Origin: Clostridia bacterium
GTDB lineage: Bacteria > Bacillota > Clostridia > Oscillospirales > CAG-382
Direction of reading: 5' to 3'
Assembly: GCA_017560145.1 (NCBI GenBank)
Contig: JAFYON010000024.1
Coordinates: 1-38,143, forward strand
DNA: 38,143 bases
Under the pieces are notes generated by a model. That model saw only the letters and a program-made list of their open reading frames with translations. It had not been told where the DNA came from and did not search any database. A program made the translations under genes and the position numbers. Shown here in pieces: positions 1-38,143 of this stretch. Each line of letters starts with the position of its first letter. The first letter of the stretch is position 1.

Positions 1-573
1 AAGCTCGAAAATCATACCCGACATTGCAAGCTGGATTATAAGAACGAAGGGCATAACCGTCATTGCGGTGTTGGGGGTTTTTACTATCGAGGATACCATC
101 AAGCCGAGCGCGTCGGAGCTGAATATGATAAAGAAGAAGGTAAAGAACATTTCCAAGAAGGCGGGAAGCAAAACACCGCTTTCGGGGAATGCATCGAGGT
201 TTGCAACGCAGGTTATTGCGGTAACGATGATTGCCTCGACAAAGCTAAGCACAAGCTCGAAAACCATGTGCGAGGTTATGTAGGAGGAGATGTGCAAGCC
301 CGATCTGTGCTCACGCTTGATAATATCGCGTTCCTTGCATATCGATTGGATCGAGTTAAAGATACCGATCCAGATACAAGCACAAACCAAAGCGAATGCG
401 CCGTTTCTTGATTCGTTGTATTCAAGGAACATCTTATCGCCGGTAACCATTGAAATAAGCAATGTGATTATCGCGGCACTGATAAAGGTCTTATATCCCT
501 TGTCGTTCAGGAAAACGCGGAAGCATTTTCCGATGTAAATACGTATTTGTGTTGCTCTAGAAGCGCCGTTCAC
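1..573 (-). CDS. ABC-2 type transporter permease (runs off the window edge)
   Basis: Not in the ORF track. Translated by hand from GTG at 573, behind AGGAGG that follows the ATPase stop: MNGASRATQIRIYIGKCFRVFLNDKGYKTFISAAIITLLISMVTG...ALVCACIWIGIFNSIQSICKERDIIKREHRSGLHISSYI. Hydrophobic helices plus the ABC-2 'KER.II.RE...G....SY' motif. Confidence 0.85.
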   Translation of the reverse strand, partial: MNGASRATQIRIYIGKCFRVFLNDKGYKTFISAAIITLLISMVTGDKMFLEYNESRNGAFALVCACIWIGIFNSIQSICKERDIIKREHRSGLHISSYITSHMVFELVLSFVEAIIVTAITCVANLDAFPESGVLLPAFLEMFFTFFFIIFSSDALGLMVSSIVKTPNTAMTVMPFVLIIQLAMSGMIFEL

Positions 574-587
574 GGTTAAAACCTCCT

Positions 588-2099
588 TTATTTAGCCATT
601 CTTTCGCTGTATTTTTGAATATAGAAGTCGGACAATCCGTCGCCGCCCTCATCTGCGCGGTTAATACGCTTAACAACGCCCTCAAGCGAATCGGTTTCGA
701 AGAAGTCCTTTGCCTCCTGAATACCGCCGAAGAATGCAAGATGTCCGCAGTTGTCCTGAACGCTCTTTGCCAAAACGACTACCTTGTTGAAAAGCTCCGA
801 CGCTCTGTCGGGCGCGTGGGAGATGACCATAACGATCTTGCCCTCGTCGGCAATGTTGCGGAGGTTTTGCATAAGGCTCTTCGACATAATTCCGTCAAGA
901 CCCGAATCGGGCTCGTCGAGGAAGAAGAGGCTGGGGTTTGCGATATATTCAACTGCGATCGACAAACGCTTTTTCTGACCGCCCGAAAGCTTCGAAACCA
1001 AGCTGTTGCGTTCTCTTTGCAAGCCGAGCGTTTCCAAAACCTTTTCGATTCTTGCGGCGCGCTCTTCCTTGGAGGTGCTTTGGGGCATTTTCATTTCTGC
1101 GGCGTTGCTTAAGGTATCGTAAACGCTGTCGCTCGTGCGGATGAGATCCTGCTGGGGCACGAAACCGATCTTGTACTTCATCGATTCGAAATCCTCGTAA
1201 ATATCGGTATCGCCGTGCATGATCTTGCCTTCCGCCTTTTCATAGCCCATAACGGCGTTCATAAAGGTGGTTTTGCCTGCACCCGAGCCGCCGAGTATAA
1301 GCACCATTTCGCCCGATTGGATGGTCATATTGATGTTTTGGAGAAGCATAAGCTTTCTTGCGCGCTGCCAAACGCTTCTGTGCTCGATATGGATATCAAG
1401 GGTAACGGGCGAAGCCTCTGCCGAGGAGGCAAGCGCGGTGTTGACCTTTTGATAAAGGAATTTCTTTCCGTCGTATATAAAGTGGGTGGTGCCGATGCGA
1501 ACGCAATCGCCGAACGAAAGATAAGAGGGGTGCGTGATGCGGACGTTGTTGATATAAACGCCGTTTAAGCTATTGTGGTCTACGACCGCCCAGCCGAGCT
1601 TTGCCGAGAAAAACGAAGCGTGATTTGCCGAAACGGTACGGTCTTGCAAAACCGCGCCTCTTCCGACACCTCTGCCGATGTTGATCTCCGCCATGCTGTT
1701 GTCGATCTCGATTCGTCCGATTTCGCTATCGCAGGGGAAATTCGATGAGAATATCATACAAATAAATTCGGTAGCGGCTTTTTTATCGTCGTTGAAGATG
1801 TGAAGCACGTCGCCGTCTTTAAGGTAATATTTCGTTTTGGGAGGGAGCTTCAAGCCGTTAACGTAGGTGCCGTTAGTGCTGTTGACGTCTACGTAAAAAA
1901 CGCCCGAGGCATCGCGATAGATTTCGCCGTGTGCACGGGAAACGAATTTTGCGCGAAGATCGACGTCCGCCTTCTGCTTTTCGGTGCTTCTGCCGACGGT
2001 CATAAAGCTTTTGACGTCATACGAATTAAAATCGTTGCCGGTAAAGACAAAAAGCTTTTCTTCCATAAGTGATTTCGGCATTATCATCGTTTTTTCCAT
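588..2099 (-). CDS. FHA-FHA-ABC transporter ATP-binding protein (Rv1747-like architecture, no fused membrane domain)
   Basis: Two FHA motif sets (VGR..VSRAHG..STNGTYVNG; IGR..VSANHA..SLNGVYIN), Walker A GGSGAGKT, signature LSGGQ, Walker B FFLDEP, H-loop ISH. Confidence 0.92.
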   Translation of the reverse strand: MEKTMIMPKSLMEEKLFVFTGNDFNSYDVKSFMTVGRSTEKQKADVDLRAKFVSRAHGEIYRDASGVFYVDVNSTNGTYVNGLKLPPKTKYYLKDGDVLHIFNDDKKAATEFICMIFSSNFPCDSEIGRIEIDNSMAEINIGRGVGRGAVLQDRTVSANHASFFSAKLGWAVVDHNSLNGVYINNVRITHPSYLSFGDCVRIGTTHFIYDGKKFLYQKVNTALASSAEASPVTLDIHIEHRSVWQRARKLMLLQNINMTIQSGEMVLILGGSGAGKTTFMNAVMGYEKAEGKIMHGDTDIYEDFESMKYKIGFVPQQDLIRTSDSVYDTLSNAAEMKMPQSTSKEERAARIEKVLETLGLQRERNSLVSKLSGGQKKRLSIAVEYIANPSLFFLDEPDSGLDGIMSKSLMQNLRNIADEGKIVMVISHAPDRASELFNKVVVLAKSVQDNCGHLAFFGGIQEAKDFFETDSLEGVVKRINRADEGGDGLSDFYIQKYSERMAK

Positions 2100-2130
2100 T
2101 GCTTACACCATCCTTAGATTTTCTGTAACA

Positions 2131-2159
2131 ATTATAGCCCCAAAGCCGATAAATGTCAA
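2131..2159 (-). promoter_or_regulatory. Sigma-A promoter for the FHA-ABC operon
   Basis: Minus strand reads TTGACA (2154-2159), 17 nt, TATAAT (2131-2136): perfect consensus. Confidence 0.85.
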
Positions 2160-2177
2160 CACGGCATTAACAAATTG

Positions 2178-2885
2178 TTAAAACGCTGCACCCTTTGATT
2201 TTCGTATCATATCCTTTAATTCGCGCACCGCCTCGCCCAATCCTCCGACCTTGTCGATAATTCCGTGGTCCACCGCCTCGCGCCCGTCGATAACCGTACC
2301 TATATCGGTCGTCATATCGTCGGTCGCCGTCATAAGTTTGCGAACCGTGTCGCCGTCCGCGCGTGAATTGCGGACGATGAATTCAATGATCCGCTCCTGC
2401 ATTTTCGCAAGGTTTGCAAAGGTTTGCGGAACGCCTATCACCAAGCCGTTCAATCTTACGGGGTGTATCGTCATCGTTGCGCTTGGGACGATAAAGGATC
2501 TTTTTGCCGAAACCGCCAAGGGCACGCCGATAGAATGTCCGCCGCCGAGCACGATCGAAACGGTCGGCTTGGTCATACCCGAGATAAGCTCTGCTATTGC
2601 AAGACCTGCCTCGATATCGCCGCCGATGGTGTTTAAAAGCAGCAAAAGTCCGTCGATCGCATCGTTTTCCTCCACTGCCACAAGCGTGGGGATGCATTGC
2701 TCGTATTTTGTCGATTTGCTTTGGGGCGATGCGGCAAAATGCCCCTCGATCTGTCCCGCTATTACCATTGAATGAATACAAATCCCCTCCGAGCTTGTCG
2801 TTACGCTCGCATCGGCTTGTTGATACTGCTCTTCCTCGGTCGGTTCATTTTTGTCAAGCTCTTCGCCGTTGTTGCAAAAAATCAT
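2178..2885 (-). CDS. tepA: ClpP-like peptidase, TepA family
   Basis: GQIEGH..TKYE..IP.LVAVE, LNTIGGDIEAGLAIAE, GGGHSIGVP, MTIHPVR are TepA-type motifs. Start placed at ATG 2885 behind GGGAGAG (the ORF track uses TTG 2900). Confidence 0.85.
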   Translation of the reverse strand: MIFCNNGEELDKNEPTEEEQYQQADASVTTSSEGICIHSMVIAGQIEGHFAASPQSKSTKYEQCIPTLVAVEENDAIDGLLLLLNTIGGDIEAGLAIAELISGMTKPTVSIVLGGGHSIGVPLAVSAKRSFIVPSATMTIHPVRLNGLVIGVPQTFANLAKMQERIIEFIVRNSRADGDTVRKLMTATDDMTTDIGTVIDGREAVDHGIIDKVGGLGEAVRELKDMIRKSKGAAF

Positions 2886-2912
2886 AAATTGCTCTCCCAA
2901 TCGTTTTTTAAT

Positions 2913-2972
2913 TAGTATTGTGGCAAAGCAAGGTCTTTATACCGAATAAAAAGACCGAAAATGCCGATAATA
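2913..2972. promoter_or_regulatory. Back-to-back sigma-G/F-like promoters (tepA leftward, glucan synthase rightward)
   Basis: Minus strand: GTATA (2938-2942), 18 nt, AATACTA (2913-2919). Plus strand: GAATA (2944-2948), 17 nt, GATAATA (2966-2972). Both resemble the forespore sigma consensus GHATA-N17/18-mATAmTA. Confidence 0.45.
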
Positions 2973-3004
2973 ACAGTAAAAATCAGGTAAATTCGGGAGT
3001 TAAT

Positions 3005-6000
3005 ATGCAAAACGGAATGATAACACGATTGAAAAAAAGCTACCGTTCGGTAAAAAAGCGTCTTGACGAGACACGCGTTTCCGATTGGATATACGATAAT
3101 TTTTATCTCATCGACCGCCGATACCGCGCGTTGATGAAGAACAAGCGCGCGCTTTCGCATAGGCGAATCTTCGATCTGCTTTTTTCCTGCTGCGAGGATT
3201 GCGATTTTTCGCCGTCGCCGAAGGGCATTGCCGCGCGCATCACTAACGAAAACAGAGAATTCGGCTTTTTCGAGCTCGAATCGATACGCGAGCTTCTTTG
3301 CGCGTGCGCGATCATAAAAATAGGTGAAGCGCTTGAATCGAATTCGGGCACCGATATGATACCCAACGCCGTAAGACTGTTGAATTCGGTTTCCGACCCC
3401 GAATACAGCGATATTCTTCCAAGCGTCTGGCTGCCCGAAAAAATCATTTCCGAATTCGAGCCGAATTACGAAAGCTTTTCTGCCGAAACGAAAAGCCGGT
3501 ACCGATTGGCGGTTGCCGATATTGCAAGGGCGAACCGAGAAAGCGAGTCGCAAACGGCAAAGCGGCTTACCGAAAAAGCAAAAGGGGAGGGGTGTCTGCT
3601 TGGCAATCTGCTTTTTGTCCCCGACAAAAAATATATCCTTCTTTGGCTTACGGGCGCGGCTTTGGTTTTTGCCCTGCTTTTTGCGCTTTCGCTTTTTCTT
3701 GTGGGTTGGGTGACCTGCCTTCTCGTTATCCCGTTCGGCATTGCATCGGGCGCGGTTGCGGATATTTTGGTTTCCCGCGTGATGCCAAATACGTCGGCGC
3801 CGAGAATTGAATTGAATTCGGTACCCGACGATGCAAAAACGCTCGTTACCGTTGCGGCGCTGCTTACCGGAGGCAAGGGCGACGAACGGGTTTTCGAGTC
3901 CTTGGTCAGGTTCCGTTATATGAATCCCGACGCGAATATCTATTTCTGTCTGCTTGCCGACCTTCCCGATGCCGAAACGCCTTATATGCCGCGCGATAAC
4001 GAAATTATCGGAAACGCGTTTCGCAGGATCGACGAGATGAACCGTCTTCACGGCGAACGCTTTTGCATTTTCTTCCGGGAAAGAGTGTTCAACAAAAGCG
4101 AATCGAGCTATGGAGGATGGGAAAGAAAGCGCGGCGCCGTTTGCGAGCTTGTGTCGCATATTGTCAACGGCGACAAGCGCGAATATCGCGGCGGCGATTT
4201 CATACGCGATATAAAATATATTCTGACTCTCGATTCCGACACGAACCTTTCGGTCGGAAGTGTAAAGGAGCTTTTGTCGGTTGCACTTCATCCGTTAAAC
4301 CGTCCGCAATCGGTCGATGGCAGAGTCGTTTCGGGCTACGGCATTATTCAGCCGAGTGTCCGCACCGAGCTTAAAAGCGCGTATAAAAGCGCGTTTTCGC
4401 GTCTTATTTCGGGCTCGGGCGGAGCCGACGTTTATTCGGGCGCATCCTTTTCGCGCAGACAGTCCTTGCTCGGCTGCGGCACGTTTTGCGGAAAGGGGCT
4501 TATCGACGTTTCGCTTTTCGAGGCGTTGGTGTGCAAAAATTTCCCCGAGGGGCTTATTTTAAGCCACGACGTGCTCGAGGGCAACGTTTTGCGCACGCTT
4601 GCCGCAACGGATATAACGCTCACCGATTCGACACCTGCAAACCCTGTTTCCTATTTCAGACGTCATCACCGTTGGATGAGAGGCGATTTTCAGAATCTTG
4701 TGTTTTTATTTAGCAAAAGGTTTGGCTTTGCTTCGAAATTCGGGCTGCTTGCGGTCGCGATAAGGCATTTGTCACCGATAGGATCGTTTGCCGCCATACT
4801 TTTTTGTTGCTTCGAGAAAAACACAAACGGACTTGCTCTGCTCCTTCTTGCCTGCTCGGAATTTTTGCTCCCGTTTGCGATAAGCTGCATTACGGTTTTC
4901 TTTTCGGCGGCGCCTTTTGCCTGTGTAAGATTCTTTTCAAAGGCATGCTCGAGCCTTAGCCAAAACGCGCTGCGGGTGTTTTTCGAAACGGCCTCGCTAT
5001 GCCGCCGTGCAATTTTGGCGTTGGACGCTTTGATTCTTGCATCGATAAGGCTTTGCACGCGCAGAAAAACGCTTGAATGGACCACCGCCGCACAAACCGA
5101 GCGCCTTTCTTCGACACTCGGTAAATACGTGCTCGACGGCACGGGCTCGGTAATATTCGGAATCTTTCTGTTGGTGTTCGCTTCGCCCTCGTTTATAAAG
5201 CTCGTCGGTCTTTTGTTTTTTGCATATCCGCTTGCCGCTGTTGTGCTTTCGCGCAATATCGGTGGCGGCGGAATCGCAAGGCCGAGCTTCACAAAGCAGC
5301 AAAAGGAGCTTCTTATATCGCACGCTACGGATATGATCGGCTTTTATTACGACAACGTAAACGACCGTACGAACCATCTTCCGCCCGACAATATCCAGCT
5401 TTCGCCGGTTGGCGATATTGCGCTTCGCACCTCTCCGACGAACGTCGGCTTTTATCTCGTTTCGCTCCTTGCCGCGCGTGATTTGGGGATAATCGGCTCG
5501 AACGAGCTCTGCGACCGTCTTTCGGCATCGCTCGATACCGTCGAGAAATTGGAAAAATACAACGGCAATCTTTACAATTGGTATTCTTTGACCGACCTTT
5601 GCGTTATCGGCGACAGATACGTTTCGTCGGTCGATAGCGGTAATTTCGTCGTTATGCTCGTCGCGTTGAAGGAGGGCTTGCGTGAATATTCGCAGGAAAA
5701 CGAAGGGATAAGTCGGTTGATCGCACGTGTCGAGGCGTTGATCGAGAACACGGATCTTACCGTATTTTACGATTCTCGCCGCGAGCTTTTTTGCATCGGT
5801 ATACGCGGCGACGGCAAAAGGGACTTATGCTTTTACGATATGCTTATGAGCGAGGCAAGAATGACGGCTTATTACGCGGTCGCAGCTTCGATAGTTCCGA
5901 AAAGGCATTGGCAGACGTTGGGGCGCACGCTTACTCACAAATCGGGCTATATCGGAATGAAGAGCTGGTCGGGCACGGCGTTTGAATATTTTATGCCGCA

Positions 6001-9000
6001 GCTGTTTTTGCCTCTTTACCGCGATTCGTTTTTATATGAATCGCTTGCCTTTGCACTTGCGGTGCAGAGGGGAGAAAACAAAATATTCGGAGTAAGCGAA
6101 AGCGGATTTTATTCCTTCGACAGCGAAATGCGATATCAATATAAGGCAAACGGCTTGCAGACGCTTGCGCTTCGCCGTATCGGAGAAAACGAAAAAACGA
6201 TATCGCCCTATTCGACCTATCTTTCGCTTTGTATATGCTCGACTGCGGCAATCAAAAATCTGCACGAGCTTGAAAACCGCGGAATGTACGGCAGATACGG
6301 GCTTTACGAGGCGCTTGATTTTAATGTCGATCAAGGCGGCGCTTGCGTTAAAAGCTATATGGCGCACCATATCGGGATGAGTATTATTGCAATAATGAAC
6401 GCGGTTAAGGACAATATTTTCGTGCGGCGCTTTACCTCGGATATAAAAATGGCGTCTGCGCACGAGCTTTTGCAGGAAAAGATCCCGACCGATGCGCACG
6501 TTTTCGAGGACGATGCCCGACGCGAGCGCGAGATAAAGCGGCCGAGCGCCGCCGTTAAAAGCATATCGACTTTGCCCGATCTTACTTCGCCGAGCTCGGT
6601 TTTGCTTTCAAAGGGAGATATGACGGCGATAGTGACCTCGAGCGGACACGTTGCGATAAGCTGCGGAGAGCGTGCGATAACAAACACGGTGTTCGATCCC
6701 GATTCGCTTCGGTTTTCTCTCGGAGTAACGCTGTCGCGCTCGGGCAAGGCGTTCGGATGCGCTCCGCTTTACGGAAAAGAGGGAAAGAGCTTTGAAATAA
6801 AGGGAGATTCGGTTTCTCATATTGCATCGTGCAGAGATTTTTCGGGCAGAGTGCAATATGCAATGTCAAAAAGCGGCGGTTGTATGATAATCAGCACTCG
6901 CGCCGAGGCGTTGAAAAGCTACGACGTAACGCTTTCGTTCGAGCCTGTGCTTGAAGCAAGCAAGAAATTTTTATCGCATATCTCTTTTTCACGTCTTTTT
7001 ATCGAAAGCGAATACGATGCGCAAAGACGCATTCTTTATTTTCACCGAAGAAGCGGCGAGGACGGTCGGCATATTTTTACACTCGCCGTTGCGCCCGAAG
7101 ACAAAAGAAATTCATTTTCATTTTTAACAAGCCGCGAATCCCTGTGCGCCGCCTCGATCACCTCTCCGCTTGATTACGCATTTGTTCCTACCGACAACGC
7201 CGTCGGCGCTTGCATCGATCCGCTTTGCCTTGTGCGGTCGGCATCGGCAGAGGGCGGAAGGGCTTCGTTTATTATTGCATGCGGACAGACCAAGCGCGAA
7301 TGCGAGCGTAATATCGGGCTTGCGCGTGCGGACAAGACGTTTGCACCGATAAAGCATCAAAGTCAGGCCGAGTCCTCGCTTCTAACGGCGTTGCTTTACA
7401 ACAAGGGCGACGCGGTTGTCGAGGAGTTCCCGAAATGCTCTGTCAACGACCTTTGGGCAAACGGTATCTCGGGTGATTTTCGCTTTGCGGTCGTTTGCGC
7501 TTCGGAAATTGCAAAAAAGCGCATTTCCTCGATCCTTAACGCCTATTTGTCGCTTGCAAATTCAATGATAAGATGCGAGCTGATATTTATCGTTTGCGAA
7601 TCGGACGGATATAACCGCCCCGTTGAAAGGTCGGTCTATGAATCCTGCGAGAGGGCAAACGCCGTGCAATATATCGGCAAAAAGGGCGGAATTTTCATTC
7701 TGCGCAAGGATAATATAAGCGACGGGCTTTTGACCGCGCTGAAATCCCACGCGAGCTTTTATTACGATCTTTCCCGCCCTCTGCCGAGGATAAAGCTTGC
7801 AGGTCGGTTTGATATCGGCAACACGGTCACGTTGCCGCAAAACGCGGCAAGGCTTTCGCCTCCCGAGTACTCGATCGCTTCGGGCAACGGCTATTTTGAA
7901 AATCAAGCTTATATTGTCGATAAAAGCTCGCTTCCCAAAGCACCCTATTCCTTCGTGCTGACGGGAAGACGCTTTTCGACCGTAGTAACGCAATCGTCGC
8001 TCGGCTATACCTTTTACGATAACGCGCGCGAGCGAAGGCTTTGCTCCTTTTACGGCGACCCGCGCTCGCTCGATCGAGGCGAAACGGTATTTATGCTGTC
8101 AAACGGAAAAAGATATGACCTCTGCGCGGCTTCGTCACGGGTGGCATACGAAAAGGGAAGGGCGGTTTATTACGGCGCGGCGGACGGGATAAATTACGCT
8201 CTTACGGTGTGCGTCGACCCGAAATATCCCGTCAAGCTGATTCGAGTTCAATATCCAAAGGGCGTTTCGGCAGAAACCCACTTCGTCATCGAGCCGGTTA
8301 TGGGCGATTCGGTCGGGCAGAGCGGAAATATATCGTTAATGCGCTTTTCGTCTGGCAATAATTCGGCAATGCTGTTTCGCAATATATTCGGTATGACCTT
8401 CCCCGAGGGCGTTGGGTTTGCAGGGGTCTGCGGCGGAGAATTAAGGATAGAGGAAAAAACGCTTGCTTCAAATTCGGGCGACGTAATATTCTTCCTCGGC
8501 GCCGCAACGAGCGAATCGGGGGCAAAGAAAATCGCCTCGATCATAAACCGCAAATTTTTCGAATCCTCGCTTCACAACGCAAGCCTCTTTGCCGAATCGA
8601 TGATACCGAAAATAAAAATATCAACGCGCAGTAAAACGACCGACGCGCTTATGAACTTCTTTATGCCCTATCAGGTTGCGGCTTGCCGAATGTATGCGCG
8701 CGGCTCGTTTTATCAAAGCGGCGGAGCTTACGGCTTCCGCGATCAGCTTCAGGATTGCCTTACTCTGATCTATTCAAGCCGCGAGCTTGTGCGGAACCAC
8801 ATCCTTCGCTGCTGTGCACATCAATATTACGAGGGCGACGTTATGCATTGGTGGCACACGCGAAATATAAACCGCGTTAACAACGGGGTGCGAAGCAGAT
8901 GCTCGGACGATTTGCTTTATCTTCCGCTCGTTGTTGCAGATTATATCGAAAAGACGGGCGATCACTCTCTGCTCGATATCGGTGTGAAATATCTTTCCTC

Positions 9001-10075
9001 GCCGCCCTTGGGCAAGAGGAACGAAAGGTATGAGCTTCCGAACCGTACCGACGTTAAGGAAAGCGTTTATCTTCATTGTCTGCGCGCACTGTCGCGTGCA
9101 GACCGTGTCGGCGCTCACGGGCTTATTCTTATGGGCTCGTGCGATTGGAACGACGTCTTTTCGTTGGTTGGCGAAAAGGGCGTGGGAGAAAGCGTTTTTT
9201 CGACCTTGCTTTTTATCATCGTTGCCGAAAGGTTTATTCCCATAGCCGAATCGCGCAACAACAGAGCAACCGCAGACCGTTACCGCGAAAGGGTAAGGGC
9301 GCTTCGCAAAGCGGTTGAGGATAACGCCTTTTTCGGCGACAGATATGCACGCGCCTTTTGCGACGACGGCAGAATTTTGGGTGTCGAGGGGTGCAAGGAA
9401 TGTGAGATCGACATTCTTTCTCAGGCGTTTGCCGCGTTGGCAGGGCTCGACGGAGGTCGGGTAAGGCTTGCCTTGAAAACCGCGTTTTCCAAGCTTTACG
9501 ATCGCAAAAACAAAATATTCAGGCTCTTTTATCCGCCCTTTGTAAACGGCAAGGCGCGTGTGGGATATATACGCGGATACGTTGCCGGCATACGCGAAAA
9601 CGGCGGTCAGTATACCCACGGCGCGCTTTGGGGCGCACTCGGATTTCTTGCCGTCGGTATGACCGAGGAGGCGTTGGCGGTGCTTGAATGTGCAAACCCT
9701 GCCGCAAGATGCACCGACAAGGAGCTTGCGAGCCGCTATAAGACCGAGCCTTATGCCGTCGCCGCAGATATTTATTCGGGCGATCATTCGGGCAGAGGCG
9801 GTTGGAGCTGGTATACGGGTGCGGCATCATGGCTTTACCGCATTATGCTCGAGCGGGTTCTCGGTTTGAAATTCGGCGCAGACGGCGTCTTGCTTTCGGC
9901 AACGCCGATAATTCCCTTTAACGCCCAAATTTCGTTGTGCGATGCAAGGCTTAATATCATCGCATCGGAGGACGTGACGTCGCCCACTCTCGACGGCGAA
10001 AATATAACCTTTCCGCTAAAGCTAAACGGCGGCGAGCACACTGTTTGTCTGCCGATATACAAAAGAAGCGAATAA
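3005..10075 (+). CDS. Cyclic beta-1,2-glucan synthase-like protein (Cgs/NdvB: GT84 + glucoamylase-like transglycosylase + GH94 phosphorylase)
   Basis: GT84 motifs GWERKRG, TLDSDT, LSHDVLEG, RHHRWMRGD with TM segments. Middle domain LPPDN..RTSPTNVG..SWSGTAFEY..MAHHIGMS. GH94 motifs YQSGGAYGFRDQLQD, DWND, RENGGQYTHG, GRGGWSWYTG. ATG 3005 follows GGGAG. Confidence 0.9.
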   Translation: MQNGMITRLKKSYRSVKKRLDETRVSDWIYDNFYLIDRRYRALMKNKRALSHRRIFDLLFSCCEDCDFSPSPKGIAARITNENREFGFFELESIRELLCACAIIKIGEALESNSGTDMIPNAVRLLNSVSDPEYSDILPSVWLPEKIISEFEPNYESFSAETKSRYRLAVADIARANRESESQTAKRLTEKAKGEGCLLGNLLFVPDKKYILLWLTGAALVFALLFALSLFLVGWVTCLLVIPFGIASGAVADILVSRVMPNTSAPRIELNSVPDDAKTLVTVAALLTGGKGDERVFESLVRFRYMNPDANIYFCLLADLPDAETPYMPRDNEIIGNAFRRIDEMNRLHGERFCIFFRERVFNKSESSYGGWERKRGAVCELVSHIVNGDKREYRGGDFIRDIKYILTLDSDTNLSVGSVKELLSVALHPLNRPQSVDGRVVSGYGIIQPSVRTELKSAYKSAFSRLISGSGGADVYSGASFSRRQSLLGCGTFCGKGLIDVSLFEALVCKNFPEGLILSHDVLEGNVLRTLAATDITLTDSTPANPVSYFRRHHRWMRGDFQNLVFLFSKRFGFASKFGLLAVAIRHLSPIGSFAAILFCCFEKNTNGLALLLLACSEFLLPFAISCITVFFSAAPFACVRFFSKACSSLSQNALRVFFETASLCRRAILALDALILASIRLCTRRKTLEWTTAAQTERLSSTLGKYVLDGTGSVIFGIFLLVFASPSFIKLVGLLFFAYPLAAVVLSRNIGGGGIARPSFTKQQKELLISHATDMIGFYYDNVNDRTNHLPPDNIQLSPVGDIALRTSPTNVGFYLVSLLAARDLGIIGSNELCDRLSASLDTVEKLEKYNGNLYNWYSLTDLCVIGDRYVSSVDSGNFVVMLVALKEGLREYSQENEGISRLIARVEALIENTDLTVFYDSRRELFCIGIRGDGKRDLCFYDMLMSEARMTAYYAVAASIVPKRHWQTLGRTLTHKSGYIGMKSWSGTAFEYFMPQLFLPLYRDSFLYESLAFALAVQRGENKIFGVSESGFYSFDSEMRYQYKANGLQTLALRRIGENEKTISPYSTYLSLCICSTAAIKNLHELENRGMYGRYGLYEALDFNVDQGGACVKSYMAHHIGMSIIAIMNAVKDNIFVRRFTSDIKMASAHELLQEKIPTDAHVFEDDARREREIKRPSAAVKSISTLPDLTSPSSVLLSKGDMTAIVTSSGHVAISCGERAITNTVFDPDSLRFSLGVTLSRSGKAFGCAPLYGKEGKSFEIKGDSVSHIASCRDFSGRVQYAMSKSGGCMIISTRAEALKSYDVTLSFEPVLEASKKFLSHISFSRLFIESEYDAQRRILYFHRRSGEDGRHIFTLAVAPEDKRNSFSFLTSRESLCAASITSPLDYAFVPTDNAVGACIDPLCLVRSASAEGGRASFIIACGQTKRECERNIGLARADKTFAPIKHQSQAESSLLTALLYNKGDAVVEEFPKCSVNDLWANGISGDFRFAVVCASEIAKKRISSILNAYLSLANSMIRCELIFIVCESDGYNRPVERSVYESCERANAVQYIGKKGGIFILRKDNISDGLLTALKSHASFYYDLSRPLPRIKLAGRFDIGNTVTLPQNAARLSPPEYSIASGNGYFENQAYIVDKSSLPKAPYSFVLTGRRFSTVVTQSSLGYTFYDNARERRLCSFYGDPRSLDRGETVFMLSNGKRYDLCAASSRVAYEKGRAVYYGAADGINYALTVCVDPKYPVKLIRVQYPKGVSAETHFVIEPVMGDSVGQSGNISLMRFSSGNNSAMLFRNIFGMTFPEGVGFAGVCGGELRIEEKTLASNSGDVIFFLGAATSESGAKKIASIINRKFFESSLHNASLFAESMIPKIKISTRSKTTDALMNFFMPYQVAACRMYARGSFYQSGGAYGFRDQLQDCLTLIYSSRELVRNHILRCCAHQYYEGDVMHWWHTRNINRVNNGVRSRCSDDLLYLPLVVADYIEKTGDHSLLDIGVKYLSSPPLGKRNERYELPNRTDVKESVYLHCLRALSRADRVGAHGLILMGSCDWNDVFSLVGEKGVGESVFSTLLFIIVAERFIPIAESRNNRATADRYRERVRALRKAVEDNAFFGDRYARAFCDDGRILGVEGCKECEIDILSQAFAALAGLDGGRVRLALKTAFSKLYDRKNKIFRLFYPPFVNGKARVGYIRGYVAGIRENGGQYTHGALWGALGFLAVGMTEEALAVLECANPAARCTDKELASRYKTEPYAVAADIYSGDHSGRGGWSWYTGAASWLYRIMLERVLGLKFGADGVLLSATPIIPFNAQISLCDARLNIIASEDVTSPTLDGENITFPLKLNGGEHTVCLPIYKRSE

Positions 10076-10081
10076 AAAAAC

Positions 10082-10122
10082 AAAACTGCACTGTTCGGGG
10101 AAAGCCCGTCGGTGCAGTTTTT
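10082..10122. terminator. Bidirectional intrinsic terminator
   Basis: AAAACTGCAC...GTGCAGTTTT inverted repeat with A/T tracts on both sides, between convergent genes. Confidence 0.85.
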
Positions 10123-10139
10123 AAGTTGCTTTATATGGG

Positions 10140-10457
10140 TTAAGATTCTTTTTTGATATCGTATTTTCCGTTGCTTATATTTTCCTGCTCGCTTACCGAA
10201 ATAAACGCGAAAATATAGGACGAAAGAAGAATGCCAAGGTAAAAAAGCACGTATTTAAAAATCATATTTGCCGAAAATGACGAAAGTCCGCGCTCGATCA
10301 TCAGCGCAAAAAGAATCAACGCGATCATCAAAAGAACCGTCTTGAATAAATATAAGAACCGCATTCTCTTTTTGATAGTCAAAACGATCCACGCGACAAA
10401 ACAAACCAGGTTTACACCCGGTATGAATCTTAACACACGCTGAAGCTTAATAGACAT
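10140..10457 (-). CDS. Small hypothetical membrane protein (about 3 TM)
   Basis: 105 aa with three hydrophobic stretches, RBS GAGGTG, and an upstream TTGACT-17-TAAAGT promoter (10543-10571). Confidence 0.7.
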   Translation of the reverse strand: MSIKLQRVLRFIPGVNLVCFVAWIVLTIKKRMRFLYLFKTVLLMIALILFALMIERGLSSFSANMIFKYVLFYLGILLSSYIFAFISVSEQENISNGKYDIKKES

Positions 10458-10623
10458 TTCGTCACCTCAAAGATATAAATAAGAGGATATCGCGCGGAAC
10501 GTAAAGCTGTTAAAAAAATATTAAAAGAAAATTGCTATTATTACTTTAACATATTAAAAATTTTAAGTCAAGCCATTTTCGACAAGGGCAAGCAGAAAAA
10601 ATTAAACTATTTTCAAAAAACTG

Positions 10624-10652
10624 TTGCAAAAGATTTTTATTCGTGTTATAAT
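10624..10652 (+). promoter_or_regulatory. Sigma-A promoter for tRNA-Ser
   Basis: TTGCAA, 17 nt, TATAAT with an extended -10 TG. Confidence 0.8.
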
Positions 10653-10774
10653 ATGCCTCGCGATGTTTGCAGATTGCGAACAATTATAAGTTTCGGATAC
10701 CGCAAACCGGACATAACGGGGCGCCCCGATACTAAAGCACACAAAAAACGAAATGACACATATATTTAATATAC

Positions 10775-10863
10775 GCAGAGGTATCGAAGCGGTCATAACG
10801 GGGCTGACTCGAAATCAGTTTGTGGGAAACCACACGAGGGTTCGAATCCCTCCCTCTGCGCCA
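10775..10863 (+). tRNA. tRNA-Ser(CGA)
   Basis: Acceptor GCAGAGG/CCTCTGC, discriminator G, encoded CCA, anticodon arm GCTGA-CTCGAAA-TCAGT, long variable arm (GTGGGAAACCAC), T arm GAGGG-TTCGAAT-CCCTC. Confidence 0.96.
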
Positions 10864-10866
10864 AAA
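10808..10866 (+). repeat. att site, tRNA-proximal copy of the 59-bp direct repeat
   Basis: CTCGAAATCAGTTTGTGGGAAACCACACGAGGGTTCGAATCCCTCCCTCTGCGCCAAAA matches 20731-20789 with one mismatch (A10817 vs G20740). Confidence 0.93.
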
Positions 10867-10900
10867 ACCCTTGAAAACACTACGTTTTCAAGGGTTTTTT
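10863..10900 (+). terminator. Element-supplied terminator for the tRNA
   Basis: AAAAACCCTTGAAAAC-actac-GTTTTCAAGGGTTTTTT hairpin with a T tract. Confidence 0.85.
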
Positions 10901-10949
10901 CTTTTTATTTCGGTCATGAACGATAGTTTTTTGACACATCAAAAATCAA

Positions 10950-11196
10950 TTCTAAAATTAGAACCTCACATCCGAAACCCCTTGCGGCACAAGCGATTTC
11001 GGTTTTTTTAATTAAGCAATCATGCCAAATCTATTAGAACTTCACCTAATTCAAAAAATTTTATTATTCGGTCATAACTCAATCTCCAAAAAACATATCG
11101 TTACTTTGGAAGTTCTAACAGCGAAAACCCTTGAAATCTCTGACTTTTTCGGAATTTAAGTTCTAATAAAATCAGCAATTCTAACAACATTTCTAA
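10950..11196. repeat. TTCTAA/TTAGAA repeat cluster (candidate integrase arm-type sites)
   Basis: TTCTAA at 10950, 11113, 11161, 11179 and 11191; TTAGAAC[C/T]TCAC at 10958 and 11034. Confidence 0.6.
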
Positions 11197-11756
11197 TCTG
11201 ATTTTTCTTCATTTGTGGTCTTCAAAAACTCACCCGCAAGCTTTCTAAACTCAGGAGTGATTTGAACCCTTGATAACATTTCCTTCGAAGAACAAAACTC
11301 TATAAAGCTCATCTTAACCAACACAAACCGTCGACCCATCTTTATGTATTGTATTTTTCCTTTATTACATAACTCACTCAATCGTTGTCGAGGCAAACCG
11401 GTCAATTCTGACACTCTGCGTATATATAAGGCATCAGGTTCATTCTTCCATCTATCAGTTAGAAATTCTCTGAATTTTATAATGTTAGCGTCTGACGGCT
11501 CTATTGACACCTTTGGCGGTATCCTGCCGAATTTACCTTTTAACGCAAGCGTTATATCGGTTTGTTCTAAAAGCTTCTTTAGTTTTCGCGCATGCTTCTT
11601 TTCGATTTTGTATCTATGTGTTTTCTTACCCGTGTCTATCGCAGGTATATATCTGTTTTCTAATAGGTATCTCATCTTTTTCTTTGAAACATGCAGATAT
11701 TTTGCCAATTCCTCGCCGCTAAAATATGCTTTATTTGTTTTTCTTTTTTTCTTCAT
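11193..11756 (-). CDS. Tandem helix-turn-helix (excisionase/MerR-like) DNA-binding protein
   Basis: Two winged-HTH-like units (FSGEELAKYLHVSKKKMRYLLENRYIPAI; LYIRRVSELTGLPRQRLSELCNKGKIQYIKMGRRF). Very basic. ATGA overlap with the integrase stop. Confidence 0.75.
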   Translation of the reverse strand: MKKKRKTNKAYFSGEELAKYLHVSKKKMRYLLENRYIPAIDTGKKTHRYKIEKKHARKLKKLLEQTDITLALKGKFGRIPPKVSIEPSDANIIKFREFLTDRWKNEPDALYIRRVSELTGLPRQRLSELCNKGKIQYIKMGRRFVLVKMSFIEFCSSKEMLSRVQITPEFRKLAGEFLKTTNEEKSD

Positions 11757-12298
11757 ATCTTTCCCTCGAAAACAGCAGTAATTACATCACTAACATTTTT
11801 TATACTTTTCATGTCAAGATGCGAATAAATATTCGCCGTGGTTGATATATCCGAATGTCCAAGAAAATTAGATACGTTTATTAAAGGCACCTGATTATTT
11901 ATAAGTATGCTCGCAAAGGTATGGCGCAAATCGTGAAAACGAATATGTCGCATTCCGTGCTTTTTCAATAGCGTGGCAAAATGACCTGTTACGTAGGATG
12001 GTTTTAAGAGCTCGCCTAATTGATTTACACATACGTAATCCTTAAAGTCTGTCGAATATCCGCTTTTGAACATAGCACGATATAAATCCTGCTTTTCTTT
12101 TTCGTTCTTCAACATATCGATTACCATAGGCGGCATATAGAGTTTTCTTCTGCTGGATTCGGTTTTCATTTCTTCAACAGCAGATAAAGCCTTTTTGCCT
12201 TGTTCATCAAATTCGGCAATTTTAGTGTCCAAGATAATTGAGTTATCTTCCCAATTAATCCTCGACCACCTCACACCTAACACCTCGCTTCTTCTTAA
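11753..12298 (-). pseudogene. 5'-truncated tyrosine recombinase/integrase (catalytic half only)
   Basis: Frame reads LRRSEVLGVRW...K...HIRFHDLRHTFAS...LGHSDISTTANIYSH. An in-frame TAA lies five codons upstream of LRRSE, and no N-terminal binding domains are present. Confidence 0.88.
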
Positions 12299-12328
12299 CG
12301 AATTACGAAGTTAGTATACAACATTTCG

Positions 12329-12368
12329 AAGGCCCAAACTTCCCCAAGGGGTGAGTTTGGGCCTTTTT
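12329..12368 (+). terminator. Orphan intrinsic terminator next to the integrase truncation point
   Basis: AAGGCCCAAACT...AGTTTGGGCCTT 12-bp stem followed by Ts, with no plus-strand gene upstream. Confidence 0.7.
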
Positions 12369-12667
12369 ACATTGTCGAATAAGCGGAGAGTAGAAAACAA
12401 AAGAAACCGCGCAAAAACGCAATAAACAAGTCGCGCATACAACACCTTAATGTAAAAAATAAGCAATATTTCCAAAAAAGTTTTAAAAGATTAATAGACA
12501 AACCGGCAAGTAACGACATGTATATAATGAAAGGTCAAAAATGTCAAAATATGCTTGAAAAACGAAAAAACAAAAATTCGACAACTAAAAGGAGGGGTGT
12601 AAAAAATATGCGGTAAAATTAAAAAGTTTTTTGAGATTTGAAGAAACAACAACGGAGGAAATTTACA

Positions 12668-15600
12668 ATGAAAAGAATCAAAACAACTCTCTCTTTTATT
12701 CTTAGCTTCGTGATGCTTCTTTGTTTCTTGCCTAATTCGGTTTTGGCGCAGATTGGAGAAGTGTTCACAAGCGAGGAAAACGGCGCTTTAACCGAATTGC
12801 CCGGTTCGGATACCGAGGTATACGTGCTCGGTGAAGTGACCGAAAACCGTACCGAAACCTCAAAGACCTTCCGTATGTCCGACGGCAGCTATGTTGCCGC
12901 AGATTACGGCAAACCTATTCACTTCGAAGACGAAAATGGTATATGGCAGGATTATGACAACACACTTGCCTTTACAGATACAGTTGCCTATGACACAGAT
13001 GATTTCGCCGGATTTATAAATACGGATTCGTATATATCCGTTAAGCTTGCGAATAATTCGAACGCGAACAATCTGTTAAAGATACAAAAAGATGATTACA
13101 AAATAAGCCTTCACCTTGTCGGAGCAAACAAGAGCAAAGCACTGGAGTTGCATCGCAATCAAGCCGAACCGACAAGCAGGGATATCGATTCGGTATCTGA
13201 ATTGACTCATTTTTCTTCCGGTGCAATATACAGAGATATTCTTCCCGATACCGACCTGGAGTATATTATCTACGGCAATTCGGTAAAGGAAAATATTATC
13301 GTCAAGGAAAAGGGCGATTCCTATGTATATAACTTCGAATTGAAGCTGAACGGACTTGTTCCCGCGCTTCGAAGCGACGGTTCCATCGCCCTGAACGATG
13401 AAGACACCGAAAAAACCGTGCTCGTAATCCCTAAGGGATATATGTACGATGCAAACGGTGAACGCTCCACCGATGTGAATTATTCAATCGTTTTCAAGAA
13501 CGGAAACAAATACACACTTACCGTTACCGCAGACGCAGAATGGATAAACGCCGATGAAAGAGCCTTTCCCGTTACGGTAGACCCGACGGTTAAAGGCTTT
13601 GAAAACGGAGCAGATACCGTTGACGCACCCATTTTCGAGGCTGACCCCACGTATAACGGATACGTCGACCACAGAACGTATGCAGGAATCGATTCGGATT
13701 ACGAACGCCAAACGCTTATTATGGCGGAAAGCCTTCCTGTGTTGCCGAAATCTGCGGTGATACTTAACGCCGTTTTGAATATAAAGCAGGAAAGCGTAAC
13801 CAACGGCGGTGCAACCGTTGCCGCAAGGAAAATCACAAGCACTTGGAGCTCATCGACTGTTAATTGGAACAACAAGCCGACGAGTGATACCGAAATACTT
13901 GACTACAAAACGCTTACCTCGGTTGAAAACGGAACTATCGTAAGCTGGGACGTAACGCGTGCGGCACAAGGCTGGTATTCGGGCAGTGTTAACTACGGCA
14001 TTCTTCTTTCCGCATACGACGACACCTTGACGGGATACGTAAGATTCTATTCGTCTGACTCGTCAAACAAGCCCGTGCTTCTCATTACCTATATGGACAC
14101 CAAGGGTATTGAAGGAATTTGGACCTATTCGACACAAGGCGGAGGAAGTGCCGGAACGGGATACGTGAACGGATTTAACGGCAATCTCGTGCTCGCACAC
14201 GGCGATATAACGACAAAGGGAGGAATACTTCCCATATCCGTTAGCCACGTATATAACAGTTTCCTTTCGGGAATGGAATTCACGTCAAACGGTTCCGATG
14301 TCAACGCGCCCATAACCGCATCGTACACAAATATGAAAATGGGCAAGGGCTTCAAGCTCAGTCTGCAAGAGACGCTCGTAAGCAAAGATATTGACGGAAC
14401 AGACTATTTCGTGTATAATGACGGTGACGGAACCGAGCATTATTATTACTTGGACGAAACGTTGAACAAATATATTGCCGAATCGGGCAATGGATTTGAA
14501 TTAACGGTCGGATCGAACGGAAACACGAAATACACAATAACCGACGAGCTCGGCAACAAAAAGTATTTTAATACCAACGGTTACGTTACAAGGATATTGG
14601 ACGTCCACGGCAATAAAAAGGAATTTGTATATAACTCCTCGAACCAACTCACGTCAGTTACCTCAACGACCAACGGTCAAACTACCGAAACACAATTAAC
14701 CCTTACCTATAACGCAAATGGCGCACTTTCGCGCATAACCGACGGATACGATACGAATAAATATATAGCATACTATTATTCAAGCGCCGTATCGGGCTCG
14801 TATTCGGCCGGATATTCGGGCTATCTTCGCAAGATTGAATATTTCAACGACGGTCAATCGCTCGGCTACAGCTTGTATAATTACAACGCCAACGGCTTGC
14901 TGACCGATACCTATGACAGCGTAACAGGATATAAGCTTAACTATACCTATACCGCTTATAACGGCAACCAAAGAGTTGCATCGGTAACCGAATCGGTAAA
15001 CGACACCAACGGTCAAACTGTCGGCTTTGAGTATGGCGATAAAACCTTCACCGTCCGCACAAGCGGCAAAGACGACGCATACGGCACAAGCGACGACCTT
15101 TTGACGACTTACGTGTTCGACGACCACGGCAAGGCAACAAGCGCTTACAGCACAGACATTCAGGGCAACGAGGTGTTCGGCGCTTCTTATGCCGAGTTTT
15201 ACCCAACCGACCCCGGCAATGAGAAAAACAACAAAATTAAAACAAGTGCCGTAAAAGGCATTACACATCAAAACTATTTCGTTGACGGCAATCTGGAAAC
15301 CGCATCGGGCTGGTCGAAGGATACGCTTAACGGCGGAAGCGCAACGTATACAAGCGAAAGCACCCTGTTCGGCAACAAGGCGATGAAGCTTGCCACAACT
15401 GATGCCGAAGGACATGCGATGTACTTTCGCTTCTTCAACATCCCCGAACCGGGCACCTACACCCTTTCGGCGTACGTCAAAACCGTTAACGTAACAGGCG
15501 ACGGCGGCTTGTCGGTCAACCTCGACGGCACCTCGAGCGAAACCTTAAGAGGCACGACCAACACGGCGATAAACAACGGCTGGCGCAGAATAAGCATAAC

Positions 15601-18600
15601 AAAAATGTTTGCATCCGCAGGCAGCTATAGCGTCGACGCCCGCTTGGAAGATGCAAGCGGTACCGCTTATATCGATTGCATCCAGCTCGAAAAGAGCGAA
15701 ACCCCTTCGGACTTCAACTTTGTCGATAACGGCGGCTTTGAGGCTATACGTAAATGGTCGGGAAGCTATACGCTCGTAAGCGGTAAAATAGGCTCCTACG
15801 GCGCAAAGCTTAATGGCAACCCCACTGCGCAAAACCGTTTAAGCCAGACAATACCCGTTAACGCTCCGCTTAATACGACGTTTATGCTCTCGGGCTGGGC
15901 AAAGGCAAACTCGGTCGACGTTTCGAAAGATGACCGAAAATTCGGCTTGCTCGCAACCCTTAATTATTCCGACGGCACGTCGAACGAGCAATACGTGTCC
16001 TTCAACGCGGATAACGTTAATTGGCAGTATGCAACGCTCGCAATCGTACCCAACCCCGATAATACTGCCGCAACGGTCGACAGTATAACTATTTCTGTCT
16101 GCTACGATCACAACGCAAATACCGCAATCTTTGACGATATCGCCCTTACTGTCGAGCCTTCGCAAACCTACGTCTATGACGACGAGGGCAATATTGAATC
16201 CGCCAAGGATGCAGAAGGCAACGAAAGTCTTCTCGAATACGTCAACGACGTTGACCTCGAAAGCTATACCGCACCCACCAACGAAAAATACGATTATTCC
16301 TACGTTGACGGTACCCACGATGTAAAGAGTGTAACAAGAACCTCAGGCGATATAACTCAAACGCTCGATTACGGCTATGATAGCTTCGGTCACGTTACCT
16401 CAACCGTTCTTTCGGCTTCCGGCACGAACGATAAAATAACCTCGTCGGCGACCTATACCGAAGACGGCAACTATCTCGCGTCCTCGACCAACCAGCTCGG
16501 CAAGGTAACGAATTATAACTACGATACCGTTACCAAACTGTTAAAATACGTCGAAAACGCAAATTCGGTAAGAACAGCGTATGTTTACGATGAATTTGAA
16601 CACACCGAAAAGGTATATCTCGATTCCGATGAGGATGGCATTGCCGATACAGCAGAAGCTCAGGTATCCTACCTCTACGCAAGCGGACGTCTTTCGGGTA
16701 TCGATACCAAAACGACCGATTATTCCCTTACCTACGATGCTTTCGGCAATATTCTTACAATAAAAGCAGGAAATAACACGCTTGCAACGTATGAATATGC
16801 CGCAAACAACGGTAAGCTATTAAAGCTCACCTACGGTAACGGCGATTACGAGGAATATATCTACGATTCACTCGACCGCCTTGTCAGTGTGAAGTTCAAC
16901 GGCACCGTTGAATATACTTTAATATACGATGCAAACGGCAGATTGTATTCAATGACCGAGGGAACAACCACCCACGTATATGAATACGATTCGCTTGACC
17001 GTTTGATTAGAGCATACCAAAAGGACGAAAACGGCATTATTGTCGCGGTTGAGAATACCTATGACGAGCTCGGTCGCGCAAAGGGTTCGTCTTACGCAAT
17101 TGGCGATAAAACGATGGAATATTCGGTAACTTACAAGACCGATTCAAACCTTGTTTCTTCGCTTAGTATGCCCGATGCAAGCGAAGGTTCGCAAATGTCT
17201 TGCATAGATTATACCTACGATAACTTCGACCGTTTGACCGAAAAGGTAATCTCTATGTCCTCGATGGTCGATTTGTCCGAGGAATATTCGTATTATAACT
17301 ATACGGGCGCAGACGGAAAAAGGCATACAACCTCACTTGTATCGTCAATTGCACTCAGAAGCACCAACGATAGCGGATATAACGTCTTATATACTTACAC
17401 ATACGATAACTTGGGCAATATAACCGACGTTTGTATAGAAGGCATCCCTATAGAGCATTACGAGTATGATGCTCTCGGTCAGTTGATTCGTGCGGATAGT
17501 TTAGAAGCAAACAGCACTGTATTATACCAATACGACAAAGCGGGTAATATTCGTTATACGTCTGTAATGCCGTATACGTCGGCACCGTCGGCAAATATAG
17601 CGTTTGCCGAAGGCTCGATATTGTCCTATGGTTATTCCACTTCCTCTTGGGGCGATTTGCTTACGTCCTATGGCGGAACGTCTATTTCCTACGACGCAAT
17701 AGGTAATCCGACCAATTGGATGAATGCAAACAACCTTACTTGGGAAGCAAGAGAGCTTCAGTCCCTAAGCGTAACCGGCGGTCCTTCCGTTTCGTTTGAG
17801 TATAATTTCGACGGTATTCGCACCAAAAAGACCGTTGGCGGTTCTGTAATCCATAACTATACTCTTGACGGCACGAAGATAATAAGAGAAACGGTTACAA
17901 ACAACGGTGCTGCTTTCTATGATTTCTATTACCTCTATGATGAATCCGGTTCGGTAATTGGCTTTATCTATAACAATAACTACTACTATTACCAAAAGAA
18001 CCTACAAGGTGACGTAATACGAATCCTTAATTATAGTGGTAATGTCGTTGTTGAATACACCTTCGATGCTTGGGGTAAGGTTCTTTCGGTTAGCGGTTCT
18101 CTTGCAAGCACGATAGGACAATACAACCCGTTCAGATATAGGTCGTATTACTACGATACCGAAACAGGATTCTATTACCTGCAAAGCAGATATTACGACC
18201 CCGTTGTAGGACGATTTCTCAATGCGGACCACCCCGAATTAGTCGGAGCAAACGGAGGAATACAAGGATATAACTTATTTGCATATTGTAATAATAATCC
18301 TGCAAATTGCGAAGATTCTCTTGGCGGTTTTTTAGAATGGATAAAAAATAAGATAAAATCTTATGTGAAAAATGTTGCCAAACCAGCATTAGATATGCTA
18401 CAAGAAAATCTTAAGAACAAAGAATTCACATATTCTAGCGGTGTAAATTTGAGTGGTTCTCCAAGCGTATCCAGCTTCAATTGCCAAATTGGCTTTGCTA
18501 TGGATTCGAATGGAGATGTAGCTGTTCAAACTACATTTGGCGGCGGATTCACCACGGGCTCTCCAGGAGCGTCCATTACAGCGTATCAAACGGTTACTAA

Positions 18601-18880
18601 TGCGCCAAATATTGATAAACTAAATGGCGGCAGTTATCAAATTGGTGGTTCGGCTGGGGCTATAATATATGGTGTTCCTGTTTCAGCGGGTGGCGATTTG
18701 AATATTATTCCTGACAAAGACTTGGATAACACATATTATGGTGTTACAACAAATGTTGGTTTTGGAACTCCAGGTGCTGAATTTCATGTTGAATGGAGTG
18801 AAACAACAACTCAGAACCATACGCGTTTCAATGTATTTGAAGCGGCCAAACGTGTTTATTCATGGATTATGGAGTGGTAA
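12668..18880 (+). CDS. Secreted WapA-like RHS/YD-repeat polymorphic toxin with DNRLRE-like and two CBM4/9-like domains
   Basis: RBS GGAGG at 12654 and signal peptide MKRIKTTLSFILSFVMLLCFLPNSVLA. DNRLRE-like domain at about 13610-14095 (..WNNKP..WDVT..NYGILL..FYSSD..KPVLLITY). Two N.V.NG.[LF]E...W...[ID]D domains at about 15270-16160. Many YxYD repeats. RHS core YNPFRYRSYYYDTETGFYYLQSRYYDPVVGRFLNAD...NLFAYCNNNPANCEDSLG, then a 184-aa variable tip. Confidence 0.93.
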   Translation: MKRIKTTLSFILSFVMLLCFLPNSVLAQIGEVFTSEENGALTELPGSDTEVYVLGEVTENRTETSKTFRMSDGSYVAADYGKPIHFEDENGIWQDYDNTLAFTDTVAYDTDDFAGFINTDSYISVKLANNSNANNLLKIQKDDYKISLHLVGANKSKALELHRNQAEPTSRDIDSVSELTHFSSGAIYRDILPDTDLEYIIYGNSVKENIIVKEKGDSYVYNFELKLNGLVPALRSDGSIALNDEDTEKTVLVIPKGYMYDANGERSTDVNYSIVFKNGNKYTLTVTADAEWINADERAFPVTVDPTVKGFENGADTVDAPIFEADPTYNGYVDHRTYAGIDSDYERQTLIMAESLPVLPKSAVILNAVLNIKQESVTNGGATVAARKITSTWSSSTVNWNNKPTSDTEILDYKTLTSVENGTIVSWDVTRAAQGWYSGSVNYGILLSAYDDTLTGYVRFYSSDSSNKPVLLITYMDTKGIEGIWTYSTQGGGSAGTGYVNGFNGNLVLAHGDITTKGGILPISVSHVYNSFLSGMEFTSNGSDVNAPITASYTNMKMGKGFKLSLQETLVSKDIDGTDYFVYNDGDGTEHYYYLDETLNKYIAESGNGFELTVGSNGNTKYTITDELGNKKYFNTNGYVTRILDVHGNKKEFVYNSSNQLTSVTSTTNGQTTETQLTLTYNANGALSRITDGYDTNKYIAYYYSSAVSGSYSAGYSGYLRKIEYFNDGQSLGYSLYNYNANGLLTDTYDSVTGYKLNYTYTAYNGNQRVASVTESVNDTNGQTVGFEYGDKTFTVRTSGKDDAYGTSDDLLTTYVFDDHGKATSAYSTDIQGNEVFGASYAEFYPTDPGNEKNNKIKTSAVKGITHQNYFVDGNLETASGWSKDTLNGGSATYTSESTLFGNKAMKLATTDAEGHAMYFRFFNIPEPGTYTLSAYVKTVNVTGDGGLSVNLDGTSSETLRGTTNTAINNGWRRISITKMFASAGSYSVDARLEDASGTAYIDCIQLEKSETPSDFNFVDNGGFEAIRKWSGSYTLVSGKIGSYGAKLNGNPTAQNRLSQTIPVNAPLNTTFMLSGWAKANSVDVSKDDRKFGLLATLNYSDGTSNEQYVSFNADNVNWQYATLAIVPNPDNTAATVDSITISVCYDHNANTAIFDDIALTVEPSQTYVYDDEGNIESAKDAEGNESLLEYVNDVDLESYTAPTNEKYDYSYVDGTHDVKSVTRTSGDITQTLDYGYDSFGHVTSTVLSASGTNDKITSSATYTEDGNYLASSTNQLGKVTNYNYDTVTKLLKYVENANSVRTAYVYDEFEHTEKVYLDSDEDGIADTAEAQVSYLYASGRLSGIDTKTTDYSLTYDAFGNILTIKAGNNTLATYEYAANNGKLLKLTYGNGDYEEYIYDSLDRLVSVKFNGTVEYTLIYDANGRLYSMTEGTTTHVYEYDSLDRLIRAYQKDENGIIVAVENTYDELGRAKGSSYAIGDKTMEYSVTYKTDSNLVSSLSMPDASEGSQMSCIDYTYDNFDRLTEKVISMSSMVDLSEEYSYYNYTGADGKRHTTSLVSSIALRSTNDSGYNVLYTYTYDNLGNITDVCIEGIPIEHYEYDALGQLIRADSLEANSTVLYQYDKAGNIRYTSVMPYTSAPSANIAFAEGSILSYGYSTSSWGDLLTSYGGTSISYDAIGNPTNWMNANNLTWEARELQSLSVTGGPSVSFEYNFDGIRTKKTVGGSVIHNYTLDGTKIIRETVTNNGAAFYDFYYLYDESGSVIGFIYNNNYYYYQKNLQGDVIRILNYSGNVVVEYTFDAWGKVLSVSGSLASTIGQYNPFRYRSYYYDTETGFYYLQSRYYDPVVGRFLNADHPELVGANGGIQGYNLFAYCNNNPANCEDSLGGFLEWIKNKIKSYVKNVAKPALDMLQENLKNKEFTYSSGVNLSGSPSVSSFNCQIGFAMDSNGDVAVQTTFGGGFTTGSPGASITAYQTVTNAPNIDKLNGGSYQIGGSAGAIIYGVPVSAGGDLNIIPDKDLDNTYYGVTTNVGFGTPGAEFHVEWSETTTQNHTRFNVFEAAKRVYSWIMEW

Positions 18881-18881
18881 T

Positions 18882-19598
18882 ATGAGAAACAAGATAATGT
18901 GTCTTTTATTGGTATGTGCTTCGTTGTTTGCTATTTTCATATTGAATTCAAATGCTATAGAAACTGAGTTCGATTTTTTGCCACTTGATGAAAATGAGAA
19001 AAAAACTTTTTTGTCAAATGTTTCCTTCTCTGAGGTTGCGCATAGCGAATCCAAGAACCCTATTGAAAGCTTCGATGTTAATAATAATGGTATAGTAGCT
19101 ATTGTACATAGCAACTACAATGATAAAGCAATAACCTTTTTAAACGGCGATGGATTAGTTTTGGGCAGATTGGAATTTAGTAGCGATGGAGATGTTGGCG
19201 TAAAATGGGAAGATGACGATAACTTGTTGGTTTATTTCGTTCGAAGTGATGTAATTGCAACGGTATCACAAAAAGGCGAAATTCTGGAATTGCACAAGAT
19301 AACCACATCGTCAGAAAAATATTATGAGTGGAGAGAGCAGTTTCGTTTCACTACAAAAGAAATAAATGAAGTTAAATATTCGCTCAAAAATGATTTTGGC
19401 TTTTTCAATATGTTCGCATCCTCATATTCACAGTTAATCTTAACTTCTTCGGACGGCAATGAGCAAAAACTTTATGATGCAAGTTCGTTATATTTAGAAC
19501 GTGTTGTGGTTGGTTTCGTCGCGGTATGTTTCTTTATAATAATAGTGACGTTTGTTGTAATCAGATTATTTATTACTAGCAAAAATAAAGAGACATAA
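18882..19598 (+). CDS. Putative cognate immunity protein: signal peptide, extracellular beta-rich domain, C-terminal TM anchor
   Basis: ATG one base after the RHS stop, with GGAG RBS inside the RHS 3' end. N-terminus MRNKIMCLLLVCASLFAIFILNSNA; C-terminus VVVGFVAVCFFIIIVTFVVIRLF then KNK. AT-rich like the RHS tip. The immunity role is inferred from position. Confidence 0.75.
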   Translation: MRNKIMCLLLVCASLFAIFILNSNAIETEFDFLPLDENEKKTFLSNVSFSEVAHSESKNPIESFDVNNNGIVAIVHSNYNDKAITFLNGDGLVLGRLEFSSDGDVGVKWEDDDNLLVYFVRSDVIATVSQKGEILELHKITTSSEKYYEWREQFRFTTKEINEVKYSLKNDFGFFNMFASSYSQLILTSSDGNEQKLYDASSLYLERVVVGFVAVCFFIIIVTFVVIRLFITSKNKET

Positions 19599-19644
19599 TG
19601 GATTGCTTTGACATCTGTGTTTGAAATTTTAATAATCAAGACAC

Positions 19645-19684
19645 AAAAGACCGAGGAGTGTAAATTTTCACTCCTCGGCCTTTT
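19645..19684. terminator. Terminator after the toxin/immunity pair
   Basis: AAAAGACCGAGGAGTG-taaatttt-CACTCCTCGGCCTTTT. Confidence 0.85.
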
Positions 19685-19866
19685 CGCTATAATCACAACT
19701 TATTCCAAAGCAAATATCCTTTTCTTGAATCGTTTAAAACACTCGCCGTATGCGAATAATATTCTTTGACGCTCTCTGTTAGTCTCTTCGGCCCTTTTAG
19801 CCTTATTCCTTTGTCGTCGGTAAAGGACGTTAGCCAAAACGAAGGAAAAATACATGTTTTTGATAA

Positions 19867-19910
19867 GAAAAAAAGAGCCCCCCTTGTTCTTAACAACAAG
19901 GAGGGCTTTC
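19867..19910 (-). terminator. Terminator-like hairpin
   Basis: AGAGCCCCCTTGTT-cttaac-AACAAGGAGGGCTTT preceded by an A7 run, which is a U tract on the minus strand. Confidence 0.65.
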
Positions 19911-20079
19911 TCAATAGAAACTCATAATCTTCTTAACTTAATGACATTGGGGTGAAACTTCACCTCTGTTTTTAATATCACCAATATGTCGAAAAGATAG
20001 AAATCCTAGAAGCGATAAAATCTTCATAAGTTAGGGGTCTGGTGATAGAATAAAACAAATACTAAAAGGAGATAAAAAC

Positions 20080-20376
20080 ATGAAAAAGATTTTGTTAATA
20101 AGTTTGAGTATACTGCTTTCTTTTTTGATGGCGGTGTACGCTATTCCGGCGGTTACATTAGCCGAGGTTTTTGGTACCGATGTGTCGGATATCGGAGAAA
20201 TATCTGACATCGAGTCAGATGGTGGAGGTGACGCAAATATAGTAGTGCCGCCGGAAGACGATGTGGTCGTAGAGAGCGAGATCATAACAAAGAGAACATC
20301 AAATTCAAAAACATATAAGCTTTCAGATGGCTCGTACAAAACTGTAATATACGGCGCAGATATTATTCACATTTGA
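20080..20376 (+). pseudogene. N-terminal relic of a second secreted RHS/DNRLRE-type protein
   Basis: AAGGAG RBS and signal peptide, then EIITKRTSNSKTYKLSDGSYKTVIYGADIIH, which aligns with EVTENRTETSKTFRMSDGSYVAADYGKPIH of the full RHS protein. Stops immediately after. Confidence 0.75.
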
Positions 20377-20534
20377 AAATGAAAGCAAAGATGACTTGGA
20401 CAGAAAAATTAAATTTCTAAAAGACTATTGTTCTACAATTGACATTGTTAAATACTAATCCTTTCAACAGATGGTTTTATATCTCTACGAACTAGATTTT
20501 CATGGATATCCATTTTAGTATAATATGTGGCATC

Positions 20535-20564
20535 ATCTAATAAAAATCTAATATTTATCTAATA
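20535..20564 (+). repeat. Three ATCTAATA direct repeats with 11-bp period (candidate arm-type sites)
   Basis: Copies at 20535, 20546 and 20557. TCTAATAAAATC also occurs at the other island end (11162). Confidence 0.65.
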
Positions 20565-20730
20565 AAATCGTGAATAATCCGAGCAATTTCAAAAAATATG
20601 ATGTCGCAATGTTTTTGAGGATTTTCCATCTGCAAAATCGGGAAACCTCTTGAAAACACTTGATTTTTATGATAAAGTAAAACATACTAAATGCGGCCAA
20701 AATCAACTAATTTCAAGCGTTAGACGTCCG

Positions 20731-20789
20731 CTCGAAATCGGTTTGTGGGAAACCACACGAGGGTTCGAATCCCTCCCTCTGCGCCAAAA
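20731..20789 (+). repeat. att site, distal copy (displaced 3' half of tRNA-Ser)
   Basis: Begins exactly at the anticodon loop CTCGAAA and lacks the 5' half of the tRNA. Confidence 0.93.
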
Positions 20790-20790
20790 C

Positions 20791-20818
20791 AAAAGCCATC
20801 CAGACGGATGGTTTTTTG
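20791..20818 (+). terminator. Probable original tRNA terminator
   Basis: AAAGCCATCC-agac-GGATGGTTTTTT directly after the displaced tRNA 3' end. Confidence 0.8.
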
Positions 20819-20935
20819 TTTTGGCTATATGGGGTCCCCGAAAACGCTTGTCGTTTTTTGGGTAAATTAAAGGTATTCGAAGGGCGAGGGGAAAGGTGTC
20901 GGAGAGAATCCCGAGGAGGGCGCACAAAAAACATA

Positions 20936-20964
20936 TTGCGGTGGCGTTGCTTTTGTGGTATAAT
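20936..20964 (+). promoter_or_regulatory. Sigma-A promoter
   Basis: TTGCGG, 17 nt, TATAAT with an extended -10 TG. Confidence 0.7.
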
Positions 20965-20993
20965 ATCAAGGCAGTATACTTTGGGGGCAGGCA

Positions 20994-21485
20994 ATGGGAT
21001 TCCTTGATTCGTATAAACGTCTCGAAAAATTATGTGGCGAAGTGCTTAATGACAACAGGCGCGTTTCTGCATACATTGACGAAATGTTAAGAACGCCGAA
21101 CGGTTCGTATTATGTACGATCTTGGGACGAGGATCTGAAGAATCTTAAGCATTACCGTTGGGTCAGAAATCAAATATCTCATGACCCTGCGTGTACCGAG
21201 CGAAATATGTGCTCGCCTAAAGATGCATTGTGGATCGATAATTTTTACTCTCGTATTATGAATCAAACCGATCCGTTGTCCCTATATCGCACCGCGGCCC
21301 GTTCTCGCCGCGTAGTTAAACCTACATCGAGAGGCGCACAAAACACCGGCAAACACAATCAGCCGACCGGCAGTAAAAAGACCAAAGGGAAGAACGCGGG
21401 TTGCGCAGTCTTTGCAGCTCTCTTTTTAGCTTCGGTTGCAGGAATCGTGTTGTTGATACACTTTTTATTAACACGATATTGTTAA
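20994..21485 (+). CDS. Hypothetical protein with HEPN-like RxxxxH motif and C-terminal TM helix (resembles DUF6548, from memory)
   Basis: Helical N-terminal domain with RNQISH (21165-21182), basic linker, and hydrophobic tail AGCAVFAALFLASVAGIVLLIHFLL. Confidence 0.7.
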   Translation: MGFLDSYKRLEKLCGEVLNDNRRVSAYIDEMLRTPNGSYYVRSWDEDLKNLKHYRWVRNQISHDPACTERNMCSPKDALWIDNFYSRIMNQTDPLSLYRTAARSRRVVKPTSRGAQNTGKHNQPTGSKKTKGKNAGCAVFAALFLASVAGIVLLIHFLLTRYC

Positions 21486-21531
21486 GGGCTTCTCTTGTTT
21501 TTGCACGTTCAATAACCCTGTTGCTTGGGTG

Positions 21532-21560
21532 TTGACAGAATCGGCGGAATGCGGTACAAT
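21532..21560 (+). promoter_or_regulatory. Sigma-A promoter for the potassium uptake operon
   Basis: TTGACA, 17 nt, TACAAT. Confidence 0.8.
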
Positions 21561-21634
21561 TGAAATAAGAAAACAAAGGAACTGGCTGACCGCAGAGGGC
21601 GTTGGTTCCTTTGCGCTTTCAGAGGAAAAAAGAA

Positions 21635-22996
21635 ATGGTTAGAAAAAAGAAGCATTCGTTCTCGACCACACAAATAATATTGTTCAGCTTCCTCGCGACG
21701 ATTTTTGTCGGAAGCGCGCTTTTGGCATTGCCAATCAGCTCGGCTTCGGGTGAATCGGTGCCGTATCTCGATGCGCTTTTCACGGCGACGACCTCCACGT
21801 GTGTGACGGGGCTTGTCACGCTGCCCACGGTATCAACGTGGAGCGTGTTCGGGCAGGTCGTTATATTGCTTTTAATACAGATCGGCGGTCTTGGTATAAT
21901 TACGATAATGTCGGGACTGATGATACTTTTAAACCGAAAAATGGGAATAAGCGACCGCTTGCTCATTCAGGACGCTTTTAACCTCAACACTATGTCGGGG
22001 CTTGCCAAGTTTGTAAAGAACGTGTTGTTCGGCACGCTTGTTATCGAGGGCATCGGCGCTGCTTTGTATATGCTCGTTTTCGTCCCCGAATTCGGTGCAA
22101 GGGGCGTTTGGATATCGGTGTTCAATTCGATTTCGGCGTTTTGCAATGCGGGAATCGATATTATCGGCGAAAACAGTCTTTGCAATTATGCGACAAATCC
22201 GCTTATAAACGCCGTGACCTCCGCACTTATAATTCTCGGCGGTCTTGGGTATATCGTTTGGTGGGACGTGCTTCGCGTTATAAAAAGCAGAAGCTCCAAA
22301 AACAGAAGAATATTCAGACATCTTACGCTTCAAAGCAAGATCGCGATCACCGTTACGGCAGGCTTGCTTTTAATCGGTGCGGCGCTTATATTTATATTCG
22401 AATACGAAAACCCTGCGACGATCGGAAATATGTCGCTGTTTGATAAAATCCAAGCATCCTTCTTCCAGTCGGTCACCACAAGAACCGCAGGCTTTGCCGC
22501 TATCGCGCAGGAAAATCTTACTAACGCGTCTGCGGCGGTTTCGATAATATTAATGCTCATCGGCGGCTCGCCCGTTGGTACGGCAGGCGGTATGAAAACC
22601 GTGACTATTGCGGTGCTTGTATGCTCGGCGTTTGCAACTGTTCGCAACAAGAGCAGCGCAACTCTGTTCGGGCGCCGCATTTCCGAGGAATCGGTTAAAA
22701 AGGCGGTTGCCGTAACCGTGACGTTCCTTACGATCTTCGCGATTTCGACAATATTGCTTATGGCTTCGACCGATGCGGATGCTCTTGACGTCGTTTATGA
22801 AACGGTCAGCGCGACTGCGACGGTTGGACTTACAAGGAATTTAACGTCGACGTTAAACGTTTTCGGCAAGCTGGTTATAATCGTAACGATGTATTTCGGC
22901 AGAGTCGGCCCGATATCGCTTGCGGTGGCGCTTGGCAGCAGAAACGAAAGTCAGAACGTTATTTCCGAACCGACGGAAGATATTAGCATAGGATAA
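21635..22996 (+). CDS. ktrB: Ktr/Trk potassium uptake membrane subunit (KtrB/TrkH family)
   Basis: Four pore motifs (TCVTGL, FCNAG, TRTAGF, TATVGL), GGSPVGTAGGMKT and GRVGP. ATG 21635 follows GAGG. Confidence 0.92.
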   Translation: MVRKKKHSFSTTQIILFSFLATIFVGSALLALPISSASGESVPYLDALFTATTSTCVTGLVTLPTVSTWSVFGQVVILLLIQIGGLGIITIMSGLMILLNRKMGISDRLLIQDAFNLNTMSGLAKFVKNVLFGTLVIEGIGAALYMLVFVPEFGARGVWISVFNSISAFCNAGIDIIGENSLCNYATNPLINAVTSALIILGGLGYIVWWDVLRVIKSRSSKNRRIFRHLTLQSKIAITVTAGLLLIGAALIFIFEYENPATIGNMSLFDKIQASFFQSVTTRTAGFAAIAQENLTNASAAVSIILMLIGGSPVGTAGGMKTVTIAVLVCSAFATVRNKSSATLFGRRISEESVKKAVAVTVTFLTIFAISTILLMASTDADALDVVYETVSATATVGLTRNLTSTLNVFGKLVIIVTMYFGRVGPISLAVALGSRNESQNVISEPTEDISIG

Positions 22997-23007
22997 GGAG
23001 AAATATT

Positions 23008-23661
23008 ATGAAAGCAAAGAAAACGTACGCAGTGTTCGGACTCGGCAGATACGGAATTGCCGTGGCAAAGGAGCTTGTGGAAAACGGTATGGAGATAATT
23101 GCGGTCGATAGCGATCAGAGGATCGTTAACGATGCGGCGGCGTATCTTCCGGTTTGCAAATGCGCCGACGTGACCGATGCCGAGGTTATTTCGCGTCTTG
23201 GTATCGGCAATATCGATACGGTTATCGTTTGTATGGCAGGAAATCTCGAGGCAAGCGTAATGGCGGTAACGCTTTGCAAGGAAGCAGGCGTTAAAAACGT
23301 TATTGCAAAATGCGCCAACGAAATGCAACAAAAAATATTGCTCCGCGTGGGTGCCGACAAGGTGGTTTTCCCCGAAAAGGAATCCGGCGTTCGCCTTGCA
23401 AAGAACCTTTTAAGCTCGGGCTTTATCGATATGATCTCTCTTTCAAAGGACGTTTCTATGGTAGAAATCGACGTGAAGGAGGAGTGGTGCGGTAAAAACC
23501 TTATCGAGCTTAATCTCCGCAAAAAATACGGCTTTAACATAGTTGCTCTTAAAAAGGGCGAATCGGTCACCGTGAACATCAACCCCGAGCAGCCGCTCGA
23601 TGCCGAAACCACAATGATCGTTATTGCCAATACGGCAAAATTGGGCAAGCTTAACGGTTAA
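23008..23661 (+). CDS. ktrA: Ktr/Trk potassium uptake RCK regulatory subunit (KtrA/TrkA family)
   Basis: Rossmann motif VFGLGRYG, GADKVVFPE, and RCK_C GKNLIELNLRKKYGFNIVA. Confidence 0.93.
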   Translation: MKAKKTYAVFGLGRYGIAVAKELVENGMEIIAVDSDQRIVNDAAAYLPVCKCADVTDAEVISRLGIGNIDTVIVCMAGNLEASVMAVTLCKEAGVKNVIAKCANEMQQKILLRVGADKVVFPEKESGVRLAKNLLSSGFIDMISLSKDVSMVEIDVKEEWCGKNLIELNLRKKYGFNIVALKKGESVTVNINPEQPLDAETTMIVIANTAKLGKLNG

Positions 23662-23699
23662 AGGCTGTTCCGACCATTTTAAAAAGGCGGTAAGATCAA

Positions 23700-24884
23700 T
23701 TGAACAACGAATTTAAATCCCGCAAGGACAAAACAAGCATTGTATTTACCGGCGATATTGGTTTTGACAAGTATATGGCAGGGAAGTGGGAGGATGAAAA
23801 TCTGATTTCCAAGCCTCTGCTTGACTTTTTGAAAAGCGGCGAGCATCTTTGCATAAACGTTGAAGGCGCGCTTATCGATGCGGTCGACGACGGAACGCGC
23901 GGTGTGTTTTTTCATTGTATGAACCCAAATGCAGTGCGGGTTTTTGAAAAAATCGGCGCTGACATCTGGAGCATCGGCAACAACCACACTATGGATGCCG
24001 GCAGAGAAGGTGTTGTAAGCACCAAAGAACACGCGAAAAAAAGCGGTGCGCTTGCCTTTGGCGCAGGGCTTAACGATAAAGAGGCGTCCGAGCCGATCTA
24101 TCTCGACGAGGCGGGCGGAATCGGTATTTTCGGCGTGAGCTATATGGCGGAATGCATCCCTGCGACAAAAACAGATGCAGGCGTTTTCCGTTGGGACGAT
24201 ATGGAGTATATCCAAGCGCGTATCGACGAGATCAAATCCAAATGCCGTTGGTGCATCGTTGTTGCGCACGGCGGCGAGGAATTTGCACCGATGCCCAACC
24301 CGTATACGCGCGACAGATATTTGAAATATTTGGAAATGGGCGCAGACGCGGTCGTCGCACATCATACCCACGTTCCCGAAAATTACGAAATCACCAAGGA
24401 CGGCAAGCCGATCTTTTATTCGTTGGGTAACTTTATTTTCGATACCGATTATCAAAGAGTGCATAAATACACCGATACGGGAATTGTGTTAAAGCTCAAC
24501 TTTACTCTCGATTCCTTGGAGTTTGAAGCGGTCGGCACAAAGATAAACAGACAAAACGAAACGATCGATATTAACGCTCTTCCCGATATTTTCACGAATA
24601 TCGACAGCGAGGAATTCGCGCTTCTTTCGCCGCTTTCGGCAAAGGCCTTTATTATTTCGGATATGCGGAAGATGCAATTTTTAGAGCCCGACCGTTTTAT
24701 AAATGCCGAGCAAAGCGTTTGGGACGGTTACTTTTTCAGCACCGAGCCCGACGGATATTTCGAGGGTGCGCATATGGATCTTAGCGTTATCGTTCCGCTT
24801 TCCAAGGAAGCCGAGAAGAACGAATGGCAAAAGAGCAAGCTTGATAAGGTCAAAAACTACATATTGAAGCAAATTGAGGGATAA
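23700..24884 (+). CDS. CapA/PGA_cap family metallophosphoesterase-like protein
   Basis: FTGDI, NVEG, GNNHTMDAG, HGGEE, HHTHVP, YSLGNFIFD motifs. TTG start. Confidence 0.85.
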   Translation: MNNEFKSRKDKTSIVFTGDIGFDKYMAGKWEDENLISKPLLDFLKSGEHLCINVEGALIDAVDDGTRGVFFHCMNPNAVRVFEKIGADIWSIGNNHTMDAGREGVVSTKEHAKKSGALAFGAGLNDKEASEPIYLDEAGGIGIFGVSYMAECIPATKTDAGVFRWDDMEYIQARIDEIKSKCRWCIVVAHGGEEFAPMPNPYTRDRYLKYLEMGADAVVAHHTHVPENYEITKDGKPIFYSLGNFIFDTDYQRVHKYTDTGIVLKLNFTLDSLEFEAVGTKINRQNETIDINALPDIFTNIDSEEFALLSPLSAKAFIISDMRKMQFLEPDRFINAEQSVWDGYFFSTEPDGYFEGAHMDLSVIVPLSKEAEKNEWQKSKLDKVKNYILKQIEG

Positions 24885-25010
24885 ATTATAAAAAAACCAT
24901 CCAAATTCAATATGGACACAGGCATTGTTGGCTATCGGCACCAAGTATAATGCTCCTCTCCGGTTTAAATTATTTGATTTTCCAGCACCGTATAGAAAGG
25001 AGGAAAAGCG

Positions 25011-25403
25011 ATGAACGATATAGATACAATAATGGACATGCTTAACTGGCATCAACCCGAAGACATTCAAGCTGAAGGTAGAAAAATTGCACAAAATGTC
25101 AAATGTATATCTGTCTTTGTTATGCCGATAAACGGAAAGTGCGTTTGGGATAATTGTGCGATGATTTTAAGCGAAAAGAATGACGACGAATTAAAACACA
25201 TTTTACCAAATCTGCTTTTTTGGTTTATAGATATCAATTGGCCGGGTTCTCTTTGTATTTGGGACAGGTTGTTGAAGTTTAAAGATAAGGAATGGATGTC
25301 TTTGTTTTTGAATTCTCGTATGAAAATGGCCTTAAATTACAATGAGATTTGGTTGCACACTTTACAAGAGTTCAAACAGGAATACGATGTGTTGAATCCA
25401 TAA
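25011..25403 (+). CDS. Hypothetical AT-rich helical protein (resembles DUF5071, from memory)
   Basis: Strong AAGGAGG RBS; WDNCAMIL...LLFWFIDINWPGS motif. Confidence 0.7.
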   Translation: MNDIDTIMDMLNWHQPEDIQAEGRKIAQNVKCISVFVMPINGKCVWDNCAMILSEKNDDELKHILPNLLFWFIDINWPGSLCIWDRLLKFKDKEWMSLFLNSRMKMALNYNEIWLHTLQEFKQEYDVLNP

Positions 25404-25489
25404 CTATATGTTTTTATGAATGATTTTTGTTTCCAACCATTGTTTTGACTTCGGCGCACATCTTTAACGCGTCGGTATTTGCCTCGCAT

Positions 25490-25535
25490 AAAAAAGACCG
25501 TGGAACTGTGTAGCAGTTCCACGGTCTTCTATTTT
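25490..25535. terminator. Bidirectional terminator
   Basis: AAGACCGTGGAACTG-tgtag-CAGTTCCACGGTCTT 15-bp stem between convergent genes. Confidence 0.88.
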
Positions 25536-25570
25536 TATTTTGTCCTTGCTTTCCTCAAGGTTTTTTTGTT

Positions 25571-26965
25571 TTATTCCTTGTTTCCGACAAGCTTTTTCGT
25601 CCAGGTGCTTTTTTTGAGCATATAAAAGCTTATCGTCGATTTCATCGCCTCGGCGCCTTGGCATATTGCAAAAAGTCCGTGGATGTCGATATCGGTGAAT
25701 CTCGAAACGATCAGCGACGTGGGGAGCATAACCATCCACATAAAGCCGCTATCCATAACGAAGGTGATTCCGACACTGCCGCCGGAGCGGATGGTGAAAT
25801 ACGAGCTGTTGTTAAAGGCGTACAGAGGCATATAAATACCCGAAACTATCATCATATAGGTCGCAAGCTCTTTTACGCCGTCCTCGGTGTTGTACAACTG
25901 CGGAAATACGCCCGAGCTCAGTGCAAGCAGCGAGCCAAGCGTGACGCCGCAGAATACCGAGCAGACAAGAACCTTGCGGTTGGTGTCCTTTGCCTCGTCG
26001 AATTTGCCCTGCCCCAAAAGGCTTCCGACCATAATCGAAATTACCGTGCCGAACGACATATAAACGACCGAGAAAACGTTGAATATCGTCGAGCAGATAT
26101 TTTGAGCAGCAACGACGTCGATTCCGCGCGTTGCATAGCATTGGTTTCTTAACGTAAGCGAGATCGACCATAAAAATTCGTTCGCCATAAGCGGAAGCGC
26201 CTTAAGGAACATCCTTTTTACAAGGTCGAGCGGAATGGTGAAGGATTTGAAAACTCCCTTGAAATAACGGCATTTATCGGTGTTGAGGTGACTCCACACA
26301 ACGAGTATAAGAAGCTCGGTAAAGCGCGAGATAACCGTTGCTATCGCCGCACCCTTAACGCCCATCGGATCAAATCCGAAATTACCGAAGATGAGGACGT
26401 AGTTAAGACCAAAATTCGTAAATACCGCAATAATGCTTGCGACCATGGGAACAACGGCGTGCTCGGTTTCGCGCAGGGTCGATGCATATACCTGTGAGAT
26501 CGCATACGGAATAAGACCGATAAGCATTATTTTAAGGTATATCAAGCCCTCGGAAAGCGTAAGTGCAAGGTCACCGTTCGTGTCGCTTTCAAAAAGGAAG
26601 GTCGAAATAAGTTCGCTGTCGAACAAAAACAGCGCGCCCATCGACAAGGCGGTTAAAAATATATTGATGTAGAGCTTAAAGCGGAAGGAATGTGCGATGC
26701 CCTTTTGGTCGCCGCTTCCGTGATATTGCACACAGAAAATTCCCGCGCCCGAGATAGCACCGTAAATAAGGAGGTTGAATATGAATATAAATTGGTTGAC
26801 GATAGATACGCCCGACATTTGCTCGGTGCCGAGACTGCCAACCATAATATTGTCGAGAAGGCTGACAAAGTTCGTAATACCGTTTTGCAGAATTATGGGT
26901 ATCGCAAGCGATGCAACGCGCTTGTAAAAGCGTTTGTCACCAAAGAACTTTTCGCGTATGCTCAT
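25571..26965 (-). CDS. MATE family efflux transporter
   Basis: LAIPIILQ..DNIMVGSLG, LIFGNFGFDPMGVKGAAIATVISR, about 12 TM segments. Promoter TTGCGT-17-TATAAT at 26997-27025. Confidence 0.93.
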   Translation of the reverse strand: MSIREKFFGDKRFYKRVASLAIPIILQNGITNFVSLLDNIMVGSLGTEQMSGVSIVNQFIFIFNLLIYGAISGAGIFCVQYHGSGDQKGIAHSFRFKLYINIFLTALSMGALFLFDSELISTFLFESDTNGDLALTLSEGLIYLKIMLIGLIPYAISQVYASTLRETEHAVVPMVASIIAVFTNFGLNYVLIFGNFGFDPMGVKGAAIATVISRFTELLILVVWSHLNTDKCRYFKGVFKSFTIPLDLVKRMFLKALPLMANEFLWSISLTLRNQCYATRGIDVVAAQNICSTIFNVFSVVYMSFGTVISIMVGSLLGQGKFDEAKDTNRKVLVCSVFCGVTLGSLLALSSGVFPQLYNTEDGVKELATYMMIVSGIYMPLYAFNNSSYFTIRSGGSVGITFVMDSGFMWMVMLPTSLIVSRFTDIDIHGLFAICQGAEAMKSTISFYMLKKSTWTKKLVGNKE

Positions 26966-27045
26966 TCATATCCTCCTTTCCGAATATACTCACCACATTA
27001 TAAAGCAACAATGCGATTAACGCAAGAAAAATTTTCAAAAAAGTC

Positions 27046-27074
27046 TTGACTTTGTCATTTTAAAGTGCTAAAAT
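27046..27074 (+). promoter_or_regulatory. Sigma-A promoter for the T-box aro/phe operon
   Basis: TTGACT, 17 nt, TAAAAT with an extended -10 TG. Confidence 0.8.
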
Positions 27075-27099
27075 TCAAAAAAATTAATACGTTGTAACA

Positions 27100-27382
27100 C
27101 TAAATGCGTTTATCAGAAACCAGTAAGCTGGAAAGAATCTGCAGAGAGTTGCCGGTCGGTGCGAGGCAATGAGGACGTCCTTCTGAATTCATTCTGACAG
27201 CAGTGCACTGAATCGGATGTTTTCCGTAGTAGGAGGCAACGGGAGTTCCCGTTACAGAACTAAAGTATGTAAGTACTTAAAAAGGTCGCTGTCGCGAGAT
27301 AGCGGCGAATTGAGGTGGTACCACGGGAACAATAGCCTTCTCGTCCTCTGTATCCTTTTCGGAATGCAGAGGGCATTTTTAT
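27100..27382 (+). promoter_or_regulatory. T-box riboswitch, Phe (UUC) specifier
   Basis: AGTA (27122), CAGAGAG, GGTGCGA distal loop, GAA-TTC specifier (27185-27190), CCGTTA, T-box AATTGAGGTGGTACCACG (27308-27325), terminator TCCTCTGTATCC..GGAATGCAGAGGG followed by Ts. Confidence 0.92.
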
Positions 27383-27449
27383 TTGCCGCTCTTGCTCCGA
27401 AGCTTTCAAATCACGAAAAAAATCAAAGAGAAAAACGAGGTCAAGAACA

Positions 27450-28478
27450 ATGGAAATGAATTTCCACAGAAAACTGCCCATCCCGCAGGACGTTAAAAAG
27501 GCTTATCCTTTAACCGAGCGTATGATAAACGCCAAGGCCGCGCGCGACGAAGCGATACGCGCCGTATTCGACGGAAGCTCGGATAAATTTATTCTCATCA
27601 TCGGCCCCTGCTCCGCAGACCACAGCGAGCCCGTGCTTGAATATATTTCGAGACTTAAAAGGATCGAAGAGCAGGTAAAGGATAAAATAATTATCGTTCC
27701 CCGTATATATACAAACAAGCCGAGAACAACCGGTCAGGGTTATAAGGGGATGCTGCATCAGCCCGATCCCGATGCAAAGCCCGATATGTATAAAGGCATT
27801 GTGGCAATTCGGGATTTGCATCTTGCCGCATTGAGAGATTACGATTTCTCCTGCGCGGACGAAATGCTTTATCCCGAAAACTACCGTTATCTTTCGGATC
27901 TGCTTTCCTACGTTGCTGTCGGCGCAAGATCTGTCGAAAATCAGCAGCACAGATTGGTAGCAAGCGGAATCGGCGCTCCCGTCGGTATGAAGAATCCTAC
28001 CGGCGGCGATCTCGGCGTTATGATGAATTCTATCGTAGCGTCGCAGTCGAGCCATACGTTTATCTATCGCGGATGGGAGGTTACGAGCGAGGGCAACCCT
28101 TATGCTCACGCAATTCTCCGCGGATATATCGATTATACGGGCAGAAGCGTTTCGAATTATCATTACGAGGATCTTTTGCGCGTCGAGGAGCTTTATGAAA
28201 AGTCCAACCTCACCAACCCTTCGGTTATAGTTGATACAAACCACAACAACTCCGGCAAAAAATATCTCGAGCAGGTTCGTATCGCAAAGGATATCGTTCA
28301 CTCGCGCAACCAGAATTCAGATATCAAGCGTCTTGTAAAGGGGCTTATGATAGAAAGCTATCTCGAAGACGGTGCTTGCAAGTCGGAGGAGCATATTTTC
28401 GGAAAATCTATCACCGACCCCTGCCTTGGCTGGGAAAAGACCGAGCGCTTGATTCTGGATATTGCGGAAAAGCTTTAA
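27450..28478 (+). CDS. DAHP synthase, class I-alpha (AroF/G/H type)
   Basis: IIGPCSA, KPRTT, VGARSVE.Q.HR, VGMKN, HAILRG, DTNHNNS, MIES, SITDPCLGW. Confidence 0.95.
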   Translation: MEMNFHRKLPIPQDVKKAYPLTERMINAKAARDEAIRAVFDGSSDKFILIIGPCSADHSEPVLEYISRLKRIEEQVKDKIIIVPRIYTNKPRTTGQGYKGMLHQPDPDAKPDMYKGIVAIRDLHLAALRDYDFSCADEMLYPENYRYLSDLLSYVAVGARSVENQQHRLVASGIGAPVGMKNPTGGDLGVMMNSIVASQSSHTFIYRGWEVTSEGNPYAHAILRGYIDYTGRSVSNYHYEDLLRVEELYEKSNLTNPSVIVDTNHNNSGKKYLEQVRIAKDIVHSRNQNSDIKRLVKGLMIESYLEDGACKSEEHIFGKSITDPCLGWEKTERLILDIAEKL

Positions 28479-28493
28479 TAGGGGGTACGTACA

Positions 28494-29582
28494 ATGTCTG
28501 ACAAGCTTGAAGACGCGAGAAAAATAATCAACGAGGTCGACGCCCAAATGGCAGAGCTTTTTATAAAGCGGATGCGGGCGGTCGAATCGGTTTTTGAATA
28601 CAAAAAGGAATTCGGACTTCCGATACTCGACCAAAAGCGTGAGGATGCGGTTATCGAAAAGGCATCGTCGCTTGTCGAGGATGAGGTTTTAAAGGAATAT
28701 TATATCGATTACATGAAGCATATGATGTCGGTATCGCGTGCTTATCAGTACCGAATGCAAAGCGGTCTGAAGGTCGCATACAGCGGTGTCGAGGGCGCGT
28801 TTGCCCATATAGCCGCAGGCAGAATATTTCCCGAGGGCAGATATATTTCCTGCTGCGATTTCAAGGCGGCTTACGATTCGGTGGTCAACGGCGAAAGCGA
28901 CGTGGCTGTGCTCCCGATCGAAAACAGTTATGCAGGCGAGGTTGGGCAAACGATAGACCTTATCTTTTCGGGAAGCCTTTACGTTAACGGGATCTATGAG
29001 CTTGAAATACATCAGAACCTTTTGGGATTGCCGAATGCGACCGTTGATGATATAAAGAAGGTAACAAGTCATCCGCAGGCGCTCGGTCAGTGCCACGAAT
29101 ATATAAAAATGCGCGGATTAGAGACCGAAGAAGCCAACAACACCGCACTTGCCGCGAAAGCCGTGGCAGAGGCGAACGATAAATCGCTCGGCGCGATAGC
29201 AAGCGTCGAAACCGCAAGACTTTACGGGCTAAAGATCATTGAGGCGAATATAAACAAGAGCGGAGAGAACACCACTCGCTTTGCGGTGCTTTCCAAGGTA
29301 AGGGCAAAAACGCCTTCTTTTTCAAGCACGGTGCTTATGTTTTCGGTTAAGCACGAGGCAGGCTCTCTTGCAAATGCGATCGGCATTATCGGTCGGTACG
29401 GTTACAGCATGACCGCTCTTCGTTCGAGACCGATGAAGAAGCATTCCTGGCAGTATTATTTCTACGTGGAAATAGACGGCTTTCTCGATAACGAAAACGG
29501 TGAGGGAATGATAAAGGAATTAAGCAAGGTTTGCGATAAACTCAAGGTAGCGGGCGCTTTTGAACCGCATACCGAAATATAA
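28494..29582 (+). CDS. pheA: Chorismate mutase / prephenate dehydratase
   Basis: N-terminal AroQ-class CM domain (LEDARKIINEVD..KR..K..R), VLPIENS, SHPQALGQC, NTTRF, ACT domain (SRP..WQYYFYVE). Confidence 0.93.
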   Translation: MSDKLEDARKIINEVDAQMAELFIKRMRAVESVFEYKKEFGLPILDQKREDAVIEKASSLVEDEVLKEYYIDYMKHMMSVSRAYQYRMQSGLKVAYSGVEGAFAHIAAGRIFPEGRYISCCDFKAAYDSVVNGESDVAVLPIENSYAGEVGQTIDLIFSGSLYVNGIYELEIHQNLLGLPNATVDDIKKVTSHPQALGQCHEYIKMRGLETEEANNTALAAKAVAEANDKSLGAIASVETARLYGLKIIEANINKSGENTTRFAVLSKVRAKTPSFSSTVLMFSVKHEAGSLANAIGIIGRYGYSMTALRSRPMKKHSWQYYFYVEIDGFLDNENGEGMIKELSKVCDKLKVAGAFEPHTEI

Positions 29583-29617
29583 TCAAAGAAATTAAGCATT
29601 AATATTTATTTTAGTGC

Positions 29618-29645
29618 TTGATTTCAGCCGCTGCAGAGTTATAAT
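29618..29645 (+). promoter_or_regulatory. Internal sigma-A promoter upstream of aroE-aroK
   Basis: TTGATT, 16 nt, TATAAT in the 110-bp gap. Confidence 0.55.
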
Positions 29646-29692
29646 AATTAATGATACGATTTTTTGAAAGATGCTTTCTTTAGGAGTATATA

Positions 29693-30940
29693 ATGGGAAA
29701 ATACGGATGTATCGGGAAAAAACTGACACACAGCTTTTCAAAAGAGATACATAACGAGCTTGCCGATTACGATTACGAGCTGATCGAGCTTGCGGAGGAC
29801 GAGGTTCAGCCCTTCTTCGAGGGTAAGGACTTTGACGCGGTCAACGTTACCATTCCGTATAAGCAGACGGTTATACCTTATCTCGATTCGGTAAGCGATA
29901 TCGCCGCCCGTATCGGTGCGGTAAATACCGTTGTCAATAAAAACGGCGTTCTTTTCGGATATAATACCGACTATTACGGTATGAAAGCGTTGATCGAGCG
30001 CTTGGGTATCGATCCGAGCGGCAAAAAGGCGTTGATACTCGGCACGGGCGGAACAAGCAAAACGGCTTGTGCGGTCTTATCGGATATGGGCGCTTGCGAG
30101 GTGTTGGCAGTCAGCAGAAGCAAAAAAGAGGGCTGCATTACTTATGACGAGGCGTTAACGCTTCATAACGATGCAAGCGTGATCATAAACACCACGCCTT
30201 TGGGAATGTATCCCGATTGCGGATCGAAGCCTATCGATATCGGCGGATTCGACCGTCTTATCGGAGTGGTCGATGCGGTATATAACCCTCTTTGCACAAA
30301 TCTTGTGCTTGATGCCAAGGCAAGGGGCATCAAGGCGGCGGGCGGACTTTATATGCTCGTAATGCAGGCGGTGGTTGCAGTCGAAAGGTTTCTTGATACC
30401 GCTATTGCAAAGGAAGTTGCCGACAAGGTGTATGAGGATATACTTTCCGCAAAGGAAAATATCGTGCTTACCGGAATGCCGGGAAGCGGAAAGAGCACCG
30501 TTGGCAGACTTATCGATATCGAGGGATATAAGTTCGTCGATACCGATGAGGAGATCGAAAAGCGTTGCGGATGCACGATAAAGGAATTGATTGCCGACAA
30601 GGGCGAAAAGCATTTCCGCGATCTTGAATCGGAGGTTATCCGCGATATATCCTCCCAAGGCTGCCGTATTATCTCCACCGGCGGCGGCGCGGTTTTAAGA
30701 GAGGAAAATATTCGCAGACTTAAGCGTAACGGAAAAATTTATTTTATCGATGCCAAGCTCTCGCGCCTTCAGGCAACCGAAGACAGACCGCTTTCCGATA
30801 CGGCGGACAAGCTTATAAGGCTTTATAACGAAAGGATCGATATTTATCGCGCGACCGCGGACGTAGTAGTGCCCGATATGGACGAAGCGCGGTCGGAGGC
30901 GGAATATATATTGGCAAGCAGAAGGGAATTGACGGTATGA
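29693..30940 (+). CDS. aroE: Shikimate dehydrogenase - shikimate kinase fusion
   Basis: AroE motifs HSFS, NVTIPYK, GAVNT, NTDYYG, GTGG, NTTPLGM, then AroK motifs GMPGSGKST, DTDEEIE, FRDLE, STGGG, RPL. Confidence 0.93.
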   Translation: MGKYGCIGKKLTHSFSKEIHNELADYDYELIELAEDEVQPFFEGKDFDAVNVTIPYKQTVIPYLDSVSDIAARIGAVNTVVNKNGVLFGYNTDYYGMKALIERLGIDPSGKKALILGTGGTSKTACAVLSDMGACEVLAVSRSKKEGCITYDEALTLHNDASVIINTTPLGMYPDCGSKPIDIGGFDRLIGVVDAVYNPLCTNLVLDAKARGIKAAGGLYMLVMQAVVAVERFLDTAIAKEVADKVYEDILSAKENIVLTGMPGSGKSTVGRLIDIEGYKFVDTDEEIEKRCGCTIKELIADKGEKHFRDLESEVIRDISSQGCRIISTGGGAVLREENIRRLKRNGKIYFIDAKLSRLQATEDRPLSDTADKLIRLYNERIDIYRATADVVVPDMDEARSEAEYILASRRELTV

Positions 30941-31365
30941 AAATTCTTGTTATCAACGGACCCAATCTTAATATGCTCGGCATACGCGAGCCCGATTATT
31001 ACGGACACGAATCCTATTCCGACCTTGTTGCGAAAATAGAAAGCCATTGCAGTAAAAAGAGCGTAGAGGTCGAGCTTTTTCAATCGAACCACGAGGGCGA
31101 TCTCGTGGATTGGATCCAAAGCGCATACAACAATGCCGACGGCATCGTCATAAACCCCGGTGCGTATACACACACGAGCATTGCCATTCTCGATGCTGTA
31201 AAGGCGGTCGGAATCCCCACCGTAGAGGTGCATATTTCCAAGCCCGAGGAACGCGAGGATTTCAGAAAGATAAGCTATATCCGTCTTGCTTGCGTAAAAA
31301 CCATTACTGGTCACGGAACCGACGGATATATCGAGGCTATCGATTTTTTGACCGATAAAAAATAA
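30937..31365 (+). CDS. aroQ: Type II 3-dehydroquinate dehydratase
   Basis: NGPNLNMLGIREP..YG, QSNHEG, INPGAYTHTS, EVHIS. Confidence 0.96.
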   Translation: MKILVINGPNLNMLGIREPDYYGHESYSDLVAKIESHCSKKSVEVELFQSNHEGDLVDWIQSAYNNADGIVINPGAYTHTSIAILDAVKAVGIPTVEVHISKPEEREDFRKISYIRLACVKTITGHGTDGYIEAIDFLTDKK

Positions 31366-31402
31366 AGCGGCGATAGAGCGAACCGCTTGGAAGATCACAA
31401 AT

Positions 31403-31445
31403 AAAAAAAGAGAGAAGACGATGTCTTCTCTCAATTATTTTTTCC
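31403..31445. terminator. Terminator between convergent genes
   Basis: GAGAGAAGAC-gat-GTCTTCTCTC with flanking A/T tracts. Confidence 0.8.
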
Positions 31446-31458
31446 ATAAAGCTACGGC

Positions 31459-32034
31459 TTATTGCTTTTTCAGATTAAGAAGTCTTATTACCGCGGGGCT
31501 GAGCACGATGTTGGTTGCGATCTCAATAAAGAAGTTTACGCCGATCATTCCGACAAAGAGATAGGTGAAAGCATCTCCGCCGCCTGCCCAGGAAGCGATG
31601 GTGTCCATAAAGAAAGCAAAGCATCCGAGCGCAAACACGCCTGTGTTTATAACGGGACAAGCTATCGCGGCGACGATAACGGCGATATATTTATTATGCT
31701 TTTCGATAAGCTTATATACCAAGCCTGCACAAAGTCCGCTTAACGTGCCCTTTAAAAGCACGGTAAGGATGGTTCCGGCAACGTTGACCGCCAAAAACGG
31801 TGCGGCATCGCCGGTAAGCAAAACAACCAGACCGAACACCAATCCAAGCCAAGCGCCGATTTTTGCACCGCATTTCGATGCGCCGATAACGATCGGAATA
31901 AGCGCAAGAGTGATCGAAAATATGCCGGTCTTGATAAAGGAGCAAAGCAGCTGCAATACAACTACAAGTGCTGTCAATACTGCGGCGATCACCAACATTT
32001 CGGTTGACGCTCTTCTTTTTTTATTTAAGCTCAT
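31459..32034 (-). CDS. ECF transporter S component (substrate unclear)
   Basis: About 6 TM segments, AxxxA motif in helix 1, ITLALIPIVIGA..G...GAWLGLVFG. Confidence 0.82.
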   Translation of the reverse strand: MSLNKKRRASTEMLVIAAVLTALVVVLQLLCSFIKTGIFSITLALIPIVIGASKCGAKIGAWLGLVFGLVVLLTGDAAPFLAVNVAGTILTVLLKGTLSGLCAGLVYKLIEKHNKYIAVIVAAIACPVINTGVFALGCFAFFMDTIASWAGGGDAFTYLFVGMIGVNFFIEIATNIVLSPAVIRLLNLKKQ

Positions 32035-32086
32035 AAATTTCTCCTGCCGTTGATTTCAACGGGTATAATGAAATATCTTCGAACCG

Positions 32087-32115
32087 ATTATATCATTAGT
32101 TGCCGTTAAAATCAA
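32087..32115 (-). promoter_or_regulatory. Sigma-A promoter for the ECF S component
   Basis: Minus strand: TTGATT, 17 nt, TATAAT with an extended -10 TG. Confidence 0.75.
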
Positions 32116-32130
32116 GTGTCAAACAAGCAC

Positions 32131-32157
32131 AAAAAAGAGCGCGTATTTACGCGCTCT
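32131..32157 (-). terminator. Terminator after the acyl-CoA ligase
   Basis: AGAGCGCGTA-tt-TACGCGCTCT with an A6 run on the left. Confidence 0.8.
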
Positions 32158-32176
32158 CTATTGAAAATGCGGACGT

Positions 32177-33883
32177 TTACATCGGACTGCCGTCTTTTGC
32201 ACGGCGAATTTTGTTGGTGGTGGTCTTTACAAAAGGTGTTTCGCGGATGATAACGTTGTTTACCTGCTTATAGGTGGGAAGCTTTTCCAACGCGGCGAAA
32301 ACGTCGTGCTTCAATTTTGCCTGAAGCTCTGCTATATCGCCCGATTTTAAATATTCGGGGTCGAGCACGCATTGAACCGCAAGATTTTCCTCTCTGCCGT
32401 CTTCGTTTCGGTCGGCATAAACGATGTTTTCCAAAACGTAAGGGATATTGCCGATATATTCCTCTAATTCCTCGGGGTAAATATTTTTGCCGTTGCCGAG
32501 AATGATAATATTCTTCTTTCTGCCCGTGATCATGATCTGACCCTTTTTGGTAAGCTTGCCGTAGTCACCGGTGCAGAAATAACCGTCTTCGGTAAATACA
32601 TCCTTGGTCGCCTGCTCGTTTTTATAATAGCCAAGCATAACGATATCGCCCTTAACGCAGATCTCGCCCTCGCCGTCCTCGTTGGGCTCGGCAATGCGAA
32701 CGTCGATACACCCCATAGGATAGCCGACGGTTTTGGGATCGTTATCAAAATCGGTGTTTACCGCAACAAGAGGCGAGCATTCGGTAATGCCGTAGCCGTT
32801 TGTAACGATAATGCCGATATCGTCGAAGAATTCAACGATTTCTGCACGGAGGGGTGCGCCGCCGCAAATGATCTTTACCAATCTGCCGCCGAAAGCCGCG
32901 TGCAGCTCTGCAAAAATTTCACGTCTTTTATCAATGCCGATCGCACGGAGGAAGCGCGAAAGCTTAATACCGGTCTGAACCTTTTTGGTTTTGCCCTTTT
33001 CCTCGATGCTTGCGATCATTCTGCGGTAAACTACCTCTAAAAGTGCGGGCACTACGTACATATACGACGGCTTGTAAAGTGCCATATTCTTAACAACGCG
33101 CTTGAGGCTGTCGTTTATGCAAAGCGTTGCCTTTAAGTGTATCGCAACCAAAAGGCCCGTGATCGATTCATAGCAATGGTGATACGGAAGCACCGAAAGA
33201 GCAACGTCGCGGAGTGTGGTAAGCTGAATTCCCCAATGAACGAGCGAAAGGATATTGTGCTCGGAAAGCATAACGCCCTTTGCAAGCCCGGTTGTTCCCG
33301 AGGTGTAGATAAGCATTTTAAGCTTTTGCTTGTCCTCGTTTTCGATTTCTTCAAATCGCTTGTCGCCGTTTTCGTAAAGCTCCTTGCCCCTTGCCATTAA
33401 TTTGCCAAAGGAAAGAAATTCGTTTTCGTCCTCTTCGCGGTCGAAGCAGATGAAATATTTAACGCGCTCGATTCTGTCGCGGATGCGCTTGAACGCCTCC
33501 TCGCGCTTTTTATCGCAGAAGATTATATCATCGTCGCCGTGGTTGATAATATTGACAAGGTCGTCATCCGGAAGATCCTTATCGATAGGGCAGAAAACGC
33601 CCTTGCTTTGCAATGCGGTAACGAAAACGGTGATCCAATTATAGCTGTTTTCACCTGCACATGCGATGTGACCCGATTCGAGTCCCATATCAACAAGCGC
33701 GGTACCGAGATGATATATATCCTTTTGGAATTCCTTGAAGGTAACTTCAACAATACCGTCCTTGCCGCGGTATTTGTGACTTATCTGATCGCCTGCCTCG
33801 TCGACTGCCATCTGAACAAGATGCTTTATGCTTTTAGGTTCGGGGCGTACAACGGGATGACGTGCCAAAACGTTTCTTGCCAT
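32177..33883 (-). CDS. Long-chain fatty acid-CoA ligase (AMP-binding enzyme)
   Basis: YTSGTTGLAKG, GYGITE, GEICVKG..VMLGYYK, TGDYG, ITGRKKN...NGKNIYPEELE. Confidence 0.92.
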   Translation of the reverse strand: MARNVLARHPVVRPEPKSIKHLVQMAVDEAGDQISHKYRGKDGIVEVTFKEFQKDIYHLGTALVDMGLESGHIACAGENSYNWITVFVTALQSKGVFCPIDKDLPDDDLVNIINHGDDDIIFCDKKREEAFKRIRDRIERVKYFICFDREEDENEFLSFGKLMARGKELYENGDKRFEEIENEDKQKLKMLIYTSGTTGLAKGVMLSEHNILSLVHWGIQLTTLRDVALSVLPYHHCYESITGLLVAIHLKATLCINDSLKRVVKNMALYKPSYMYVVPALLEVVYRRMIASIEEKGKTKKVQTGIKLSRFLRAIGIDKRREIFAELHAAFGGRLVKIICGGAPLRAEIVEFFDDIGIIVTNGYGITECSPLVAVNTDFDNDPKTVGYPMGCIDVRIAEPNEDGEGEICVKGDIVMLGYYKNEQATKDVFTEDGYFCTGDYGKLTKKGQIMITGRKKNIIILGNGKNIYPEELEEYIGNIPYVLENIVYADRNEDGREENLAVQCVLDPEYLKSGDIAELQAKLKHDVFAALEKLPTYKQVNNVIIRETPFVKTTTNKIRRAKDGSPM

Positions 33884-34029
33884 AAAAATCTCCTTGATGT
33901 AATCGGATATTCAACCCATATTAACAAGGATTTTAAGCATCAAACATTAACTGAAGGTTAATCTTTTCGTATTTTTTGACGACAAATGAAAAAATATCGA
34001 AAAAACTGCAAAAAACCAATATGCCGCTA

Positions 34030-34058
34030 TTGATTTTAGGGGCTTTGTGTTGTAAAAT
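34030..34058 (+). promoter_or_regulatory. Sigma-A promoter for galT
   Basis: TTGATT, 17 nt, TAAAAT. Confidence 0.7.
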
Positions 34059-34080
34059 GCATCGGTGGGGTGAATGAATT

Positions 34081-35568
34081 ATGATTTACAATAGCTTGCA
34101 AGCCTTGATCAATTATGCAATCGACAAAAATATAATCGAAAAGGTCGATATCTTCGTTGTACGCAACCGTCTTATGAACGCCTTGCGACTTACCGATTGG
34201 CAGGACGTTGAATCGGCGGAATACGGCGATATAGAAAGCATTCTTGCGCCTATTATCCAATATGCGTGCGATAACGGCATAATCGAGGACACTACTGCGT
34301 GCAGAGATATTTTCGATACCGAGATAATGGGTATTCTCACACCTATGCCGCGCGAGATCAATGCAGAATTCGCAAGAAGATATGCAATAAGCCCGCTCGA
34401 AGCCACGAATTGGTATTACGATATAAGCAAGGACCTTAATTACGTACGTGCATTACGTATCGCAAAGGACCTTAAATGGCCGTTTGAGTGCGAATACGGC
34501 GCACTTGATATTACGATAAACCGTTCGAAGCCCGAAAAGGATCCGCGTGATATCGCAAAGGCAGGAAGCACCGTTTCCGCAAAATATCCCAAATGTCAGC
34601 TTTGCGCCGAAAACGCAGGCTTCTGGGGTACCGCGAATCATCCCGCAAGACAAAATCTCCGTCCGATAGAAATCACCGTCAATAACGAGGAATGGCAGCT
34701 TCAGTATTCCCCCTACGGATATTACGACGAGCATTGTATTGCGTTCAATACCGCGCACGTTCCGATGAAGATAGATGATACCGTTTTCGATAAGATGTTT
34801 GACATTATCGATTATCTCCCTCATTACTTTGTCGGCTCGAATGCCGATCTGCCCATAGTCGGCGGCTCGATACTCTCGCACGAGCATTTTCAAGGCGGTA
34901 ATTACGAATTTGCGATGGCAAAATCGGGAATCGAATATGAATTTTCGGTCAAAGGCTTCGAAAACGTCAAGGCCGGTATCGTAAAATGGCCGATGTCGGT
35001 CATCCGCGTAAGCTCTGCCGACAGAAAAGAGCTTGCAAAATGCTGTGCGCACATTCTTGCCTCGTGGAGAAGCTATTCCGATGCGGATGCAGGTATTTTC
35101 GCCTTTACCGAAAGCACACCGCACAACACGATAACCCCCATTTCGCGCAAGAGAGGCGACGTTTACGAATGCGACCTCGTTTTGCGTAACAACCGCACGA
35201 GTGACGAGCGACCTCTGGGCATCTTCCACCCGAATCCCTCGCTTCATCACATAAAAAAGGAAAACATCGGTCTTATCGAGGTTATGGGTCTTGCCGTGCT
35301 TCCCGCGCGCTTGGCTGACGAGATAGTGCTTATCGAGAACGCAATTCTTAACGGATCGGACGTTTCTGCCGACGAAAGAATCGCGTCGCATTCCGATTGG
35401 GTAAACGAGATCAAGGCGAAATATCAAAGCCTTACGAGCGAAAACATCCGCTCTGTGCTCGAATATGAAATCGGCAAGGTGTTTCTTGAGGTTCTTTGCG
35501 ACGCAGGCGTTTATAAGCGCACCGAAAAGGGTTTGAGCGCGTTTATCAAATTTACCGAACAACTGTAA
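34081..35568 (+). CDS. galT: Galactose-1-phosphate uridylyltransferase (Firmicute class II)
   Basis: ITINRSKPEKDPRDIA, YPKCQLC.EN, HPARQNLR, GSNADLPIVGGSILSHEHFQGG, HIKKENIGLIEVMGLAVLP. Confidence 0.96.
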   Translation: MIYNSLQALINYAIDKNIIEKVDIFVVRNRLMNALRLTDWQDVESAEYGDIESILAPIIQYACDNGIIEDTTACRDIFDTEIMGILTPMPREINAEFARRYAISPLEATNWYYDISKDLNYVRALRIAKDLKWPFECEYGALDITINRSKPEKDPRDIAKAGSTVSAKYPKCQLCAENAGFWGTANHPARQNLRPIEITVNNEEWQLQYSPYGYYDEHCIAFNTAHVPMKIDDTVFDKMFDIIDYLPHYFVGSNADLPIVGGSILSHEHFQGGNYEFAMAKSGIEYEFSVKGFENVKAGIVKWPMSVIRVSSADRKELAKCCAHILASWRSYSDADAGIFAFTESTPHNTITPISRKRGDVYECDLVLRNNRTSDERPLGIFHPNPSLHHIKKENIGLIEVMGLAVLPARLADEIVLIENAILNGSDVSADERIASHSDWVNEIKAKYQSLTSENIRSVLEYEIGKVFLEVLCDAGVYKRTEKGLSAFIKFTEQL

Positions 35569-35571
35569 AAT

Positions 35572-35614
35572 AAAAACAAGCTTCACGTATATCGCGAAGC
35601 TTGTTTGTTTTTTT
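35572..35614. terminator. Bidirectional terminator
   Basis: AAACAAGCTTC...GAAGCTTGTTT with flanking A/T tracts. Confidence 0.82.
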
Positions 35615-35620
35615 GCTTAT

Positions 35621-37147
35621 TTAATCTCTGAATACGCCGATCTTAAGCTTTTCGAGCTGAACGGGAGTGCAGTTGCCTGCGCAGAAGAAGGCGATGCCCG
35701 TCGCACCTGCCTTGCGGCATTCCTCGACCTGCTTGGTCGATTCGATAACGGGAAGCTTGTTATACATCGGGGAAATGCCCGAAATGTTGGGCGCCTCGCC
35801 GTAGTTTTTAACCATATATGCAACCTCGTTGCCGACGTCCTCGGCTACGTTGAGGTAAGCCATCGGGTAAATGGCGTCAAGCCAGCCCTGCTTTACCCAA
35901 TACTGCCAATTCTGGCACTTGAGGTTTATCGCCTCGACAGGATCGCCGAAAACTGCGGTCGAAAGCACGATATCGCGTCCGTTTTTGCGGTATTCAAGAA
36001 TAAGGTCGCGCACCGATTTAACGTATTTTGTAACCTTGTCGGCGCGCCAGTTAAGGAATTTCTTCCATTCCTCGCAATTGGTATCGGGAATATCGTCAAG
36101 CACGATGCCCGTATCCTTCAAGAATTCCGCCTTGGTGGTCTCTTCAAAGCCTGCCGAGCGGTCAACTCCGTGAATAACGGGGTAGCGGATGTAATCGAGC
36201 TGGAAGCCGTCGAAATCGTAATTATCGAGGATCTCCTTGACACTGCCCAAAAGGAACTCCTGAACCTCGTCAAGTGCGGGATTAAGGAAATAGAAGTTAT
36301 CGAACGCGTCGTGTAAAATTCCGCCGTCCTTGCGCCTTGCCATCCATTCGGGATGCACGTCTGCCATAGGACATCCGTGGCCCTCGACACCGAAGAAGAA
36401 ATCCTCGAACCAGCAATGTATCTTAACACCGTTTTGCTTGCAAATGCGGATAAAGGAATCGATAACGTCAAATCCGTCCTTGTAATAGGGGCGGATGGGA
36501 AGATAGTCGTGCACGCACTTTTGCGCGTTTGCATAGCCTTCGTAATTGGTTTCGATAAGAATAAGGTTAAAGCCGGCGTCCTTTAATTTTGCAACGGTTG
36601 CTTCAACCTCGGCATCGCTCTTTTCGTGAGGTCTGTGCCAAACGGCGCGGATCTCACCCTTGACCGAAGCGGCGGTGTAATAATAAGCCTCCTCGCAAAG
36701 CGCGTTTGCTTTTTCGTAATCGCCGTTATCCTTTGCATCGACCGCCTGCATAAGAAGCTCCTCTGCCTTTTGCTTGTCAAAGCTCGAGCCTTCCGCAACG
36801 CGCTCGCGGATGCGGTTGTTGATCTTATAAATGTTGTTTTCGGTTTCTATCTGTCTTGCGGTATCATCGATTTCGGCGATAAAAACACCGTTCGATTCGT
36901 CGATTTCGGCTCTTGCACCGACGCAAATATTCTCTGCAAGAAAATCGGCAGCGGCACCGTGACCCGAAACGACAAAGCCGTCGTTGGGGATGATATTGTT
37001 GTTCTTGCCGCAGCTTACAACGCGTCCGTCGACAACGCACGCCTCGAAGCCATAGGAATTGGTTTTCGTGTTACCGCTTCCGTTGTATATAATAAGCTCG
37101 TCTGCACCGCGCTCGCGGTTATATCCCGAAATAGAAATCGTTTTCAT
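35621..37147 (-). CDS. Glycosyl hydrolase-like 10 (DUF187/YngK-like) protein with an extra N-terminal domain
   Basis: EIRAVW, IHCWFE, HPEW, FLNPA..EV, YDFDGFQLDYIRYP, QNW..WV..GWLD.IYPMAY. Confidence 0.85.
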   Translation of the reverse strand: MKTISISGYNRERGADELIIYNGSGNTKTNSYGFEACVVDGRVVSCGKNNNIIPNDGFVVSGHGAAADFLAENICVGARAEIDESNGVFIAEIDDTARQIETENNIYKINNRIRERVAEGSSFDKQKAEELLMQAVDAKDNGDYEKANALCEEAYYYTAASVKGEIRAVWHRPHEKSDAEVEATVAKLKDAGFNLILIETNYEGYANAQKCVHDYLPIRPYYKDGFDVIDSFIRICKQNGVKIHCWFEDFFFGVEGHGCPMADVHPEWMARRKDGGILHDAFDNFYFLNPALDEVQEFLLGSVKEILDNYDFDGFQLDYIRYPVIHGVDRSAGFEETTKAEFLKDTGIVLDDIPDTNCEEWKKFLNWRADKVTKYVKSVRDLILEYRKNGRDIVLSTAVFGDPVEAINLKCQNWQYWVKQGWLDAIYPMAYLNVAEDVGNEVAYMVKNYGEAPNISGISPMYNKLPVIESTKQVEECRKAGATGIAFFCAGNCTPVQLEKLKIGVFRD

Positions 37148-37206
37148 ATCAAAACCTCGGCTTTTTTTCTTTTATTTTACCATAAACGCAAAAAAAGTCA
37201 ATGCTA

Positions 37207-37235
37207 TTTACAAACGCGGCTTGGCGTGTTATAAT
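37207..37235 (+). promoter_or_regulatory. Sigma-A promoter for pnuC, back-to-back with the hydrolase promoter (37174-37201, minus strand)
   Basis: TTTACA-17-TATAAT on plus; TTGACT-16-TAAAAT on minus. Confidence 0.7.
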
Positions 37236-37264
37236 TCGCTTGATTATTATTTTTTGGAGTAAAA

Positions 37265-37948
37265 ATGCTTAAGAAGCTTAACTATTTCACAACTTTCGAA
37301 AAAATATTATGGCTTAGCTCGGTAGCGCTGATAACTACCTTCTTTTTCCTTTTTTCGCAATCGGGCATCCTTTCGCTTATAGCTTCGCTTATCGGCACGA
37401 CTGCGCTTATCTTTTGTGCAAAGGGCAACCCGATAGGTCAGGGTATGATGATAATCTTCAGCATCATCTACGGCATAATTTCCTATTCCTTTGAATATTA
37501 CGGCGAAATGATAACCTATGTCGGAATGTCAGCGCCTATGGCGGCTTATGCACTTATTTCCTGGTTAAGAAACCCGTATAAGGGCAAAAAGAGCGAAGTT
37601 ACCGTCAATGACGTCAACAAAAAGGAAATTATCGTTATTCTTTCGCTTTCTGTTGTTGTAACGGTCGTTTTCTATTTTATTCTCAAGATATTCGGCACCG
37701 CAAATCTTCTGCCCAGCACCTTTTCGGTAACGACAAGCTTTGTTGCAGTCTGCTTTTCTGCGCGCAGAAGCCCTTATTTCGCGCTTGCCTATGCCGTTAA
37801 CGATATCGTGCTTATAATTCTTTGGGCACTTGCCGCGATCAAGGATATTTCCTACCTTTCGGTCATCGTCTGCTTCGTGATGTTCCTTGTAAACGATACT
37901 TATAGCTTTATCAACTGGACACGAATGAAGAAAAAGCAAAGCGTATAA
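37265..37948 (+). CDS. pnuC: PnuC-family nicotinamide riboside/vitamin transporter
   Basis: AKGNPIGQ, YYGEMITY, SW, ARRS..ALAYAVNDIVLIILW, NDTYSFINW; 7-8 TM segments. Confidence 0.85.
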   Translation: MLKKLNYFTTFEKILWLSSVALITTFFFLFSQSGILSLIASLIGTTALIFCAKGNPIGQGMMIIFSIIYGIISYSFEYYGEMITYVGMSAPMAAYALISWLRNPYKGKKSEVTVNDVNKKEIIVILSLSVVVTVVFYFILKIFGTANLLPSTFSVTTSFVAVCFSARRSPYFALAYAVNDIVLIILWALAAIKDISYLSVIVCFVMFLVNDTYSFINWTRMKKKQSV

Positions 37949-37959
37949 TGCCCCCCCTC

Positions 37960-37988
37960 TTGACAAAGCATTATAAAAGGTTTACAAT
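37960..37988 (+). promoter_or_regulatory. Sigma-A promoter for the leader-peptide transcript
   Basis: TTGACA, 17 nt, TACAAT. Confidence 0.8.
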
Positions 37989-38023
37989 TAAAGCGGAATA
38001 ATAAGAAAGAAGGTGTGATTCCG

Positions 38024-38083
38024 ATGGGCTGTATGAATGAAACCGAATCGGTTATTTGTATGGCTTTGAGGTTGCGCCGTTAA
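38024..38083 (+). CDS. Putative leader (arrest) peptide MGCMNETESVICMALRLRR
   Basis: RBS GAAGGTG, 19-codon ORF just downstream of a consensus promoter; its 3' end can pair with 38117-38126. Confidence 0.65.
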   Translation: MGCMNETESVICMALRLRR

Positions 38084-38143
38084 TTACATATATAATAATT
38101 TTTGTAATATCGACCTCCTCAAAGTCTTTTGGACAATTTAAGG

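Follow-up and report, generated by a model that had tools for sequence, protein, structure and literature searches.

What does the C-terminal tip of an RHS protein do when it resembles no enzyme, and why would the gene behind it encode a protein predicted to be anchored in the producer's own membrane and to face outward? The question is raised by two adjoining genes in a window of 38,143 nucleotides (the whole stretch of DNA that was analysed) from a Clostridia bacterium (assembly GCA_017560145.1). A first-pass annotation had singled the pair out as a candidate for an undescribed toxin/immunity family.

The RHS carrier, its tip and the downstream partner

The RHS gene (Table 1) opens with a TTG, but the ATG at 12668, which gives a protein beginning MKRIKTT..., is likely its true start, and a Sec-type signal peptide is predicted at the N-terminus. 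The protein has the organization of an RHS/YD polymorphic toxin and includes carbohydrate-binding-like domains: an RHS_repeat match in Pfam (E 4e-18), a DNRLRE domain (residues 335-484), a spike-fibre/CBM-like domain (residues 879-1024) and YD repeats in NCBIfam, then the core, and from residue 1897 the tip. The core terminates in ...NNPANCEDSLGG, a variant form of the pre-tip PxxxxDPxG motif, and relatives carry ...NNPVxxxDPxG at the equivalent position. As the first-pass annotation had described it, the tip is exactly 184 aa long and AT-rich, with a GC content of 0.36-0.44 next to 0.45-0.56 for the RHS body and 0.30-0.37 for the partner gene.

No Pfam or NCBIfam model matches the tip at E <= 1, which agrees with the earlier remark that it has no nuclease, deaminase or ADP-ribosyltransferase motif. 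Its profile retrieved nothing meaningful from PDB sequences (best E 0.006, phosphomannomutase), the ESM Atlas returned only clusters without names (at 0.90), and PADLOC gave zero matches on the locus. Judged by its sequence matches, the tip is a member of a large family that has no Pfam or NCBIfam name: of 428 representatives found at E <= 1e-3 (clustered at 50% identity), 225 match at E <= 1e-10, and the match is C-terminal without exception, on carriers that are mostly RHS proteins. RHS families lie upstream of the tip in 24 of 40 scanned relatives, and in none of the 40 does any family cover the tip itself.

For the partner we rejected the start at 18738 offered by the open reading frame list (18738..19598), which overlaps the RHS gene, in favor of the ATG at 18882, which is preceded by GGAG. 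The placement of this Shine-Dalgarno-like sequence inside codons of the tip suggests that translation of the partner is coupled to that of the RHS gene, and a ATGGAGTGG-stop-2 nt-ATG junction also occurs in 13 of 20 further loci that were examined. Hydropathy agrees with the signal peptide and C-terminal anchor first proposed for this gene, with a hydrophobic N-terminus at residues ~1-27 and a single, strong C-terminal hydrophobic segment at ~200-235 (peak Kyte-Doolittle 3.25), and the alignment shows that this architecture is kept in relatives. The ectodomain between them is predicted to face outward from the cell. The partner family comprises 97 clusters at 90% identity, every one unnamed. 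DUF5711 (PF18975) was considered and rejected, with a score of 22.8 bits where the cut-off is 26.3 and a match of any kind in only 2 of 19 family members. Searches of PDB sequences with the partner profile gave weak matches to WD40/NHL propeller fragments only (E 0.07-3), and the nearest named cluster in the ESM Atlas is NHL, at 0.76; taken with the sub-cut-off DUF5711 match, these leads raise the possibility that the ectodomain may be propeller-like.

The operon ends in a terminator-like hairpin and, from its flanking repeats, is carried on a 9.9-kb tRNA-Ser island of this gut Clostridia bacterium, in which the HTH_17 and integrase-family genes are read as mobility remnants.

Table 1. Features of the tip-partner operon and the island that carries it
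Feature	Position	Strand	Basis or remark
Left copy of 59-nt direct repeat	10808..10866	+	3' part of tRNA-Ser (10775-10863); left end of island
HTH_17 (excisionase-like) gene	11193-11756	-	
Short phage-integrase-family gene, 176 aa	11753-12283	-	
RHS/YD-repeat polymorphic toxin gene	12638..18880	+	ORF and translation; 2080 aa counted from TTG
RHS repeat-associated core, residues 1810-1896	18065..18325	+	NCBIfam Rhs_assc_core TIGR03696, E 4.7e-18
Candidate toxin tip, RHS protein residues 1897-2080, 184 aa	18326..18877	+	starts directly after Rhs_assc_core
Predicted N-terminal amphipathic helix, tip residues 2-30	18329-18415	+	AF2 model
Predicted eight-stranded Vap-fold barrel, tip residues 35-169	18428-18832	+	AF2 model
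Predicted C-terminal helix, tip residues 170-183	18833-18874	+	AF2 model
Shine-Dalgarno-like GGAG	18871..18874	+	within last codons of tip (ATG GAG TGG), 7 nt upstream of partner ATG
Immunity candidate (partner), 238 aa	18882..19598	+	start ATG 18882, one base past TAA 18878-18880
Partner layout: signal peptide ~1-25, predicted outward-facing domain ~26-204 (~180 aa), short basic tail			hydropathy
Partner C-terminal TM anchor, residues ~205-230	19494-19571	+	hydropathy
Terminator-like hairpin, T-rich tail	19651..19678	+	closes two-gene operon
Right copy of 59-nt repeat	20731..20789	+	58/59 identical; right end of island

Tip and partner across genomes

Related loci were gathered with a 14-row tip alignment. 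A partner homologue lies directly after the tip in 20 of the 23 loci by phmmer and in 22 by profile; the first-pass annotation had called for a check of co-occurrence, and its description of a polymorphic-toxin tip and a coupled partner is borne out by these counts. Among 401 sampled genomes of the order, the tip profile matched 49, but its first ~45 positions correspond to the end of the RHS core, and the full barrel is present in just 7 genomes; the partner is adjacent in all 7, and 8 of the 401 have a partner without a tip. The open frame that holds the tip extends upstream by 263 aa or less in 11 of the 23 loci, with the locus end not reached, and on this sequence evidence many tip copies are short orphan cassettes. 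The locus family thus displays the orphan tip-immunity cassettes and immunity-only genomes of RHS/YD systems, together with a conserved candidate immunity gene immediately downstream (1-nt gap). A full-length pair is present in the cultured isolate Yeguia hominis NSJ-40 (locus L003).

Of the two proteins the partner evolves faster, with a mean identity of 38% versus 57% for the tip. Their divergences are correlated (r 0.79, 16 pairs), which reflects inheritance of the cassette as a unit and provides no separate evidence of binding. Because both proteins have numerous conserved relatives, their pattern goes beyond chance. Moreover, since a position after the RHS core, orphan cassettes, partner-only genomes and a faster-evolving partner are hallmarks of toxin/immunity pairs, we regard tip and partner as such a pair, in which the partner is probably the immunity factor.

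Other genes follow some of the relatives. In locus L025 a tip homologue precedes a 120-aa protein with no hydrophobic segment. The more distant tips of L031, L033-L035 and L038-L040 are followed by membrane proteins other than the partner family: small ones with two hydrophobic segments in L033, L034, L035, L038 and L039, and a split SP/TM pair in L031. None of nine alternative downstream proteins reached a Pfam gathering score; one gave a 16-bit match to a viral glycoprotein model (cut-off 28.5), and a bacterial PH domain was dropped as an assignment for these proteins because Pfam had no match at gathering score.

Predicted fold of the tip

With 106 relatives in the alignment, AF2 modeled the tip with a pLDDT of 97.8 and a pTM of 0.87, versus a pLDDT of 41.7 from the single sequence, as a helix, an eight-stranded barrel and a second helix. 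The alternating Gly/Ser/Thr-rich strands noted on first reading are real, and G+S+T makes up 35% of the barrel part family-wide, but they number eight rather than about ten, each 11-20 residues long. The cationic amphipathic helix was likewise recognized correctly: it begins FLEWIKNK..., has a net charge of +3 and reaches a hydrophobic moment of 0.56, a value attained in 1.6% of shuffles. It is net positive in 47% of 90 family members, over a slice that takes in insertion columns.

The top matches in the fold search were all four solved entries of the Vaps, the virulence-associated proteins of Rhodococcus (Prescottella) equi. VapD (4csb) superposes with Z 13.1 and rmsd 2.4 over 111 of 113 residues, followed by VapB (7b1z, Z 12.4; 4cv7, Z 11.5) and VapG (5aeo, Z 11.2), with an overall range of rmsd 2.4-3.5 and 104-111 residues superposed; Foldseek assigned the Vap chains a probability of 0.99-1.00. 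The fold check proposed in the first-pass annotation gave a confident model and match, with no characterized toxin domain matched by sequence in Pfam or NCBIfam. The best non-Vap match was OprF (Z 7.6), and the second tier consisted of eight-stranded outer-membrane barrels (Z 6-7.6). Whereas the Vaps align with residues 32-166 of the model, the meander barrels cover 33-149 and miss the last strand. The near-complete sequential alignment with the Vaps implies a strand order of b1-b2-b3-b8-b5-b6-b7-b4, in which b4 and b8 are transposed, and the tip is thus predicted to be a closed Vap-type barrel with crossing connections, unlike an OMP-like or beta-PFT-like meander. The suggestion that it might be a beta-type pore former is not borne out by this model. 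The last strand is GAEFHVEWSETT; it is not Gly-rich, it places Trp157 on the hydrophobic face, and the extra helix comes after it.

In all eight strands one face is hydrophobic yet variable (mean 1.51 bits), and the opposite face, which carries 12 of the 17 near-invariant positions, is strongly conserved (2.73 bits); G/S/T/N/Q/A make up 71% of it and charged residues about 10%. The core of VapD is hydrophobic, and its conserved "bald" surface, rich in glycine, binds detergent (PMC4118825); by likeness to VapD we infer that the conserved polar face of the tip is the outer face of the barrel. Most of the conserved motifs (DTKGN, TNAP, NIIPD and GTPG) fall at turns and strand ends. Near-invariant His154, with Glu152 and Glu156 alongside, may together with conserved Asp60 and Asn92 point to an enzyme or metal site.

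The structural likeness has no counterpart in sequence searches. The Vap model PF05526 (R_equi_Vir) did not match the tip at E <= 1, nor at E <= 10 when the genome was searched in six frames. The tip profile scored probabilities of 0.8-1.3% against six Vaps in hhalign, and the barrel halves gave nothing against each other or against Vap halves (probability <= 1.3%). Because a relation is not detectable at the sequence level, and because a shared fold does not show function, the argument for a Vap-like activity is one from fold only. On the model, then, the fold is not new, the Vap fold having already been solved; the claim to a new toxin/immunity family is supported in that neither the tip nor the partner family has a name or model in Pfam or NCBIfam, and "hypothetical protein" is the only name in the sources.

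Possible modes of action and comparison with known systems

VapA permeabilizes membranes, collapsing proton gradients and releasing dye from liposomes, and phosphatidic acid stimulates its liposome binding, although how the membranes become permeable is disputed and VapB is only weakly active (PMC10100859). By analogy, the best reading of the pair, for which we would put the chances at about even, is that a Sec-secreted polymorphic toxin disturbs the cytoplasmic membrane of its target from outside and that an immunity protein displayed on the cell surface blocks it. The two genes would form a polymorphic toxin and immunity cassette whose RHS shell carries the tip to a neighboring Gram-positive cell. 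The tip would stay outside the cytoplasm and work on the external side of the cytoplasmic membrane, where it would cause a leak of protons or small ions, much as VapA does in host membranes, through its conserved, uncharged surface rich in Gly, Ser, Thr and Asn. The producer and its kin would be spared because the partner ectodomain captures the tip on the surface of the cell. The first-pass proposal of a toxin that acts at the outer face of the membrane is supported.

The same outward-facing partner would also be expected if the tip hit another extracytoplasmic target, binding or degrading an envelope lipid or wall precursor (lipid II, undecaprenyl carriers or teichoic-acid intermediates, for example) and leaving the membrane tight. 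TipC guards against the wall-zone lipid II phosphatase TelC by the same logic (PMC6193138), and amphiphile binding by the bald surface of VapD and the effect of phosphatidic acid on VapA fit as well (PMC4118825, PMC10100859), as do the conserved polar Asp60, Asn92 and His154 and the E-x-H-x-E strand. We nevertheless consider this unlikely: the tip has no enzyme-family match in Pfam, NCBIfam or PDB sequences, the location of most conserved motifs fits a structural role, and VapD is described as having no cavity (PMC4118825). If the tip were to insert as a transmembrane beta-barrel, singly or in an oligomer, it would turn the variable hydrophobic face to the lipid and line a narrow lumen with the conserved Gly/Ser/Thr/Asn face. 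This division of faces is the pattern of membrane barrels, and the strand lengths and the second rank of outer-membrane barrels in the fold search agree with it, but the clear lead of the Vaps, which cover all eight strands, argues against it. So do the hydropathy of the tip, whose Kyte-Doolittle mean over 19 residues peaks at 1.23, and the Vap topology itself, in which crossing connections cap the barrel and the hydrophobic core is packed (PMC4118825), and we judge insertion quite improbable.

An RHS/WapA-type carrier with a Sec leader could instead deliver a tip with a cytoplasmic target, as for the WapA tRNase tips, and the partner would then catch the toxin at the surface before import. 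The small protein without hydrophobic segments in L025 would suit such an arrangement, which we hold to be very unlikely given that Pfam and NCBIfam gave no signature of a nuclease, a deaminase, an ADP-ribosyltransferase or any other enzyme, that the membrane-anchored partner family is present in 22 of the 23 loci and the examined distant tips precede other membrane proteins, and that Vap-fold proteins are described only as extracytoplasmic and membrane-active (PMC10100859, PMC4118825). Finally, toxic activity of the tip is a prediction only and no bacterial killing by Vap proteins is known, so the tip could be a structural or adhesive end-piece with the partner as its receptor or assembly factor; in view of the four hallmarks listed above, this strikes us as far-fetched.

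Under the preferred reading of an outside-acting membrane toxin, the two families represent a toxin domain worth naming and a candidate immunity family, widespread in gut and rumen Clostridia. The Vap fold is, to our knowledge, so far an orphan fold, seen only on the virulence plasmid of an animal pathogen and with a disputed mechanism. Here it is placed in a telling genetic context, as a candidate toxin with an outward-facing antidote, and the idea of membrane permeabilization therefore becomes testable in simple bacterial assays; the pair in Y. hominis NSJ-40 makes such experiments possible. A bolder proposal, which we offer tentatively and with well under even confidence, is that the Vap fold is an old interbacterial weapon: gut Clostridia would arm RHS shells with this self-contained beta-barrel module, which would abolish the membrane potential of neighbors from outside. 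Surface-displayed immunity proteins of a new class, which may be partial beta-propellers, would neutralize it. In that case the Vaps of R. equi would descend from such toxins, or be convergent relatives of them, turned on phagosome membranes.

The R. equi Vaps (VapA/B/D/G, PF05526) share with the tip a barrel that, as predicted, superposes along almost all of their length, a conserved, uncharged surface face rich in Gly, and export (predicted for the tip). Beyond the undetectable sequence relation, the tip differs in having an RHS carrier, two flanking helices absent from Vaps and a dedicated partner gene, in missing the Gly-rich ...GGGxGxW end, and in its presumed target, which is another bacterium rather than the phagosome. 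We found no paper joining Vap proteins to Rhs, polymorphic toxins or interbacterial competition; "Vap" and "Rhodococcus" are absent from the first 300,000 characters of the 2012 polymorphic-toxin survey, and "Vap" from the main text of PMC9424270.

With WapA/WapI and other Gram-positive, Sec-dependent RHS toxins the locus shares a signal peptide, a YD/RHS shell, a core, a variable tip and a downstream immunity-type gene, as well as orphan cassettes in relatives. Characterized WapA tips are cytoplasmic tRNases, and their immunity proteins are small and cytoplasmic. The pair described here is not of that type, with no nuclease match in the tip and a partner predicted to be membrane-anchored and outward-facing. 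The first-pass annotation had taken WapA/WapI as the known state of the art, which is too narrow, since TelC/TipC (PMC6193138) and the pore-forming RHS tip Tse5 (PMC9637101) were already published. TelC of Streptococcus intermedius acts in the wall zone, and its immunity protein is membrane-anchored with the inhibitory domain outside (PMC6193138), an arrangement paralleled by the extracellular site we propose for the tip and by its partner. However, TelC is a T7SS-exported (LXG/T7SS) lipid II phosphatase of another fold, unlike an RHS/Sec carrier, and TipC has an N-terminal TM anchor where the partner has a leader and a C-terminal anchor; no family in Pfam or NCBIfam ties tip or partner to either.

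Closest in proposed effect are Tse5-CT (RHS), the CDI ionophores and EsxX/TspA/TelE, which kill by dissipating the membrane potential and whose immunity factors are membrane proteins (PMC9637101, PMC11630599, PMC12744356). Like the candidate described here, all of these are polymorphic toxin tips with membrane-protein partners. Tse5-CT, the CDI ionophores, TspA and TelE are helical membrane-inserting toxins. The tip does not belong with them or with the glycine-zipper toxins, having no hydrophobic helix, as its low maximal hydropathy shows, and being predicted to form an all-beta closed barrel between amphipathic helices. It would thus join the membrane-targeting polymorphic toxins, which include EsxX with its glycine-zipper motif (PMC12744356), as an all-beta, non-enzymatic candidate.

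The RHS-partner operon and its surroundings

The two-gene unit described in the first-pass annotation, an RHS protein whose last 184 residues (1897-2080) form the tip and a downstream gene for a candidate immunity protein (the partner), was confirmed by ORF calling, domain scans and hydropathy. Translation from an internal Met of the RHS ORF at 12668 gives a product beginning MKRIKTTLSFILSFVMLLCFLPNSVLAQ, and from this sequence we infer a Sec-type leader. In the partner, a hydrophobic leader is followed by a single strong hydrophobic segment at the C-terminal end, and the highest Kyte-Doolittle window mean in the tip is 1.23, leaving it without a hydrophobic helix. The small ORFs at the edges of the island encode 98 aa (right) and 105 aa (left), and both lack a match in Pfam or PADLOC. 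The 2385-aa protein encoded to the left has a domain layout that, we presume, resembles that of cyclic beta-1,2-glucan synthases.

Features of the operon, the island and neighboring genes
Feature	Position	Strand	Remarks
2385-aa protein	2918-10075	+	GH94 catalytic and supersandwich domains, glucoamylase-like region; weak glycosyltransferase-2 similarity
Small ORF	10140-10457	-	just left of tRNA-Ser gene
Low-GC genomic island, 9.9 kb	10775-20789, including tRNA-Ser		bears RHS-partner operon; bounded by direct repeat
tRNA-Ser(CGA)	10775-10863		adjoins island
59-nt direct repeat	10808-10866 and 20731-20789		3' part of tRNA-Ser; 58/59 identical
HTH_17 gene	on island		family scan
Integrase-family gene	on island		short, 176 aa; family scan
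RHS protein ORF	12638-18880	+	2080 aa; ORF calling and translation
DNRLRE domain	RHS residues 335-484		family scans (Pfam, NCBIfam)
Spike-fibre/carbohydrate-binding-like domain	RHS residues 879-1024		family scans
RHS/YD repeats	within RHS protein		family scans
RHS repeat-associated core	RHS residues 1810-1896		family scans
Tip	18326-18877	+	remaining 184 residues after RHS core
GGAG	18871-18874		within last tip codons, seven bases 5' of partner ATG
RHS stop codon TAA	18878-18880	+
Partner gene	18882-19598	+	238 aa; start ATG at 18882
Terminator-like hairpin	19651-19678		3' of partner gene
Small ORF	20080-20376	+	just inside right repeat

The tip family and its pairing with the partner

No Pfam or NCBIfam model matched the tip at E <= 1, and HMMER, run exhaustively over 1.84 billion representatives, returned 428 relatives at E <= 1e-3 (225 with E <= 1e-10, 48 with E <= 1e-30). 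The match was C-terminal in 150 of 150 relatives among the matches listed. When 40 relatives were scanned against Pfam, 23 carried RHS_repeat and one more only PF03527, with no family over the tip portion in any of them. The tip profile matched 64 clusters in a 5.8-billion-sequence collection, among which no name went beyond "hypothetical protein" and the only Pfam families were PF05593, PF25023 and, on one 134-aa entry, PF01018. Judged by sequence, the tip belongs to a large, as yet unnamed family found at RHS ends, the near-invariant positions being T35, G39, D60, G63, N64, Q68, T91, N92, A93, L99, G107, Y137, G139, G145, H154, T160 and N169 (tip numbering).

A single-sequence, word-indexed search with the partner found one relative only; a profile of 19 sequences found 97 clusters, about 190-275 aa long except for two (349 and 353 aa), none with a name or Pfam family. 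Pairing was assessed from the gene directly downstream of the tip in 23 loci of GTDB genomes encoding tip relatives, counts that are not fully independent because L006/L024 and L018/L019 are near-duplicates. A partner homologue detectable by phmmer lay directly 3' of the tip in 20 of the 23, and a profile HMM added L017 (truncated, without the anchor) and L023, giving 22. The lone exception, L025, has at this place a 120-aa protein that lacks hydrophobic segments. That locus encodes a Lachnospiraceae RHS protein (L025:23-4824; tip homologue E 3.6e-39) and has a second, weaker tip match farther downstream, beside a protein with three hydrophobic segments. Of 20 other loci examined, 13 have the same ATGGAGTGG-stop-2 nt-ATG junction as the RHS-partner operon.

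Of 401 genomes sampled evenly from the same order, 15 contained the partner, eight of them the partner alone; the full barrel was found in seven (G000, G341, G353, G130, G028, G246, G305), and by coordinates the tip adjoins the partner in all seven. In G305 (G305:C34:49970-51275, minus strand) the tip is broken into three frame pieces next to an intact partner gene (E 9e-104), which looks like a decaying toxin whose immunity gene has been retained. Across 16 pairs, identity between tips correlates with identity between partners (r 0.79, reached by 0 of 5000 permutations), the partner being the more diverged (mean identity 38% versus 57% for the tip). Truncated tip matches (L005, L021, L022), near-duplicates (L019, L024), divergent partners (L017, L023) and the partnerless L025 were left out. 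This co-variation shows co-inheritance as a cassette and is not proof of binding.

Two further observations concern these loci. The cultured isolate Yeguia hominis NSJ-40 (L003, NZ_JACRSN010000007.1) encodes both a partner and a 56% identical tip; the RHS frame bearing this tip is long, staying open for at least 1333 aa upstream. The isolate might serve as an experimental host. Downstream of the partner in L004, L008, L012, L013, L014 and L024 lie more RHS C-terminal fragments with other tips, several of which bear hydrophobic segments. Small membrane proteins come after these fragments, and the whole resembles arrays of orphan cassettes.

More distant tips have other neighbors. A phylum-wide sample of 401 genomes held a tip match in four others; downstream of it lies the partner family in one and, in two, a protein of ~200 aa with two hydrophobic segments. 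Proteins of 148-166 aa, again with two hydrophobic segments, follow the distant tips of L033, L034 and L035, and a split SP/TM pair follows that of L031. The tips of L033, L034, L035, L038 and L039 match the barrel HMM at E 1e-9 to 1e-13, and their unnamed downstream proteins (148-201 aa) are not of the partner family. Pfam assigned the two-segment proteins to no family at gathering score, and they seem to form a second class of candidate membrane-bound immunity proteins.

A predicted Vap fold

With 106 relatives aligned, AlphaFold2 modeled the tip at a mean pLDDT of 97.8 and pTM of 0.87; without an alignment, pLDDT was only 41.7. In the model, helices at 2-30 and 170-183 flank eight strands that lie between 35 and 169, and the count of about ten strands in the first-pass annotation is its sole observation in need of correction. 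Foldseek against the PDB returned the Rhodococcus equi virulence-associated proteins (Vaps) VapB, VapG and VapD at probability 0.99-1.00. VIA-align, run without Foldseek on 48,161 chains, matched VapB 4cv7 (Z 11.5, rmsd 3.5, 109/111 residues aligned) and VapG 5aeo (Z 11.2, rmsd 2.6, 104/110), the best non-Vap match being the OprF barrel at Z 7.5. A re-check of the top Foldseek chains gave Z 13.1 for VapD 4csb (rmsd 2.4, 111/113) and 12.4 for VapB 7b1z (rmsd 2.6, 108/109). In the published Vap topology, strands 4 and 8 have exchanged places compared with a meander barrel (PMC4118825). The aligned span of the model is 33-149 for outer-membrane meander barrels versus 32-166, including the last strand, for Vaps, which fits Vap topology and would imply its strand order. 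PF05526, the Vap family, matched the tip neither in a Pfam scan nor in a six-frame search of the genome at E <= 10. The tip profile met a profile of the six aligned Vaps of pVAPA1037 at an hhalign probability of 0.8%, and at most 1.3% when either was cut into halves. The link to Vaps is one of predicted fold only and not of sequence-level family membership.

All eight strands have one hydrophobic face, whose 52 positions average 1.4 on the Kyte-Doolittle scale, with a mean information of 1.51 bits. The opposite face is dominated by small, polar residues (G/S/T/N/Q/A make up 71%, charged residues about 10%), has 2.73 bits and carries 12 of the 17 near-invariant positions. This two-face pattern would also suit a barrel inserted in lipid around a polar lumen, which is a rival reading. 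By analogy, we favor the conserved polar face as the outer, functional surface, since VapD is reported to have a strikingly hydrophobic core and a surface where invariant glycines make a "bald", detergent-binding patch adjoining an Asn/Gln hydrogen-bond cluster (PMC4118825).

Proposed action and relation to known systems

The evidence assembled here comprises an RHS carrier with a putative leader, a predicted Vap-fold tip and a conserved, membrane-anchored partner whose predicted orientation is outward, together with orphan cassettes and partner-only genomes. In the reading that we favor, the tip would act on the target's cytoplasmic membrane from its outer face and render that membrane leaky, and the partner ectodomain would sequester the tip. 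The leak is drawn by analogy with VapA, which permeabilizes membranes, collapsing proton gradients and releasing carboxyfluorescein from liposomes, an activity reported to be weaker in VapB and VapN (PMC10100859).

Both the kind of system, RHS toxin plus immunity, and the Vap fold are already known. The partner family is new, as would be a Vap fold serving as a polymorphic toxin tip; our literature searches turned up no paper connecting Vaps with toxins of the Rhs, polymorphic or interbacterial kind. The predicted all-beta, apparently non-enzymatic make-up of a candidate membrane toxin is new as well. The membrane-depolarizing polymorphic toxins cited below, EsxX aside, are generally known as helical and membrane-inserting. 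The tip has no hydrophobic helix. Membrane-depolarizing toxins on record include one RHS tip, Tse5 (PMC9637101, PMC11630599, PMC12744356), and EsxX is described as a glycine-zipper toxin (PMC12744356). For outward-facing immunity as proposed for the partner, a precedent is reported in TipC, which faces outward and blocks the wall-zone toxin TelC (PMC6193138).
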